Assembly (NCBI GenBank): GCA_043766895.1
Contig: JAYUHQ010000062.1
Span: forward strand, 792 to 64,791
DNA: 64,000 nucleotides
Origin: Aestuariivirga sp.
GTDB lineage: Bacteria > Pseudomonadota > Alphaproteobacteria > Rhizobiales > Aestuariivirgaceae
Reading direction: 5' to 3'
Shown here: positions 1-64,000 of the stretch, in pieces
How positions within the stretch are numbered: the stretch's first letter is position 1
How the letters are laid out: each line of letters starts with the position of its first letter
Program-made: the position numbers and the translations under genes
Notes under the pieces: model-generated
Seen by the model: only the letters and a program-made list of their open reading frames with translations
Told to the model about the DNA's origin: nothing
Database searches by the model: none

Positions 1-971
1 GCGTTTTTATCTTCAACCAAATCCCACTTGCTCAACACCAACACAATGGCGCGGCCTTCGCGGGCGATCAGGTCACACAGCGTTAAATCCTGCTTCTCGA
101 TTGAGAAGGAAGCATCCACCAACACCACAACAACTTCTGCAAATTTTACGGCGCGCAACGCGTCAGTGACTGAAAGTTTTTCCAGCTTTTCCTTCACTTT
201 GCCTTTGCGTCTGATACCCGCTGTATCCCATAACTTAATCTCGCGGCCCTGCCATTCCCAATCATTGGAAATGGCATCGCGCGTGATGCCAGCTTCAGGG
301 CCTGTGAGCATACGGTCTTCACCCAAAAGCGTGTTGACCAAGGTTGATTTGCCGGCATTGGGTTGGCCAATTATGGCAAGCCGCAAGGGCCGCAGCGGCT
401 TTTCAGGGCCTTCATAATCAGGATCAAAACGTTCTTCGATTTCTTCTTCTTCAACAATAGGGTTGATCTTCAGATCAGCCACAACCAACGGCTTCACAAT
501 GCCATAAATGTGTTCCAAGCCTTCGCCATGTTCGCCTGAAATGGCAAAGGGTTCACCAAAGCCCAAAGAGAATGCCTCAGGCACAGTTTGTTGAATAAGT
601 TTGGTTTCAGCCTTATTGGCCAAGACTGTCACAGGCTTGCCAATTTTGCGAATTTTCTCGGCAAACATTTTATCAACTGGGGTTACACCCGCACGCGCAT
701 CAATCACAAAAAACACATGGTCTGACAAGCGCGCTGCTTCAGAGGCTTGCTCGCTCATCCGCGCCTCTAAGCTGCCCTTTTTTGCTTCATCAAAACCAGC
801 CGTATCGAACACATTAAAACTAATGTCAGCAAGCTGGGCCACGCCCTCGCGCCTGTCACGCGTAACGCCGGGTTGATCATCGACAAGGGCAATCTTTTGC
901 CCAATCAAGCGATTGAACAAGGTTGATTTTCCAACGTTTGGGCGCCCAAGAATGGCGACGGTGACTGTCAT
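1..971 (-). CDS. der: Ribosome biogenesis GTPase Der (EngA), 5' part; runs off the left edge
   Basis: Not in the ORF track; translated by hand from ATG at 971: MTVTVAILGRPNVGKSTLFNRLIGQKIALVDDQPGVTRDRREG. A second G-domain follows (LAIIGQPNAGKSTLVN...GITRD). The ATG overlaps the upstream stop (ATGA). Confidence 0.97.
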   Translation of the reverse strand, partial: MTVTVAILGRPNVGKSTLFNRLIGQKIALVDDQPGVTRDRREGVAQLADISFNVFDTAGFDEAKKGSLEARMSEQASEAARLSDHVFFVIDARAGVTPVDKMFAEKIRKIGKPVTVLANKAETKLIQQTVPEAFSLGFGEPFAISGEHGEGLEHIYGIVKPLVVADLKINPIVEEEEIEERFDPDYEGPEKPLRPLRLAIIGQPNAGKSTLVNTLLGEDRMLTGPEAGITRDAISNDWEWQGREIKLWDTAGIRRKGKVKEKLEKLSVTDALRAVKFAEVVVVLVDASFSIEKQDLTLCDLIAREGRAIVLVLSKWDLVEDKN

Positions 972-1543
972 TGCGCAGGCGGCGTCGGTGGCGGCGGAGC
1001 TGGAACCGCAGGAACTGCTGGCACAGCGGGCGCCGCCGCATCAGCGGGCACGGCGGGCTTTGCCACAACGACCTTCTTTTTCTTCTTCTTGATAATCACT
1101 GGCTTTTTAACACCAAGCGGCTTGGCATCGGCCTTTCCGGCAACAGGCTTTTTAGCCATGGCTTGCTTGACGGGCACCGGTGCTGCCACGGATGGCGGTG
1201 GCAACGGATCTGGCGGCAAAGCTTCGGGGCACAAATCAACATTCGGATCACAAGGCGCATCGCCTGCCGATTGTGCGGGCATTTTTAAGGGTGCTGTTCC
1301 TTTTGGCGCAGTGCCTTGTGGCACCATGGGCTTTGATGCAACACCATTGTCGGGCATTTGCGGTTGGCCTGTCACAATCGGATCACGCGCAGTTTGCTGG
1401 TTTGGCGGCAAAATATCTTCGCGTGCACCGGGCAAAACTGTATCATTTTGCTGGCCTGTAACTTTTTTCAAAGTTGTGCAGCCAGAAAGAACCGCAACAG
1501 CGAGAACGGCAATCACTATTTTTTTCATCATCTTGGTGTTCAC
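968..1543 (-). CDS. Pro/Ala/Lys-rich lipoprotein of unknown function, in the slot usually occupied by the BamB-like PQQ-repeat lipoprotein
   Basis: Basic N-terminus, hydrophobic stretch and lipobox LSG-C. Low-complexity body with KKKKKK and PAVPAVPAVP. 4-bp overlaps with both neighbours. Confidence 0.75.
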   Translation of the reverse strand: MNTKMMKKIVIAVLAVAVLSGCTTLKKVTGQQNDTVLPGAREDILPPNQQTARDPIVTGQPQMPDNGVASKPMVPQGTAPKGTAPLKMPAQSAGDAPCDPNVDLCPEALPPDPLPPPSVAAPVPVKQAMAKKPVAGKADAKPLGVKKPVIIKKKKKKVVVAKPAVPADAAAPAVPAVPAVPAPPPPTPPAQ

Positions 1544-2205
1544 TTTTTCAAGTTGGGAGAAATTAACTGAAGCATCATTTCAGCACGTTGCTTCATGGCA
1601 CCTGACGATTCTTTGTCTGCCACAACGGCTTTGAAATAACGATCAGCCATGGAATAATCTTTCACACGCCATGCTGAAAGCCCGAAAATTTCACGGGCCT
1701 CGTTGTGCCAAAGCGCATCGTCTTTATCAAAGCGGCCCAATCGTGGCAGCAGTTGATCTGGCGATTGGGTGTCGGCCAGCAAATAGCCCGCGCGAATGCG
1801 GGCCAAATCTGCCAGCGCCGGATCAGACTTTGCATCAGCAGAAAACGCATCATAAGCGGCCACCGCTTTTTCAACGTCGCCCTTGGCACCAAGAATGCCA
1901 GCCTGTTGAATTTGGGCAAGTTGGGTATAGCCAGAATGATGCACCACAGCCAAAGCGGCCAGCGCATCTTCACTTTTGCCATTCGTAGCCTTTTTCAACG
2001 CGTCAAAATAAATGACGCTGGCGTCTTCGGCCTGCTTTAACTGATAATATTGAAAGCCTTGCCAAGCGGCAACGGCACCCACAAACAGCAAAGCCACGGT
2101 GCCTGCATATTTGCCATATTTGTCCCACAGTTTTTTATATTCGTCTTGGCGAACTTCATCGTCCACCTCGCGGAATATGGCGTCATCACTCTCGCTCAAA
2201 ATCAA
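1540..2205 (-). CDS. YfgM-like TPR membrane protein (ancillary SecYEG subunit)
   Basis: IFREVDDEVRQD...LWDKYG motif, one TM helix, then Ala-rich TPR-like helices; lies upstream of der. Confidence 0.88.
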   Translation of the reverse strand: MILSESDDAIFREVDDEVRQDEYKKLWDKYGKYAGTVALLFVGAVAAWQGFQYYQLKQAEDASVIYFDALKKATNGKSEDALAALAVVHHSGYTQLAQIQQAGILGAKGDVEKAVAAYDAFSADAKSDPALADLARIRAGYLLADTQSPDQLLPRLGRFDKDDALWHNEAREIFGLSAWRVKDYSMADRYFKAVVADKESSGAMKQRAEMMLQLISPNLKK

Positions 2206-2257
2206 GCTCCATTGTTGAGTGGTGAGTAAATCAGCTAGATGCTCAAATCAAGGCAAT

Positions 2258-3619
2258 TCACACAACCGAAAATGCCCCGATCAGCCCTGCGTCGCTGCGC
2301 TCAGCAATAAGGCTTTGAATTGCCCACAGGCCAACATTGTCGCAAACCAAGGCCAATTTCATTTTTCCAAGGGCTGGAACCACCACCGTATCGCGCCAAG
2401 GGGCTGCCCCCAACAGCAAACCGCCCTGCTCTATGGCCTGCCAAACATGGCCATGAAGATGCAACGGCTGGGGAAAGCTGGTTTGATTTTCAACATCCAG
2501 AACAACCGTTTCGCCGTTCTTGGCGTCAAACAACACTGGCCCGCCAATGCCTGCAATGCCATTGATGGCCCAAGCCAACCCGTGTTCCAACAGGCCGCGC
2601 ATTTCAAGATCTTTGTCGCCCAGTTTTGCAGATTTCAAGCCGCCCTTGGCCCCACCTTGAAGAACAATCGCAATATGCCGCGCCGTGGTCAAATCTCCCA
2701 ATACCGCTAAGGGGTTGGCCACCAACTTAAAATCAGCAGGCAGAGCGGCGGTGGGGCCTTTTCCACTAGGCACCAGAAAGGCCAGTTCAACCACATCTTC
2801 GGGCATATCGAGTTCAAGCGTTATTTCGTTTCGCAAACTTTTCACCAAAATATCGGCCCGTTGGCCTGGTGCCAAAACCAAGGCTTCGCGGCCCACCATT
2901 GCGGGCATGATGGGCTGGCCATCCCACGCCAAAATTTCTGCTTCGGCATCTTTCATCGAAAGCTGAATGGTGCGGGCATTGGCAACATTGAGAACCCGCA
3001 AACGCAAAGGCTTGCCCGCATCAACTTTAATCTTAGCGTGAAACACACCATTGGCCGTGAACCAATTGCCCATGCGCCCTTCGGCAATCGCCATATCTAA
3101 TTTTTCGAAGCCTTCAATGATGTGGCTTTTTTCATCAAGCAACCAATCATCAACAAGAAGTGGCACATCTTGCAATGGCGGCAGAACAACTTCCTCAACA
3201 ATCAACATGCCATAAAGCCCACGATCGCGCTGTTCAGAAGCGTGCAGCAACGGCCCAAACCAGAATGTGCCTGCATCTGGCGGGGTGAATGAAAAGCTTT
3301 GTGTGGTTTTTGCCAGAACATTGATGGTCATAGCCTTGACATCGCCACGCACGCCAAACCAGTGCAGCCACAACTCTTTGTCGAGCATGTTCACAATCTG
3401 GCCTTCAAACAGTTGGCCCTGTTTGGCGCGCAAGATGGCAACGGGGTGATTTTTTTCAAACCGCCAAACCGGGGTTTTGTTTGCGCCTTTAACCAAGGCC
3501 ATCGTTGCATTTTCAGCGGTGAGAGTGATGCCGCGGTGCGTTTGGGCAACGGCAATGCGCGGCGCCAAAACAACACCAGCCACCGCAGCCACAAACTTGC
3601 GCCTTGTTATGCCCATCAC
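2258..3619 (-). CDS. Tat-exported multicopper oxidase-fold protein with degenerate copper-binding motifs
   Basis: Twin-arginine signal TRRKFV. Cupredoxin motifs are recognisable but altered: HWFG, WFGPL, QPLHLHGH, WAIQSLIAER. Confidence 0.85.
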   Translation of the reverse strand: MMGITRRKFVAAVAGVVLAPRIAVAQTHRGITLTAENATMALVKGANKTPVWRFEKNHPVAILRAKQGQLFEGQIVNMLDKELWLHWFGVRGDVKAMTINVLAKTTQSFSFTPPDAGTFWFGPLLHASEQRDRGLYGMLIVEEVVLPPLQDVPLLVDDWLLDEKSHIIEGFEKLDMAIAEGRMGNWFTANGVFHAKIKVDAGKPLRLRVLNVANARTIQLSMKDAEAEILAWDGQPIMPAMVGREALVLAPGQRADILVKSLRNEITLELDMPEDVVELAFLVPSGKGPTAALPADFKLVANPLAVLGDLTTARHIAIVLQGGAKGGLKSAKLGDKDLEMRGLLEHGLAWAINGIAGIGGPVLFDAKNGETVVLDVENQTSFPQPLHLHGHVWQAIEQGGLLLGAAPWRDTVVVPALGKMKLALVCDNVGLWAIQSLIAERSDAGLIGAFSVV

Positions 3620-3707
3620 ATCACCTCTGATTCACCAGAGCATAGTGTGATGTGTGTCTAAATTGAGAATGCTCGATTCAGAACCGTCTGCAACAAACGG
3701 CGCGCAT

Positions 3708-3729
3708 AAAAAAAGGGCCGAAGCCCTTT
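3708..3729 (-). terminator. Rho-independent terminator downstream of the DUF2853 gene
   Basis: The - strand reads AAAGGGC-TTCG-GCCCTTT-TTTT immediately after the stop at 3733. Confidence 0.8.
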
Positions 3730-3732
3730 CCC

Positions 3733-4074
3733 TTATTTGTAAACGGCTTCTTTGCCGAAATGTTTGGTCAACATATAATAAACCACCGCACGATACTTAT
3801 TGCGGTTGGATTTGCCATAGGTGTCCATAACCTTGGCCAAGGCTTCATCAAGCTTTGGCCCGTTGGCCAAACCCAACTTCTTGATCAGGAAGTTTTGTTT
3901 CACGGTTTCAAGCTCAGATTCTTGTGTGGCCGAAACAGTTGCAGCATCAGCATTATAAATCGAAGGACCACAGCCGATTACAACCTTGGTCAACAAATCA
4001 ATATCAGCAGTCATGCCGCATTTATCTTTCAAATCGCCAGCATACTTGGCGATCAATTCGTCTCTTTTGCTCAT
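3733..4074 (-). CDS. DUF2853 family protein
   Basis: MSKRDELIAKY...GCGPSIYNADAATV...NKYRAVVYYML pattern typical of this small alphaproteobacterial family. Confidence 0.85.
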   Translation of the reverse strand: MSKRDELIAKYAGDLKDKCGMTADIDLLTKVVIGCGPSIYNADAATVSATQESELETVKQNFLIKKLGLANGPKLDEALAKVMDTYGKSNRNKYRAVVYYMLTKHFGKEAVYK

Positions 4075-4156
4075 GGTAATTTTCCCCTTTTAAGCATTAC
4101 AAAACTTTGTTAGCCCGATTCGGCCAAGAGTTCTAATCAGCCACCACCAAGAAGCT

Positions 4157-4975
4157 TTAATCTTTCACGTCATACGTGTTTTCTGGCAGCGGAAATGCCC
4201 TTGTCCGCACATCATCGGCATAAGATGCAATGGCTTTTTCAATGGCCTTGCCCACTTCGCCAAATTCTTTCACAAACTTTGGCACGCGCGGTGAAAGGCC
4301 CAACATATCTTCCATCACCAAAATCTGGCCATCACATGAGGCCGATGCGCCAATGCCGATTGTGGGAATATCAATCATTTTGGTAATTTTTGCGGCCAAG
4401 GGTTCAGCTACTGCCTCAAGCACAACAGCAAATGCGCCAGCTTCACTCACGGCTACAGCGTCGGCTTCGATGGCGGCCCATTGCGCGCGTTCACGGCCTT
4501 GGGTTTTAAAACCTCCAAACACGTTGATGGATTGTGGGGTCAACCCGATATGCGCCATGACGGGAATGCCCCTGTCTGACAAAAACTTGATCGTTTCAGC
4601 CATGCGCAAGCCACCCTCAATTTTGATGGCGCCACATTCAGTTTCTTTCATCACCTTAGCGGCATTGCGAAACGCTTGCGCCGGGCTTTCTTCATAAGAA
4701 CCAAATGGCATATCAACCACCACCAAGGCGTGCTTTGCCCCGCGTGTGACAGCACGGCCATGCATAATCATCAATTCAAGGGGCACAGGCAATGTGGTTT
4801 CAAACCCGTGCATCACCATGCCAAGGCTGTCGCCGACCAATAGAAAGTCGACATATTTATCAGCAATAGCAGCTGTGTGGGCGTGATAAGATGTAAGCGA
4901 AACAATGGGCGCCATGTTTTTGCGGGCGCGAATATCAGGTGCCGTAAGGCGTTTTTGAACGGTGTGTTGTGACAT
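4157..4975 (-). CDS. panB: 3-methyl-2-oxobutanoate hydroxymethyltransferase
   Basis: [35 protein letters not shown] and DGQILV motifs. Start moved to ATG 4975. Confidence 0.97.
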
Positions 4976-5142
4976 GCGAGCACTTATAGCCGGGAATGGG
5001 CCACGGCTCAAATCATTGTCGCACCACCGTTAATGGCGGCGACTAAGTGCTGATTATTCGTATACTCAAAAAACCATCCATGTTAGATAAGTGCTTCGTT
5101 TGTCGGGCGGCGACGGGAAATTCACTTCAATCGGAGGCATTT

Positions 5143-5889
5143 ATGAAACCAACTTTAATTCTCGTCGGCGCTGATAAGGGCGGCGTTGGCAAAACCACAT
5201 TGTCGCGCGCGTTGCTAGACTATTTTGCTCGCAAAAATGTTTTAACGAGGGCTTTCGATACCGAAAACCCACGCGGCAGCTTGCGCCGGTTTTATCCAGC
5301 CATCACTGAGGTGATTGACCTATCCAACGTGGCCCACCAGATGAAAGTTTTGGACACGATGGAATCTGCCAACGTGCCTGTCACCATTGTTGATCTGAAG
5401 GCTGGCAATTTGTCTTATGCGTTGGATTTATTTGAACGCATCGGCGTATTGGAAGCCGCGCGCAATGGCGTGTTCAACATGGGGCTGATGCATGTTGTTG
5501 GGTCGTCGATCGCTTCGCTTGATGAAATTGGCGAGATTGCAAAATATCTGCAAGGGGTCAGCTATGTTGTGGCAAGGAACTCCATCAACGAAACCAATTT
5601 CTTTGAATGGGATGACGCCACCCACAAGAAATATTTTTCAGCCATTCCCAAGGCCCAAGAGATCAACATTCCGAAATTAAATGAAATGGCCTATGAGCAG
5701 GTGGATGTGGCTGGTGTTACATTCAAAGATTTCATTGAAAACAAAGCCGCCGATGGATCTGCAGGCAAATTCTCGTTCGTGCTGCGTGGCTATGTCAAAA
5801 AGTGGATTTCAGAGATTGATGCCGAATTGGCACATGTGCAAATGTTGCAAGAGATAACCTCTGGCGGCCGCGCACCCAACCTTGTCTAA
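5143..5889 (+). CDS. ParA/MinD-like P-loop NTPase, uncharacterised
   Basis: GGAGG RBS before ATG 5143. Deviant Walker A DKGGVGKTT, then AFDTENP and Walker-B-like IVDL. Confidence 0.8.
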   Translation: MKPTLILVGADKGGVGKTTLSRALLDYFARKNVLTRAFDTENPRGSLRRFYPAITEVIDLSNVAHQMKVLDTMESANVPVTIVDLKAGNLSYALDLFERIGVLEAARNGVFNMGLMHVVGSSIASLDEIGEIAKYLQGVSYVVARNSINETNFFEWDDATHKKYFSAIPKAQEINIPKLNEMAYEQVDVAGVTFKDFIENKAADGSAGKFSFVLRGYVKKWISEIDAELAHVQMLQEITSGGRAPNLV

Positions 5890-5902
5890 CGCATAAAGCC
5901 CC

Positions 5903-6574
5903 GTGGCCAACCCTCCCACGGTTTATATCACGGCCTCAGACGAGAACCGCAACGGCAAAACTTTGCTGGCGCGGCTCTTGACTGACTATCTTTTGCTCGA
6001 TGGCAAAGATCCCTTCATCATCGATACCGATGCGCCAGATGGCCCGCTTCGGCAGTTCTTTCCCGGCCGCACGGCACTGGCTGATTTTGCCACAATGCAA
6101 GGGCAGATGAAGGTTTTCGATACAATTCTTGCAGCACCGGGCCGCGATTATATTGTCGATTTGCCCGCCCGCCATCTTTGGGATTTTTTCAAAGCTGTCG
6201 AAGAACTCAATGTCTTTGAAGAAGCCAAGCGCGAAGGCTTTCGCATTGTGGTTTTTTATGTGGTGGATCGCGTGGCGGCATCACTCAAAGCCGCAAAAGT
6301 TATTTATGAGCAAGAAGGTATTGATCTTTTCGTGGCAGTGCGCAACGAAAACGTAGGATCATCTTGGCCGCCTGATGAAAGTGCGTTGGTGCTGCCTGCC
6401 CTGCCCCGTGATGTGGCTGTGGCTATTTCTGATAAACGCTTCAGCCTGCGCAATTTTGTGTTGGGCGATGAACAAGGATTGGAAGATTCTGGCAAACTGG
6501 CGCTTAACACATTTCTATTTGATGTGTTGGGCAATTTGAACAGCTTGGATAACCAGATGTCTGCGCGCACTTAA
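5903..6574 (+). CDS. Second ParA-like P-loop protein with degenerate Walker A, uncharacterised
   Basis: ASDENRNGKTLLARLLTDY, IIDTDAP and YIVDLPA align by eye with the upstream protein; 13-bp gap suggests one operon. Confidence 0.72.
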   Translation: MANPPTVYITASDENRNGKTLLARLLTDYLLLDGKDPFIIDTDAPDGPLRQFFPGRTALADFATMQGQMKVFDTILAAPGRDYIVDLPARHLWDFFKAVEELNVFEEAKREGFRIVVFYVVDRVAASLKAAKVIYEQEGIDLFVAVRNENVGSSWPPDESALVLPALPRDVAVAISDKRFSLRNFVLGDEQGLEDSGKLALNTFLFDVLGNLNSLDNQMSART

Positions 6575-6585
6575 GCGCACTGTGT

Positions 6586-7335
6586 TCATGCCAAGTGGAT
6601 GGTGGCACCTTGGCGTTTGAATTTCGACAACACCAAAGCAGCAACGGGTTGGGCGACGACAAGATGACGAATAGATTTTGGCCCCGCCACATGGTAAGGG
6701 GCCGCCGTTGAAAGTTTTTCAGCTGTTGCGGCAACAACAATGTCCACACTGTTCTTCACCATCGCGCGTTTGATCTCGGCCTCAACGGAATCAAAAGCTG
6801 TCACACCGCGAACCGCATCAACACCACATGAACCCAGAAATAAAAGATCTGCATTGATTTGCGATATAGCACTTAACGTTTCTGCCCCGCTGCACATGCC
6901 AAGATCATGATGATAAGCACCACCCAAAACGACCAACTTAATTGCCTTGTGATCTGCCAACGCCACGGCCACACCCAAAGAATTTGTAACCACGGTCAAT
7001 TCCATAGTGTTGGCAATGGCTTTAGCGATTGCAATATTCGTAGAGCCACTATCAATAAACAATGTTTGGCCGGGCCGAATAAGCTTTACAGCCATTTGCG
7101 CCAAACGAAACTTTTCATTGGTTAAATGGCAGTTGCGTTCACCAAGAGAGCCAGCACTGGGCGCCAAGGCACCGCCATAAACCCGCTTGCACAAACCATC
7201 CTTGGCCAGCTCTCGCAAATCTCGCCGCGCTGTGTCTTCTGAAACGCCAAACCGTTCTGCCAAATCGCCGGCAAAAACGCGGCCCTTCAAAGCCAGTTCA
7301 GTGCGAATGAAATTATGGCGTTCGTCTGTCAGCAT
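6586..7335 (-). CDS. DeoR/GlpR family transcriptional regulator
   Basis: HTH LAERFGVSEDTARRDL; IDSGST and VVTNS sensor motifs. Start moved to MLTDERH (7335; 7350 also possible). Confidence 0.93.
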   Translation of the reverse strand: MLTDERHNFIRTELALKGRVFAGDLAERFGVSEDTARRDLRELAKDGLCKRVYGGALAPSAGSLGERNCHLTNEKFRLAQMAVKLIRPGQTLFIDSGSTNIAIAKAIANTMELTVVTNSLGVAVALADHKAIKLVVLGGAYHHDLGMCSGAETLSAISQINADLLFLGSCGVDAVRGVTAFDSVEAEIKRAMVKNSVDIVVAATAEKLSTAAPYHVAGPKSIRHLVVAQPVAALVLSKFKRQGATIHLA

Positions 7336-7419
7336 TTTCACATCCTGCATATTGGCATTTGTTCTTGCACGTTTTGCACGATTATGCAAGATTGAAGGCA
7401 TATTTGAACAGGACTGATC

Positions 7420-8580
7420 ATGACTCTTGGTGTTAACTTGGCCCCGCATCACCGTATATTCGCTGGTTTTTTTCTTCATGCCGTTGCCATGGGCAGCATT
7501 TTTCCGCGCATGGCCGATGTGAAGCAAAATATGGGTGTGGGCGATCAAACCTTGGGCCTCAGCTTGATTGGCGTTCCCGCTGGCACAATGTTAGCGCTGA
7601 CGTTTGCGGCACCTTGGGTTGAACGGTTTGGCTTTCGGCGCACCATTCTCGCGGCCATTCCTTGTGTGGCCATTGGTTATGCTTTGGCTGTGCATGCCAT
7701 AAGCCCGCCGCTGTTTTTTTTGGCGCTGTTGCCGATTGGTTTTTTGATCGGCTGCATTGAAATTGTGTTGAACACGGAAGCAGACCGTGTGGAACATTTG
7801 ATGGGCAGGCGCATTATGAACCGCGCCCATTCATTCTGGAGCTTTGGTTTTTTTGGAGCAGGCTTGGCCGGGGCCGCCATGGCACAAGCGAACATTTCAC
7901 CACAGCTTGGCTTGGCCCTTATTGCACCCGCAATTGCCATTGGTGTTACAGTTTTTCTGGGCAAGTTTGAACATTCGCCAACACGCATAGCAGAAGGAGA
8001 TATTGCGCGGCCCAAATTTGCTCTGCCAAGCTTGGCCATTCTAAGCCTCGTCGCGGTAACAATTTCTGCCATGCTGATGGAGGGCGCTGGCATTGATTGG
8101 TCAGCAATCTATATGCAATCGATGTTCGCCTCTGGGCCATTTGTGGTTGGCATCGCTGTGGCCACAGTGGCGCTTTCACAAGCCGTCACCCGCTTTTTCG
8201 CCGATGCTTATATCGAAACCCATTCACCTGAAACCGTATCGCGAATTCTTTCAGGCGTATTGTTTGCAGGCACTGTTGTTGTGTTCTTGGCGATCAACCC
8301 CGCACTATCGTTGCTGGGCTTTGCGCTGATCGGCATTGGCAACAGCGCCATGTTCCCGCTGGCGGTTTCAGCCGCTGCCCAAATGACAGATCGACCATCG
8401 GCCATCAACGTGGCCTCGATGGTACAAACCTCGTTCATGATATTTCTGCTGGGGCCGCCCCTTCTGGGCACCCTTGGCCAACATTTCGGCACCCCATGGA
8501 TCTATGGCGTTGGCGCACCCTTGGCGATTTTAAGCTGGTTTACAGCCAGCACATTAAGCGGCAAGAAAAAGCCAGCCTAA
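7420..8580 (+). CDS. MFS transporter (YbjJ-like)
   Basis: About 12 hydrophobic segments; HSFWSFG and EGAGIDWSAIY motifs; divergent from the DeoR gene. Confidence 0.88.
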   Translation: MTLGVNLAPHHRIFAGFFLHAVAMGSIFPRMADVKQNMGVGDQTLGLSLIGVPAGTMLALTFAAPWVERFGFRRTILAAIPCVAIGYALAVHAISPPLFFLALLPIGFLIGCIEIVLNTEADRVEHLMGRRIMNRAHSFWSFGFFGAGLAGAAMAQANISPQLGLALIAPAIAIGVTVFLGKFEHSPTRIAEGDIARPKFALPSLAILSLVAVTISAMLMEGAGIDWSAIYMQSMFASGPFVVGIAVATVALSQAVTRFFADAYIETHSPETVSRILSGVLFAGTVVVFLAINPALSLLGFALIGIGNSAMFPLAVSAAAQMTDRPSAINVASMVQTSFMIFLLGPPLLGTLGQHFGTPWIYGVGAPLAILSWFTASTLSGKKKPA

Positions 8581-8593
8581 GGCCCCGCCCAAA

Positions 8594-9490
8594 TCAAACG
8601 CCATGCAATCGAGTTTGCGCCAAAGCAACACCTGCCAGCACAATAAGGCCACCGATAATCAGGCTGGGTGTAATAGCTTCGCCAAGCCATAGATAACCTG
8701 CGAGAATGGCAAACAGTGGCAACAAATAAAGAAATGACCCAACGGCTGCGCCAGCAAGATGTTGTGTGCCAAATGTCCACAACACATTGCCCAGAATAGA
8801 GTTGAACACGGCCAGATATAAAATCTCTAGCCAAGACGACGCTGGCGTATGAAGCAGAAGTTCAGAATAGGGCTTGCTTGCCAACAGGAATATAATGGGT
8901 GCGGCGATCAACGTGCTCCACGCTGTAACGGTAAATCCGCTGTAAGCCGTAAGCAGTGGCTTGGCACCGATGGTGTATGCTGCCCAGCTTGTGCTGGCAC
9001 ACAAAAGGGCCACAACACCCCAGCCGTTTAATGGCTGCTGTGCAGCGGCATTTAAATCTGGCCAAAAAATCACCACACCACCCACAATGGCGATGGCAAG
9101 CCCCGCCCACAAACGCCACGTTAAAGTTTCGCTGATCAATAAGGCTGCAAGTAAGGCAATGATGATGGGTTCCACCATTTGAATAACTGTGCCAAGGCCA
9201 GCGGCCACCCGCGCAAAACCTTGAATCGTAAACCATGCAGAGCCCAACATGCCCAATGATGTAACAGCCAACCTTGGCCAATGGGCCTTGGCAATGTGCC
9301 ATTGCCCACTGAAAAACAAACCACCCGCCAACAGCGGCACCAACACGATATAGCGCAGCCAAAGCGCGTTTTCAGGCGCCAAGGAAAGTGCTGTGGTTCG
9401 CAAAAACACCGCAGATGTGCCCCAGAAAAATACGGCCGCAAGCAAAGCCATGAGCGCTTGCGCGCGAAGCGAAGGCGCTGTTTTATTCAA
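8594..9490 (-). CDS. DMT/EamA family transporter
   Basis: Two EamA repeats (FWGTS...ALWLRY; SWAAYTI...YLLPLFA). Likely TTG start at 9490 overlapping the acetamidase stop; ATG 9451 is the alternative. Confidence 0.88.
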   Translation of the reverse strand: MNKTAPSLRAQALMALLAAVFFWGTSAVFLRTTALSLAPENALWLRYIVLVPLLAGGLFFSGQWHIAKAHWPRLAVTSLGMLGSAWFTIQGFARVAAGLGTVIQMVEPIIIALLAALLISETLTWRLWAGLAIAIVGGVVIFWPDLNAAAQQPLNGWGVVALLCASTSWAAYTIGAKPLLTAYSGFTVTAWSTLIAAPIIFLLASKPYSELLLHTPASSWLEILYLAVFNSILGNVLWTFGTQHLAGAAVGSFLYLLPLFAILAGYLWLGEAITPSLIIGGLIVLAGVALAQTRLHGV

Positions 9491-10421
9491 ACACAACTCG
9501 TGGAAAATAAAACGACACCACCCAGTTGGGCATATCGACAATTTCGCTGATGCGCAGATCGCCACATACGGAACACAGCATATAGGCTTCAACCGCGCTA
9601 AGCTTATAACGCGCGCTTAACAGATCAATCATGCCGCGCACCGCATCGCGTGCACCTTGCATTAAATCAGGCCCGATGCCGGTGGTCACTTCATAGCCCT
9701 TTGCGTCGAGATGATGGGTGACAGGCCCCGGCGTTGTAAACCGCGGGAAGGCCAAATTTGCGCCTTTGATCAATTCCAGCTTGGCAGAAACAATACATGG
9801 GCTCTCAATTGCCGTGCCGCACACTTCGCCATCGCCTTGCGCTGCATGGGTATCTCCCAAGCTGAAAAGCCCGCCCGCCACTTCAACGGGAAGATAAAGT
9901 TCAGTGCCAGCCGCAATATCGCGAATGTCTAAATTGCCGCCCATGCGCCGCGGCGGCACAACCGAATGAAGCCCAGGTTCAGCCGGCGCCAAACCAATGG
10001 TTCCACAGAATGGCTTTAACGGAATACGTGCAGCTGAACTGTGCAAAGCCGGGCCCATGGCAACCGCGTCATATTTCCAAATATGCAAGGCCGGATCTTT
10101 AAACTGGTCTGCCAGCAAGCCAAAACCCGGGATATTAGCAGTCCAGCCCCAGCCAGAAGCAGCAAATTCAAGCAGTGTCACTTTAATGGCATCACCTGGT
10201 TCAGCGCCATCAACATAGACAGGGCCAGTAACCGGATTCACTTTGCCAAAATCAAGCTTTTGCAAATCGCTCAAAGTTGATTTTGCATTGAGTTGCCCGC
10301 CACTTGCGTCTTGGGTGTGAAACTCAATTGTCTCACCAGGTTTCACCCAAAGTGCAGGTGTGTTGGCATTGTTCCAGCCATGGTGGCAGGTGTGATCGTG
10401 AATGGTGTGGGTGCATTTCAT
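9483..10421 (-). CDS. Acetamidase/formamidase family protein
   Basis: NPVTGPVYVDGAEPGD, PPRRMGGNLD and GDTHAAQGDGEVCGTAIE motifs. Start moved to ATG 10421. Confidence 0.92.
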   Translation of the reverse strand: MKCTHTIHDHTCHHGWNNANTPALWVKPGETIEFHTQDASGGQLNAKSTLSDLQKLDFGKVNPVTGPVYVDGAEPGDAIKVTLLEFAASGWGWTANIPGFGLLADQFKDPALHIWKYDAVAMGPALHSSAARIPLKPFCGTIGLAPAEPGLHSVVPPRRMGGNLDIRDIAAGTELYLPVEVAGGLFSLGDTHAAQGDGEVCGTAIESPCIVSAKLELIKGANLAFPRFTTPGPVTHHLDAKGYEVTTGIGPDLMQGARDAVRGMIDLLSARYKLSAVEAYMLCSVCGDLRISEIVDMPNWVVSFYFPRVVFE

Positions 10422-10529
10422 GGTGTTGAAATTCGCGTGCTGCGACAAAACTGTCAATCCCTAAATCGTCATTGCCATTCGTAAAAATTCGAAATAGGTT
10501 GATCGCTCAGGGAAAATATGAGGCGTTAA

Positions 10530-11429
10530 ATGCCCGCGTTGAAGCAGCTTGAAGGCCGCGCAAAGTTCGGCCCTTATGAAACATGGTATCGCATAACGGG
10601 CGATCTCAACTCTAAAAAACCGCCAATATTTCTTCTCCACGGTGGGCCCGGGGTTGGGCATAATTACATCGATGCTTATAAGCTTCTGGCAAATGATGGC
10701 CGGGCAGTTATTCACTATGACCAAATCGGCTGTGGCAATTCCACGTTGTTGCCTGACAAAGGCGGTGACTTTTGGACAGTGCAACTTTTTATTGATGAGT
10801 TGAACAATCTGATTGACCATTTGGGCCAACGCAAAGCCTTTCATGTTCTGGGCCAAAGTTGGGGCGGCATGTTGGGCGCTGAATATGGCACCACCAGACC
10901 GCAAGGTTTGAAGTCTTTGACAATCGCAAATTCACCCGCTTCGATGGCGCTGTGGATGAGCGAAGCTGCGCGTATGCGTTCGCTGATGCCACAGCCCATC
11001 CAAGATGCGCTGAACAAACACGAAGCTGCAGGCACGACCGACAGCAAAGAATATCAAGACGCAACAATGTGGGTTTACGAGCGCCACGTCTGCCGCGTTG
11101 TGCCCTTCCCTCCAGAGGTTGTTGCGTCGTTCGAACAGGTGGCCCGCAACCCCACCGTTTATCATGTGATGAACGGGCCTAATGAATTCTTTGTGGTGGG
11201 CACGCTTAAAACATGGAGTGTGATTGATCGCCTTCACCTGATCAATGTACCAACGTATGTTTTGTCGGGTTATTATGATGAAGCAACACCGCCCTGCGCG
11301 CAGCCTTTCAAAGATCACATCAAAGGTGCCATCGGTGAAATTTATGGAAATTCAAGCCACATGCCTCACATCGAAGAACAAGAGCTGTGCATGAAAAACG
11401 TTGGGAAATTCCTCGCAGACAATGATTAA
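10530..11429 (+). CDS. Proline iminopeptidase-family alpha/beta hydrolase (L-amino-acid amidase-like)
   Basis: HGGPG oxyanion motif, GQSWGG nucleophile elbow, YDE and SSHMPH. Confidence 0.92.
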   Translation: MPALKQLEGRAKFGPYETWYRITGDLNSKKPPIFLLHGGPGVGHNYIDAYKLLANDGRAVIHYDQIGCGNSTLLPDKGGDFWTVQLFIDELNNLIDHLGQRKAFHVLGQSWGGMLGAEYGTTRPQGLKSLTIANSPASMALWMSEAARMRSLMPQPIQDALNKHEAAGTTDSKEYQDATMWVYERHVCRVVPFPPEVVASFEQVARNPTVYHVMNGPNEFFVVGTLKTWSVIDRLHLINVPTYVLSGYYDEATPPCAQPFKDHIKGAIGEIYGNSSHMPHIEEQELCMKNVGKFLADND

Positions 11430-11444
11430 ACCAAGGAGACGAGC

Positions 11445-13106
11445 ATGAAGAAACTATTATTGGCAGGCGTTGCATCGTTGTTGTTTACAGCAGGTGCATT
11501 AAGCCCCGCATCAGCCGAATATATGAAAGAACATCGCGGTGGAACGATGCGCATTTTGGCCCATGCCGCAGGCGGTACGATTGACCCACATATCAATTAC
11601 ACGCTGCAATATTGGCAGATTTATCAATCAACCTATGATGGCCTGATTGCTTTTCAAAAGGCCGCGGGCGCTGATGGCTTTATCAAGGTTCCTGATATTG
11701 CCGAAGATTTTCCAAAGCCCACCAATGATGGCAAGACTTATGTTTTCAAAATTCGCAAAGGCATTAAATTTTCCAATGGCAATGAACTTGGCGTAAAAGA
11801 TGTGGTTGCATCGTTGCAACGCATTTTTAAAGTGTCCAGCCCAACGGCTGGTGGTTTTTATTCGGTAATCGTTGGTGCTGATGCTTGCATTAAAACACCA
11901 AAAACTTGCACCCTTGAAGGCGGTGTTGTGGGCGATGAAGCCGCAAGCACCGTAACGATCAACCTAACCCGGCCAGATGCTGAGTTTTTTGACAAGCTGG
12001 CCCTGCCCCACGCAACAATCTTGCCAGCAGATTCACCCACGGCTGATGTGGGTTCTAATCCCCTGCCCGGCACCGGCCCATATATGTTCTCGGCCTATGA
12101 CCCCAACAAAGGCATGACATTGGTGCGCAATCCAAACTTCAAGGTGTGGAGCGAAAAAGCCCAGCCGGATGGCTATCCAGATATTGTGCAATATGATTTT
12201 GGTCCAACAGAAGAAGCCCAGGTAACGGCCGTGCAAAATGGTGAAGCCGATTGGATGTTTGATGAAGCACCAGCTGATCGGCTGGCCGAAATGGGAACCA
12301 AAAACAAAGACCAAGTGCATGTGACACCGCTGACAGCGTGGTGGTATTTGCCCATGAACAACAAGCTGGCACCATTTGATAATATCAAAGCGCGCCAAGC
12401 CGTGAACTATGCGCTAGATCGCAAGGCTTTGGTCAACCTGTTCGGCGGGCCAGTTCTTGCAACGCCCGTGTGCCAAGTATTGCCACCAGGTTTCCCCGGC
12501 CATGTTGATTATTGCCCTTATACCAAAGACCCCGGTGCAAAATGGTCTGCGCCAGACATGGAAAAGGCCAAGAAATTGGTCGAAGAATCGGGCACCAAAG
12601 GCCAAAAAGTTACAATCATTGTGGAAGACAAATCGATTTCAAAATCGATTGGTGTTTATCTGCAAAGCTTGTTGACCGATCTTGGTTATGTGGTGGAAGT
12701 AAAACCCATCTCGCCAGATATTCAATTCACCTATATTCAGAACACCAACAACAAGGTGCAAATGTCTGTAACGCAGTGGTATCAAGATTATCCGGCAGCT
12801 TCAGATTTCTTGAACATCCTGTTCGGAAGTTCAAGCTATACACCGGGGTCTGATAGTTCCATCAACATTGCGGGCTATACCAACAAAGACTTGGATGCAA
12901 AAATGCAATCCGCTTTGGCCTTGGGTGTTACCGACCAAGATGCGGCTAACAAGATCTGGGCTGAGGTTGATAAAACAGTGACAGATGATTCACCCGCCGC
13001 AGCCATGTTTACACCAAAGCATTTGGATTTTGTGTCCAAGCGGCTAGGCAACTTCCAGTTCAACTCACAGTTCTATTGGATGGTTACACAGTCTTGGGTG
13101 AAATAA
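11445..13106 (+). CDS. Peptide/opine/nickel-family ABC transporter substrate-binding protein
   Basis: Signal peptide, family-5 motifs YVFKIRKGIKFSNG and GTGPY; AAGGAG RBS. Confidence 0.93.
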   Translation: MKKLLLAGVASLLFTAGALSPASAEYMKEHRGGTMRILAHAAGGTIDPHINYTLQYWQIYQSTYDGLIAFQKAAGADGFIKVPDIAEDFPKPTNDGKTYVFKIRKGIKFSNGNELGVKDVVASLQRIFKVSSPTAGGFYSVIVGADACIKTPKTCTLEGGVVGDEAASTVTINLTRPDAEFFDKLALPHATILPADSPTADVGSNPLPGTGPYMFSAYDPNKGMTLVRNPNFKVWSEKAQPDGYPDIVQYDFGPTEEAQVTAVQNGEADWMFDEAPADRLAEMGTKNKDQVHVTPLTAWWYLPMNNKLAPFDNIKARQAVNYALDRKALVNLFGGPVLATPVCQVLPPGFPGHVDYCPYTKDPGAKWSAPDMEKAKKLVEESGTKGQKVTIIVEDKSISKSIGVYLQSLLTDLGYVVEVKPISPDIQFTYIQNTNNKVQMSVTQWYQDYPAASDFLNILFGSSSYTPGSDSSINIAGYTNKDLDAKMQSALALGVTDQDAANKIWAEVDKTVTDDSPAAAMFTPKHLDFVSKRLGNFQFNSQFYWMVTQSWVK

Positions 13107-13116
13107 GGCCCAAAAT

Positions 13117-14133
13117 TTGACTGACTTAACTTTAAATACAGCACGTAAAAGCCGTGGCCCATGGGCCACGGCAATGCGCCGCTTATGGCGAGATCGCACA
13201 GCAATGTTAGCGCTGTTCATGTTTCTACTGATTTTGGTTTTGTGCCTTTTGGCACCAGTTTACGCCGCATGGTCTCACATGCAGCCGTTTAAATCCACCT
13301 TGGATGCAACCATTATCTTCGATGGTAAAACAGTCAACGTGATGGAACAATCCACCGAGGGTTTAGGCATGGGCTATAATCCCATCGGCCCCACATGGCA
13401 GCCTGGCAATTATTTCTTGGGGGCTGATAATCAGGGCCGCGATGTGATGAGCCGCTTGCTTTATGGGGGCATCAATTCATTTTTAATTGCGGGCACTGCA
13501 ACCATATTCACACTTTTTTTCGCAACGTTGATGGGGCTTGCCGCAGGCTTTTTTGGTGGCTTCATCGACATTCTTCTGTCGCGCATCCTCGATATTCTAT
13601 GGGCCTTTCCAGTTTATCTTTTGGCCATTTCACTTTCTATTGTATTGATTGCCCATGGCATTTCAATTGGGCCCATTACCATTGAATCAGGCAGCCTGTG
13701 GTTGCCCATTTTCATTATCGGTGTTGTCTATATTCCTTATGTGGCAAGGCCCATTCGCGGGCAGGTTTTATCATTGCGGCAAAGTGAATTTGTCATGGCC
13801 GCCATTGGTTTGGGTGTGCCCAGCCACCGCATTCTCTTGCGTGATATTTTGCCAAATGTATCCACCACCTTAATCGTTTTTGTGCCTTTGATGATGGCGC
13901 TCAACATGCTCACTGAATCAGCCCTTTCGTTCTTGTCGATTGGCGTGCAAGCGCCAGATGCAAGTTGGGGCACAATTATCCAAGATGGTCAGGGCTTGCT
14001 CTATTCGCGGCCGATGGTGGCGCTGGCACCAGGCTTTGCCATTGTTCTCAGCGTGTTGACGCTTAACGTTTTGGGTGACGGTTTGCGTGATGCGCTTGAC
14101 CCGCGTTCGAAAATTAAACTGGGGCGCGGCTGA
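13117..14133 (+). CDS. ABC permease (DppC/OppC type)
   Basis: LGADNQGRDVMSRLLYG, EFVMAAIGLG and ESALSFLSIG motifs. Confidence 0.93.
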   Translation: MTDLTLNTARKSRGPWATAMRRLWRDRTAMLALFMFLLILVLCLLAPVYAAWSHMQPFKSTLDATIIFDGKTVNVMEQSTEGLGMGYNPIGPTWQPGNYFLGADNQGRDVMSRLLYGGINSFLIAGTATIFTLFFATLMGLAAGFFGGFIDILLSRILDILWAFPVYLLAISLSIVLIAHGISIGPITIESGSLWLPIFIIGVVYIPYVARPIRGQVLSLRQSEFVMAAIGLGVPSHRILLRDILPNVSTTLIVFVPLMMALNMLTESALSFLSIGVQAPDASWGTIIQDGQGLLYSRPMVALAPGFAIVLSVLTLNVLGDGLRDALDPRSKIKLGRG

Positions 14134-15104
14134 TGCTGCTGGCCATTGCACAACGGTTGGGTCAAATGCTGTTTGTCATGGTGGGCATCAGCGTCACCGT
14201 ATTTTTGATTTTTTTTGCAACGCCGGGCGCTGATCCTTCGGCGCGCATTGCCGGCCGCAATGCCAGCCCCGAAATTTTAGAAGCGGTGCGAAAAAGTTTT
14301 GGCTTTGATCAACCATTTTATGTGCAATATCTGATCATGATGAAAAAGATTTTCGTCACGGGCGATCTCACCTCGTTTGTTAACCGCGGGTGGAAAGTTG
14401 TTCCCGCCATTCTGGACGCCATTCCCGTTACAATTTCTCTGGTTGTTGGCGCTGCCGTTCTGTGGGTTATATTTGCAATCATTCTGGGAACGGTGGCGGC
14501 AGCCACCCGCGGCAGTTGGCTTGATAAGTTTCTGATGATCTTGGGCCTCATCGGCATCTCAATGCCGGTTTACTGGTTGGGCGAAGTGATGAACTTGATC
14601 ACGCAGAGCCGCTTTAAAGATACATGGATGTTTTCGTGGGTTCCGCCGCTTGGATATAAAAATCTCAGCGATGATCCCAAGGCGTGGTTTCTAACACTCA
14701 TCATTCCATGGATCACTTTGGCCATTCTTTATATCGGCCTTTATGCCCGGGTGTTGCGCGCCAATTTGATTGAAGCGATGCAAGAAGATTATGTGCGCAC
14801 CGCGCGCGCCAAGGGCCTATCTGAAACGCGCATTCTTCTGCGCCACGCGTTGCGCACATCACTGATCAGTTTTGTAACTTTGTTTGGCTTAGATTTCGGC
14901 GCTCTGGTGGGGGGCGCAGCACTTTTGACAGAAGTTGTGTTTGATCTGCATGGCGTGGGCAAGCTTACCTATGAGGCGTTGCTCACCCTTGATCTGCCCG
15001 TCATCATGGCAACGGTGCTTTATGCGTCATTCTTCGTGGTGCTTGCCAATGCCTTGGTTGATGTTCTTTATATTTTTCTAGATCCGCGGGTGAGAACTGC
15101 CTGA
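14133..15104 (+). CDS. ABC permease (DppB/OppB type)
   Basis: EDYVRTARAKGLSE EAA loop; ends LDPRVR. Confidence 0.93.
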   Translation: MLLAIAQRLGQMLFVMVGISVTVFLIFFATPGADPSARIAGRNASPEILEAVRKSFGFDQPFYVQYLIMMKKIFVTGDLTSFVNRGWKVVPAILDAIPVTISLVVGAAVLWVIFAIILGTVAAATRGSWLDKFLMILGLIGISMPVYWLGEVMNLITQSRFKDTWMFSWVPPLGYKNLSDDPKAWFLTLIIPWITLAILYIGLYARVLRANLIEAMQEDYVRTARAKGLSETRILLRHALRTSLISFVTLFGLDFGALVGGAALLTEVVFDLHGVGKLTYEALLTLDLPVIMATVLYASFFVVLANALVDVLYIFLDPRVRTA

Positions 15105-16054
15105 TGTTAGAAGTGCGCGATCTAAAAGTTTCATTTCGCACCGAGCAGGGATTGGTCCAGGCCATTGATGGCGTTTCATTTAATGTGGCCGAAGGAGAAA
15201 TTCTTGGCGTGGTGGGCGAGTCTGGGTCAGGCAAAACAGTTTCGCTGTTAGCTGTGATGGGCTTGATTACAGATCCCAACGCGGTGATTGAAGGATCTAT
15301 CACCTATCAAGGCCGCGAACTTGTAGGCCTCAATGCCAAAGAAATGCGCAAATTGCGCGGGCGCGAAATTGCAATGATCTTTCAAGATCCGATGACGGCA
15401 TTGACACCTGTTTACACAATTGGCTGGCAGATCGCCGAACAAATTCGCGCCCACACCAAAATCAGCGCCAAAGCCGCTGAACAACGCGCCATCGACCTGC
15501 TTGCCGAAGTGAACATTCCTAACCCATCAGAGGCAATCCATCGTTATCCCCATCAACTGTCTGGCGGCATGCGCCAACGCGCAGTGATCGCCATGGCCTT
15601 ATCATGCAACCCTTCTCTTTTGGTGGCAGACGAGCCGACAACAGCGTTGGATGTAACAGTGCAAGCACAAATCTTGGATTTGGTACGCAAACTGCAAAAG
15701 AACCATAAATCTGCTGTTGTCTTTATCACGCACGACATGGGCGTGATTGCTGAAATCGCCACGCGGGTTATGGTGATGTATGCTGGCCGCATTGTTGAAC
15801 GCGGCACCAAGGGTGAATTGTTTTCAGATCCTTTGCACCCTTACACCAAAGCCCTGCTCGATTCCATTCCGCCGCTTGAAGGCATTAGGCCTCATCGCTT
15901 GAAATCAATTCCGGGCGCGCCGCCCACATTGCTCAATCGGCCAACGGGTTGTGCATTTGCACCCCGCTGCAGCAATCGTTTTGATGCCTGCGTCAACACA
16001 CCCGTGCTGACCGCCCATGGCCATGACGCAGCCTGTTTCAAGGTAAATCCATGA
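15104..16054 (+). CDS. ABC ATP-binding protein (DppD type)
   Basis: [25 protein letters not shown] and C-terminal GCAFAPRC. Confidence 0.95.
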
Positions 16055-17058
16055 CCATTTTGTACGAAGCCAAAAATGTCAGCAAACAATTCACTGTGGG
16101 CAGCCGCTTTTCGGCGCAAGGCAAACTAATTGTTAAGGCCGTCGATAATGTTTCGCTGGCAATCAATGCGGGTGAAACCCTAGGCTTGGTGGGCGAGTCT
16201 GGCTGTGGCAAATCCACCTTGGGCCGCTGCATGACAAGGCTTTATGAAATATCTGATGGCCATTTGATTTTTGATGGCGATGACATCTCCAAAAAGTCAA
16301 TTCGTCAACTGCGGCCCTTGCGTGCCAAGTTGCAAATGGTGTTTCAAGATCCTTCCGCCTCGCTCAACCCGCGCCGCCGCATTCGTGATTTAATTGCCGA
16401 ACCGTTGCGCATCCACACCCAACAAAATGAGGCCGAGATTTCAGACAGGGTGTCTGAATTGCTGGGCTTGGTAGGTCTTTCGCCTGATCATGCCACGCGC
16501 TTTCAACATGAATTTTCTGGTGGGCAGCGCCAGCGCATTGGCATTGCGCGCGCCATTGCAGTTAATCCGAAGCTTATCGTGTTGGACGAACCCGTCTCAG
16601 CACTAGATGTGTCTGTGCAGGCGCAAATCGTCAACCTGTTGGCCGACTTGCAGGAAAAACTTAATCTTACTTATGTGTTCATTGCCCATGATCTGAGTGT
16701 GGTGCGGCAAGTTTCAACCCGCATCGCAGTGATGTATTTGGGCTCTATTGTTGAAATTGGAAATGCCGATGATGTTTTTTCAAAGCCAGCCCACCCCTAT
16801 ACGCAAGCGTTAATCTCAGCGGTTCCCTTGCCCGATCTTAACAAGGCGGGTTCACGCAAACGCATTATTTTAACGGGTGATGTGCCAAGCCCGGTTAACC
16901 CTCCTTCGGGTTGTCGTTTCCATCCGCGCTGCCCAATTGCCCAAGAGCGTTGTAAAAGTGAACGCCCAATTCTTGCCGTGCACAATTTAAAACAACAAGT
17001 GGCTTGTCATTTTCCTGGCGAGCTCAGCACCACCGCAGTTCGCAAGGCTAGTGTCTAA
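16051..17058 (+). CDS. ABC ATP-binding protein (DppF type)
   Basis: [25 protein letters not shown] and GCRFHPRC. Confidence 0.95.
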
Positions 17059-17459
17059 GCCATCGCGCGCGCCACTAACAAAGTATCTGTAAATTGCTCA
17101 AAGCGGGCCACCTTGCCATCTTTCACATGCCAAACATGCACAACGCGGGCGGAAAAAGATTTTCCAGTTTGTTTGTGCCGCCCCGCGTAATCCCCAATTG
17201 CAACGGCATGATCACCCGCATCCAACAAGCGCTCCAGCTTGAAAGTGTAATCATCAAACTGCGCGCCCAACGCCATAAACACGTTTTTAACAATTTCCTG
17301 CGGCCCGTAATAAGTGCCAGCACAAGGAAAGCCTGCCATTTCAATCCATTGCGTGTTTGGCGTTATATCGGCCAACATTCCTTCAATGTCGCGGCGATCA
17401 TTGGCATCATAGTGGGCCTTCACAACATCATAAGCACTGCGCATAACAATTTCCTTCAT
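17055..17459 (-). CDS. SnoaL/NTF2-like family protein
   Basis: WIEMAGFPCAGTYYG...HVWHVKDGKVARFEQFTDT pattern. Confidence 0.88.
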   Translation of the reverse strand: MKEIVMRSAYDVVKAHYDANDRRDIEGMLADITPNTQWIEMAGFPCAGTYYGPQEIVKNVFMALGAQFDDYTFKLERLLDAGDHAVAIGDYAGRHKQTGKSFSARVVHVWHVKDGKVARFEQFTDTLLVARAMA

Positions 17460-18247
17460 ACTGGTTCTTGGCCGGGCAAATAATAGCTCATCGAAACTTT
17501 TCGGATGTGAGCGCCGGCCGGGTTGTTTTCGATTTCACCTTTGCCGGTGACACCCAGAAATTTTCCTGTCGATCGCATGTCGGCAAAATTGTAAAAAAAT
17601 GTCGATGCCACTGGAATGATGAATTCACGGAAGGTGAAAATATATTGTTCTTCAGCAAATTTGTAGGTGGTTGTGAGATCAACATCACCATGGCCGCGCT
17701 GAACACCCACAAGACATTGCCACGCATAACGCTCTGAAGATAAATATGTATGTTCATAAACGTGCTGCGGGCTATAAGTATAATGCGCTCTAAGGCCAAT
17801 TAAATCACGCGTTGGAGCAGGCGCAAAACTATTGCCAGGTGATGTGCCACTAATAATTCCTGCGCGAAATATTTGCGCCACGCGTGGTTGGCCCGAATTG
17901 GCCCCCGCGTCACGCACTATTGAACGGATGGAAAGCACCCGTCCTGTTAGTATGTTCAGAATGATTGTTTCGGCTTCTTTGGCGCCCTTGGCAAATGTTG
18001 CATCGACAAAATACGTGTCAGCTGCAACGCAAACAATATCGCCAGTTGCTTGGGTCTTATGACCATTTTCTAACCATGTCAGCGCGCTGCCATCCATAAA
18101 TTCAAGCGCAATTTCTCGACCATCTTCAAACGCAATAGCAATGTTTTTGCCCGCGAGTGCTGCGCTGGGCGCCAATCTGTTGGTGGCAATGCCAGCGGCA
18201 AAATCATCATAATTTTTCCATTCCGCTGGTGCTGTTGTGTCAGTCAT
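17456..18247 (-). CDS. MoaF-like domain protein
   Basis: YTYSPQHVYEHTYLSSERYAWQCLVG resembles the MoaF C-terminal motif. GGAG RBS before ATG 18247. Confidence 0.75.
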   Translation of the reverse strand: MTDTTAPAEWKNYDDFAAGIATNRLAPSAALAGKNIAIAFEDGREIALEFMDGSALTWLENGHKTQATGDIVCVAADTYFVDATFAKGAKEAETIILNILTGRVLSIRSIVRDAGANSGQPRVAQIFRAGIISGTSPGNSFAPAPTRDLIGLRAHYTYSPQHVYEHTYLSSERYAWQCLVGVQRGHGDVDLTTTYKFAEEQYIFTFREFIIPVASTFFYNFADMRSTGKFLGVTGKGEIENNPAGAHIRKVSMSYYLPGQEPV

Positions 18248-18262
18248 GTGCAATCTCCAATT

Positions 18263-19048
18263 TCAAACAAAGGCCAAGGTGGGCAAATCAACTGTGCCTG
18301 CACCACCATCAACAGTTACAATCGCGCCATTGACCATGGCTGCCTCTGGGCACGCGAGAAAGCACACAACGTTGGCAACCTCTTCTGGCGATGCAGGCCT
18401 GCCCAAGGGCACATCTTTGGTAACCAACGCATAAGCTTCTGCCACTGAGTTCAATCCGTGTTTGGCGATGATGTGTTGCATCTGCTCATCAGCCATTGCC
18501 GTTGTCACCCAACCTGGGCAAACCGTGTTTGTGCGCACACCAAAGCGGCCATAGTCACGCGCCAATGATTTTGCCAAACCAATGCAGGCGTGTTTCATGG
18601 TCACATAGCCCGCCGCATCAGGGCCAGAAAATAGCCCTGCGATAGAAGACAAAACCACAATATTGCCCTTGCGTTTAATCAACTGCGGCAAGCATTCGCG
18701 CGCACTGACAAAGGCCGTGTCAAGGTTAAGCCGCGTGGCCAAAGACCAGGTTTCATCGCTCATTGAAAGTGTGGGGCCAACGCCGTGCCCACCCGCATTG
18801 GCGATGAGAATATCAAGCCCGCCAAAGCGCTCAGCAATTTCGGCAACACCTTTGCCCATTGCAGCACCATCAGCAGCGTCTGCCACCACAACCATTGCTT
18901 TTGTTTCAGCAGCTACGGCTTCCAAGGGCTCTTTGCGCCGGCCCACCAACGCAATGTTTGCCCCTTCGCTTGCCAAGCGGCGCGCCACCGCCGCCCCAAT
19001 GCCAGTGCCGCCGCCCGTAATCAAAACAGTTTTGCTTTTAAAGCGCAT
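18263..19048 (-). CDS. Short-chain dehydrogenase/reductase
   Basis: TGGGTGIG, ANAG, S...YVTMK catalytic motif and VCPG. Confidence 0.95.
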   Translation of the reverse strand: MRFKSKTVLITGGGTGIGAAVARRLASEGANIALVGRRKEPLEAVAAETKAMVVVADAADGAAMGKGVAEIAERFGGLDILIANAGGHGVGPTLSMSDETWSLATRLNLDTAFVSARECLPQLIKRKGNIVVLSSIAGLFSGPDAAGYVTMKHACIGLAKSLARDYGRFGVRTNTVCPGWVTTAMADEQMQHIIAKHGLNSVAEAYALVTKDVPLGRPASPEEVANVVCFLACPEAAMVNGAIVTVDGGAGTVDLPTLAFV

Positions 19049-19060
19049 GGGTGAATTCCT

Positions 19061-20176
19061 TTACCGTTGCAATGCTCTTGCTTGTTCAACCAATAGTGCA
19101 CGTTGAAAAGCTTGGAAGGGGGCGTTGGGTTGTTGGCCCTTGAAAAAATCAAGTGCCGGATCAGCCACTTCAGTTTTGATGCCAGACAATTGCTCAATCA
19201 GCGCATGCCCACAAAATGGCACATATGATTCAGAATATCCCCCTTCGTGCACAACAGCCACGCGGCCCGCGCAATGGCGATCAGCAACACCCATGATCTC
19301 TGCCATCATCCAACGGAATGATTCACTGTAAAGCGACATGCGCGCTAATGGATCAAGCGCGTTGGCATCAAGACCCGAGGCCACAACAATCAGTTCGGGT
19401 TTATAAGCTTCGAGCGCCGGCAGAACCAACAACTCAAACGCATCGCGATAAGCTTGGTCGCCCCCGCCAGGAAGCAAAGGCACATTCAGATTATAGCCCT
19501 TGCCTGGGCCTTCACCACGTATGCTTGCAGCACCTGAATCATTGGGAAAACAATTTTCCTGATGAATCGAAATTGTCATCACATCTGAGCGCTTGATAAA
19601 CACTGCTTCGGTGCCGTTACCGTGGTGAACATCCCAATCCAAAATTGCAACGCGCGTTAATCCATGTTTGGCGATAGCTGCTTCAACCGCAATTGCGATA
19701 TTGGCAAACAGGCAAAAACCCATACCCATGTCTGGCAAACAATGATGGCCCGGCGGCCTTGAAAGAACGTAAGCGTTTTTTACTTCACCGCAAATCACAG
19801 CGTCCACGCCGGCAATTGCCAAGCCCGCCGATTGTTTTGCAATTTCATAGCCCCCTTGGCTGAAGCTGGCCTGAATGCCCATGTCACCGCCGCCAGCATC
19901 ACTGAGAGATTTAAATTTATTCAGATATGATTGCGGATGAACGCGCAACAGATCTTCTTCTGTAGCCATTTTTGCCGTGCGTTGATCAAGCTGGCCCAAC
20001 AACCCTGATGCATCCATTAAGTTTCGCAAGCGACGTTTAGTATCTGGCGATTCAGCAAGGCCTGAAGCATTGGGCGGCTGCACCCAGCCCCCAACCGGAA
20101 ACACACCTGCATGAAGTTGGCCAGAGTGCCACATGCATTTTTCGTCGAAATAGAATCCAGTTTTAGGTTTTGCCAT
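19061..20176 (-). CDS. Class II histone-deacetylase-family Zn amidohydrolase
   Basis: RPPGHH, GFC, DWDVHHGNGT, GLDA and HEGGY, all intact. Start moved to 20176. Confidence 0.93.
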   Translation of the reverse strand: MAKPKTGFYFDEKCMWHSGQLHAGVFPVGGWVQPPNASGLAESPDTKRRLRNLMDASGLLGQLDQRTAKMATEEDLLRVHPQSYLNKFKSLSDAGGGDMGIQASFSQGGYEIAKQSAGLAIAGVDAVICGEVKNAYVLSRPPGHHCLPDMGMGFCLFANIAIAVEAAIAKHGLTRVAILDWDVHHGNGTEAVFIKRSDVMTISIHQENCFPNDSGAASIRGEGPGKGYNLNVPLLPGGGDQAYRDAFELLVLPALEAYKPELIVVASGLDANALDPLARMSLYSESFRWMMAEIMGVADRHCAGRVAVVHEGGYSESYVPFCGHALIEQLSGIKTEVADPALDFFKGQQPNAPFQAFQRALLVEQARALQR

Positions 20177-20181
20177 GAACA

Positions 20182-20874
20182 TCATTCTCCAAAGTAAAGC
20201 CGATGCAGCATTTGGGCGTCTTCGCGCAATTCCTTGCATGTGCCGTCATAGGCAATATGACCATGGCGCAACACATAGGCGCGGTGGCCCACGGCCAGGG
20301 CCAATGAAGCAAACTGTTCAACCAATAAAACCGACAGGCCCTTGCGCGATAATTCAGCGACCAGTTTCATCAGACGTTGCACAATCAACGGGGCCAATCC
20401 CAAAGACATTTCATCGATCAACAAAACTTTGGGCCGCGCCAGCAAGGCCCGACCAATCAACAGCATTTGCTGTTCGCCGCCTGAAAGAAGGCCAGACTTG
20501 ACATGCCTTCGTTGCAAAAGTTCAGGAAAAATTGCGAACACTTCATCAGTCGATGCCAGTGTGTTTCGGGCAACTTCTAAATTTTCTTCAACCGTAAGGT
20601 CAACAAATACTGCGCGTCCTTGTTCGATTAAAGACAGCCCCGCTTTTGCCCGGCTGCTGGGACCCATCTTCTCAATGTGGCTTTCGCCTAAGCGGATCAA
20701 GCCACCTGTGCAAGCCACAGCACCGGCAATGCCTTCCAGCAAAGTTGTTTTTCCAGCCCCATTGGCACCCAGAAGCACGGTAATCGTGCCAGCATCCACC
20801 ACCAAGGAAGCATTGCGCACCACTGGCAAACCTGCGCGATTAACGGAAAGGTTTTCAACGATCAGCGCGCTCAT
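20182..20874 (-). CDS. ABC ATP-binding protein (LivF type)
   Basis: GANGAGKT, LSGGEQQ, IDEMSLGLAP and LVEQ. Confidence 0.93.
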   Translation of the reverse strand: MSALIVENLSVNRAGLPVVRNASLVVDAGTITVLLGANGAGKTTLLEGIAGAVACTGGLIRLGESHIEKMGPSSRAKAGLSLIEQGRAVFVDLTVEENLEVARNTLASTDEVFAIFPELLQRRHVKSGLLSGGEQQMLLIGRALLARPKVLLIDEMSLGLAPLIVQRLMKLVAELSRKGLSVLLVEQFASLALAVGHRAYVLRHGHIAYDGTCKELREDAQMLHRLYFGE

Positions 20875-22601
20875 GCCGCCAGTCCTTCAGGATCGCCAAT
20901 ATAGGCTTTAATGACGCCGGGGTCGGCCAACACTTGTTGGGTTGAACCCGCCGCAATCACCCTACCAAAATCGAGAACGATGATCGTATTACAAACCATT
21001 CGTACAAGATCCATGTCGTGTTCCACCATCAAAACAGATGTGCCAAAACGTGTTGGAATTTGCGCAATGCGTGCGGCAAGCTGCGTTGACTCTTGGTGAG
21101 ACAAACCAGCGGCTGGCTCATCAAGCAACACAATCTTGGGCCGTGCGGCCACAACACCCGCAACATCCAACAGACGGCGCGTGCCGGCATCAATTTGTGA
21201 GATCGATGTAAGCGGGCCAGGACAACCCATCCACGCCAGCAATTCATCAGCTTCTTGCGCTGGCAATCGACGACCGGCGGCCAATGTTAAATAGTCGCCA
21301 ACACACAGTTGCGGGGCAATGCGCGTGTGTTGCCACGTGCGGCGAATGCCTGCACGCGCGCGAAGGTGAGCGGGCAAACTATCAAGCTTTTGCGTGTCGA
21401 GCCCAATGGAACCTTCATAAGATGCAAGAAAGCCTGTCACGCCATCAATCAGTGTTGATTTGCCTGCACCATTGGGGCCGATAAGACCTACCACTGAACC
21501 TTCAGGAACAACAAAACTAACATCATTTAAGGCCACCACACTGCCATAGCGCACAGTGAGGTTTTTGATTTCAAGCATCGCGCGGGCATTGGCATTCACA
21601 GTTGGCGGCACAACAGCTGCAAGGCTTGCATCTTCCACAAAACCGCTGGCAACAATCGCTTTGCCTTTAAATATTTTTCGCAGCAGTCCACGCAGATCTT
21701 CTGCCATGGTGCCCCCCATGCTGAGAGCTTGGGTTGCCCCCAATGCAAAAAAGATGTTGCCAATATCTTGCGGCAAATTTAGACGGCGCAAAAGTTCGGG
21801 AAAAAATATGATGAGAATTCCGCCAAAAACCGCACCTTCTGCCAAATGCGCGCCAGCCATCGTCGTGACAACGAAATAGACCATAGACACCATGAGGGTG
21901 AACGATTCAGCCACCAAGGTTCCAAGCTGGCCAGCAAGCAAGCCCCCACTGATGCCCGCAATAAAAGCACTAAGCGCAAAAGCACTGAGTTTTGATTGAG
22001 GAATGCTAACGCCATGTGCAGCGGTTCCACGTTCTGAATGGCGCAACGCCAGCCATGAAGCCCCCAATGGTGTTTGGCTTAGAAGATTAAGCGCAATGGC
22101 AAGAACCACAAACACGGCCACACACAGCGAAAAATAGGCTTGGTCTGAACTGAACAAGTCTGGCCGTTTCACAAAGATGAATTTGGTTTGACCAGGAAAC
22201 GTATAAGAAAGCAGGATGACGTCAAACGCTGACGCAAATCCAAGGGTTACAATGGCCAAGTTAATTCCGCGCAAGCGCAAGGCCGGAAGCCCGATAGCAA
22301 TGCCAAAAGGCACAGCGGCCAATCCACCCAAGAGAACCCACAACAATAATGTGCCAGGCGCATTGCGAACGTTGAGCCATGCCACAACCCAAGCACCGAT
22401 GGCGGCAAAGGACATTTGGCAAAGCGAGATCATCCCTGCCCGGCTGGCAACAAGGCCAACACCCAAGAGGGCTATGCCTGCCACCACGGCCCCTGTGAAC
22501 AGGAAAACCCAATAAGATGTCATCGTGAAATTGATGACCAGCGTTGCAGCACACGCAATCAGAATTGTGCTGAGCGATGATTTCAGATTAGCGCGATTCA
22601 T
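20871..22601 (-). CDS. Fused LivM-type permease and LivG-type ATPase
   Basis: N-terminal TM domain (LRLRGINLAIVTL) fused to GPNGAGKST...LLDEPAAGL...VEHDMDLV. Confidence 0.9.
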   Translation of the reverse strand: MNRANLKSSLSTILIACAATLVINFTMTSYWVFLFTGAVVAGIALLGVGLVASRAGMISLCQMSFAAIGAWVVAWLNVRNAPGTLLLWVLLGGLAAVPFGIAIGLPALRLRGINLAIVTLGFASAFDVILLSYTFPGQTKFIFVKRPDLFSSDQAYFSLCVAVFVVLAIALNLLSQTPLGASWLALRHSERGTAAHGVSIPQSKLSAFALSAFIAGISGGLLAGQLGTLVAESFTLMVSMVYFVVTTMAGAHLAEGAVFGGILIIFFPELLRRLNLPQDIGNIFFALGATQALSMGGTMAEDLRGLLRKIFKGKAIVASGFVEDASLAAVVPPTVNANARAMLEIKNLTVRYGSVVALNDVSFVVPEGSVVGLIGPNGAGKSTLIDGVTGFLASYEGSIGLDTQKLDSLPAHLRARAGIRRTWQHTRIAPQLCVGDYLTLAAGRRLPAQEADELLAWMGCPGPLTSISQIDAGTRRLLDVAGVVAARPKIVLLDEPAAGLSHQESTQLAARIAQIPTRFGTSVLMVEHDMDLVRMVCNTIIVLDFGRVIAAGSTQQVLADPGVIKAYIGDPEGLAA

Positions 22602-23448
22602 CCCACCGCGCCCTTCTTTGAGACCACAACAACACCGCCAGAATAATTAAAAATGGCACCGCACTTCGGAATTGTGCCAATGCCGAAAGCCCCGCTGCCA
22701 TGCCCTCAAGTAAACCCAATGCAATGCCCCCGGCAAGCGTCAACCAAAAACTGCGAAAGCCACCGATTAGCGCCGCAGCAAAGGCTGGCACAACCAACAT
22801 GCTGAATGTCATGAAATTGGGGGCGCGTTGCGGAGCAATAATCATCAATGCAATTGTCGTTGCAAGGCCAGCAACTGCCCAAACACCGATTGAAAGCCTT
22901 TTTACCGGAATGCCAATCAACTCAGCGGTCATCGGTCTTTCTGAAAGCGCACGAAGTTCGAGGCCCATACGCGTGTGATTCAAAAATCGTGTGGCAGCAA
23001 TTGTGAAAACAATCGCCAATGAAATTGTCACCAAAGCGGCGCGCGTAATAACCACATCTGCCAGCGTAAAGGCGGCACCAGGTATAAGATCGGGAAACGG
23101 CCGAGGATGTTGGCCACCCGTAATGCGCAAGCCCAATGCAATCATTCCCACAAGAAGGGCCACAGTTACAGCAGCTTTTGATTGAGGTGGCGCGCCTGCA
23201 AACCATTTCATCATTACCGCGCCTAAAACGGTTGCGGTTATAGTTCCAAAAGCCAGACCCACCAAAATACACAGAGGCAGAGCAGAACCCTGCTCTCGCA
23301 GCATGACCATTGCAAAAGTTCCAACTGCACCAATGGCAGCGCCTGTAAAGTTTACGACCGAAACCAATCGATAAGTGAAAACCAAGCAAACCCCAATGAG
23401 TGCATAAGCGCCACCCGCGGCCAAGCCAGCAACAGTTGATGTGAACAT
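22588..23448 (-). CDS. ABC permease (LivH type)
   Basis: GGAYALIG...VVNF, LRALSE...AELIGI and AAALIGG motifs. Start moved to 23448. Confidence 0.9.
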   Translation of the reverse strand: MFTSTVAGLAAGGAYALIGVCLVFTYRLVSVVNFTGAAIGAVGTFAMVMLREQGSALPLCILVGLAFGTITATVLGAVMMKWFAGAPPQSKAAVTVALLVGMIALGLRITGGQHPRPFPDLIPGAAFTLADVVITRAALVTISLAIVFTIAATRFLNHTRMGLELRALSERPMTAELIGIPVKRLSIGVWAVAGLATTIALMIIAPQRAPNFMTFSMLVVPAFAAALIGGFRSFWLTLAGGIALGLLEGMAAGLSALAQFRSAVPFLIILAVLLWSQRRARWDESR

Positions 23449-23480
23449 GAAAGGTCTTGTTCCCCGAATGTCAAATGAGA

Positions 23481-23518
23481 AAAAGCACCCCGCAGCCAAC
23501 ACAAACTTTGGCTGCGGG
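23481..23518 (-). terminator. Intra-operon hairpin after the SBP gene (terminator or mRNA stabiliser)
   Basis: 11-bp perfect stem CCCGCAGCCAA/TTGGCTGCGGG (23489-23518), followed on - by GTGCTTTTT. Confidence 0.6.
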
Positions 23519-23535
23519 ATGAGATTGATTTGGTG

Positions 23536-24717
23536 TTATTCAGGAGGGAGGACAAACCAATCTGGAGTTTCGACTTTCCAGGCACCGTTTTCAAGTTTCA
23601 CCATTTTGGTGCCTTGGGATGAAGCATGAGATTTTGCATCGCCAAAAGTATAGGGCGTGCCCACAAGTGGGTTGTTTACTGGCGGAAGTTTATGCAATGC
23701 AGCAGTAACAGTTTCGCGGGTAACGGGGCCGTCAATTGATTTGAGAACATCAACCAAAATAGAGGCTGATTCATAACCGCCTTGGGTAAATGCAGTAAGC
23801 GGCATGCCAGCTTTTGTCATCGCGGCATTCCAACTTTCGTTGGCCTTTGATTTGGAGTCTGTATAGGGTTCCCACTCGGTGCCAACATAAATTTCCTGTT
23901 TGGTGGCGGCCAATGCCTTTGCCACTTGCACAGAATATCCCGGAGCCAAGAACAGCCATTTGATGCCGGTTATGTTTTGCGCATCAGCAGTATTAATCAT
24001 TTGCACAATTTGTGGTTCAACCGTGTTCAACACAACAGCATCACAGCCAGAATCACGCGCCTTCAACACATAAGGCGTATAGTCGCCTTGGAAAGGCAAT
24101 GTCAGATCAATCATGCCAAATTTTTGGCCGCTCACTTTTTCCCAGCGCGCAACAGCTGCTGGATAAGCTTCATCCGTTCCGCCGACGATCCAGAAAATAC
24201 CGCATAATTTTTTGGCTTTTAAAACTGAAGAACCATATTGCAACACTGCCGTTGTAAGGGTGAATGGCCCCACATTCACTGGCGAAATTGAAGGCGAATG
24301 AAAGCATACAGGATCAACGCCAAGGCCATGCACAGACAGAATGCCCTGTTTATCATAATATCCGGCATTGACAGCGCAATCGAGAAGGCTGGCGCTGCCT
24401 GTCATTACCACAGCACCCTTATTTTCCACCAAGTCGCGGGCAGATTGTGCCGCCACTTGCGGATCAGCTTTATCATCAGCGATGGTGTAGTCAATTTTGC
24501 AACCGTTAATTCCACCCGCCGCATTCACAACATCAAATGTTGCCTTTGCAGCTTTGGGCACTTCGCTGAAATCTGCGGGCCCCGTAATTGTTGACACTGC
24601 ACCCACGACAATTTTGCCATCGGTACAGGTGGGGCCGGCCGCTGCCGCCGGTGTTATTTGGCTAACGATCACTGAAAACAGTGATACCGCTGCCAAAAGT
24701 GCTGTCTTTCCAATCAT
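23536..24717 (-). CDS. LivK-like ABC substrate-binding protein
   Basis: Signal peptide; NAAGGINGCKI...DDKADPQ pattern of the periplasmic binding protein type 1 fold. Confidence 0.9.
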   Translation of the reverse strand: MIGKTALLAAVSLFSVIVSQITPAAAAGPTCTDGKIVVGAVSTITGPADFSEVPKAAKATFDVVNAAGGINGCKIDYTIADDKADPQVAAQSARDLVENKGAVVMTGSASLLDCAVNAGYYDKQGILSVHGLGVDPVCFHSPSISPVNVGPFTLTTAVLQYGSSVLKAKKLCGIFWIVGGTDEAYPAAVARWEKVSGQKFGMIDLTLPFQGDYTPYVLKARDSGCDAVVLNTVEPQIVQMINTADAQNITGIKWLFLAPGYSVQVAKALAATKQEIYVGTEWEPYTDSKSKANESWNAAMTKAGMPLTAFTQGGYESASILVDVLKSIDGPVTRETVTAALHKLPPVNNPLVGTPYTFGDAKSHASSQGTKMVKLENGAWKVETPDWFVLPPE

Positions 24718-24824
24718 AAATCTTTCTCCCTATGTTGCGATGCCGCTTCTTGCTTCATCGAATTTCTGAAATTTCTTTTTGGCTCTTGCTGACCAACTCG
24801 ACTCTCAAACAATTATTATTTCAC

Positions 24825-24852
24825 ACGTTAAGTAATTTTGCGCTTTTGTCAA
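24825..24852 (-). promoter_or_regulatory. Candidate sigma70 promoter for the LIV/HDAC operon
   Basis: The - strand reads TTGACA (24852-24847), 16 nt, TAACGT (24830-24825); the -35 overlaps the GMC stop codon. Confidence 0.45.
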
Positions 24853-26450
24853 GCACGCGTGGTTTGTTCTGCATCAATTATGAACCTTGCCGCTCTTTCT
24901 CCAATCATCATGGCCGGAGCATTGGTGTTGCCAGACACGAGCGTCGGCATAATTGAAACATCAGCAACCCTTAACCCGTGCACGCCGCGCACCCGAAGCA
25001 TCTCATCCACAACAGCGCCTTTGTCGGTGGCTGGCCCCATTTTACAGGTGCCAGAAGGATGAAAAACCGTCTTGGCCGTTGTGCGCACATAGTCACTAAG
25101 GGCTTCGTGATTGTTCTCAATACCAAGCTTTGGCAAAACCCGGCGCTTGATAATTTTTGCCAATGCTGGTGCCTCAAGAATTTTGATGGCCAGTTGCACA
25201 CCCCGCACCAAAGTATCAAGATCCGAAACATCTGAAAACGTATTGGCGTTGAACAGTGCTGAATCTTTTGGATTTGCAGAACGCAATTTCACGGTTCCCC
25301 GGGATTTCGGCCGCAAAATACAAGGGCCAATACTTAAGCCGTGGCCCGGCTCTGGCACCCGATCAGCAAAGCCAACCAATGCAGGCAAAACGTGAAACTG
25401 GATATCGGGCTGGCCTGTACCAGACACGTCTGCAAAGCCACCGCATTCAACAACATTCGAGGTTAACAGCCCCGTTTTGGTCAACAAATATTGCGCCATA
25501 TGCCTTGCTGCTGCCAAGCCCTTGTCTTGGCCTAACATCGAGATGGGGTGAATGGATTGTCCTTGTACTGGCGCTTCCATGTGGTCTTGATAATTTTCCC
25601 CCACACCGCGCACATCTGCGATAACAGCTACGCCATGGGCCGCAAGTTCAGCAGCATTGCCCACGCCCGAAAGTTGAAGAAGTTTTGGCGTGGCAATTGC
25701 ACCTGCACATAAAACAATTTCTTTGCGGGCTTTGATCGTAACGCCGGATTCAAGTTCAACCGCGCTGGCTATCTTACCATCAAACACAACACGCGCCACA
25801 CGGGTTTCGGTCATCACTTTTAAATTGTTGCGTTTTTCAGCATCTCGCAGAAATGCAACTGCTGCACTGAAACGTTTTCCACGATAAGTTGTGGTTTGAT
25901 AAAATCCAACGCCTTCTTGCACATTGCCATTAAAGTCACCGTTATAGGCAAGGCCCGCTTGCTGCGCTGCTTTAACAAACGCTTCACACAAAGGGTGCCC
26001 ATAAGCCTTGTCAGAAACTTTCAGCGGCCCATGGGTGCCATGAAATTCGTCTGATAGACTTTGGTTGTCTTCCAAGGCACGAAACACTGGCAATACTTTT
26101 TCATAAGACCAATTGCGATTTCCCAACTGGGCCCAAGTGTTGTAATCATCAGCCGAGCCACGAATATAAATCATGGCATTCACCGAGCTGCCACCCCCAA
26201 TCACATGCCCCTGTGGCACTAAGTTGGGCCTGTTGTTCATGTGCTTTTCGGGTTCACTTGCATAAAGTTGTGCGTCTTTGCCGCCTTCCAAAACTTTAAA
26301 AAACGTAGCGGGAATATGGATCCAGCGATTTTCATCGCGTCTGCCCGACTCGATTAACAGCACCCGGTTGCCAGGGTTCTCTGAAAGGCGTGCGGCCACA
26401 ACACACCCAGACGAGCCACCGCCAACAACAATGTAATCAAATTCAGTCAT
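24849..26450 (-). CDS. GMC family oxidoreductase (choline/alcohol dehydrogenase-like)
   Basis: GGGSSG FAD motif, GGGSSVNAMIY, FHPSGTCKMG and GNTNAP. Confidence 0.93.
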   Translation of the reverse strand: MTEFDYIVVGGGSSGCVVAARLSENPGNRVLLIESGRRDENRWIHIPATFFKVLEGGKDAQLYASEPEKHMNNRPNLVPQGHVIGGGSSVNAMIYIRGSADDYNTWAQLGNRNWSYEKVLPVFRALEDNQSLSDEFHGTHGPLKVSDKAYGHPLCEAFVKAAQQAGLAYNGDFNGNVQEGVGFYQTTTYRGKRFSAAVAFLRDAEKRNNLKVMTETRVARVVFDGKIASAVELESGVTIKARKEIVLCAGAIATPKLLQLSGVGNAAELAAHGVAVIADVRGVGENYQDHMEAPVQGQSIHPISMLGQDKGLAAARHMAQYLLTKTGLLTSNVVECGGFADVSGTGQPDIQFHVLPALVGFADRVPEPGHGLSIGPCILRPKSRGTVKLRSANPKDSALFNANTFSDVSDLDTLVRGVQLAIKILEAPALAKIIKRRVLPKLGIENNHEALSDYVRTTAKTVFHPSGTCKMGPATDKGAVVDEMLRVRGVHGLRVADVSIMPTLVSGNTNAPAMMIGERAARFIIDAEQTTRA

Positions 26451-26466
26451 AGGCTGTTCGCTTCCC

Positions 26467-27888
26467 TTATCGGATGACAGTTTGAACCGTTGTAAATTCT
26501 TTCAGGCCTTCTTCGCCAAACTCTATGCCAAAGCCAGATTGCTTCACGCCACCAAAAGGCGCGTTGGGTTGAATGGCACCGTGTTTGTTGATCCACACAG
26601 TGCCACATTCTAATCGGCCGGCAATCGCTTGCGCCTTGGCAATATCTTTGCTCCAAACCGATCCACCCAATCCGGCAGAATTGTCATTGGCTTTGGCAAT
26701 TGCCTCTTCAACAGTTGAAAACCGAATGATCGGCAAAGCCGGGCCAAACTGCTCTTCGTCCACCAATTTGCAGCCGTTATCAACATCCGCCACAAGTGTG
26801 ATGGGATAGAAATAACCCTTGCCGCCTGTTGGGGTGCCGCCCAGCAAAATTTGGCCGCCATTATGCTTTGCATCATCAACAAGTGATTTTATTTTTTCGA
26901 ATTGCATAGCGTTTTGTATGGGGCCCAGCGCGGAACCAGCATCAAGCCCATCACCTACTGGAATATTTTTGGCGTATGCAACCAAAGCGTTGCAAACTTC
27001 ATCATAGATATCATCATGCACATACAGGCGTTTTAATGCGGCGCAGGTTTGCCCGTTGTTGATAAAAGCACCCCAGAACAGACCTTCAGCAATGGCCAAG
27101 GGGTCTGCGTCTGGCAAAACAATTCCGGCGTCATTGCCGCCCAATTCCAAGGTGAGGCGCTTTAATGTTGCCGAAGCGCCTTCCATGATTTTGCGCCCTG
27201 TTGCGGTCGATCCGGTGAATGTGATCTTGGAAACATCGGGGTGGGTTGTCAGTGTAACCGCCACGGCGTTGTCACACGTGATGCAATTGACAACCCCGGC
27301 AGGCAAAACCTCATTCATCAATTCAACCATGCGCAGCGTGCTCAGTGGCGTATTGGGTGATGGCTTAATGATCACCGCGTTGCCAGCACGGATAGCGGGA
27401 ATAATGTGCCAACAAGCAATCATCACTGGCCAGTTCCAAGGTGTAATTGAAACAACAATGCCAATTGCTTTACGATGCAATTCAACGCGCCCTTCGGGAG
27501 AGTCTTGCAGAAGCTCAAAGGGCAATTTCAATCCCGCCGTATGGCGCGTCCAAGCCAGCGCTCCACCCAGCTCAAACCGCGAACCAAGCCCACCTAAAGG
27601 CTTTCCCTGTTCAAGGGTTAGAAGGGTTGCAAGCTCTTCGGCATGTTCTTCAATTTTTGCTGCAACCGCCAAACACGCCGCGGCGCGTTCAGCATCAGCA
27701 ACATCTTTCCAAGAGGCAAATGCTTTTTTTGCGGCCGCTATTGCTGCCTCAACGTCTTGATGCGTTGCCAACGGCATTTGACCTACAATTGCACCCGTCG
27801 ATGGATTAAGCACAGGCAACGACGCAAGTGTGCTGACGCGCTTTCCGCCGATTGTCATTGCATAGTCTGGCATTGGTTCTGCCTTCAT
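26467..27888 (-). CDS. Aldehyde dehydrogenase (phenylacetaldehyde dehydrogenase-like)
   Basis: ITPWNWP, FTGST, LELGGND, GQTC, EEQFGP and FGGVKQSG. Confidence 0.93.
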   Translation of the reverse strand: MKAEPMPDYAMTIGGKRVSTLASLPVLNPSTGAIVGQMPLATHQDVEAAIAAAKKAFASWKDVADAERAAACLAVAAKIEEHAEELATLLTLEQGKPLGGLGSRFELGGALAWTRHTAGLKLPFELLQDSPEGRVELHRKAIGIVVSITPWNWPVMIACWHIIPAIRAGNAVIIKPSPNTPLSTLRMVELMNEVLPAGVVNCITCDNAVAVTLTTHPDVSKITFTGSTATGRKIMEGASATLKRLTLELGGNDAGIVLPDADPLAIAEGLFWGAFINNGQTCAALKRLYVHDDIYDEVCNALVAYAKNIPVGDGLDAGSALGPIQNAMQFEKIKSLVDDAKHNGGQILLGGTPTGGKGYFYPITLVADVDNGCKLVDEEQFGPALPIIRFSTVEEAIAKANDNSAGLGGSVWSKDIAKAQAIAGRLECGTVWINKHGAIQPNAPFGGVKQSGFGIEFGEEGLKEFTTVQTVIR

Positions 27889-27968
27889 CCCATTCCTCCA
27901 AATTTTTTACCGAACGACATTGGCTCGGCTATTTTGGAAACATAGTGAAACGAAAGCAGGTTGAAGTC

Positions 27969-28003
27969 TTGGACAGCAGCGAAACCAAAATTGGAAAAAA
28001 GCG
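27969..28003. promoter_or_regulatory. Candidate AraC-type tandem direct-repeat site upstream of the ALDH gene
   Basis: TTGGACAGCAGCG (27969) and TTGGAAAAAAGCG (27991), period 22 bp. Confidence 0.35.
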
Positions 28004-28009
28004 CAGACC

Positions 28010-28975
28010 TTAACGCTTTTCGCGGTTCAAATAATCTTTCGGTGTACAATGAAAAACCTCACGAAAACACCGATTGAAATACGAGATATCGTTAAAACCT
28101 GTCGCATAAGCAACTTCTGCGATATTCAGTTTGGCGCCTTGCCGGTTGTTTTGCTGCAATTGTTCTTTTGCCAGGTGCAAACGGCGCATTCTGATAAGGG
28201 ACGTAGGCGTTGTGCCAAAGCCGCTGAAGTCATCCTGCAAGGTTCGCAGTGAAACACCCAATTTTTCTGCAAGCCAACGTGCCGTAAGGTTTTCATCAGT
28301 CAAATGGCGATCGATCAAAATTTGAACAATTTCCAAGCGCTCCCCAGCTGAATCCGCATGCGGCAATACATCAATTTCTTCTTGTGTTGCAAAAGCCTGT
28401 CGGGTGGCATCAAATAACAATCGTTGCAAATGTGGGGCACGTTTGTCTTGGGGCGCAACCTCAATCAATTTGGCAACAAGCGATCCTAACATCACCGACA
28501 TAGGATCTTGCGCAACAAGGCGGCGAGCAACATCAAGGCTCTGTGTCGCTTTGGTGAAAAGCAATTGACGGGGCAGATGCACTGATATGTGGTTTGAGTA
28601 TTGGCCACCAAAATGGAATACGGATGGTCGTGTAGAATCGACCAGAACACAATCTCCCGGAGAGATCACGTCCCTTCTATCTTTTTGTTCAATTCCACAG
28701 GTTCCTTCAAGTTGAATAAGCAAGAACAGATTTTCACCAAAATCCTGCCGAATGTCTTGCGCCTCTCGCCTAACTTCACCAAGATTGTTGGCAATATGAG
28801 CAACGTCAATGCCGCCTGCGGCAATAACACCAACATATCCAATAACTTCAGGTTGGTGTTCATGGCGCAGTGGATTATAGCGGCCACAAATCAACTGCAA
28901 ACGGCTTGACCAATCATCAAACTGCAATGCTTGCCGATGCGAAGCCGCATATTTGGACAATAGCGCAGAATCCAT
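28010..28975 (-). CDS. AraC family regulator, FeaR-like
   Basis: N-terminal ligand domain (ICGRY, PGDCVLVDS) and C-terminal LGVSLRTL...VAYATGFNDISYFNRCF. Confidence 0.9.
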   Translation of the reverse strand: MDSALLSKYAASHRQALQFDDWSSRLQLICGRYNPLRHEHQPEVIGYVGVIAAGGIDVAHIANNLGEVRREAQDIRQDFGENLFLLIQLEGTCGIEQKDRRDVISPGDCVLVDSTRPSVFHFGGQYSNHISVHLPRQLLFTKATQSLDVARRLVAQDPMSVMLGSLVAKLIEVAPQDKRAPHLQRLLFDATRQAFATQEEIDVLPHADSAGERLEIVQILIDRHLTDENLTARWLAEKLGVSLRTLQDDFSGFGTTPTSLIRMRRLHLAKEQLQQNNRQGAKLNIAEVAYATGFNDISYFNRCFREVFHCTPKDYLNREKR

Positions 28976-29059
28976 TTCGTTGTGCCCTACACAAAAAATT
29001 TCAACCCACAGTCAATCACGTCTTGAATAAAAAGCAACGCTTAAAACTTGCGCCCGTTT

Positions 29060-30349
29060 TTAGATGTAGTTGATATAAAAGTCTCTCAAAGTTTCGCCTT
29101 CTAGCTTAGCAGTCTTTTCAACTTCGGCCCGTTTCATAAAAACATGATTGTCAACCAGCGTTGTACCAACAGCTTCGCGCAATACTTGGTCTGCTTCCAA
29201 TTCATCCAAAGCTTGTGCAAGATTATCGGGCGCTGCCGATGTGGCGCTACTATGTTCAAAGCAATCGCCAGTCTCACGCGGAGGGAGAGGATAGTTGTTT
29301 TCCAAGCCAAGGCGCGCAGCTTGCAAAACTGTGGCCACCAACACATAGGGATTTGCCGCGCCATCACCCATACGGTGTTCAATGCGGGCTTTGGCTCCTC
29401 CTTCAGCAGATATGCGCGTGGTCACCCCGCGATGATCGCCACCCCAATTGCACCAATAACCAGACATGCTGGCGGGCTTAAGCCGATCATAGGAATTGGT
29501 GATTGGCGCTATCAGGCCAGCCATGCCGCGATGGTGATGCATAAGGCCTGCAACACAGCCCTTGGCCAGTGCTGTCATCTGCGCAGCTTCGCCGGGCTCA
29601 CCGATTGCGTTTTTATTTTTCTTATCGAGAAAACTAAAATTCACATGCGTGCCGCTGCCGCCTTTGTTTGCAAATGGCTTTGGCAAGCAGGTGAGAACAA
29701 TGCCATGTTTTGCGGCAATTTCGCGGGCCATCAAACGGAACAAAAAATGATCATCCACCGCCTTCACGGCATCATCATATTGCAAAGTGAATTCAAATTG
29801 TGGCGTGTCATATTCGGTTGTCAGCGACTCAAGTTTGAAACCTGCTTTCTCTGATGCAACCCAGATAGCATCACTGAACCCGCGCGGATCAGCAAATTGC
29901 CCCGTGCTGTAAACATATGAATGAGGCGTGTCATAGGGCTTCAAACTGCCGTCGGCCTCTCGTTGAAAAGCATAGGCTTCAATTTCCATGCCCACTTTGG
30001 CCTTAAGGCCGTGTTTTGCCCAATCAGCAACAGCACGTTTCAATGCAGTGCGGCCACACATCGGCAGTTCAGATCCATCCCATTGTTGTAAATCTCCAAC
30101 AACAACTTTTGTTTCTGGATCCCAGCTGTTGCGAATTTCAGCCTTGCGATAAACCGCCTGCATGTCTGGCGCACCATCCATCATTCTGCAGCCGGGGGCT
30201 GGTAAAAGGTCACGATCAAAATGCACGCCAAACAACGCTTGCGCAAACCGCGACGCACCGTTGGCTTGCATTTTGTCAGCGGGCAAATATTTGCCACGCG
30301 CAATATTCAAATGATCACAAAACAAAAGTCTTAAACGTTGACGGGCCAT
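29060..30349 (-). CDS. Glutamine synthetase-like gamma-glutamyl-amine ligase
   Basis: GMEIEAY, TEYDTPQFEFT, GSGTHVNFS, NSYDRL and RIEHR; PuuA/PauA-like rather than GlnA. Confidence 0.88.
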   Translation of the reverse strand: MARQRLRLLFCDHLNIARGKYLPADKMQANGASRFAQALFGVHFDRDLLPAPGCRMMDGAPDMQAVYRKAEIRNSWDPETKVVVGDLQQWDGSELPMCGRTALKRAVADWAKHGLKAKVGMEIEAYAFQREADGSLKPYDTPHSYVYSTGQFADPRGFSDAIWVASEKAGFKLESLTTEYDTPQFEFTLQYDDAVKAVDDHFLFRLMAREIAAKHGIVLTCLPKPFANKGGSGTHVNFSFLDKKNKNAIGEPGEAAQMTALAKGCVAGLMHHHRGMAGLIAPITNSYDRLKPASMSGYWCNWGGDHRGVTTRISAEGGAKARIEHRMGDGAANPYVLVATVLQAARLGLENNYPLPPRETGDCFEHSSATSAAPDNLAQALDELEADQVLREAVGTTLVDNHVFMKRAEVEKTAKLEGETLRDFYINYI

Positions 30350-30359
30350 GTGTGTTTCC

Positions 30360-31619
30360 TCAATTTAATGAAATGCGAACAGGCAGACGCTTGATGCCGC
30401 CTACAAAATTAGATCTGACATAGGCATGTTGCCCCACCTGCTCGATCGAGCGCAGCCGCTTGGAAATTTCTTGAAACACAATTCGCACTTCAAGCTTTGC
30501 CAGCCACATGCCCAAGCACACATGTGCGCCTCCTTGGCCGAATGCCAAGTGGCGGTTGGGTGTCCGGCGAAAGTCTACGATGTTCGGATTGTTAAATGCA
30601 TTTTCATCACGATTGCCTGATGCAAACCAGAACAAAACTTTGTCACCTTCACGAATGGTTTTGCCATGCAATTCGCCGTCGCGCGTTGCAGTGCGGCGGA
30701 AATATGTAGCAGGCGATGCCCAACGGATGACTTCGTCTGGCAATGTTGTCCAAATGTTTGGGTCTTCGTGCAAATCAGCGAGCAACCCTGGTTGGTTGGC
30801 AAGTGCATGCAGGCCCGCCGCAATCGAATAGCGGGTGGTATCATTTCCGGCTGCTACCAATAAGCAAAAGAAGTTCTTGAACTCAGATTCAGAAATCACG
30901 TTGCCCTCAGCATCCGGCTGCAACATCATTTGCAAAATTCCGCTTTCATCGCCACGTCTTTTGCGTTCAGCCATCATGCGTTCAGCATAATCAAAAAGCT
31001 CTGCTCCCGCTGGCGATCGAAATGGCATAAATCGATAAGCGTCTGTGTCCATTTTATCGACAACAGTTGCGGTGAAATCACTATCACTATTGGCCATCAA
31101 CGCATCGCCTTTTTCAACCAGCCAATTCAAATCTTCGTCTGGCGTTCCCATAATTTGTCCCAACATCCGCATCGGCAGCTGGCGCGCAATTGTCTGAACT
31201 GCATCAAATTCTTTGCTCTGAAATGCTTCATCTAAAATCTCAACGCATAATTCACGAATTTGATTTTCAAATTGAATAACAACAGGCTGGGAAAAAGCCT
31301 TGGAAACCAACCGGCGCACCCGCGTATGGTCTGGGGCATCGGTTTCCTGAAACGTCCGGCGCGCCAAATATTCTTCGTAAGTCTGGTCTTCCATACGAAT
31401 GCCACGGGCAGAACTCATCCAAGCGCTGTCGCGGTTCAAGGCTAAAATATCGTCATGACGGGTAACCGACCAAAAGCCCTTGCCGTCGGCATAATCACAC
31501 CAGGCAACGGGGTCTTCTTGGCGCATCCTTGCAAAAGTATTCAGCGGCAGACCGTTCACAAAACTATCATGAAGCGATAGATCGGCATGGCCATCATCAT
31601 TTGCAGTCCAAATTGTCAT
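30360..31619 (-). CDS. Cytochrome P450
   Basis: I-helix AAGNDTT, ExxR (EVIR) and heme-ligand motif FGQGGAHVCLG. Confidence 0.95.
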   Translation of the reverse strand: MTIWTANDDGHADLSLHDSFVNGLPLNTFARMRQEDPVAWCDYADGKGFWSVTRHDDILALNRDSAWMSSARGIRMEDQTYEEYLARRTFQETDAPDHTRVRRLVSKAFSQPVVIQFENQIRELCVEILDEAFQSKEFDAVQTIARQLPMRMLGQIMGTPDEDLNWLVEKGDALMANSDSDFTATVVDKMDTDAYRFMPFRSPAGAELFDYAERMMAERKRRGDESGILQMMLQPDAEGNVISESEFKNFFCLLVAAGNDTTRYSIAAGLHALANQPGLLADLHEDPNIWTTLPDEVIRWASPATYFRRTATRDGELHGKTIREGDKVLFWFASGNRDENAFNNPNIVDFRRTPNRHLAFGQGGAHVCLGMWLAKLEVRIVFQEISKRLRSIEQVGQHAYVRSNFVGGIKRLPVRISLN

Positions 31620-31689
31620 CTTAATACTTTCCTCGCAATTGCGCGTGAACGTTACACATGTTAATTATTCGATCAAGGAGTTGACACCC

Positions 31690-32397
31690 ATGCATATCGG
31701 AATTTTGGTGACAAATACGGATCGATCTGATTTTGCAAAGGCGCGAGCAGATGACGGTGAAAAATTTCGAGCCTTGCTGCAACCCTTGCGGCCACATTGG
31801 CAATTCACTGCGGTCCAAGTCAGAGATGGTAAATTTCCAAAAGCAGTTCATGCCTTTGATGGCTATGTTATTACTGGCAGCCCGGCCTCGGCCAATGGCG
31901 GCGAAGCATGGATCGAGAAATTGATGGGCTTCATTAGGGAATTGAACCTTGCTCACATACCAACGGTCGGCATCTGCTTTGGCCACCAGGTGATTGCCCG
32001 TGCGCTTGGTGGCAGCGTTGGCAAGAACCCCGAAGGTTGGGGATTTGGCATTTCGCCCACACATTTCACCGCCCATCAGTCGTGGATGTTGCCCGCCCAA
32101 ACCACGGTGAATCTTTATGCCGCGCACACTGAGCAAGTTATTACGTTGCCTAAAAATGCTGAAGCATTGGGCGGCAGCCCATTTTGCCCAATTGGGTCTT
32201 ACAAAATTGGTGATCACATTTTTACAACGGAATATCACCCAGAAATGACACCCGAATTCATCACGGATCTTTCGCACGAAAAAGAAAACTATATCGGCCA
32301 ACCCATTGCCGAACGTGCGCGCGAACAATTCAAAACTCCCGCTGATGGCAAAATTTTTGCCCAGTGGATGGTTCAGTTTTTTGAATTGCCGCGTTAA
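31690..32397 (+). CDS. Type 1 glutamine amidotransferase (gamma-glutamyl hydrolase-like)
   Basis: ITGSP, GICFGHQ nucleophile and YHPE. AAGGAG RBS before ATG 31690. Confidence 0.9.
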   Translation: MHIGILVTNTDRSDFAKARADDGEKFRALLQPLRPHWQFTAVQVRDGKFPKAVHAFDGYVITGSPASANGGEAWIEKLMGFIRELNLAHIPTVGICFGHQVIARALGGSVGKNPEGWGFGISPTHFTAHQSWMLPAQTTVNLYAAHTEQVITLPKNAEALGGSPFCPIGSYKIGDHIFTTEYHPEMTPEFITDLSHEKENYIGQPIAERAREQFKTPADGKIFAQWMVQFFELPR

Positions 32398-33878
32398 AGC
32401 TGAATCCATGCTGTTTTAAGTTCTGAATATTTATCCAGCGCATGCAATGATTTGTCATGGCCATTGCCGCTTTGTTTCACGCCCCCCAAAGGCACTGTAT
32501 TATCAGCCCCGCCATATGTATTCACATGCACAACACCCGCTTTAATGCCGCGCACCATGCGATGCGCCTTGGAAAGATTTGAAGTCCACACAGCGGAGGC
32601 CAAACCAAACACAGTAGAATTGGCAATGCGCAAAGCATCGTCTTCATCACTAAATTTCATCACCCCCAACACCGGGCCAAACACTTCGTTTTGCGCCAAA
32701 TCCATTTGGGAAGTTACGTTTGAAATGACCGTGGGGGCCATATAAAAGCCGCCTGTATTTTCGAGAATGCGTTGGCCGCCTGTTTCAATTTTTCCGCCTT
32801 CGCTTTGCGCACGCGAAACAAAATCTAAATCCTTTTGCAATTGGTCTAAACTGGTTACGGCGCCTGCTTCGGTGCCAAGGTCAAGTGGATCGCCCACTTT
32901 TATTTTTGCAGAAATGCTCGCAACTTTAGCCACAAATTCGTCGTGGATTTTATCTTCCACCAACAGTCGGGAACCGGCCACACACACTTGGCCAGAGTTG
33001 CGGAATATCCCATAAGCAGAGATTTTAGCGGCAACATCAAGATTGGGTGCATCAGCAAAAACAATGTTGGGAGACTTTCCGCCCAGTTCCAGATAGCAGC
33101 GCTTTAAATTTGACTTGGCAGAATATTCCAGCAATTTGCGCCCCACCATGCCTGAGCCTGTGAAGGCCAAAACATCGATATCCATATGAAGGCCAAGTGC
33201 CTCACCCACCACTGAACCTTTGCCTGTAACCACGTTTAACACGCCATCAGGAAGTCCCGCTTCTGAACACAGCTCTGCCAAACGCAACAAAGACAGAGAC
33301 GCTACTTCAGCTGGCTTCAGAACCACACTGTTGCCGGCTGCAAGTGCTGGCGCTATTTTCCACGAACCAATCATCAATGGAAAATTCCAAGGCACAATTG
33401 CTGCCACAACCCCTATGGGCTCTCGGTGAATAAGCCCAAGAATATTATTCGCGGTGGGTGCAATCTCACCATACACTTTATCAATTGCCTCGGCATAATA
33501 GCGGAATGTTCCGCCAGCACTTCCCGGCTCAGCCTTGATTGCCATAGAAATTTCGGTGCCGTTATCACGCACACCCAAAACCGCCAATTCCAAGGCATGC
33601 TTCTCAATAAGATCTGCAATCCGATGCATCACTTTTTTGCGCTCGGCTGGTGCGGCTTTGGACCATACGCCTGAATCAAAACTTGCGCGTGCTGCCTTCA
33701 CAGCAAGATCAGCATCAACAGCAGTCGCCAGTGAAATCGATGAAAACACTTTGCCATCAATCGGCGACAATACCGCGTGAATGCCACCAGCCTGGGCTTC
33801 CACGTGCTTGCCATTGATGAACAGTTTTTGCGCCGAAACGGGCAGAATGCGAAGCCGATTGATCTCTGATTGAGACAT
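32394..33878 (-). CDS. Aldehyde dehydrogenase (PuuC-like)
   Basis: IVPWNFP, FTGS, LELGGKSPN, GQVC and EVFGP. Start moved to MSQSE. Confidence 0.92.
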   Translation of the reverse strand: MSQSEINRLRILPVSAQKLFINGKHVEAQAGGIHAVLSPIDGKVFSSISLATAVDADLAVKAARASFDSGVWSKAAPAERKKVMHRIADLIEKHALELAVLGVRDNGTEISMAIKAEPGSAGGTFRYYAEAIDKVYGEIAPTANNILGLIHREPIGVVAAIVPWNFPLMIGSWKIAPALAAGNSVVLKPAEVASLSLLRLAELCSEAGLPDGVLNVVTGKGSVVGEALGLHMDIDVLAFTGSGMVGRKLLEYSAKSNLKRCYLELGGKSPNIVFADAPNLDVAAKISAYGIFRNSGQVCVAGSRLLVEDKIHDEFVAKVASISAKIKVGDPLDLGTEAGAVTSLDQLQKDLDFVSRAQSEGGKIETGGQRILENTGGFYMAPTVISNVTSQMDLAQNEVFGPVLGVMKFSDEDDALRIANSTVFGLASAVWTSNLSKAHRMVRGIKAGVVHVNTYGGADNTVPLGGVKQSGNGHDKSLHALDKYSELKTAWIQL

Positions 33879-33892
33879 AGTATTCTCCGAAA

Positions 33893-33928
33893 AAAGGAAA
33901 AAGAGCGACACAGAAGTGCCGCTCTTTT
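33893..33928 (-). terminator. Rho-independent terminator between the APC permease and ALDH genes
   Basis: The - strand reads AAAAGAGCGGCAC-TTCT-GTGTCGCTCTTTT (one G-U pair) followed by a T-rich tract. Confidence 0.65.
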
Positions 33929-33941
33929 TGTTGGTGAGTGG

Positions 33942-35381
33942 TTATGTGTTGCTGCCAAGAGCTTGGAATTTGACAGGATTATTCGTTTCCAAACGGCTGG
34001 CAGAAATAAAGCCCACGATAGCAGCGACGATTACCAACGATGGCAAAATAACACCAAGTGAACCAACAGCGCCCGTTAAATCTCCAAACTTTGCGAAGAT
34101 GTAAACGAACAACGCCGCCATGATCACACCCGCAATGATCGGCAAGACTTTTACCGACAGCGCGTTCTCGCCCATTGCGTCTTTTGCAAAAAAGGCAACG
34201 ACTGAGAAAGATGTAACGGCCATCAAACCCAAAATTCCGAGCGTTCCAAGCTGGGTGAGCCAGGTGAACAACTGTAACACGGGGTCAAGTCCCATTATTG
34301 CAAAGAAGCCAACAACCACGATTGCTAGGATCGTTTGAATGATGGAACCCACATGTGGGCTTTGAAATGTATCATGTGTCACACCAACAGAAGCTGGCAA
34401 CAATCCTTCACGGCCAGCCACATATTTATACCGCGCCACACCATTGTGAAATGCCAGCACCCCAGCAAACAAGCTGGACACGAACAGAAAGCCCATAATG
34501 GTAGGAACTGGCCCGCCAACATAACGCCCTGCAAGATCAAACAGGAATGTTGTTGGATCTTTGAGTGCCTGCAATGTTGGCAACAATTTATCCACGCCTG
34601 CACCAACAGCCATCAACCATGATGTGAGCATATAGAACACACCAATCAGAATGACGGAGTAGTAGGTTGCTTTTGGAACGGTAATATGTGGATCTTTAGC
34701 TTCTTCTGAATAGATTGTTGTGGCTTCAAAACCAATAAATGCCGCAAAGCAGAACAAGATGCCAATGGCGGGCGAACCCATCATTACAGCGCTGGGCGTG
34801 AACGGTGTCAAAGAAAGACCAGAGTCGCCACCCTTAACGAAAATGGCAACATCAAGAATGAGCACAATGAGATATTCGAGGGCGACCAGCGCCATCAAAA
34901 TTTTGGCAGACAACTCTACTTGCCGATAGCCCAGAATGCCCGCAAATGCGATGCCAACAAAGCTCCACACCCACCACGGGAAGTTCAAACCGATGGAAGC
35001 AAATGTTCCTGCTGAAGCAGCGCCAAGCAACCCCAGAATGCCAATCTGCATGGCGTTATAGCTGAAAATTGCAACCATCGCCGATGCGCCGCCGATTTTG
35101 CCGCCAAGCCCGCGCGCGGCAAGTGCATAAAAACCGCCAGCACTTGAAACGTGCCGCGCCATTGCCACGTAACCAACTGCAAAAACCAACAATATTGCGG
35201 TTGCTAATAAAAATGAACCGACAATGCCTGCGCCATTTCCAAGCAACATGCTTATGGGAACGCCGCCGGCAACTGCCGTCAATGGTGCGGCCGCCGAAAT
35301 AACCAAGAACGTAACCGCCCCAACACCAAGACTGTTTTTTCGCAACTGGTTTGCACCAGCTGTAGCTGAAGTATTTGCCAT
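33942..35381 (-). CDS. APC family amino-acid/amine permease
   Basis: SAAAP (TM1), FIGFEATTIYSEEA and about 12 TM segments. Confidence 0.92.
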   Translation of the reverse strand: MANTSATAGANQLRKNSLGVGAVTFLVISAAAPLTAVAGGVPISMLLGNGAGIVGSFLLATAILLVFAVGYVAMARHVSSAGGFYALAARGLGGKIGGASAMVAIFSYNAMQIGILGLLGAASAGTFASIGLNFPWWVWSFVGIAFAGILGYRQVELSAKILMALVALEYLIVLILDVAIFVKGGDSGLSLTPFTPSAVMMGSPAIGILFCFAAFIGFEATTIYSEEAKDPHITVPKATYYSVILIGVFYMLTSWLMAVGAGVDKLLPTLQALKDPTTFLFDLAGRYVGGPVPTIMGFLFVSSLFAGVLAFHNGVARYKYVAGREGLLPASVGVTHDTFQSPHVGSIIQTILAIVVVGFFAIMGLDPVLQLFTWLTQLGTLGILGLMAVTSFSVVAFFAKDAMGENALSVKVLPIIAGVIMAALFVYIFAKFGDLTGAVGSLGVILPSLVIVAAIVGFISASRLETNNPVKFQALGSNT

Positions 35382-35421
35382 AGGTTTCCCCTCCTTAATT
35401 GGCCTTGCCCGATATTATTTT

Positions 35422-35438
35422 GTTTCATTATTTGAACC
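35422..35438. promoter_or_regulatory. Candidate IclR-type operator
   Basis: Palindrome TTCA-N5-TGAA (35424-35436) between the divergent APC and IclR genes. Confidence 0.3.
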
Positions 35439-35521
35439 TTCGGTGCAAATATAGACTTGCAAAAAAATGCGGCGAGTGTCAAGTTATTTTACGTGTTAAG
35501 AAAATTAGGGCTAACCTCTTT

Positions 35522-36289
35522 ATGGGAACAGTCAGTAAAGCATTAGGATTGTTGAATATTTTGGCGGGTACACACGCCCCAAAAGGCTTGACTGAAATTG
35601 CCAAAGCAGCGGGATTCGACAAGGCCACAACGCGTAGACTTTTGGTTGAGCTGAGCAGCAACGGCTATGTTGTGCAAGATTCGGACAGCCGTGATTATGA
35701 GTTGGGGCCGGCGTTGCAAGTATTGGGCAAAACACGTGAAGAGCGGTTTCCGCTCTATCGCACAACATTGCCTTTTGTTCGTGCATTGGCCGAACAGACC
35801 GATGAAACCGTGCACGCAACTGAATACAGTTCCGGGGTGTTGCTTTCGATCTGCATTGAACATTCAACCAAGGCAAACCGCGTGAGTTTGGAACAGGGCC
35901 AAAGATTGCCACTTCATGCCACGGCTTCGGGAATTGCTTTTCTTGCTGCATCTCAACCAGCCTTCGTCGACAGCGTGGCAGGCAAACCATTGGCTCATTT
36001 TACTCCAACCACTTCAACATCACGCGATGCCCTGTTGAAAGTCGTTCAGGAAGCAAAAAAGCGCGGATATTCAATCAGCAATCAATCCCTTGAAGCAGGC
36101 GTAAGCAGCGTTGCTGCTGCAATTTGCATTCAAGTTGGCAAGCCAATTGGCACAATCGCAATTGCGGTTCCAACCTTGCGCATGTCACCAAAGACTATTG
36201 CTGAATTTGGCGCTTTGGTGCGCAAGGCCGCTGACGAAGTTTCTCACCACCTTTCCGGACGCGCAACAAATATGCAAAAATCATCATAA
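35522..36289 (+). CDS. IclR family regulator
   Basis: MGTVSKALGLL, HTH GLTEIAKAAGFDKATTRRLL, PLHATASG and GVSSVAA. Start moved to 35522. Confidence 0.93.
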   Translation: MGTVSKALGLLNILAGTHAPKGLTEIAKAAGFDKATTRRLLVELSSNGYVVQDSDSRDYELGPALQVLGKTREERFPLYRTTLPFVRALAEQTDETVHATEYSSGVLLSICIEHSTKANRVSLEQGQRLPLHATASGIAFLAASQPAFVDSVAGKPLAHFTPTTSTSRDALLKVVQEAKKRGYSISNQSLEAGVSSVAAAICIQVGKPIGTIAIAVPTLRMSPKTIAEFGALVRKAADEVSHHLSGRATNMQKSS

Positions 36290-36299
36290 CAAGGAGCCA

Positions 36300-37547
36300 A
36301 TGATGAGCACTCCACGAATTCTCATAATCGGCACCGGAGACACCAAATCCGATGAACTCACCTTCATGCGTGAATGTGTTTCAACAGCGGGCGGCCATGC
36401 AGTAATGATGGATGTATCCATTCTTGGCGAACCCCAGTTTATACCGCAATACTCCAAACATGATGTGGCCGCGGCTGCCGAAACAACCATTGATGCTGTT
36501 ATCAAATCTGGCGATGAAAACTCGGCAATGGCCATGATGGCAGATGGCGCTTCTAAACTTTCTCGGCATCTCTATGATCAACAGAAGATTGATGCTGTAA
36601 TAATACTCGGCGGATCAATGGGAACTGACTTAGCCCTGGATGTTGCCAATGCATTGCCATTAGGTGTTCCAAAATTTGTTGTTTCGACAATCTCTTTCTC
36701 GCACCTTATTCCGCCTGAACGAATTTCCACTGATTTGATGATGATCCTTTGGGCTGGTGGATTGTATGGCCTTAACAGCATTTGCAAATCGGTTTTAAGT
36801 CAAGCCTGTGGTGCCGTTGTGGGCGCGGCGCGCGCAAGCGTTAAGCCTCAAAACACGCGTCCGGTGATTGGTATGACATCGCTTGGTAAAAGTTGTTTGA
36901 AATATATGGTGCCCCTAAAGCCAGCACTGGAAAAGCGGGGCTATGAAGTGGCCGTGTTTCACACCACCGGCATGGGTGGCCGCGCTTTTGAATCAGTCGC
37001 ATCACAGAAAACTTTTGCAGCAGTGATGGATTTTAGTTTGCAAGAAGTGGTGAACCATGAAAATGGTGTGCTGGCAACATCGTCAGGTTGGGACCGGCTG
37101 GAAAATGCAGGCCGTGTTGCAATCCCACAAATTGTGGCGCCAGGTGCCGTAGACATGGTCGACTTGCCTTCTTGGCTGCCCTTGCCAAAAGAATTCGCAG
37201 ATCGACCTTACCATGCCCATAATCGGCTGATCGGTTCAATCACAACTGATCCTGAGGGCCGCCGAAAAACTGCGCGCACCATTGCCCACAAACTTGAACG
37301 CGCCTTGGGCCCTGTCGCACTCATTCTGCCAACGGGTGGAATTGAAGAATGGGATCAGCAGGGCGAACCCTTGCATGACCCCGACGGATTACACGCTTTT
37401 GTCGAAGCCATGCGCCTTGCGGTAAAAGCGCCGGTGGAACTTCATGAAATTCCAGATCATATCAACAGCCCCGCCTTCGCGGCCAAGGCACTCGAGGTGT
37501 TTGATACCTGGGTGGCGGCGGGAATTATTCCTGCAGGACAGCTATGA
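36300..37547 (+). CDS. Tm-1-like ATP-binding domain protein (UPF0261)
   Basis: IIGTGDTKSDE, LGGSMGT, ALPLGVPK, FHTTGMGGRAFE and PGAVDMV. AAGGAG RBS before ATG 36300. Confidence 0.85.
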   Translation: MMSTPRILIIGTGDTKSDELTFMRECVSTAGGHAVMMDVSILGEPQFIPQYSKHDVAAAAETTIDAVIKSGDENSAMAMMADGASKLSRHLYDQQKIDAVIILGGSMGTDLALDVANALPLGVPKFVVSTISFSHLIPPERISTDLMMILWAGGLYGLNSICKSVLSQACGAVVGAARASVKPQNTRPVIGMTSLGKSCLKYMVPLKPALEKRGYEVAVFHTTGMGGRAFESVASQKTFAAVMDFSLQEVVNHENGVLATSSGWDRLENAGRVAIPQIVAPGAVDMVDLPSWLPLPKEFADRPYHAHNRLIGSITTDPEGRRKTARTIAHKLERALGPVALILPTGGIEEWDQQGEPLHDPDGLHAFVEAMRLAVKAPVELHEIPDHINSPAFAAKALEVFDTWVAAGIIPAGQL

Positions 37548-38215
37548 CAAAACGCGCCCTGATCTTAGATTTTGGCGGTGTCATTACGCGAACACTGTTT
37601 GAAACTCACAGCCTTACCGAAAAATCGCTAGGCTTGAAACCGGGCACCCTTATTTGGCGGGGGCCTTTTGATGTCGCAACTGACCCGTTATGGCAATCTA
37701 TGCAAAATGACGAAATGAGCGAGCGTGATTATTGGATGAGGCGCACGCAAGAAGTGGGAAGCCTTGTTGGTGAAAATTGGACAACGATGGAAACTTTCGT
37801 TCAGCGTGCGCGTGGCGCCGAGCCTGAGTTGGTGTTGCGGCCCGAGGCACGCATTGCCATCGAAACCGCAAAAGCCAATGGCATGCACCTTGCCATTCTT
37901 TCTAATGAATTAGACTTGTTTTACGGTGCAGATTTTCGCAAACGTTTTCCATTGATGGAACTGTTTGATGTGATCGTTGATGCCACCTACACAAAAATTC
38001 TAAAACCTGATCCGCGCAGCTATCGTGCCTGCCTTTCTGAACTTGATATTGACGCAAACGCTTGTGTCTTTGTTGATGATCAAAAGCGAAATGTTGATGG
38101 CGCACGCGCTGTGGGAATTCCCACAATACATTTCGATGTGATGAAACCTGCCCACAGTTTTGCCGCAGCGCTCAACCTGCTCGGTCTCAAATATAAGGAA
38201 CCCGCTCATGCGTAA
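37544..38215 (+). CDS. HAD family hydrolase
   Basis: ILDFGGV, ILSN, KPDP and FVDD motifs. Confidence 0.9.
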   Translation: MTKRALILDFGGVITRTLFETHSLTEKSLGLKPGTLIWRGPFDVATDPLWQSMQNDEMSERDYWMRRTQEVGSLVGENWTTMETFVQRARGAEPELVLRPEARIAIETAKANGMHLAILSNELDLFYGADFRKRFPLMELFDVIVDATYTKILKPDPRSYRACLSELDIDANACVFVDDQKRNVDGARAVGIPTIHFDVMKPAHSFAAALNLLGLKYKEPAHA

Positions 38216-39554
38216 CGCTAATTTCCTCAAAGAAAATAATGCCCGCCACATGTGGCACGCAATGGCCAACGCGGGCGACATGCGGGCAAACCCACCCCAA
38301 ATCATCAACACTGCGAAATTAGCGGAAATTACTGACATTGACGGCCACACGGTTTTAGATGCCGTTGGTGGTTTGTGGAATGTAAATCTTGGCTATTCCT
38401 GTGAGCCAGTCAAAAAAGCCATCCGCGACCAATTGGATTCCCTCCCCTATTATTCAACATTTCGTGGCACCACCAATGCGCCACTCATCGAACTTTCGTA
38501 TGAGTTGGCAGAATTTTTTAAACCTGAAGGCATGACGCGTTCGTTCTTCACTTCCGGTGGATCAGACTCGGTGGAATCGGCGCTGCGTCTGGCTCGGCAA
38601 TATCATAAACTCAAAGGTCAACCTGAACGCACTAAATTCTTCGCTCTCAAAAAAGGTTACCATGGCACTCATTTTGGCGGCGCATCAGTCAATGGCAATG
38701 CCAATTTCCGCCGCGCTTATGAACCTTTGTTGCCCGGTGTGTTTCACTTGCCTGCACCGTGGACCTATCGCAATCCGTTCAACACTACCGATGGCGCAAT
38801 AATCGCGCAAAAAATTGCTGCGCTGTTTGAAGATGAAATTGCTTTTCAAGGTGCGGACACGATTGCGGCTTTCATCATGGAACCTGTTTTAGGCGCAGGT
38901 GGTGTTATTGTGCCCCATGAAAGCTTCATGCCTCTTATGCGGGCGATTTGTGACAAGCACGGCATTCTGATGATTGCCGACGAAGTGATTACAGCTTTTG
39001 GCCGCACCGGCGCGTGGACTGGTTCACGCCTTTGGGGGGTGCAACCTGATATGATCTGCACGGCCAAAGCCATCACCAATGCCTACTATCCTTTCGGTGC
39101 AGTGATGATTCATGAAAAGCTTACTGAAGCCTTTGAAACGTCCAAATCACCTCTTGCATCTATTGGCCATGGCTATACTTATTCAGGCCATCCGGTGGGT
39201 GCTGCTGCTGCGCTTGCAACACTGGCTGAAACCAAACGCCTTAACGTGAAAGATAATGCGGCTGCACGTGGCCATAAATTGTTGGCTGGTCTGGAAAACT
39301 TGAAGGCCAAACATAATGCTGTCGGCGACGTCCGCGGCATTGGTTTGATGTGCGCGCTTGAACTTGTGTCTGATCGTGAAAAAAAATCTGCCCCCGCCAA
39401 AGAAGCCGTGCAGAAGGTTCAAGACATAGCATATAAGGCGGGCGTGATGGTGCGCACTTCCGGGCCGAATATCATTCTATCTCCACCGCTGATCATTACC
39501 GCAAAGGATGTGAACCGCATTCTTTCAGCACTTGATGAGGGGCTTTCTGCGTGA
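38208..39554 (+). CDS. Class III aminotransferase (omega-amine type)
   Basis: DAVGGLWNVNLG, SGGSDSVE, GYHG, DEVITAFGRTG, TAK and HGYTYSGHP. Start moved to 38208. Confidence 0.93.
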   Translation: MRNANFLKENNARHMWHAMANAGDMRANPPQIINTAKLAEITDIDGHTVLDAVGGLWNVNLGYSCEPVKKAIRDQLDSLPYYSTFRGTTNAPLIELSYELAEFFKPEGMTRSFFTSGGSDSVESALRLARQYHKLKGQPERTKFFALKKGYHGTHFGGASVNGNANFRRAYEPLLPGVFHLPAPWTYRNPFNTTDGAIIAQKIAALFEDEIAFQGADTIAAFIMEPVLGAGGVIVPHESFMPLMRAICDKHGILMIADEVITAFGRTGAWTGSRLWGVQPDMICTAKAITNAYYPFGAVMIHEKLTEAFETSKSPLASIGHGYTYSGHPVGAAAALATLAETKRLNVKDNAAARGHKLLAGLENLKAKHNAVGDVRGIGLMCALELVSDREKKSAPAKEAVQKVQDIAYKAGVMVRTSGPNIILSPPLIITAKDVNRILSALDEGLSA

Positions 39555-40831
39555 CAACAAATGCTGAACTTCTCAAACGCCGAGAACGTTTGCTGGGCCC
39601 AAATGTCCGCGTGTTTTATAATGAGCCAGTGCAGCTTGTGCGCGGCCAAGGTGTTTGGGTTTATGATGCTGATGGACGCAAATACCTAGATTGTTACAAC
39701 AACGTGCCGCACGTGGGCCATTGTCATCCTCATGTGGTTGAAGCCATTTGCAAACAGGCCGCAACGTTGAACACCCACACGCGCTATTTGCACGAAGGCA
39801 TATTGAATTATGTTGAGCGATTAACGGCAACGTTTGCTTCTAATATCACCTCGGCAATCATGGTGTGCACAGGCAGCGAAGCCAATGATGTGGCGCTGCG
39901 CATGGCCCAAGCGATCACTGGGAAAACGGGCATCATCGCTTCCAACCACACCTATCACGGCAACACGTCTGCGGTGTCTCAGCTTTCAACCACAAAACCT
40001 CCAATTGGTGGATTTGGTGGCCACATTCGCCATGTCACAACGCCTGACAGTTATCGCCCCAACGGGGGCAATGCAATCGCACACGCCAAAGCCTTCGCAG
40101 ACGAAGTTGAACAGGCCTGCCAGTCGCTCATCGCATCTGGGCATGGCGTTTCTGGCATGATCATTTGCCCTGCCTTTGTGAATGAAGGGTTCCCCGATTT
40201 AGCGGCTGGATTTTTAGACGGTGCCATCGCCGCCGTGCACAAAGCAGGCGGCGTAGTCATTGCTGATGAAGTTCAACCTGGCTTTGGCCGTATTGGCACT
40301 CATTTCTGGGGCCACCAGAAAGCCGGTTTTGCGCCTGATATTGTGACAATGGGTAAGCCCATGGGCAACGGCCATCCGGTTTCTGCCGTGGCAACTTCGC
40401 TTGATATTATGGGCGCATTTCGCAATGCGTTTGGATATTTCAACACCTTCGGCGGCAACCCAGTTTCTTGCGCCGCTGCCAATGCAGTGCTCGATGTTAT
40501 CGAAAACGAACAGCTGCAAAAAAATGCTGAGATCACTGGAAGTTACACGCGTCAGGGTCTTAAAAAACTTGCTGACAAGCACAGCATTATTGGCGATGTG
40601 CGGGGTTCGGGCTTGGCCATTGGCGCTGAGTTGGTATTAGACCGCCAAACGAAAAAACCTGCCAAAGCTGAAGCCGATCGCGTCATAAATCTTATGCGGC
40701 AACATGGCGTGCTGATGGGCGCCAACGGGATTGCCTATAATGTTTTAAAAATTCGCCCGCCCATGCCATTTGGAAAAGCTGAAGCAGATTTAATGCTTGC
40801 TACACTTGACCAGTGCTTGCAGGCATTGTGA
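39551..40831 (+). CDS. Class III PLP enzyme (AGXT2L/phospho-lyase-like or GABA-aminotransferase-like)
   Basis: YLDCYNNVPHVGHCHP, TGSEAND, YHGN, DEVQPGFGRIG, MGKPMGNG and FNTFGGNP. Confidence 0.88.
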   Translation: MTTNAELLKRRERLLGPNVRVFYNEPVQLVRGQGVWVYDADGRKYLDCYNNVPHVGHCHPHVVEAICKQAATLNTHTRYLHEGILNYVERLTATFASNITSAIMVCTGSEANDVALRMAQAITGKTGIIASNHTYHGNTSAVSQLSTTKPPIGGFGGHIRHVTTPDSYRPNGGNAIAHAKAFADEVEQACQSLIASGHGVSGMIICPAFVNEGFPDLAAGFLDGAIAAVHKAGGVVIADEVQPGFGRIGTHFWGHQKAGFAPDIVTMGKPMGNGHPVSAVATSLDIMGAFRNAFGYFNTFGGNPVSCAAANAVLDVIENEQLQKNAEITGSYTRQGLKKLADKHSIIGDVRGSGLAIGAELVLDRQTKKPAKAEADRVINLMRQHGVLMGANGIAYNVLKIRPPMPFGKAEADLMLATLDQCLQAL

Positions 40832-41808
40832 TGATTGCAAACAGGGCCGCTGATCATTGGGACTGCATTATCGGTGCGCCTGAATTTATAATGCAACGCG
40901 AAAATGCTGTTTATAAAATTCAAACCAAAACAGGTTTTGCGGCACTTCGCATTCATCGCCCGGGCTATCACAGCCGCATCGAAATTGAATCAGAACTTCA
41001 ATGGATGGCGCATTTGGCGCAAAGCGGATTGCATGTGCCGGTTCCTTTTCAGACCCGCAGTGGAACTTTTCTCGCTGAAATTACGGACAGCCAGAACCAA
41101 GTTTTTATTCTTGATCTCTTGTCATGGATTGATGGCGAGCCGCTTGGCAAATCTAGAGTGCCGCTCACATTTTCTGGTTCTGAATTAGAACAGATTTTCT
41201 TCGATCTGGGTTACAACATCGCGCTGATGCACCATGTTTCTGATCAATGGGTATCACCTCAGGGATTCCAGCGTCATGCCTTGGATAAGGAGGGGCTGCT
41301 TGGAGAAACCGCGGCATGGGGGAAATTTTGGGATGCATCTTGCCTCGCGCTTGATGAAAGGCAGTTGCTCATAAAAGCACGAAACCAGGCTGCAACAGAA
41401 ATTGATCTGCTGACTGCAAAGGGCGCCGACTATGGGCTTATCCATGCCGATCTGGTGCGCGAAAATATTTTAATCGCATCGGGCAAAACGCGTTTCATCG
41501 ATTTTGACGATGCTGGTTTTGGCTTTCGCATGTTTGATTTGGCAACAGCTTTGGTCAAAAATCGTGAAGAACTGTATTATCGACCGATGAAGGCGGCACT
41601 CATCGCTGGATATAAGTCCAAGAGAAACATCACAAAAGCTGACGAACGCTCAATTGATTTCTTTCTCACCTTGCGTGATTTTGCTTATTTCGGTTGGGCC
41701 GATGCAAGGCGGGAGGAACCCAGCATGGCGCCCCGAATAGCACAAATAAAACAAGACACTCTTGTGGCGGCTCGTGGCTATTTAGATCACTCGTCATTTG
41801 ATGTTTAA
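40831..41808 (+). CDS. APH/homoserine-kinase-II-like phosphotransferase
   Basis: RENAVY, ALRIHRPGY, IHADLVRENIL (Brenner motif) and IDFDDAGFG. Confidence 0.88.
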   Translation: MIANRAADHWDCIIGAPEFIMQRENAVYKIQTKTGFAALRIHRPGYHSRIEIESELQWMAHLAQSGLHVPVPFQTRSGTFLAEITDSQNQVFILDLLSWIDGEPLGKSRVPLTFSGSELEQIFFDLGYNIALMHHVSDQWVSPQGFQRHALDKEGLLGETAAWGKFWDASCLALDERQLLIKARNQAATEIDLLTAKGADYGLIHADLVRENILIASGKTRFIDFDDAGFGFRMFDLATALVKNREELYYRPMKAALIAGYKSKRNITKADERSIDFFLTLRDFAYFGWADARREEPSMAPRIAQIKQDTLVAARGYLDHSSFDV

Positions 41809-42237
41809 GTGATGCAACTGTTCCAATTTTTCTAACGACAGAATGAGTTTCTGGGAGTAGTCCTTTCCCAAAGATTGCAGCAATTTTATTTCGTAGTCAT
41901 GCGCCAGGATCGACAGATTTTCAAATTTTGATTGACCCAACTTTGTTAATTCCAACCATTCCATGCGTCGATCATTTTGATCTAACCTTCGAACCAACCA
42001 TTTGCGCTTTTCCAACTCAAAAACCGCTCGACTCACTTTGGTTTTATGCATCGCTGAACGAATGCCGATGTCTGTGGCCGTGGCTTTGCCCAGCTGCGCC
42101 AGATTTGCCAGAACCCTCCACTCTGGTCGGCTCAGCTCATACTTTTTCTTGTAAATCTGTGAAAATTCAACACTCACCGCCTCTGCCGCTCGCACCAACC
42201 GGAAAGGCAAAAATTCTTCTAGTTTTAGCAGGTTCAT
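41794..42237 (-). CDS. MarR family regulator divergent from hmgA (HmgR-like)
   Basis: [26 protein letters not shown] and DRR. Start moved to 42237. Confidence 0.9.
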
Positions 42238-42253
42238 CGCAATGAACTCCTTG

Positions 42254-42285
42254 ATAGTTACAAAATCAATAGTTACAAACGTAAC
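42254..42285. promoter_or_regulatory. Candidate operator for the hmg MarR regulator
   Basis: ATAGTTACAAA repeated at 42254 and 42269, plus the palindrome GTTAC-AAAC-GTAAC at 42272-42285. Confidence 0.5.
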
Positions 42286-42316
42286 AGATAATGGATTTAG
42301 GACGGGAGTGCCAGAC

Positions 42317-43633
42317 ATGACCCTCAAATATATGCCAGGCTTTGGCAATGATTTTGAAACGGAAACCCTGCCCGGTGCTTTGCCGCAAGGGCAGAATTCG
42401 CCACAGCGCTGCGCATATGGGCTTTATGCTGAACAGCTTTCTGGTTCGCCCTTCACGGCCCCGCGCGGCAGCAACGAACGGTCTTGGCTTTATCGCATTC
42501 GCCCTTCCGTGCGCCACACGGGAAAATTCAAGTCGGTAAACCACACCACTTGGAAATCTGCTCCAAACGTTGATGACCATCAGTTGCCACTTGGCCAATT
42601 GCGTTGGAATCCCGTTCCGATGCCGGCCAAACCCACAACGTTCATCGATGGCATTTGCACAATAACCACAGCAGGCGATGTGAACGGCCAAGCCGGCATG
42701 GCGGCCCATGTTTATGTGGCCAACGCCAATATGGTGGACGAGCATTTCTTCAACGCTGATGGCGAGTTAATGCTTGTGCCCGAAGCGGGTCGCATTCGCG
42801 TTCTGACTGAGATGGGGATGATGGATGTAGAGCCGTCAGAAATTTGCGTCATCCCGCGCGGCATGGTGTTTCGTGTTGAATTGCTTGATGGCTCTGCACG
42901 TGGCTATCTCTGCGAGAATTATGGTGCCAAATTCACCTTGCCAGAGCGCGGCCCCATTGGTGCCAATTGCTTGGCCAATCCGCGTGATTTCAAAACGCCT
43001 GTGGCTTGGTTTGAAGAAAAGGAAACGCCAACGCGGCTTCTCATAAAATGGTGCGGCAAATTTCATGAAACCACTCTGCCCCATTCACCGCTTGATGTGG
43101 TGGCATGGCATGGCAATTATGCGCCCTATAAATATGATCTCCGCACCTTCTCCCCCGTAGGCGCCATTCTTTTTGATCATCCTGATCCTTCGATCTTTAC
43201 AGTGCTCACTGCTCCTTCAGGCGAAGCGGGAACAGCCAATATCGACTTTGTTATTTTCCCGCCGCGCTGGCTGGTGGCTGAACATTCGTTCCGCCCGCCG
43301 TGGTATCATCGCAACATCATGTCAGAGTTTATGGGGCTGATCTATGGTCGCTATGACGCCAAGGAAGAAGGCTTCGTGCCCGGCGGCATGAGCTTGCATA
43401 ATATGATGCTGGCCCATGGGCCTGACGCGCCGGGTTATTGGAAAGCTTCAACTGCTGAACTGAAACCTCATAAGCTTGATCACACAATGGCCTTCATGTT
43501 TGAAACGCGTTTTCCACAACACATCACGCGCTTTGCCGCCGAGTTGGAAACGCTGCAAGATAACTATACTGATTGTTGGTCGGATTTACGCAAACGTTTT
43601 AATGGTACACTTGAGGGGGACTGGAGCGAATGA
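42317..43633 (+). CDS. hmgA: Homogentisate 1,2-dioxygenase
   Basis: [47 protein letters not shown] and [11 protein letters not shown]. Confidence 0.97.
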
Positions 43634-44652
43634 AACTAGCTACACTCAAAAATGGAACTCGCGACGGCAAGTTGGTGATCGTATCAACTGATCTTACGCA
43701 TTATGTCGATGCCAGTTCAATTGCACCAACACTGCAAGCGGCTTTGGATAATTGGAACAAACACAAAGCCGATTTGGAAAACCTCGCAGAATCTCTGCAA
43801 CACGGCTCCATTCCCGTTGAGCGCTTCCACGAACATGAGGCCATGTCGCCTTTGCCCCGCGCCTACCAATGGGCTGATGGTTCGGCTTATGTGAACCATG
43901 TGGAACTGGTGCGCAAAGCCCGTGGTGCGGAATTGCCAGCGAGTTTTTGGACAGATCCGCTGATGTATCAAGGTGGTTCTGATTCATTCATTGGCCCACG
44001 TGATCCAATCATTATGGCCGACGAGGCCTACGGCATCGATATGGAAGGAGAAGTGGCAGTGATTGTGGATGATGTTCCGGCAGGAGCATCGCCCGAAACC
44101 TGCGCGGCTGCTATTCGTCTCATCATGCTAGTGAATGATGTGTCCTTACGCAATCTCATGCCGGCTGAACTTGCTAAAGGTTTTGGCTTTTTTCAATCCA
44201 AACCGTCGTCAGCATTTTCTCCGGTGGCCGTAACACCTGATGAATTGGGCGCAGCTTGGCAAGATGGAAAAGTGCATTTACCGCTGTGGGTTGATTTGAA
44301 CGGCAAGCCCTTTGGTCGCAACCAAGCAGGCGCTGATATGACCTTTGATTTTGGCCAACTCATTGCTCATGCGGCAAAGACACGGCCCCTCTGTGCCGGA
44401 ACAATCATCGGTTCAGGCACCATATCCAATAAAGACAAAGATGGTAGTGCGGGAAAGCCCATCAGCGAAGGCGGGCTTGGCTATTCCTGCATCGCCGAAA
44501 TTCGGATGATTGAAACGATTGCTCACGGCAAGCCATCAACACCCTTTATGAAATTTGGTGATACGGTGCGTATCGAAATGAAAGACGCCAAAGGGCATAC
44601 AATTTTTGGCGCAATTGAACAAACAGCCCAACAGTTAAAACAGGAGGGCTGA
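43630..44652 (+). CDS. Fumarylacetoacetate hydrolase family protein
   Basis: [31 protein letters not shown] and GSGT; sits in the hmgB position. Confidence 0.9.
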
Positions 44653-44654
44653 CC

Positions 44655-45605
44655 ATGGCCAAAGCATTTGCATCACAAGGCGATCTCACCGAAAAGAAAA
44701 TTTCCTTCAGCGAAATCGGCAAGGGCCTCTGGGCTTTCACTGCAGAAGGTGACCCCAACACCGGCGTTATCATCGGCGATGACTCAGTGATGATTGTGGA
44801 TGCGCAAGCCACACCGCGTTTGGCCGCCAAAGTTGTTGAAAAGATTCGCACTGTCACTGATAAGCCGATTAAATATGTGGTGCTGTCGCATTATCATGCC
44901 GTGCGTGTTCTCGGTGCTTCGGCCTATGGCGCCAGCGAAATCATCGCCTTGGAAAAATGCCGCGCAATGGTGGCAGAACGCGGAAAAGAAGATTGGGATT
45001 CAGAGTTTGGCCGTTTTCCGCGTCTCTTCCAAGGCCATGAATCAATCCCTGGCCTGACGTGGCCCACGCAAACATTCACTAATAAAATGACAGTCTATCT
45101 TGGAAAGCGCCGTGTTGATCTGATGCACTTGGGACGCGCCCACACCGCAGGCGATATCGTCGCTTGGGTGCCTGATGAAGGTGTGATGTTTACAGGCGAC
45201 ATTATTGAATATCATTCTGCTTGTTATTGTGGGGATGGACATTTTAATGATTGGAGCAAAACATTAGACGCCATCAAAACCTATCGCGCACGCGCCATTG
45301 CTCCGGGCCGTGGGGATGCACTCGTCGGTGACAAGCTGGTGCATGATGCCATCGAAAACACCCGAGACTTTGTAGAAAGCACCTATCGTCCGGCAGCCCA
45401 AGTTGCTGCGCGCGGCGGTACTTTGAAAGAAGCGTGGGACGCCGTGCGGGCAACCTGTGACTCTAAATTTTCAACCTATGCCATTTATGAACATTGCCTG
45501 CCGTTCAATGTGGCCCGTGCTTATGATGAGGCGCTGGGCATGGATACACCGCGGATCTGGACAGCAGAGCGAGACGTTGCCATGTGGAATGCTTTGCAAG
45601 GTTAA
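44655..45605 (+). CDS. MBL-fold metallo-hydrolase
   Basis: SHYHAVR (variant of HxHxDH), HTAGD, FTGD and PGRG. Confidence 0.88.
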   Translation: MAKAFASQGDLTEKKISFSEIGKGLWAFTAEGDPNTGVIIGDDSVMIVDAQATPRLAAKVVEKIRTVTDKPIKYVVLSHYHAVRVLGASAYGASEIIALEKCRAMVAERGKEDWDSEFGRFPRLFQGHESIPGLTWPTQTFTNKMTVYLGKRRVDLMHLGRAHTAGDIVAWVPDEGVMFTGDIIEYHSACYCGDGHFNDWSKTLDAIKTYRARAIAPGRGDALVGDKLVHDAIENTRDFVESTYRPAAQVAARGGTLKEAWDAVRATCDSKFSTYAIYEHCLPFNVARAYDEALGMDTPRIWTAERDVAMWNALQG

Positions 45606-45610
45606 GCGAA

Positions 45611-47155
45611 ATGCCGCGCTACAATTATGAACCCTTTGCCTATCACACCCCGCCAGAACTTTGCGGTGGCGCAAAATCATCGGCACGGGTTGCAATCATC
45701 GGCGCCGGCCCCGTGGGACTGGCACTCGCGGTTGATCTTGCATTGCAGGGCGTTGCTTCAATTGTTTTGGATGACAATAATGTCGTGTCCCTTGGCAGCC
45801 GGGCAATTTGCTGGGCCAAGCGAACACTTGAAATTTTTGATCGCTTGGGCATCGGCGAACGCATGGTCGCCAAAGGTGTAACGTGGAAAGTGGGCAGATT
45901 ATTCCATGGGGATGAAGAAGTCTGGTCCTTTGATCTGTTGCCCGAAGATGGTCATAAAAATCCTGCGTTTATCAATTTACAGCAATATCACGTGGAACAA
46001 TATTTGGTGGAACGCTGCGCCAACTTTCCAAGCCTGATCGATATTCGCTGGAAAAACAAAGTAGCGGGCCTTACACAATCGCAAAGCACTGCAACTCTGA
46101 ATATCGAGACGCCCGATGGCACCTATAATCTAACAACGGAATATGTGTTGGCCTGCGACGGTGCGCGTTCGCCAACGCGCGCCATGTTGGGTCTCGATTT
46201 TCAGGGAAAGTTTTTCGAAGAGCGGTTCCTGATAGCCGACGTTGAAATGAAAATCGAACAGCCATCAGAACGCTGGTTTTGGTTTGAACCCAAGTTTCAT
46301 GCAGGCCAATCTGCTTTGCTTCACAAACAACCCGACAATATCTATCGCATCGATCTTCAATTGGGGCCAGACGCAGACCCCGAATTGGAGAAGCAACCAG
46401 ACCGCGTCATCCCCCGCATTGAGAAAGCGGTCGGCCACAAAAATTTCGAACTGGATTGGGTTTCCGTTTACACCTTTCAATGCCGCAGGCTTGAACGGTT
46501 TGTCCACAGCCGTGTGATCTTTGCGGGTGACAGCGCCCATGTAGTTTCACCTTTTGGCGCGCGCGGCGGCAATGGCGGTATACAAGACGTTGACAATTTA
46601 GCGTGGAAGCTTGCCGCCGTCATTCACGGGAAAGCCTCCACCAAGCTGCTTGAAAGCTACAATGATGAGCGGGTTTATGCTGCTGATGAAAATATAAAAA
46701 ACTCGTCACGCACGAGCAATTTCATGTCACCCAATTCAAAGGTTGAACATATGTTTCGTGATGAGGTGTTGCAGCTGGCAAGGACAATGCCTTTCGCACG
46801 ACGAATGATTAATTCAGGCCGATTGTCACAACCTTGTTCATTGTCGGGCCTGCCGTTGCAAACAGCAAATGCTCATGCACCCATGCAACCTGGTTCGCCG
46901 TGTTTGGATGCGCCACTTCATCGTGGCTATGTGTTAGATCACCTCGGCGGAACGTTTAAGCTGCTCTGCACTGGTGGCCCACCAAAACAGATTCCAGAAG
47001 GTTTGGCGGTTGTCGTTGGTCAATCGCCTTCCCTCACCGCACGCTATGGCAAAGATTGGACATATCTTATTCGCCCAGATCAACATATCGCTGCCGCGTG
47101 GCAAAATCCTTCCCCGGAAGAAATCAACGCAGCACTGGAGAAGTTCCATGTTTGA
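45611..47155 (+). CDS. FAD-dependent aromatic hydroxylase-family oxidoreductase
   Basis: GAGPVG, CDG and GDSAHVVSPFGARGGNGGIQD. Start moved to 45611. Confidence 0.9.
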   Translation: MPRYNYEPFAYHTPPELCGGAKSSARVAIIGAGPVGLALAVDLALQGVASIVLDDNNVVSLGSRAICWAKRTLEIFDRLGIGERMVAKGVTWKVGRLFHGDEEVWSFDLLPEDGHKNPAFINLQQYHVEQYLVERCANFPSLIDIRWKNKVAGLTQSQSTATLNIETPDGTYNLTTEYVLACDGARSPTRAMLGLDFQGKFFEERFLIADVEMKIEQPSERWFWFEPKFHAGQSALLHKQPDNIYRIDLQLGPDADPELEKQPDRVIPRIEKAVGHKNFELDWVSVYTFQCRRLERFVHSRVIFAGDSAHVVSPFGARGGNGGIQDVDNLAWKLAAVIHGKASTKLLESYNDERVYAADENIKNSSRTSNFMSPNSKVEHMFRDEVLQLARTMPFARRMINSGRLSQPCSLSGLPLQTANAHAPMQPGSPCLDAPLHRGYVLDHLGGTFKLLCTGGPPKQIPEGLAVVVGQSPSLTARYGKDWTYLIRPDQHIAAAWQNPSPEEINAALEKFHV

Positions 47156-47339
47156 TATCAGCCACGATCGCTTGGGAAATCACGGCGACGATTTTTATGA
47201 GGCTCTGATGGCCGCTCACCTTGGTCTTACTGAAAATGAAAGCGCGCGGTTGAATGCGCGTCTTGTTCTGATAATGGCAAATGTCATTGGCGATTTTGAA
47301 CAGCTCAAGCAGATCATAACAAAGGCAAGCGCGCCATGA
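47148..47339 (+). CDS. DUF2783 family small protein
   Basis: DDFYEALMAAHLGLTENESARLNARLVLIMANVIGD. GGAG RBS before ATG 47148. Confidence 0.8.
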   Translation: MFDISHDRLGNHGDDFYEALMAAHLGLTENESARLNARLVLIMANVIGDFEQLKQIITKASAP

Positions 47340-47977
47340 GCGATGTGCTTCTCTATGACTACTGGCGATCGTCAGCAAGCTACCGCGTACGCATTGCCCT
47401 CAATTTAGCCGGCGTTGCATATAAAAGCGTTTCAGTTGATCTTTTGAAACGCGAACATAAGGCCCCTGAGCACCTTGCGCGCAATCCGCAAGGCTTGGTT
47501 CCCGCGCTGTTTATTGATGGTGTAGTGCTTACACAATCTTTGGCCATCATCGAATATCTTGCACAAACGCGCAAAATTTCATGTTTCCCCGCAGACCCCA
47601 TTGCATGTGCACAAGTGCGTTCAATTGCCTACGCAATCGCAATGGATATTCACCCCGTCTGCAATTTAAATGTGGTGGCGCATGTGTTGCAACTCACCAA
47701 TGGCAATGATGAAACAAGATTTGCGTGGATGCAAAAATTCATTGGCGAGGGTCTCGACGCAGTTGAGGCAATGGTACAGAAAACGACAGGCCCGCTATGT
47801 TACAGTGATGAGATAACAATTGCTGATATGTGTTTGATCCCACAAGTTTATAACGCGAAACGCTGGGGTATAGACGTGACCAAATACGCGCGTATCACCA
47901 GCATTGTCGAAGAACTAAAACCCAATGCGGCATTTGTTGCAGCAGAACCAGAGAACGTTAGGCCTCAGGCAAAGTAA
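47336..47977 (+). CDS. maiA: Maleylacetoacetate isomerase (GST zeta)
   Basis: YWRSSASYRVRIALN, NPQGLVP, TQSLAIIEYL and DIHPVCN. Confidence 0.95.
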   Translation: MSDVLLYDYWRSSASYRVRIALNLAGVAYKSVSVDLLKREHKAPEHLARNPQGLVPALFIDGVVLTQSLAIIEYLAQTRKISCFPADPIACAQVRSIAYAIAMDIHPVCNLNVVAHVLQLTNGNDETRFAWMQKFIGEGLDAVEAMVQKTTGPLCYSDEITIADMCLIPQVYNAKRWGIDVTKYARITSIVEELKPNAAFVAAEPENVRPQAK

Positions 47978-48765
47978 CAGCTGACATTTCCGAATGCGCC
48001 AAAATCTGCTTCAATCAGGCAACCATGCGTGGTTTCAATCGGACGAATGAAAGACCCCGAAAGCACCACATCGCCTGCTGAAATACCATCACCATAGTGC
48101 GCAAGCCTGTTGGCCAGCCAAGCAATTCCCAGCATTGGATCATTCAGCACGCCCGCGCCCAATCCAGTTTCCTCAACTTCCCCATCACGCTTGACAATGG
48201 CACCAACCCAACGCAGATCGAAAGACTCCACGCTATGGCGCTGCGCACCAAGCACAATTCCAGCGTTCGCCGCATTGTCAGAAATCGTGTCAAATACAGT
48301 GCGCGACTTTCCCGAGCCGGGATCAACGCGCAAAATTCGAGTGTCGAGTATTTCCAAAGACGGGGCAACCCATTCTGTTGCCGCCAATACGTGGTTCACT
48401 GAAATATTCGGCCCAACAAGCGGGTGTTTCATAATGAACGCTATCTCTGCTTCAATACGTGGCTGAATGAAACGATCAGCTGAAATTGTTGCACCATCTT
48501 CAAAAAACATATCATCGAGCAAAACGCCAGAATCTGGAATATCGATATTCAAAGCTGATTGCATGGCCTTGGATGTAAGTCCAATTTTCCAACCCTTTAC
48601 AGTTCTTCCGTCCGTTATCTTTTTTTTCACCCATGCCGCTTGAATTGCATAAGCATCATCCATTGCGATAGTGGGATATTGCAAACTCAATAAGTCAATT
48701 TGCTTGCGGGTTTTTTCAGCGCGATCAAGTTGGGCTGCCGCGGCAGAAATTTCTTCAGGCTTCAT
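47965..48765 (-). CDS. hpaH: 2-oxo-hept-4-ene-1,7-dioate hydratase
   Basis: KIGLTSKAMQ, PRIEAEIAF, DTISDNAANAG and LSGSF. Confidence 0.93.
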   Translation of the reverse strand: MKPEEISAAAAQLDRAEKTRKQIDLLSLQYPTIAMDDAYAIQAAWVKKKITDGRTVKGWKIGLTSKAMQSALNIDIPDSGVLLDDMFFEDGATISADRFIQPRIEAEIAFIMKHPLVGPNISVNHVLAATEWVAPSLEILDTRILRVDPGSGKSRTVFDTISDNAANAGIVLGAQRHSVESFDLRWVGAIVKRDGEVEETGLGAGVLNDPMLGIAWLANRLAHYGDGISAGDVVLSGSFIRPIETTHGCLIEADFGAFGNVSCYFA

Positions 48766-49624
48766 CTTCAATTCCATTGTGTAAAATGCCTAAGCCATCT
48801 GCTTCAACTTCAACCACGTCACCTGGCTTCAACCAAATCGGTGGATCAAATCGAGCCCCTGCCCCGGTTGGAGTACCACAAACTATAATATCGCCAGCCA
48901 CCAACGTCGTGAACGTTGAAACATAATTGATGATCTTGCTGAATGAAAAGATCATCCGCGAAGTTCGATCGAGTTGGCGCACCGCCCCATTGACGCGGGT
49001 TGTAATTTGAATATCAAAAAGTTGGCTTTCATCCGTATACGGAACAAGCCAAGGCCCCATCGAGCCTGATCGATCAAAATTCTTTCCCTGTGTTACATTG
49101 AATTTTGCATGCCTAACCCAATCGCGCAATGTGCCCTCGTTGCATAGAGTAATTGCCGCAATATGCAAAAGCGATTGGGCTTCAGGTATGCGTCTGCCAC
49201 CTTTACCAATAACAATTGCTATTTCACCTTCATAATCAAGCTGCACCGACTCTGGTGGCCGTTGAAGTGGTTGCTTGTGGCCCGTAAAAGACCGCGCAAA
49301 GCGAATAAACAGCGATGGATTGGTTGGCGCTGCTTGCCCATCTTTATATTCTTCATTGCGGTCTGGAAAATTTACGCCAACGCAAATAATTTTCTCTGGC
49401 GTCGCCAACGGTATTTCAAATTTAATGTCCGACACTGAAAAATCAACAGGCAAAGTCGCTGCACGTTTTGCAAGAGACGTTAATGCCCCAGCTTTAACCA
49501 CTGACATAAGATCGGGAAATTCTGTCGCAAAGTGCTCTGATAGGTCCACAATGCCATCGCCGACAAGCAGTCCATAACCAAGCTTTTCTTGACGTGTGAA
49601 AGATACAAATTTGGGAGCAGCCAT
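48755..49624 (-). CDS. FAH-family protein (HpaG-like decarboxylase/isomerase)
   Basis: KIICVGVN, LDYEGE, NEGTLRDW, GKNF and CGTP. AAGGA RBS before ATG 49624. Confidence 0.85.
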   Translation of the reverse strand: MAAPKFVSFTRQEKLGYGLLVGDGIVDLSEHFATEFPDLMSVVKAGALTSLAKRAATLPVDFSVSDIKFEIPLATPEKIICVGVNFPDRNEEYKDGQAAPTNPSLFIRFARSFTGHKQPLQRPPESVQLDYEGEIAIVIGKGGRRIPEAQSLLHIAAITLCNEGTLRDWVRHAKFNVTQGKNFDRSGSMGPWLVPYTDESQLFDIQITTRVNGAVRQLDRTSRMIFSFSKIINYVSTFTTLVAGDIIVCGTPTGAGARFDPPIWLKPGDVVEVEADGLGILHNGIEDEA

Positions 49625-49625
49625 T

Positions 49626-51038
49626 TTAAATTCCTTGTTCAGCCAATTCGACAATCACCTCATAGGCAGTGTTTGCATCGGCCTCTGTCATGTCCCACGA
49701 GCCTGCCTGAAACCGGATCACAAATGCGCCATCTACGTTGGTCTGAGTAAGATAAATGCGGCCGTCATTGTTGATGCGATTGATCAGGGCTTGGTTATGG
49801 CTATCTAAATCAACACCATCCATCGGATCATGCCGAAATGAAAACAGCGACAACATAGGGGGCGTCGTCACTTTGAAGTGTTTTGTGTTGGCCAAGCGTT
49901 CAGCAAGACCTTCTGACCAGCGTACGTGATTGCGGATCATCGCACGCAAGCCTTGAAGGCCATAGGCACGCAACAAAAACCACAATTTCAGGGCACGGAA
50001 GCGGCGGCCAAGCGGCACAGTCCACTCAGAATAATTGATGATGTTTTCGTGTCCATCGGTTTTCAAATATTCAGGGTGAATGGCCAACGTGCGCACCAAG
50101 CTTTTGGGATCGCGCACAAAATGAACTGAACAATCAAATTGTGCACCAAGCCATTTGTGTGGATTAAAAACCACCGAATCCGCCTCATCGATGCCTGCCC
50201 AAAAATGTCTGAACTCAGGACAGATCATGGCAGAACCCGCCCAAGCGGCATCAACATGCACATAAACATTATGACGCTTTGCCACCGCACAGACGGCTTT
50301 CAAATCATCAGTGGCGCCCACGCTAGTGCCACCCACACATGCAATTATACCCGCAGGAATAAAACCGGCATCCTCATCCGCTAAAATTGCAGCCTCTAAG
50401 GCTTCGGCATCCATGCCTCGCATGTGCCCTGTGGTTGCAATGCGAACAAGGTTTGCGCTGCCAATGCCAGACACCCAAATGGCCCTATCAATTGATGTGT
50501 GCACCTGCCCTGAACAATAAACCCGCAATTGTTTGTGCGCGTTTAATCCTTGAACATTGCCCTGCCAATTCAGCGCTCTCTCTCGCATAACCAACACAGC
50601 ACAAAGTGTTGCCGACGAAGCCGAGTCTTGAATAACACCAGTAAATTCATCAGATAGATCCAATGCGCGCCGCAACCAATCGATAACACGCGTTTCTAAC
50701 TCGGTGGCGGAAGGTGATGTCTGCCAAAGCATACATTGGGCAGCCATAGAAGAAACAAGCTGCTCTGCCACAATTGATGCCGGGGCCGCATTGGCGGGAA
50801 AGTAAGCAAAAAACCGTGGATGTTGCCAATGAGTAATGCCGGGCAATATGATTTTTTCAAAATCTGCGAATATGGCTTCCATGGGCTCCGGCGCTTCTGG
50901 TGCTGCCTCTGGCACAGCGTTGAAAATGTCTCCCGGATTTACCTGCGCACGCACAGCACGATCGCGCAGAGATGCGCGATAATCAACACCCCAATCAGCG
51001 GCTTTATGACTCCAACTGCGAAATTCAGCGTCATCCAT
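49626..51038 (-). CDS. Group II PLP-dependent aromatic-L-amino-acid decarboxylase
   Basis: PGITHWQHPRFFAYF, HVDAAWAG, FNPHKW (PLP lysine) and GRRFRALKLW. Confidence 0.92.
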   Translation of the reverse strand: MDDAEFRSWSHKAADWGVDYRASLRDRAVRAQVNPGDIFNAVPEAAPEAPEPMEAIFADFEKIILPGITHWQHPRFFAYFPANAAPASIVAEQLVSSMAAQCMLWQTSPSATELETRVIDWLRRALDLSDEFTGVIQDSASSATLCAVLVMRERALNWQGNVQGLNAHKQLRVYCSGQVHTSIDRAIWVSGIGSANLVRIATTGHMRGMDAEALEAAILADEDAGFIPAGIIACVGGTSVGATDDLKAVCAVAKRHNVYVHVDAAWAGSAMICPEFRHFWAGIDEADSVVFNPHKWLGAQFDCSVHFVRDPKSLVRTLAIHPEYLKTDGHENIINYSEWTVPLGRRFRALKLWFLLRAYGLQGLRAMIRNHVRWSEGLAERLANTKHFKVTTPPMLSLFSFRHDPMDGVDLDSHNQALINRINNDGRIYLTQTNVDGAFVIRFQAGSWDMTEADANTAYEVIVELAEQGI

Positions 51039-51049
51039 TTTTCATTACC

Positions 51050-52030
51050 TTAGGGCGCAACAATCGGCTGGGCCTTTAAAATGGCTTCGCGCGGCTCAAC
51101 ATTTTCAAAGAGCGACCCTTCTTCAAACCAAGATTTTGGCGCAGCCGCACCCCACAGTGTTTGACGCTGGGGATCTTTCAAACCCCATTTGATCGGTTCT
51201 AAATCTGGATCAACGGTGAGATAATCTGAACAATAAATTTCCACACGATGTCCATCAGGATCCCGAATATACAGAAAAAATGCATTTGAAATTCCGTGCC
51301 GACCCGGGCCGCGCTCTATGTTTTTAAGATAGCCAGTGGTCGCCATCAAATCCAGCAAGTCAATGATGTTCATCGGTGTTGGCACCCAAAATGCAACGTG
51401 GTGCAATCGTGGGCCCCGGCCATTGGTAAAGGCCATGTCATGCACACCACCTTTACGGTGCATCCATGCGGCCCAAAGTTTTTGCGACTGCTCGTCTTCA
51501 GTATATTCGGTGACGCGAAAGCCCATCTCGTTATAAAATGCAACCGAAGCATCAACACTTTCAGAGAAGCAATTGAAATGATCAATACGCAAGGGCTTCA
51601 CACCACGATACAATTTATAGTGTTGATGAATGGGGCTAAGTTTGTCCATGCTGGCATAAAATTCAAGTGGAACACCGTGCGGATCACTGGTCAAAAGGGT
51701 TCGGCCTTGATGCGGGCGGCTCACCCAACTTGTGGCGCGGCCTTGGCCTTCAAACCAAATTTTCGCTTTGTCCAAGTCCTGCTCAGCATAAACTTTAAAA
51801 CCCAAGACACGCACAACAGGTTTATCACCCTTGGAAAGAATGATGCAGTGGTGGCCACGTTCTTCCATCGCACGCATATAAATATGCGAAGCATCTTCAG
51901 CTGTGACTTGCAAACCCAAGGTATCAGCCCAAAAGGCCCGCGATATTCCAAGATCGGTGACCACAAGTTCAACATGGCTTAGACGCACAACGTTGAAATC
52001 TGGATAAAGATTGGATTTAGGTACAGGCAT
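51050..52030 (-). CDS. hpaD: 3,4-dihydroxyphenylacetate 2,3-dioxygenase (VOC type)
   Basis: RLSHVEL, RIDHFN, KGGVHDMAFT, LHHVAF, GPGRHG and RVEIY. Confidence 0.95.
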   Translation of the reverse strand: MPVPKSNLYPDFNVVRLSHVELVVTDLGISRAFWADTLGLQVTAEDASHIYMRAMEERGHHCIILSKGDKPVVRVLGFKVYAEQDLDKAKIWFEGQGRATSWVSRPHQGRTLLTSDPHGVPLEFYASMDKLSPIHQHYKLYRGVKPLRIDHFNCFSESVDASVAFYNEMGFRVTEYTEDEQSQKLWAAWMHRKGGVHDMAFTNGRGPRLHHVAFWVPTPMNIIDLLDLMATTGYLKNIERGPGRHGISNAFFLYIRDPDGHRVEIYCSDYLTVDPDLEPIKWGLKDPQRQTLWGAAAPKSWFEEGSLFENVEPREAILKAQPIVAP

Positions 52031-52033
52031 GGC

Positions 52034-53548
52034 TTAGCCTCCCAATTTTTGAATTGAATGAGCAGTGGTTGCGAACGCAACGTTTTTAGTTTCCATATAA
52101 AAGTCGAAAGACCAATCGCCGCCATCTCGCCCAATGCCCGAATTTTTTACGCCGCCAAAGGGCGCAGGCAAATGCCGAACATTCTCAGAATTGATCCAAA
52201 TCATGCCCGCTTCCAAACCATCAGAAAAGCGAAAGGCGCGCGTAACATCAGAAGTCCAAATATAACCAGTAAGGCCATATTGCACCGCATTGGCAAGCAC
52301 CAAAGCCTCTGCTTCATCCTTAAAGGGAATTGCGGTCAACACGGGCCCGAAAATTTCTTCTTGGGCAATCCGCATCGCGTTATTGGCATTCGTGAACAAA
52401 GTGGGTGACACGTAACAGCCGCCGCCGGGGCCATCAAATTTGGCGCCTCCAGCAGCTACTGTGGCACCTTCACTTTTTCCAATTTCGATATATTCCAAAA
52501 CCTTCTTTTCATGAACCGGATGAATAAGTGGCCCTATCACTGTGTCGGGATCAAGCGGGTGGCCAACTTTAATGCGTTTGGCCTTGGCGGCCACCATGGC
52601 GGTGAATTTTTCATAGATCGAATTTTCAACCAAAAGCCGCGATGAAGATGTGCAGCGCTCGCCATTCAAAGAATATATCATAAACACTGCTGCATCAGCG
52701 GCGCGTTCCAAATCTGCGTCAGCAAAAACAATGACGGGGTTTTTGCCACCAAGTTCAAAATGAATGCGCTTCAAAGTATCCGCACCTTGGCGCATGATCA
52801 TTGAACCCGTGCGGCTTTCACCCACAAAGCCAATCGCTTTGATGTCAGGATGTTCAGTTAGCGCTTTGCCGGCTTCTTCACCCAAACCATTCACCAGATT
52901 CCATACGCCTTTGGGCAGGCCTGCTTCTTCCGCAATTTCCACCAACAGGCGCGCGGTCAATGGCGAAAATTCCGCTGGTTTATGAACAACGGTACATCCC
53001 GCAGCCAGCGCTGGTGCTATTTTCCAAGTCGACAACATGAATGGTGTATTCCACGGCGTGATTATGCCAATTGGGCCCAACGGCACCCGTGTTGTCACAT
53101 TCACTTGGCCCACTGCGCGCAATGCTTGGCCATCGCGTGCCTCAGGGGCAAGATCAGCAAAATAACGGAAGTTTTCTGCGCCTCGCAAGGCGGCTTTGGC
53201 CATGAACTTCAAAGATTGGCCAGTGTCCATACATTCCACAAATGCAATTTCTTCGGCGCGTGCCACAATTCCATCTGCAATTTTGTGGAGTAATTTTTTG
53301 CGCGCAACACCAGGCATGGCCGCCCAATCTGCAAATGCGGCTTTGGCTGCCTTTGCGGCGCGGTCCACATCAATAGCTTTTCCGCGCGCCACGCGGGCCA
53401 TTGGCCTCAGATCAACCGGAGAAATGATTTCGAACGTCTCTCCATCTGCAGCTGGCACCGCCTCGCCATTGATGTGATTGAGAACCCCCTCGCGAAAGCG
53501 CTTCAAGTAAACTTCGGCGCGTTCAACATTTGTTTCAAACTGCGACAT
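52034..53548 (-). CDS. hpaE: 5-carboxymethyl-2-hydroxymuconate semialdehyde dehydrogenase
   Basis: ITPWNTPFMLSTWK, FVGES, FELGGKNP, LNGERC and ENVRHLP. Start moved to 53548. Confidence 0.95.
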   Translation of the reverse strand: MSQFETNVERAEVYLKRFREGVLNHINGEAVPAADGETFEIISPVDLRPMARVARGKAIDVDRAAKAAKAAFADWAAMPGVARKKLLHKIADGIVARAEEIAFVECMDTGQSLKFMAKAALRGAENFRYFADLAPEARDGQALRAVGQVNVTTRVPLGPIGIITPWNTPFMLSTWKIAPALAAGCTVVHKPAEFSPLTARLLVEIAEEAGLPKGVWNLVNGLGEEAGKALTEHPDIKAIGFVGESRTGSMIMRQGADTLKRIHFELGGKNPVIVFADADLERAADAAVFMIYSLNGERCTSSSRLLVENSIYEKFTAMVAAKAKRIKVGHPLDPDTVIGPLIHPVHEKKVLEYIEIGKSEGATVAAGGAKFDGPGGGCYVSPTLFTNANNAMRIAQEEIFGPVLTAIPFKDEAEALVLANAVQYGLTGYIWTSDVTRAFRFSDGLEAGMIWINSENVRHLPAPFGGVKNSGIGRDGGDWSFDFYMETKNVAFATTAHSIQKLGG

Positions 53549-53559
53549 AGATGTGCCTC

Positions 53560-53946
53560 TCAACGATTACGCAAGCGCGGATGAATTGCATTTTTTTTCC
53601 AGCTCAAATCAGCATCAATTTCTCTGATTTCGAGAGACAGCGCAAAATGTGGAGTAGCAAATTGCGGAACAAAAAACTCTGTCATGGTCGCAAACACCGC
53701 CTCGCCTACGCTCACTTTCTCCTCTTCCGAACGACCCTTTCCAATCCGCAAGCTGCCATCAACAAAAGCGTTTTGCGGCATGTCGTCAGCAACAACGAAA
53801 ATATCAGATCGGAATGCGCGAACCCTGATTGCACCCAATTCGAAAAGCTTGGTTTCATAAAGCCTCTTCACCAATAGCCTGCAAAGATCTTGCAAATTGG
53901 CAACGCCATCAAGATTGGCGCTATATTCCAGTGTGAGATGAGGCAT
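53560..53946 (-). CDS. hpaF: 5-carboxymethyl-2-hydroxymuconate isomerase
   Basis: MPHLTLEYSANL (catalytic N-terminal Pro), GAIRVRA and GKGR. Confidence 0.92.
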   Translation of the reverse strand: MPHLTLEYSANLDGVANLQDLCRLLVKRLYETKLFELGAIRVRAFRSDIFVVADDMPQNAFVDGSLRIGKGRSEEEKVSVGEAVFATMTEFFVPQFATPHFALSLEIREIDADLSWKKNAIHPRLRNR

Positions 53947-53970
53947 GAGTTTTCTCGATCAATTTATTTA

Positions 53971-54001
53971 TTAACATGTTAAATATTAAAAACGTTGTCA
54001 A
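53971..54001. promoter_or_regulatory. HpaR-like operator overlapping the hpaF promoter
   Basis: Perfect palindrome TTAACATGTTAA at 53971-53982. On -, TTGACA (54001-53996), 17 nt, CATGTT. Confidence 0.7.
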
Positions 54002-54053
54002 GAAAATTTCTTCACTATTTGCACCTTCGCACAAAATCTGAAATAAGTTCGTT

Positions 54054-54542
54054 ATGAATCTTCACATTGATCCATTGACTGATAGCATTCCAGCCGAATC
54101 CGTTGATTCACGAGGTCCTCGGCAAACACGGCGGTCATTGCCCATCGCCCTTCTGCGCGCGCGAGAATCAGTCATGGCGAAGTTCCGCCCCATGCTTGCA
54201 CGCCACAAAATAAATGAACAGCAATGGCGCGTCATTCGAATTCTGGGTGAGTTTGGCGAACTTGACGCCACCCAACTTGCTGAACGCGCCCTGGTGTTGG
54301 GCCCAAGCCTTACGCGTATGATCAAAACACTCGAAAAAAGCAAATTGATCGCAACCCGAAGCGATAAATCCGATGGCAGAAGAACGATAGTTTCAATTAC
54401 GCCCAGAGCAAGGGCTTTAATCAAAGTGGTCACACCTGAAAGTTCGGCAATTTACAAGGAAATCGAAAGAAAATTCGGCGCAGAACAAATGGAGCAGTTG
54501 CTTGATCTTCTGGAAGCTGTGGTCAGAGACAACGCTGGTTGA
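54054..54542 (+). CDS. hpaR: Homoprotocatechuate operon regulator (MarR family)
   Basis: RSLPIALLRARESVMAKFRPML and EQQWRVIR, characteristic of HpaR; divergent from hpaF. Confidence 0.93.
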   Translation: MNLHIDPLTDSIPAESVDSRGPRQTRRSLPIALLRARESVMAKFRPMLARHKINEQQWRVIRILGEFGELDATQLAERALVLGPSLTRMIKTLEKSKLIATRSDKSDGRRTIVSITPRARALIKVVTPESSAIYKEIERKFGAEQMEQLLDLLEAVVRDNAG

Positions 54543-54585
54543 ATCAAAACAAGCCCGCACATAGCAATGCGCAGGCCTGTGTGAT

Positions 54586-55176
54586 TTATTTCTTCTGTGC
54601 TTCAATTTCCAGCATCAGCTTAAGATCTGGGCCAAGCCCATATTCTGCAACTTTGGCCATGCCGTAATCAGCCGGTTTCACTATGCCAGTGGCGGAAAAA
54701 CCACTAATAATTGCTGAAGCATCCCAAGAGCGGGCTTGCTCAGCATTCCAAACAACGTCCAAGGTCACTGGTTTAGTAACGCCGATAATTGTTAAATTGC
54801 CTGTAATTTTGCCCGTTTTCTCACCGGTTTTTTCAACTGCTGTGCTGACAAAAGTGATTTTAGGAAATTCTGCAGAATTCAAAAAATCAGGGCTGTTCAG
54901 ATCTTTGTCGCGGTCTGCAAAATTGGTATCAATGCTGGTTGAATCAATTTCGACTTTCACGGAACTCTTGGCCACATCGGCTTTGTCAAAAACAATGTCG
55001 CCCGAAACCGCACGAAATTTTCCCATGGCTGTCGACCAACCGGCATGATTGATAGCGAAATTTACCCATGCATGGTCCTTGTCAATTTTATAGGTGTCGG
55101 CAGCGAAGCTCGCAGCAGGTGTTGCCAAGAACACGCCAGCTGCCAGTGCAGCAAAAAGTTCAAATTTCATTTCCAT
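54586..55176 (-). CDS. YceI family periplasmic isoprenoid/lipid-binding protein
   Basis: Signal peptide; YKIDKDHA, SIDTN...RD..L.S.DF and GNLTI.GVTKPV. Confidence 0.92.
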   Translation of the reverse strand: MEMKFELFAALAAGVFLATPAASFAADTYKIDKDHAWVNFAINHAGWSTAMGKFRAVSGDIVFDKADVAKSSVKVEIDSTSIDTNFADRDKDLNSPDFLNSAEFPKITFVSTAVEKTGEKTGKITGNLTIIGVTKPVTLDVVWNAEQARSWDASAIISGFSATGIVKPADYGMAKVAEYGLGPDLKLMLEIEAQKK

Positions 55177-55214
55177 TTCTCCCTGTTTATTGCCGGTGTT
55201 GTGATGAACACGCT

Positions 55215-56051
55215 CTATCCGATGGTGAGCCCTCGTTGGATAAAAGCGATCAGGATTGCAGCAACCGCCGGCACGGCAGCCAGAAATCCAAATATGAAAG
55301 GTTTGGTAATTGACGACACCTCGCTCAATTTTGGTGCAAAATTTGGAACCAAAAGCGAGAGTGACAAAATTGCATAAGCCAAAAGGCTAATATCTGGCGC
55401 AAATAGCGCTACCATGAAAGATATGGAAACAAAGCACAAAACCACTGATTGAAGGGCCACCGGCGATAGCGCGACTGTTCCACGGCCAAGCAAAATGGCC
55501 AGAAATTGCAGCAGCATATATCCCCCAAGCCACGCCGCAAATGCCCCCATAGCTTGGGCAAAACCAACGAAAACACCAAACAATGAAAGCAACGAGCCGC
55601 CAATTGCAAATGCCAAAAGTGCCGAAGGCCAAAGCAATACTTCGCTCGCGCGCGTTTCCAAACTTGATGTGCCAAATGCCGTTGCAAGGATTGGTGCAAA
55701 CATCAGCAATGCTTGCGGCCATGCCGCCACACCCATAAGTTTGTTGGCTCCCAACCAGGCCAATCCGAATGCCAACAGTATAATGGTGAGAAGCCAAGAC
55801 TTGATAGGAAAGTTCGAAGCCATAGCAAGCGCAACGCCAATTCCAGCAAACAGCCAACTCAATTTCTGTTTGGCGGCCATAGGCGGCAAAGAAGGAAACC
55901 CTTCCAAAAGAGTATAAATTGCCAACATCATTGCAACGGCAACAACTACCTGAACGCTTGCGTTGATGCGGCCAGACAAAACGATAATTGCCAACAGAGC
56001 GCCCAAACCAAACGGCCAAACAATTGTATGAAACATCAATGATGACAGCAA
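55215..56051 (-). CDS. Hypothetical polytopic membrane protein
   Basis: GGAGG 5 nt before TTG 56051; about 9 hydrophobic segments; no family recognised. Confidence 0.75.
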   Translation of the reverse strand: MLSSLMFHTIVWPFGLGALLAIIVLSGRINASVQVVVAVAMMLAIYTLLEGFPSLPPMAAKQKLSWLFAGIGVALAMASNFPIKSWLLTIILLAFGLAWLGANKLMGVAAWPQALLMFAPILATAFGTSSLETRASEVLLWPSALLAFAIGGSLLSLFGVFVGFAQAMGAFAAWLGGYMLLQFLAILLGRGTVALSPVALQSVVLCFVSISFMVALFAPDISLLAYAILSLSLLVPNFAPKLSEVSSITKPFIFGFLAAVPAVAAILIAFIQRGLTIG

Positions 56052-56112
56052 TTAGGCCTCCATAACTTTTGCCCAAAGCACTTTTCGAGCAAGTGCCTGA
56101 TGGGCAAAGTAG

Positions 56113-56155
56113 ATAACATGTTCATTATTTTAGTAAACATGTTAAATAAAATCAA
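56113..56155 (-). promoter_or_regulatory. Sigma70 promoter with two HpaR-like boxes
   Basis: On -, TTGATT (56155-56150), 17 nt, TAAAAT (56132-56127). AACATGTT occurs at 56115-56122 and 56136-56143. Confidence 0.65.
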
Positions 56156-56349
56156 GAACGAAGTTTTTTGGTTGGAAATCCTTTGCCCGGCACATCGGTG
56201 CCTTTCATATTGGGGTGGCTAAACAGCCAGCGTCCGTCGCTCGCATTGTTTGATCGGAAGCTGTTCTTATCTATTCATGAGGCCTATCGAATAGACATTC
56301 AAACACGCTGTATGCAGTCAGCACTTCACAGTTTATCATCAGGCGGTTT

Positions 56350-57483
56350 TTACAAACTGCCATTAACCCATGTTTGCTGCACCATAAGCTCGTCACTCAG
56401 GTGAACCAAGCTAGCGAGATAGTTGGGTTTTATAGAGCCAAGCTCGTGCTGTTGCCTTAAAAACGTCGCCGGGTTTTGTGACGCCATGCGCAAGGCGTCA
56501 TCAATACACACACCAAGATTTGTCACGCAATAACGCACAGCCTCATCCATGGTGAGATCACATCCAGCCAAAGTGCCGTCGTCAAGCTGTAGGCGACCAT
56601 CAACGCGTGTTACGATTCGGCCCTGCAATTCAAAACTGTCCGGCCCTCCAGCCGCCGTGGGCATAGCATCTGAAATAAGCATCACGCGGTTCTTGGGCTT
56701 GGCGGCAAGTGCCACTTTCATGGTGGCATCATTAACATGCAAGCCATCAGCAATCAGGCCACAGAAACTTTCTTTATCGACAAGCGCGGTTCCAACCATG
56801 CCGGGCTCGCGCCCTGTCATTTGACTCATGGCATTGAAAATATGTGTGAAGGCGCACGCACCTGCGTGAAGTGCGCGTTGAATTTCGGCGTATGTTGCGT
56901 TTGAGTGGCCAAGGCTGACCAAAACGCCTTGTTCTGCTAGCGACTGGATCAACTCCGGGGGCACACGATTAGGGGCCAACGTTAACATCACCACACCGCA
57001 ATCTGCCCCCACAATCTGTTTTAGATCTTGGGCTGTCATCGCGCGAATAAACCGCGCCTCATGTGCGCCTTTGCGTTCGATATCGAGAAATGGCCCTTCA
57101 ATATGGATGCCAAGAACGCCTGGTATGCGCGCCGTCTGTGCGGCCTTTACTGCAGCGATAGCCTGCGCGAGAATTTCTGGTGCATCGGTAATAACAGTTG
57201 GCAACAGGCCAGTGGTGCCAAATTTACGATGCGATTCTGCAATGCGCTTTACGGTTTCGATGGTTGGACGATCATTGAGCAGCGCACCACCACCACCGTT
57301 CACCTGCACGTCAATAAAGCCAGGTGCGAGGATCCCGCCATTAAGGGTTATAACCTCAATATTGCGGTCAAGTTGATCAGCCCGAACGACCTCCCGAATG
57401 CGTTTGCCTTCAACAGTTACCGCAAGACCATCGGATATGATATTACCGTCAAACACCCGCGCCCCAACAAGTGCAAAAGCCAT
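56350..57483 (-). CDS. nagA: N-acetylglucosamine-6-phosphate deacetylase
   Basis: PGFIDVQVNG, GIHIEGPFL, GHSNA, THIFNAM, DGLHV, SDAM and LAG. Confidence 0.95.
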   Translation of the reverse strand: MAFALVGARVFDGNIISDGLAVTVEGKRIREVVRADQLDRNIEVITLNGGILAPGFIDVQVNGGGGALLNDRPTIETVKRIAESHRKFGTTGLLPTVITDAPEILAQAIAAVKAAQTARIPGVLGIHIEGPFLDIERKGAHEARFIRAMTAQDLKQIVGADCGVVMLTLAPNRVPPELIQSLAEQGVLVSLGHSNATYAEIQRALHAGACAFTHIFNAMSQMTGREPGMVGTALVDKESFCGLIADGLHVNDATMKVALAAKPKNRVMLISDAMPTAAGGPDSFELQGRIVTRVDGRLQLDDGTLAGCDLTMDEAVRYCVTNLGVCIDDALRMASQNPATFLRQQHELGSIKPNYLASLVHLSDELMVQQTWVNGSL

Positions 57484-58487
57484 CACACGGTCTCCGTCAC
57501 TTTTTTAAGAAGCCGCGGCCGATCAGGATCACGTCCCTTTGCTTGTGCCGTTGCCTCAACAAAGCGATAAGCAGTTTGTATAAGCGATATAGGATCAAGA
57601 TACGGGTGCCCCGTGCCGACAAACGGCAACCCCCCTATTTCCGCCACCAAAATATTCGCTCCCGTTTTGCGCATTTTTAAAAGCGCATCTTTCGACGATG
57701 CACGCGATTTATCTTCAGGCGAATATGCTAAAACCGGATAGCCTTCCGCCAACAGTTCTAATGGGCCATGCATCACCTCAGCGATCGAATATGCTTCGGC
57801 ATGAATTGCGCAGGTTTCTTTCAGCTTCAGCGCAGTTTCGGCGGCTATCGGTAACGTTGGCCCACGGCCCACAACATAGAGTGATTCAGCATTTTGCGCC
57901 AAAGCCACAGCCTCAGGCCAATCAATTGATGCGGCTTTTGCCAAGTGTTCAGGCAGCGCCGAAATTGCAGAAAGCAGTTCACGATCTTTGCGCCAATGAG
58001 CAAGAATGGCGGCACCAGCAACCAAAGAAACAATAAATGTTTTTGTTGCAGCAACACTCAATTCAGGGCCAGCATAAAGTGGTAAGCAAATATCTGCCGC
58101 GTGTGCTGCTGGTGAATCCTCAACATTAACGATGGCAACGGTGAAGGCCCCCGCTTTGCGCGCTGCATTTTGCAAAGCAACAATATCAGGGCTTTTGCCA
58201 GATTGTGAAACCGTTAAACAAAAGCCATCCGGCAATTGAAGTGCCGCACCGTAAACCGAAACCACCGAAGCGCCCATCGAACAACAAGGTACGCCCGTTT
58301 GAATTTCAGTAAGATATTTAAAATAGCCCGCCGCATTGTCTGAACTACCACGCGCTGAAGTGATAATGACTGGCGGTGTTTTGCGCCGCAGCCTTGCGCC
58401 AATTTCATCCAATGTTTTCGCATTGCGATCAAGAAAACGTGCCACAGCCTCAGGGGCTTCGGTGGCTTCGCGGGCCATGTGGCTCAT
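57483..58487 (-). CDS. SIS-domain glucosamine-6-phosphate deaminase (NagB-II / GlmS-C type)
   Basis: ARGSSDNA, SQSGKSPD, AGPELSVAATKTF, ETALKLKE, HGP and KKVTETV. Confidence 0.9.
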   Translation of the reverse strand: MSHMAREATEAPEAVARFLDRNAKTLDEIGARLRRKTPPVIITSARGSSDNAAGYFKYLTEIQTGVPCCSMGASVVSVYGAALQLPDGFCLTVSQSGKSPDIVALQNAARKAGAFTVAIVNVEDSPAAHAADICLPLYAGPELSVAATKTFIVSLVAGAAILAHWRKDRELLSAISALPEHLAKAASIDWPEAVALAQNAESLYVVGRGPTLPIAAETALKLKETCAIHAEAYSIAEVMHGPLELLAEGYPVLAYSPEDKSRASSKDALLKMRKTGANILVAEIGGLPFVGTGHPYLDPISLIQTAYRFVEATAQAKGRDPDRPRLLKKVTETV

Positions 58488-59254
58488 AATGCGCCGCCTG
58501 GAGCAATGGTGAGCTCGGCCACAAAATCATAGCCGTCGCCGCGATAATAACAGCGGGTAAATTCTACAATGCGTCCGTCCGGAAGGTATGAAATTCGTTC
58601 AATAAAAAGTGCCGGGCTGGCAATGGGCATTCCAAGTAAACGCGCATCATGAGCCGATAGTGCAGTTGCCTGCAATCGCTGCAATGCGCGCACTGGCCTC
58701 ACACCCAACGCATCAAGCGCAACATAAAGTGACCCCGTAACCTCTTCCGGGTTTCTGATAAATTTATAAGGAATAACCGCAAGTTCAATTGCCATCGGCT
58801 CACCATTGGCGCGGCGCAAACGATGAAACCGCGATACATATTCGCTCGGTGAAATTGAAAGCTTCAAGGCTTCCTCAGGCGTTGGCAACCTGACCGAACG
58901 ATCAAGCCAATCCGCATCCGTCTTCAATCCGCGAAGTTCCATATCTTGCGTAAAACTTGTAAGACGAGAAAGTGGCTGCTCAATGCGCAGCGCCGCACCA
59001 TTGACGTAGGTTCCAGAACCGCGCCGTTGCAACAACACCCCCTCAGCCACCAATTCGGTGAAGGCCGTTCTCACTGTAACACGCGATACATCCAACATCT
59101 GGGCCACATCCCGCTCACTAGGAATGGAGTCTCCCACTTGCAGATCACCAGAATCGACGGCATCACGAACAAGTTTTTTAACGCGCGCATAAAGCGGCGC
59201 GGTGTTGCTAGCCTCGAACCGACTTTGCGCAAAAATTTTTTCAATCTGGCTCAT
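58484..59254 (-). CDS. GntR/HutC family regulator (NagQ-like)
   Basis: PSERDVAQMLDVSRVTVR, RRGSGTYV and UTRA domain (LSRLTSFTQDM); lies within the nag cluster. Confidence 0.9.
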   Translation of the reverse strand: MSQIEKIFAQSRFEASNTAPLYARVKKLVRDAVDSGDLQVGDSIPSERDVAQMLDVSRVTVRTAFTELVAEGVLLQRRGSGTYVNGAALRIEQPLSRLTSFTQDMELRGLKTDADWLDRSVRLPTPEEALKLSISPSEYVSRFHRLRRANGEPMAIELAVIPYKFIRNPEEVTGSLYVALDALGVRPVRALQRLQATALSAHDARLLGMPIASPALFIERISYLPDGRIVEFTRCYYRGDGYDFVAELTIAPGGAL

Positions 59255-60135
59255 GCCCAAACTTCCGTCAAACCTTTGAACTTGCGCGCCATCATAATGG
59301 CCCCATCCATGGCATCGTAGATCGGCATGGCCAGAGATTTTTTAACATCTGCATCGAGATAAGGCGGGTAAACTTTGGCCAATCCGCCCAACAAACAAAT
59401 GTGTCGCGCACCCCGCGCCAATAAGGCACGCCCCAAATTTGAAATTGCTGCAGCACCTTCAATCACAATCGTCATGCCATGGACATCGCCCTTGGTGGCA
59501 CAGGCGAAAACCAGCGGGGCCATTTGGGCATAATCTTTGGGGCTGGCCTTTTCAGACCAGCGCGAAAGCTCAAATCGTGTACGACCAACACGCGATAAAA
59601 CATCTTCAATCAACGGCGTGGGTTGCAACAAACCATCAATAGCCAATGCTGCCCGCCGCACCGCGTGATGGCCAATCCACGCGCCCGATCCATGGTCACC
59701 CAGCGCAAAACCCCAACCCCCCACCATGTGACGCGTGTCATTAATCAAAGCAAACCCAATCGAACCCGTGCCCGCAATTACAATGCCACCATCACCACCC
59801 GCAAAAGCGCCAAGACAAGCAACATAGGCATCATTATCCGCGGTGACCGAAGCGAATGGCAAGTTTGCGGCAATAATTTTTTCGGCACCCTTGGATGTGA
59901 CAATACCAGCAAGGCCAAGACCTGCATGCAGATCAACCGTTCTTAAATTTGCTTTGCCCGCAGCCTCTTGCGCGGTTGAAATTATGTTGGCCAACGCACC
60001 TTCAAAACTAAGATAGATATTGGAAGAACCACCCACGGCTTCCCCCAATATTGCGCCTTCCAAATTCCGAATGCGGGCGCGGCAGCGGCTGCCACCGCCG
60101 TCAATTCCCAAAAAATATTTGCCTTCATAAGCCAT
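59251..60135 (-). CDS. BadF/BadG/BcrA/BcrD-family N-acetylglucosamine kinase
   Basis: GIDGGGS, DNDA, IAGTGS and GGWGF.LGDHGSGAWIG. Confidence 0.9.
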   Translation of the reverse strand: MAYEGKYFLGIDGGGSRCRARIRNLEGAILGEAVGGSSNIYLSFEGALANIISTAQEAAGKANLRTVDLHAGLGLAGIVTSKGAEKIIAANLPFASVTADNDAYVACLGAFAGGDGGIVIAGTGSIGFALINDTRHMVGGWGFALGDHGSGAWIGHHAVRRAALAIDGLLQPTPLIEDVLSRVGRTRFELSRWSEKASPKDYAQMAPLVFACATKGDVHGMTIVIEGAAAISNLGRALLARGARHICLLGGLAKVYPPYLDADVKKSLAMPIYDAMDGAIMMARKFKGLTEVWA

Positions 60136-60143
60136 TCAAGAAT

Positions 60144-60161
60144 AATACCAATATAATACCA
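60144..60161 (-). promoter_or_regulatory. Tandem TGGTATT boxes (NagQ-like operator) before the kinase gene
   Basis: The - strand reads TGGTATT-ATAT-TGGTATT (period 11), ending 8 nt before the ATG. Confidence 0.65.
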
Positions 60162-60243
60162 AATGAAAAGAACTATCTTGCATTGCCCCACAAATACTGG
60201 AATATTTCATATTTACGGCTATTTAAACTTAGTTCTGGACAAG

Positions 60244-60261
60244 TGGTAGCTGTTTGGTATT
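60244..60261 (+). promoter_or_regulatory. Tandem TGGTA(GC/TT) boxes (NagQ-like operator) before murQ
   Basis: TGGTAGC-TGTT-TGGTATT (period 11), ending 8 nt before the ATG. Confidence 0.6.
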
Positions 60262-60269
60262 GATATTCT

Positions 60270-61163
60270 ATGACCAGCACAGAAGACAAATCGTCCACTT
60301 ATAAAGACCTCGACACTTGGGCAGATGTCGATATTTTGTCGGCTTTGGTTGATGGCCAACAACGCGCCATAGCCGCCGTTCGAAACGCCATTCCGACACT
60401 GTCCAAGGCCGCTGATGCGATGGCAAATAACCTTAAAAATGGTGGTCGCCTGTTCTATGCTGGTGCTGGAACGTCAATCCGCATTGGCGTGCAAGACGGT
60501 TCAGAATTACCGGCAACATTTGGCATGGCAGATGAGAAAATTGGTTATCTCATTGCTGGTGGCACCGCTGCACTATTTGAAACGCTTGCAGATGCTGAAG
60601 ACAACACCGACGAAGGCACCAAGGCCGCCTTAATTCTAAAAAGTGATGATACTTTGATAGCGGTCGCGGCTTCTGGCGCAACGCCCTACACCGTTGCTGC
60701 GGCCATTCAAGCAAAGCAAAATGGCGCCACAGTCATAGCCGTTGTCAATAATTCAAATTCCCCTTTGGCCGCTGTTGCCGATGTTGAAATTTTTCTCGAC
60801 ACTGGTGCAGAAGTGATCGCAGGTTCAACGCGCATGGGCGCGGCAACTGCGCAAAAGGCAGCGCTCAATCTTATCTCAACTCTTGCTCACATCAAGTTAG
60901 GCGCGGTCTATGATGGTATGATGGTGAATGTGCAGGCAGGCAATTTGAAACTTCAAAAACGCGCGCGCGGCATTGTATGCACAATAACAGGTGTTGATGA
61001 AACCACGTCTGAAGCGGCGCTGAAACAAACCGAAGGCGATATAAAACTTGCGGTTCTGCTCTGTTCACGTTTCCAAACCATAGAAAGTGCGCGTCGCAAA
61101 TTGGCTGAAACCCATGGCAATTTAAGACAGGCGCTTAGCGCGAAAGCAACCGCGCCAGACTAA
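60270..61163 (+). CDS. murQ: N-acetylmuramic acid 6-phosphate etherase
   Basis: YAGAGTSIRIG, DGSELPATFG, DAED, AASGATPY, GSTRMGAATAQK and MVNV...N.KL..RA. Confidence 0.88.
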   Translation: MTSTEDKSSTYKDLDTWADVDILSALVDGQQRAIAAVRNAIPTLSKAADAMANNLKNGGRLFYAGAGTSIRIGVQDGSELPATFGMADEKIGYLIAGGTAALFETLADAEDNTDEGTKAALILKSDDTLIAVAASGATPYTVAAAIQAKQNGATVIAVVNNSNSPLAAVADVEIFLDTGAEVIAGSTRMGAATAQKAALNLISTLAHIKLGAVYDGMMVNVQAGNLKLQKRARGIVCTITGVDETTSEAALKQTEGDIKLAVLLCSRFQTIESARRKLAETHGNLRQALSAKATAPD

Positions 61164-62280
61164 GGCTTAGGATAAGTGGAAGTGCCAGCATCAACAAACC
61201 CAAGCGCATGCCCAGCCCCTGTGCCACCAAGCCTATCATAACGGGGCCAACAAGAAAGCCAAGCAGCGCCACAAATGTAAGCGTGGCGACGCTTGCTGCT
61301 GATGGTTTATCTGTTTGCTGTGCGGCAGCCGATACACCCAACGGAAAGCCCACAGAAACGCCAATGCCAACAAGTGCAAACCCCAAATAGGCTAGAATCA
61401 AATGAGGTGTAAGAAAAACGAGCGCAATGCCTGCCAACGAGACAATGCCGCACATTTCGGCGGTGGTGCGCGCACCAAAGCGCTGTTTTAATCGATCCCC
61501 CATAAAACGGCCAAATGCCACCATCGATGCAAATGCGGCATAACCAAGCCCGACACTGGCCCCCTTGGCTGCAAACACATCACGCAGATAAACCGCAGAC
61601 CAATCTGCAATCGCCCCTTCTGTCAATGCGATGCCAAATGCGAAAAGGCTGATGCCCAGCAACACGGAACTTGGCCAATTCCATTTTGAACCCTTAATCA
61701 CAGCCGCAGAAATAACGTCAAAACGCGGCAGTGCGCGGCTTGCCATAAGTGCCGGAACCACTACGGCGGCGGCAACACATGTCACACCCCATTCTGGCGA
61801 AAAACCAAATTGTGCTAAGCCTGAACCGACCAAGCTGCCAGACATAATACCCAAGCTCCAAAAGCCATGGCAGGAATTCATAATAAGTTTGCGGTCTGCT
61901 TTTTCGATTTGATCTGCCATCACATTCAAGCCAAGCTCAAGCACTGACAAGGCAGATCCAACAATTGCCAAGGCTCCATAAAGCAACGCAGCAGAATTGA
62001 CCCAGACTGGCAACGAGACAACACTCAAGAAAATGATGAACCCATAAAAAATAGTCGCGCGGCTGCCCAGAACGCCAACAATTTTGCTGCCAAAGAGCAA
62101 GGTTATCAAAATTCCGGTTGGCAGGCCCAAAAGGCCAAGGGCCAGGCTTTTTGAATCAAGCCCCATCCTCTCTTGAATTTCTGGAATGCGCGGCAACCAA
62201 CTTCCATAAGCGATAGGCTGCAAAGCAAAAACCAATTTGATCATAGTTGGATCAATGATTTTCCTTTCAAGATTTTTCAA
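61135..62280 (-). CDS. MFS transporter (YbjJ-like)
   Basis: HGFWSLG and EGAIADWSAVYL motifs. TTG 62280 overlaps the MlrC stop; ATG 62244 is the alternative. Confidence 0.85.
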   Translation of the reverse strand: MKNLERKIIDPTMIKLVFALQPIAYGSWLPRIPEIQERMGLDSKSLALGLLGLPTGILITLLFGSKIVGVLGSRATIFYGFIIFLSVVSLPVWVNSAALLYGALAIVGSALSVLELGLNVMADQIEKADRKLIMNSCHGFWSLGIMSGSLVGSGLAQFGFSPEWGVTCVAAAVVVPALMASRALPRFDVISAAVIKGSKWNWPSSVLLGISLFAFGIALTEGAIADWSAVYLRDVFAAKGASVGLGYAAFASMVAFGRFMGDRLKQRFGARTTAEMCGIVSLAGIALVFLTPHLILAYLGFALVGIGVSVGFPLGVSAAAQQTDKPSAASVATLTFVALLGFLVGPVMIGLVAQGLGMRLGLLMLALPLILSLSLARLLSR

Positions 62281-63761
62281 CCTTGAAGAACCGCAAATGG
62301 ATCGGCAACACGTGGCCAAATTGCCCGTTTAAGTTTTGTATAGTTGGTTTTAGCAGGATCCGATGGATAGGACGTAGGGGCCGAGACATAAATGATACGA
62401 GATGCAATGGGCTCAAACCCTGCATAAAAATGATTGGTGGATTTCACCAACAAAATATCTTTTTGCAGCGGATCAATGCCCAGATTTGAAAAAATATCGG
62501 GCTCAAAAGTTTGGGTTCGATTGGTATTGAGAATAACGTCAATATCTGTTCCAACAATACGCACCACTGCCGTTCTTCCTAGGGTCACGCGGCTTTTGCC
62601 GAAACTTTGCCAGCCTTCCTCAGCCAGCTTTTTCACGCTCACCAGTGCATCAATGGGTTCGCCAGCTTGCGGGCCTGCTTTGCCGCCAAAGCGCAGTTGC
62701 AGTTCAGCCCCCTCGCCCGCCGCATGACAAAATGTAACGGCCATCGGATCCCAGATTGTTGCCACACCCACATTGTTCACACCACGCTTGATAATTTCAC
62801 GCAAAATAACGGTTCCATCACCAGCTACGCCGCCGCCTGGATTATCCCATGTATCAGCAATAACAGCAGGACGCTTTGGATCAATGAGATGCGCTGCCAA
62901 GGCTTGATCAATTCCCTCATCCACCGGAACCATATTCATGATGGTTTTATCGCGCATCGCAAAAAGCTCGTGGCCAAGTCTTTCTGCCAATGCATCACCT
63001 TTTGCCTTTGAATTATTGGTCACCACCAAAATCCGTGTTCCCATGTCAGGCACGTCAGCTGCCATGAAGCCGTGAATAACCGAAATTGAAAGAATATCGT
63101 TAATGCCCTGCAATGCCTTGATGCGATCAACAAATGAACGCATGGGCTCGCGGCTTGTTGGCAACACTGCAATCATCCGACAATCAAATGTTGATATCAC
63201 CGGACGGATTTTACCGTTCAGAGCCGCCATTGCCAATTCCACCACATGTTCGCCACGCTCGTAAAAATCAGTATGTGGAAATTCAAGAAAACTCGCCAAA
63301 ATATTTGAGGCTTTCACGCGCATATCCGTCAAATGGCTATGGGGATCGAGTTCACAGGCAATCACCGTATCTGGCCCCACCATTTCTCTTATCCGCGCCA
63401 GAAAATCGCCTTCGCAATCATCATAGCCTTGGGCCACCATGGCGCCATGCAAGCCCAGCACAACACCATCAACAGGCAAGGCTTCAGCCAATTGCTGAAG
63501 AATTTCATCTCGAAGATTTTCATAGGTTTGTTTTTGAACCAGCCCGCCTGGTTCCGCCCACGCGGCGGTGCCCTCGATAACAGTAAGGTTTTCTCGGTCA
63601 GTCAGTTTGCGCAAAGCGATCATCGGAGAAGAGCAAAGGGTTGGCGTATCTGGGTGCTGTCCGGGTGGCGCATAAAAGGCCTGCACAAAGGAAGAGCGAT
63701 CCGTGGGCACGGGTGAGAATGTGTTGGTTTCAGTGGCGAGAGACGCCGTGAAAATGCGCAT
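62277..63761 (-). CDS. M81/MlrC-family metallo-hydrolase
   Basis: TETNTFSP, LGLHGAMV, DPH, FPHTD, DNPGGG and LVKSTNHF. Confidence 0.9.
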   Translation of the reverse strand: MRIFTASLATETNTFSPVPTDRSSFVQAFYAPPGQHPDTPTLCSSPMIALRKLTDRENLTVIEGTAAWAEPGGLVQKQTYENLRDEILQQLAEALPVDGVVLGLHGAMVAQGYDDCEGDFLARIREMVGPDTVIACELDPHSHLTDMRVKASNILASFLEFPHTDFYERGEHVVELAMAALNGKIRPVISTFDCRMIAVLPTSREPMRSFVDRIKALQGINDILSISVIHGFMAADVPDMGTRILVVTNNSKAKGDALAERLGHELFAMRDKTIMNMVPVDEGIDQALAAHLIDPKRPAVIADTWDNPGGGVAGDGTVILREIIKRGVNNVGVATIWDPMAVTFCHAAGEGAELQLRFGGKAGPQAGEPIDALVSVKKLAEEGWQSFGKSRVTLGRTAVVRIVGTDIDVILNTNRTQTFEPDIFSNLGIDPLQKDILLVKSTNHFYAGFEPIASRIIYVSAPTSYPSDPAKTNYTKLKRAIWPRVADPFAVLQG

Positions 63762-63867
63762 AAAAGTGCTTAGCCCTTTTTACAATAAATATTCATTTTG
63801 CACGCCAAAGGTTTCGAAATAAAAGTGAATTTATTACATAATGGTGAAATTCGAACAATTCAAGCAT

Positions 63868-63906
63868 AACATTATGTTGTTAGTTTACATTTTTTGACAT
63901 AACGTC
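63868..63906. promoter_or_regulatory. Two imperfect palindromes in the mlrC/SDR divergent spacer
   Basis: AACATTATGTT (63868-63878) and GACATAACGTC (63896-63906) in an AT-rich intergenic region. Confidence 0.25.
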
Positions 63907-63953
63907 TGTTTAACGTGCGTTCTCTATTGTTTTGCATCGGAGTTATCAAGGTC

Positions 63954-64000
63954 ATGGCCAAAGGTGATTTCTCAGGAAAAACCGTCTTGGTTACAGGCGC
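63954..64000 (+). CDS. SDR family oxidoreductase, 5' fragment; runs off the right edge
   Basis: MAKGDFSGKTVLVTGA, the start of a TGxxxGxG Rossmann motif. Confidence 0.75.
   Translation, partial: MAKGDFSGKTVLVTG

Follow-up and report, generated by a model that had tools for sequence, protein, structure and literature searches.

A kinase and phospho-lyase homologue pair in an aromatic-amine catabolism island of Aestuariivirga sp., candidate enzymes for arylethanolamine deamination

Deamination of amino-alcohols by a kinase and a phospho-lyase is already known for ethanolamine, aminopropanol and hydroxylysine, and the ethanolamine and aminopropanol routes are classical in Erwinia and Pseudomonas. 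The O-phosphoethanolamine phospho-lyase A1RDF1 of Arthrobacter aurescens TC1 (structures 5G4I and 5G4J) was reportedly characterised on phosphoethanolamine only, in work by Cuetos et al. from 2016. For octopamine, Cuskey et al. are said to have described in 1987 a hydro-lyase of Pseudomonas aeruginosa (EC 4.2.1.87) that dehydrates the amine directly without ATP; to our knowledge, a gene has never been assigned to it. The human enzymes ETNPPL (AGXT2L1) and PHYKPL (AGXT2L2) and the hydroxylysine kinase HYKK were reportedly described by Veiga-da-Cunha et al. in 2012 (J Biol Chem 287:7246). That work is cited in PMC8154272, and PMC8007038 likewise cites the (S)-1-amino-2-propanol kinase and phospho-lyase of a Mycobacterium smegmatis microcompartment (Mallette and Kimber, 2018). 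In the MarK/AcvF acetovanillone pathway of Novosphingobium aromaticivorans, a kinase of the UPF0261 family phosphorylates the phenolic hydroxyl and a phosphatase later removes the phosphate; MarK, the phenol-hydroxyl kinase of this family, was described in 2025 (PMC12624787). Our literature search found no publication on a kinase and phospho-lyase acting on phenolic amino-alcohols.

Here, a gene pair of the first kind is analysed in a 64,000-nucleotide stretch of Aestuariivirga sp. DNA, referred to as the window. We somewhat favour the reading that the pair is an add-on cassette in a phenolic-amine catabolism operon and deaminates arylethanolamines of the octopamine and noradrenaline type. Homology establishes which two enzyme families are present and that their linkage is conserved, and the aromatic substrate is read from gene context.

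Gene arrangement of the locus

The pair is set inside a large island for aromatic-amine breakdown, which comprises the following features.

29060-32409, gamma-glutamylation/P450 genes
32394..33911, minus strand, aldehyde dehydrogenase (ALDH), candidate (di)hydroxyphenylacetaldehyde dehydrogenase (PF00171 8.7e-159)
33942..35381, minus strand, APC-family permease, candidate amine importer, divergent from the IclR operon (PF13520, PF00324)
35399..36289, plus strand, IclR-family regulator, first in the operon (PF09339, PF01614)
36300..37547, plus strand, UPF0261/MarK-family ATP-dependent kinase, candidate phenolic-OH kinase (PDB 9MPY, MarK, 4e-45)
37544..38215, plus strand, HAD-IA phosphatase, candidate aryl-phosphate remover (PF00702 2.6e-16; TIGR01509)
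38208..39554, plus strand, omega-amine:pyruvate-type aminotransferase (PF00202 7.6e-95; NF005683 740 bits)
39551..40831, plus strand, PLP-dependent phospho-lyase homologue, class III aminotransferase fold, ETNPPL/A1RDF1 clade (PF00202 6.2e-75)
40831..41808, plus strand, APH-fold small-molecule kinase, candidate beta-hydroxyl (amino-alcohol) kinase (PF01636 1.5e-28)
42242..47977, plus strand, homogentisate operon: hmgA, FAH, MBL-fold protein, FAD monooxygenase, maiA (TIGR01015 704 bits; TIGR01262 239 bits; NF006002 742 bits)
47965..53946, minus strand, homoprotocatechuate operon: hpaH, hpaG-like, DOPA/tyrosine decarboxylase, hpaD, hpaE, hpaF (TIGR02312, TIGR02295 and TIGR02299 above cut-off)
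54054-54542, plus strand, hpaR

The initial annotation had recognised an omega-aminotransferase, an AGXT2L-like class III gene and an APH kinase gene in succession, and all three were recovered where it placed them. The TGATG overlap that it reported between the last two is borne out, the kinase ATG at 40831 sharing one base with the lyase TGA at 40829-40831; alternative in-frame GTG starts of the kinase gene lie at 40813 and 40828. The lyase homologue begins with a GTG, which shares bases with the stop codon of the aminotransferase in the sequence GTGA (39551-39554), and the aminotransferase, lyase homologue and kinase genes are translationally coupled. For the aminotransferase, ATG 38208 is the likely start, with AAGGA as its ribosome site. 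The HAD stop codon (38213-38215) falls within the beginning of this gene, and the phosphatase gene overlaps its neighbours on both sides. The true start of the IclR regulator is probably downstream of 35399.

The homogentisate operon lies downstream of the pair, and a FeaR-like regulator is also present in the window. The DOPA/tyrosine decarboxylase matches 7XIN at 1.4e-113. Among solved structures, the aminotransferase is nearest to the amine transaminases 6S54 and 5LH9, and the ALDH to KauB (6B4R) and 5IUU, the latter presumably an indole-3-acetaldehyde dehydrogenase; the top-scoring model of the ALDH is PuuC, yet under its cut-off.

The lyase homologue, the kinase and the MarK-type partner

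Against the PDB, the lyase homologue scores highest with human ETNPPL (6TOR; 1.5e-112, 380 bits) and A1RDF1 (5G4I; 2.1e-109, 370 bits over the full length), the next-best structure being dialkylglycine decarboxylase (8.8e-54, 187 bits). By these scores its nearest characterised relatives are phospho-lyases, and transaminases, decarboxylases and racemases are all more remote. Its Schiff-base Lys269, in TMGKPMGNGHP, is identical in the aligned 6TOR and 5G4I, and the motifs NNVxHVGH and NxxxR[YF]L, common to the homologue and both solved lyases, are invariant in 10 orthologues. These may be regarded as clade motifs and as a candidate phosphate site. Around half of the residues are identical to those of the phosphoethanolamine (PEtN) lyases, in an alignment judged by eye. 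The protein is the single copy of its clade in the genome and, as judged from sequence, sits well inside the phospho-lyase clade. As in the human system, whose lyases belong to the same clade, an APH-fold kinase would phosphorylate the hydroxyl beside a terminal CH2-NH2 group, and PLP-dependent 1,2-elimination is proposed to give aldehyde, ammonia and phosphate. The window pair differs in being bacterial and operonic, in the proposed R group (hydroxyphenyl, not H or a lysine chain) and in being joined by transaminase, phosphatase and candidate phenol-kinase genes.

The best PDB match of the kinase is 6EF6 (2e-35, or 4e-36 in another comparison; 126 bits), which we take to be the (S)-1-amino-2-propanol kinase of the M. 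smegmatis aminoacetone-utilisation microcompartment. Amicoumacin kinase (3e-12) and homoserine kinase (2e-6) follow at a distance, and every NCBIfam kinase model is far under its cut-off. The HxDxxxxN motif of the catalytic loop (GLIHADLVRENIL) and IDFDD, the DFD metal site, are intact and align with 6EF6. With the identity of 6EF6 assumed as above, the closest relative of the kinase appears to be an amino-alcohol kinase, with homoserine, aminoglycoside and protein kinases further away. Both the M. smegmatis system and the window present a bacterial catabolic pair of kinase and phospho-lyase; the window, however, lacks microcompartment genes and an amino-ketone reductase, its surroundings are aromatic and its kinase match is distant.

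The UPF0261 protein has the two-domain fold of its family. Across 46 module-linked orthologues there is little or no variation at the ATP lysine (K16 of MarK) and at the residues that contact the phenol (G195, H219 and H304), whereas the ketone-binding His348 of MarK is replaced by Trp and Ile285 by Asp in all 46. These two replacements would suit a cationic side chain. No AcvCDE carboxylase genes occur within the window. Identity as an acetovanillone kinase was rejected for these reasons (Trp at position 348 in 46/46, no carboxylase genes), and the protein is placed on a different branch of the MarK family. The window shares with the MarK/AcvF system a UPF0261 kinase, here a candidate phenol kinase, paired with a phosphatase, and conserved ATP and phenol contacts, and differs from it in lacking AcvCDE, in its altered side-chain contacts and in its amine-handling partners.

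Linkage across related loci

The comparison covered 80 related loci from other genomes. A kinase homologue directly follows the lyase homologue in 74 of them, which argues against chance pairing. Orthologues of the ALDH, aminotransferase, UPF0261 or HAD genes lie at most 10 kb from the pair in 48 of the 80, and 27 of these 48 module loci additionally carry hpa, hmg, P450 or decarboxylase genes. Taken singly, the aminotransferase and the ALDH each have orthologues in 41/80 loci, the HAD phosphatase in 27/80 and the APC permease in 20/80; the IclR regulator keeps its position in loci of Rhizobium, Ensifer and Mesorhizobium. Next to the module, hpa genes occur in three different gene orders, found in Rhizobiaceae, Mesorhizobium and Rhodobacterales. 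For instance, on the Rhizobium leguminosarum plasmid NZ_CP030763 the eight genes, one of them annotated as APC family permease, stand between hpaB-hpaC and hpaR-hpaF-hpaE-hpaD-...-hpaI.

No module gene occurs within 10 kb of the pair in 32/80 loci, 6 of which are short contigs; in the 26 long loci the neighbours of these stand-alone pairs are housekeeping genes. A UPF0261 orthologue is encoded elsewhere in the genome for 4/5 genomes with a stand-alone pair. In the tree, pairs linked to the module do not separate from the stand-alone ones but are interspersed with them, and therefore no sequence signature was found for an aromatic substrate. Paralogues of the pair comprise separate kinase-lyase pairs and one 1008-aa fusion, and the models NF004799 and NF004800 describe fused kinase-lyase forms. 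Among 300 sampled Alphaproteobacteria a lyase orthologue was present in 3, all of them among the 10 genomes with a UPF0261 orthologue, although the genomes are related, independent events are few and two of the three positives belong to one genus. Since 6 of 9 sampled genomes with a UPF0261 orthologue are without the lyase orthologue, the lyase and kinase form an optional cassette.

Candidate substrates and pathway

The core reading of the initial annotation, a kinase with an AGXT2L-type phospho-lyase acting on a vicinal amino-alcohol, is strongly backed as a prediction by homology and conserved linkage. Of the three substrates it had suggested, only an octopamine-like amine fits the context, in which a MarK-type phenol kinase and an ALDH of aryl-aldehyde type are accompanied by the ring-cleavage genes hpa and hmg, a FeaR-like regulator and a DOPA/tyrosine decarboxylase; nothing in that context points to hydroxylysine or a hydroxylated polyamine.

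In the favoured route, the APH-fold kinase would transfer phosphate from ATP to the benzylic beta-hydroxyl of an arylethanolamine, for example octopamine or noradrenaline. The phospho-lyase would form the external aldimine, remove the alpha-proton and expel phosphate, and the released enamine would hydrolyse to 4-hydroxy- or 3,4-dihydroxy-phenylacetaldehyde and ammonia. Non-hydroxylated amines (tyramine, dopamine) would be converted to the same phenylacetaldehydes by the omega-aminotransferase, and oxidation by the ALDH would turn these into 4-hydroxyphenylacetate or homoprotocatechuate, to be degraded by the homogentisate or hpa meta-cleavage pathways encoded next to the module. The proposed net reaction, octopamine to 4-hydroxyphenylacetaldehyde and ammonia feeding the hydroxyphenylacetate pathway, is that of EC 4.2.1.87, except that it would spend one ATP and use phosphate as the leaving group.

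The MarK-type kinase probably adds, and the HAD phosphatase later removes, a phosphate on the ring hydroxyl. A tentative extension, possible rather than probable, is that the whole pathway runs on ring-phosphorylated intermediates, with the phenol masked by the former enzyme and unmasked by the latter, so that the APH kinase, phospho-lyase, transaminase and ALDH would all act on O4-phospho compounds and the lyase substrate would be a bis-phosphate. Such masking would stop oxidation, as well as loss of phosphate from the benzylic ester via a quinone methide.

It is unlikely that the pair is a general small amino-alcohol cassette, with an ethanolamine or 1-amino-2-propanol kinase and an O-phospho-amino-alcohol phospho-lyase yielding acetaldehyde or propionaldehyde, its position in the aromatic-amine operon being incidental or for nitrogen scavenging alone. 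A small aliphatic amino-alcohol remains a candidate because the closest solved and characterised lyases use phosphoethanolamine and the closest solved kinase, 6EF6, presumably 1-amino-2-propanol; the stand-alone pairs among housekeeping genes fit such a role, and the APC permease and ALDH would suit ethanolamine use too. Nevertheless, the genomes with this orthologue group are nested among those bearing the MarK-type kinase, and the pair is embedded in hpa clusters of three gene orders. Moreover, the low kinase score against 6EF6 and the half identity of the lyase leave room for another substrate.

Less probable still is an intracellular origin of the beta-hydroxy amine from tyramine through the gamma-glutamylation/P450 genes, with kinase and lyase as obligatory late steps of tyramine breakdown. 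P450 and GS-like orthologues do lie near the module in the window and in loci L015, L025, L042, L076, L103 and L105, and Mesorhizobium loci have a different P450 between ALDH and permease. However, the omega-aminotransferase is predicted to deaminate tyramine directly, and ring hydroxylation is an equally plausible role for the P450, because a search of this genome found no homologue of HpaB. As a general feature, the earlier proposal of the P450 as substrate maker does not hold, a P450 orthologue being present in just 1/5 full-module genomes; it may be the supplier in this particular genome.

We give very little credence to 5-hydroxylysine or a hydroxylated polyamine as substrate, on the model of the mammalian HYKK/PHYKPL route: mammals reportedly use the same two enzyme families and PuuC is the best-scoring ALDH model, but no lysine or polyamine genes were found linked to the pair, and a Lys/Arg/Orn ABC transporter adjoins a different clade (46% identical, Klebsiella plasmids). 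It is equally far-fetched that the PLP enzyme is a transaminase or racemase of a phosphorylated phenolic amine with an unrelated APH kinase target, for although the class III fold hosts several reactions (decarboxylases and racemases among the matches) and the operon's other kinase could supply the phosphate ester, the sequence falls within the phospho-lyase clade and the tight linkage mirrors the paralogous pairs and fusions.

If the arylethanolamine reading is correct, the two-step chemistry would extend to a new substrate class, amines of neurotransmitter type (octopamine, noradrenaline and similar compounds from plants and algae), and the pair would be a candidate for a bacterial conversion known since the 1980s without a gene. 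Should the intermediates be ring-phosphorylated, catabolism would here employ a protecting-group strategy, and the step from octopamine to 4-hydroxyphenylacetaldehyde would gain a genetic solution. The arylethanolamine reading would also give a natural context and a testable role to an uncharacterised branch of the UPF0261 phenol-kinase family, and grounds to drop the annotations 'aspartate aminotransferase family protein' and 'phosphotransferase'. Rhizobia and roseobacters could then feed phenylethylamines as well as phenylethanolamines into one hydroxyphenylacetate funnel.

Gene layout and enzyme families of the pair

The phospho-lyase homologue and the APH-fold kinase are encoded at the end of a gapless run of five plus-strand genes, which extends in the window from the UPF0261 gene to the kinase gene behind an IclR regulator.

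Genes of the module in the window
32394-33911, divergent from the IclR operon, aldehyde dehydrogenase (ALDH)
33942-35381, divergent from the IclR operon, APC permease
35399-36289, plus strand, IclR regulator reading frame, heading the five-gene run
36300-37547, plus strand, UPF0261 protein
37544-38215, plus strand, HAD-IA hydrolase
38208-39554, plus strand, class III omega-aminotransferase
39551-40831, plus strand, second class III enzyme (lyase homologue)
40831-41808, plus strand, APH-fold kinase

The initial annotation had described an AGXT2L-like gene overlapping an APH-type kinase gene through TGATG and preceded by an omega-aminotransferase gene, and this was borne out by the gene calls at 38208-41808. 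The aminotransferase ATG at 38208 is preceded by AAGGA and its gene overlaps the HAD stop codon, the lyase homologue starts with a GTGA spanning the aminotransferase stop, and the kinase ATG has one base in common with the preceding TGA, giving TGATG. In-frame GTG codons at 40813 and 40828 are alternative starts of the kinase. A promoter and terminator scan of 35200-42400 returned sites no more numerous than in shuffled sequence.

In a search of all solved structures, the lyase homologue matched the human ethanolamine-phosphate phospho-lyase 6TOR at 380 bits and the Arthrobacter phospho-lyase A1RDF1 (5G4I) at 370 bits, the next-best structure being dialkylglycine decarboxylase at 187 bits. The Schiff-base lysine (TMGKPMGNGHP) and the clade motifs NNVxHVGH and NxxxR[YF]L are common to the window protein and both solved lyases, and all three are unchanged across ten lyase orthologues. 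These matches set the second class III protein apart from generic transaminases. Its best NCBIfam models, NF004799 and NF004800, match with the C-terminal halves of fused proteins of about 1000 residues, whose N-terminal parts are weakly matched by the window kinase. No second member of the lyase clade was found by a search of the source genome.

The kinase has the APH fold, with the catalytic loop sequence GLIHADLVRENIL and the metal-site motif IDFDD both retained. As a homoserine kinase, an aminoglycoside kinase or a protein kinase, it scored far under the model cut-offs, and the homoserine and aminoglycoside kinase readings are rejected on these scores. Its best structure match is 6EF6 (2e-35), which we take to be the Mycobacterium smegmatis kinase for (S)-1-amino-2-propanol. 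A paper on the (S)-1-amino-2-propanol kinase of this species is cited in PMC8007038. Given the homology of both the lyase and the kinase, the phosphorylate-then-eliminate route proposed in the initial annotation is well founded. The two genes very probably encode a working amino-alcohol kinase and phospho-lyase.

An optional add-on to a more widely distributed core

The window proteins were compared by tblastn with 80 loci from a scan of species-representative genomes, in which the lyase is 59-86% identical. The kinase lies directly downstream of the lyase in 74 of them, and at least one orthologue of ALDH, aminotransferase, UPF0261 or HAD was found within 10 kb in 48. The window gene order is kept in loci of Rhizobium, Ensifer, Shinella and Mesorhizobium; Rhodobacterales loci are rearranged, so that the aminotransferase gene shares a strand with IclR and ALDH-lyase-kinase-UPF0261 is encoded on the other.

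Among 300 evenly sampled Alphaproteobacteria (lyase orthologues taken at 59% identity or more), a UPF0261 orthologue was found in 10 and a lyase orthologue in 3, all of them within the 10 UPF0261-positive genomes. The hypergeometric chance of this overlap is 2.7e-5, or about 1e-3 when two same-genus genomes are counted once, figures that overstate the case since related genomes are not independent. In addition, a UPF0261 orthologue occurs elsewhere in four of the five genomes with a stand-alone lyase-kinase pair. The lyase orthologue is absent from 6/9 UPF0261-positive genomes, whose loci consist of ALDH-IclR-UPF0261-HAD-aminotransferase without the pair. The pair is therefore an optional add-on to a core with a wider distribution.

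The UPF0261 partner has a characterised relative. MarK of Novosphingobium aromaticivorans, reported in 2025, is an ATP-dependent kinase that phosphorylates p-hydroxyphenyl ketones and aldehydes at their phenolic hydroxyl, in a pathway with a phosphatase at a later step (PMC12624787). Against 9MPY, the structure of MarK, the window protein gives an E-value of 4e-45. In the 46 orthologues from module loci, the ATP lysine K16 and the phenol-holding G195, H219 and H304 are invariant or nearly so, whereas the ketone-binding H348 is always replaced by tryptophan and I285 by aspartate. These kept and altered residues suggest a phenol kinase for a ring with a different, probably cationic, side chain, a reading based on a pairwise alignment in which about one-third of the residues are identical.

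Gene context and the likely substrate

Homoprotocatechuate genes (HpaE, HpaD, HpaG-like, HpaH) adjoin the module in 23 loci, in three arrangements, and other loci have P450/GS-like genes, hmgA/maiA or a decarboxylase near it. For instance, the annotated order on plasmid NZ_CP030763 of R. leguminosarum ATCC 14479 is hpaB and hpaC, then ALDH and permease, then IclR, Tm-1-like, HAD, two 'aminotransferases' and a phosphotransferase, and then hpaR, hpaF, hpaE, hpaD, gabD, FAH, hpaH and hpaI. Downstream of the operon, the window continues with hmgA-FAH-MBL-FAD monooxygenase-maiA and then, on the opposite strand, with hpaH-hpaG-like-decarboxylase-hpaD-hpaE-hpaF; hpaR lies beyond these.

Further features of the window
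28010-28975, minus strand, FeaR-like AraC regulator resembling FeaR of E. coli (cut-off 199 bits, narrowly missed at 175)
44655-47155, MBL-fold protein and FAD monooxygenase, inside the hmgA-FAH-maiA operon
49626-51038, minus strand, DOPA/tyrosine decarboxylase homologue (7XIN, 1.4e-113), between the hpaG-like gene and hpaD

The nearest structures to the ALDH are KauB and 5IUU, the latter presumably AldA, an indole-3-acetaldehyde dehydrogenase. Taken together, the hpa and hmg neighbours, the decarboxylase, the FeaR-like regulator and the ALDH matches suggest that the products are of the hydroxyphenylacetaldehyde/hydroxyphenylacetate type.

Decarboxylase orthologues also adjoin the module in four related loci (L010, L012, L026, L045), and through this enzyme the amine route would be fed straight from L-DOPA or tyrosine. 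The FeaR-like gene adjoins the GS-like/P450 genes, in an island with three or four separate regulators (FeaR-like, IclR, HpaR and possibly more). The FAD monooxygenase (NF006002, 742 bits; no solved structure at E<=1e-40) is a candidate hydroxylase converting 4- or 3-hydroxyphenylacetate to homogentisate; to our knowledge, the gene for this hydroxylation is poorly defined.

The most likely substrates of the cassette are phenolic beta-hydroxy amines. Every substrate of the lyase clade known to us has the form H2N-CH2-CH(OPO3)-R, which octopamine and noradrenaline would match with R = hydroxyphenyl. Transamination of beta-hydroxy aromatic amines would yield a mandelaldehyde, which feeds neither the hpa nor the hmg pathway; elimination after phosphorylation would give the arylacetaldehyde directly, and the aminotransferase would form the same arylacetaldehyde from tyramine or dopamine. 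Convergence of both routes on one product would account for two enzymes of one fold, an aminotransferase and a lyase, being encoded next to each other, and also for the cassette being dispensable where phenylethylamines alone are used. We infer these steps; what the data show is family membership and linkage. The full model, aromatic substrate included, has a slightly better than even chance of being right.

The substrate could instead be small and aliphatic, as are the compounds on which the closest characterised enzymes act, which weakens the aromatic case. It is further weakened by 26 long loci in which the pair is surrounded by housekeeping genes (NAPRTase, nicotinamidase, ArfB), and by a quick tree of the lyases in which module-linked and stand-alone members are interspersed, with no aromatic-specific sequence signature. 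Housekeeping neighbours of stand-alone pairs are uninformative on function. In the literature searched, no phospho-lyase or kinase was connected with octopamine or noradrenaline, and no account of octopamine hydro-lyase was found; use of the cassette on phenolic beta-hydroxy amines is without description in the searchable literature. Of the substrates first listed for the pair, the octopamine-like amine fits the aromatic gene context and hydroxylysine is rejected, since no lysine genes are linked and a Lys/Arg/Orn transporter adjoins a different lyase clade.

Possible ring hydroxylation and the paralogous pairs

Several loci again have P450/GS-like genes close to the core, and the nearby P450 had been suggested as the source of the substrate. 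Its orthologue was found in just one of five full-module genomes, so that an obligate supplier is rejected; the role is not general and may still apply to the source genome. A search of that genome (G000, 94.5% complete) with the HpaB oxygenase of the R. leguminosarum cluster gave no homologue, and ring hydroxylation might therefore be the role of the P450 instead. The hpaDEFGH set is complete there. Ring 3-hydroxylation, if needed, would have to come from another enzyme in this genome; otherwise catechol amines alone would enter the hpa branch. Five Mesorhizobium modules (L035, L038, L039, L041, L044; about 3050-4250 in each) have a different P450 between ALDH and permease, only 21-22% identical to that of the window.

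In the quick tree, the lyase orthologue group is split from three paralogues at 97% SH-aLRT. On S. meliloti pSymA (L082, 4218-8254), a kinase-then-lyase pair is accompanied by genes for an SDR and for an ABC transporter, and on pSymB (L084, 5273-8299) a 1008-residue kinase-lyase fusion is likewise adjoined by an SDR and an ABC transporter; both settings recall the mycobacterial aminoacetone pathway with its amino-ketone reductase. The third (L083), on Klebsiella pneumoniae plasmid NZ_LR890649 (about 1860-9170), is a kinase-then-lyase pair with a GntR regulator, an ABC transporter of the Lys/Arg/Orn type and an EamA exporter. Flanked by IS1 copies, the group has the appearance of a mobile unit for hydroxylysine-type catabolism carried on clinical plasmids. 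The lyase-kinase cassette is real and conserved, and of a mechanistic kind already known; with three paralogues in other gene settings, the lyase family has evidently diversified by substrate.
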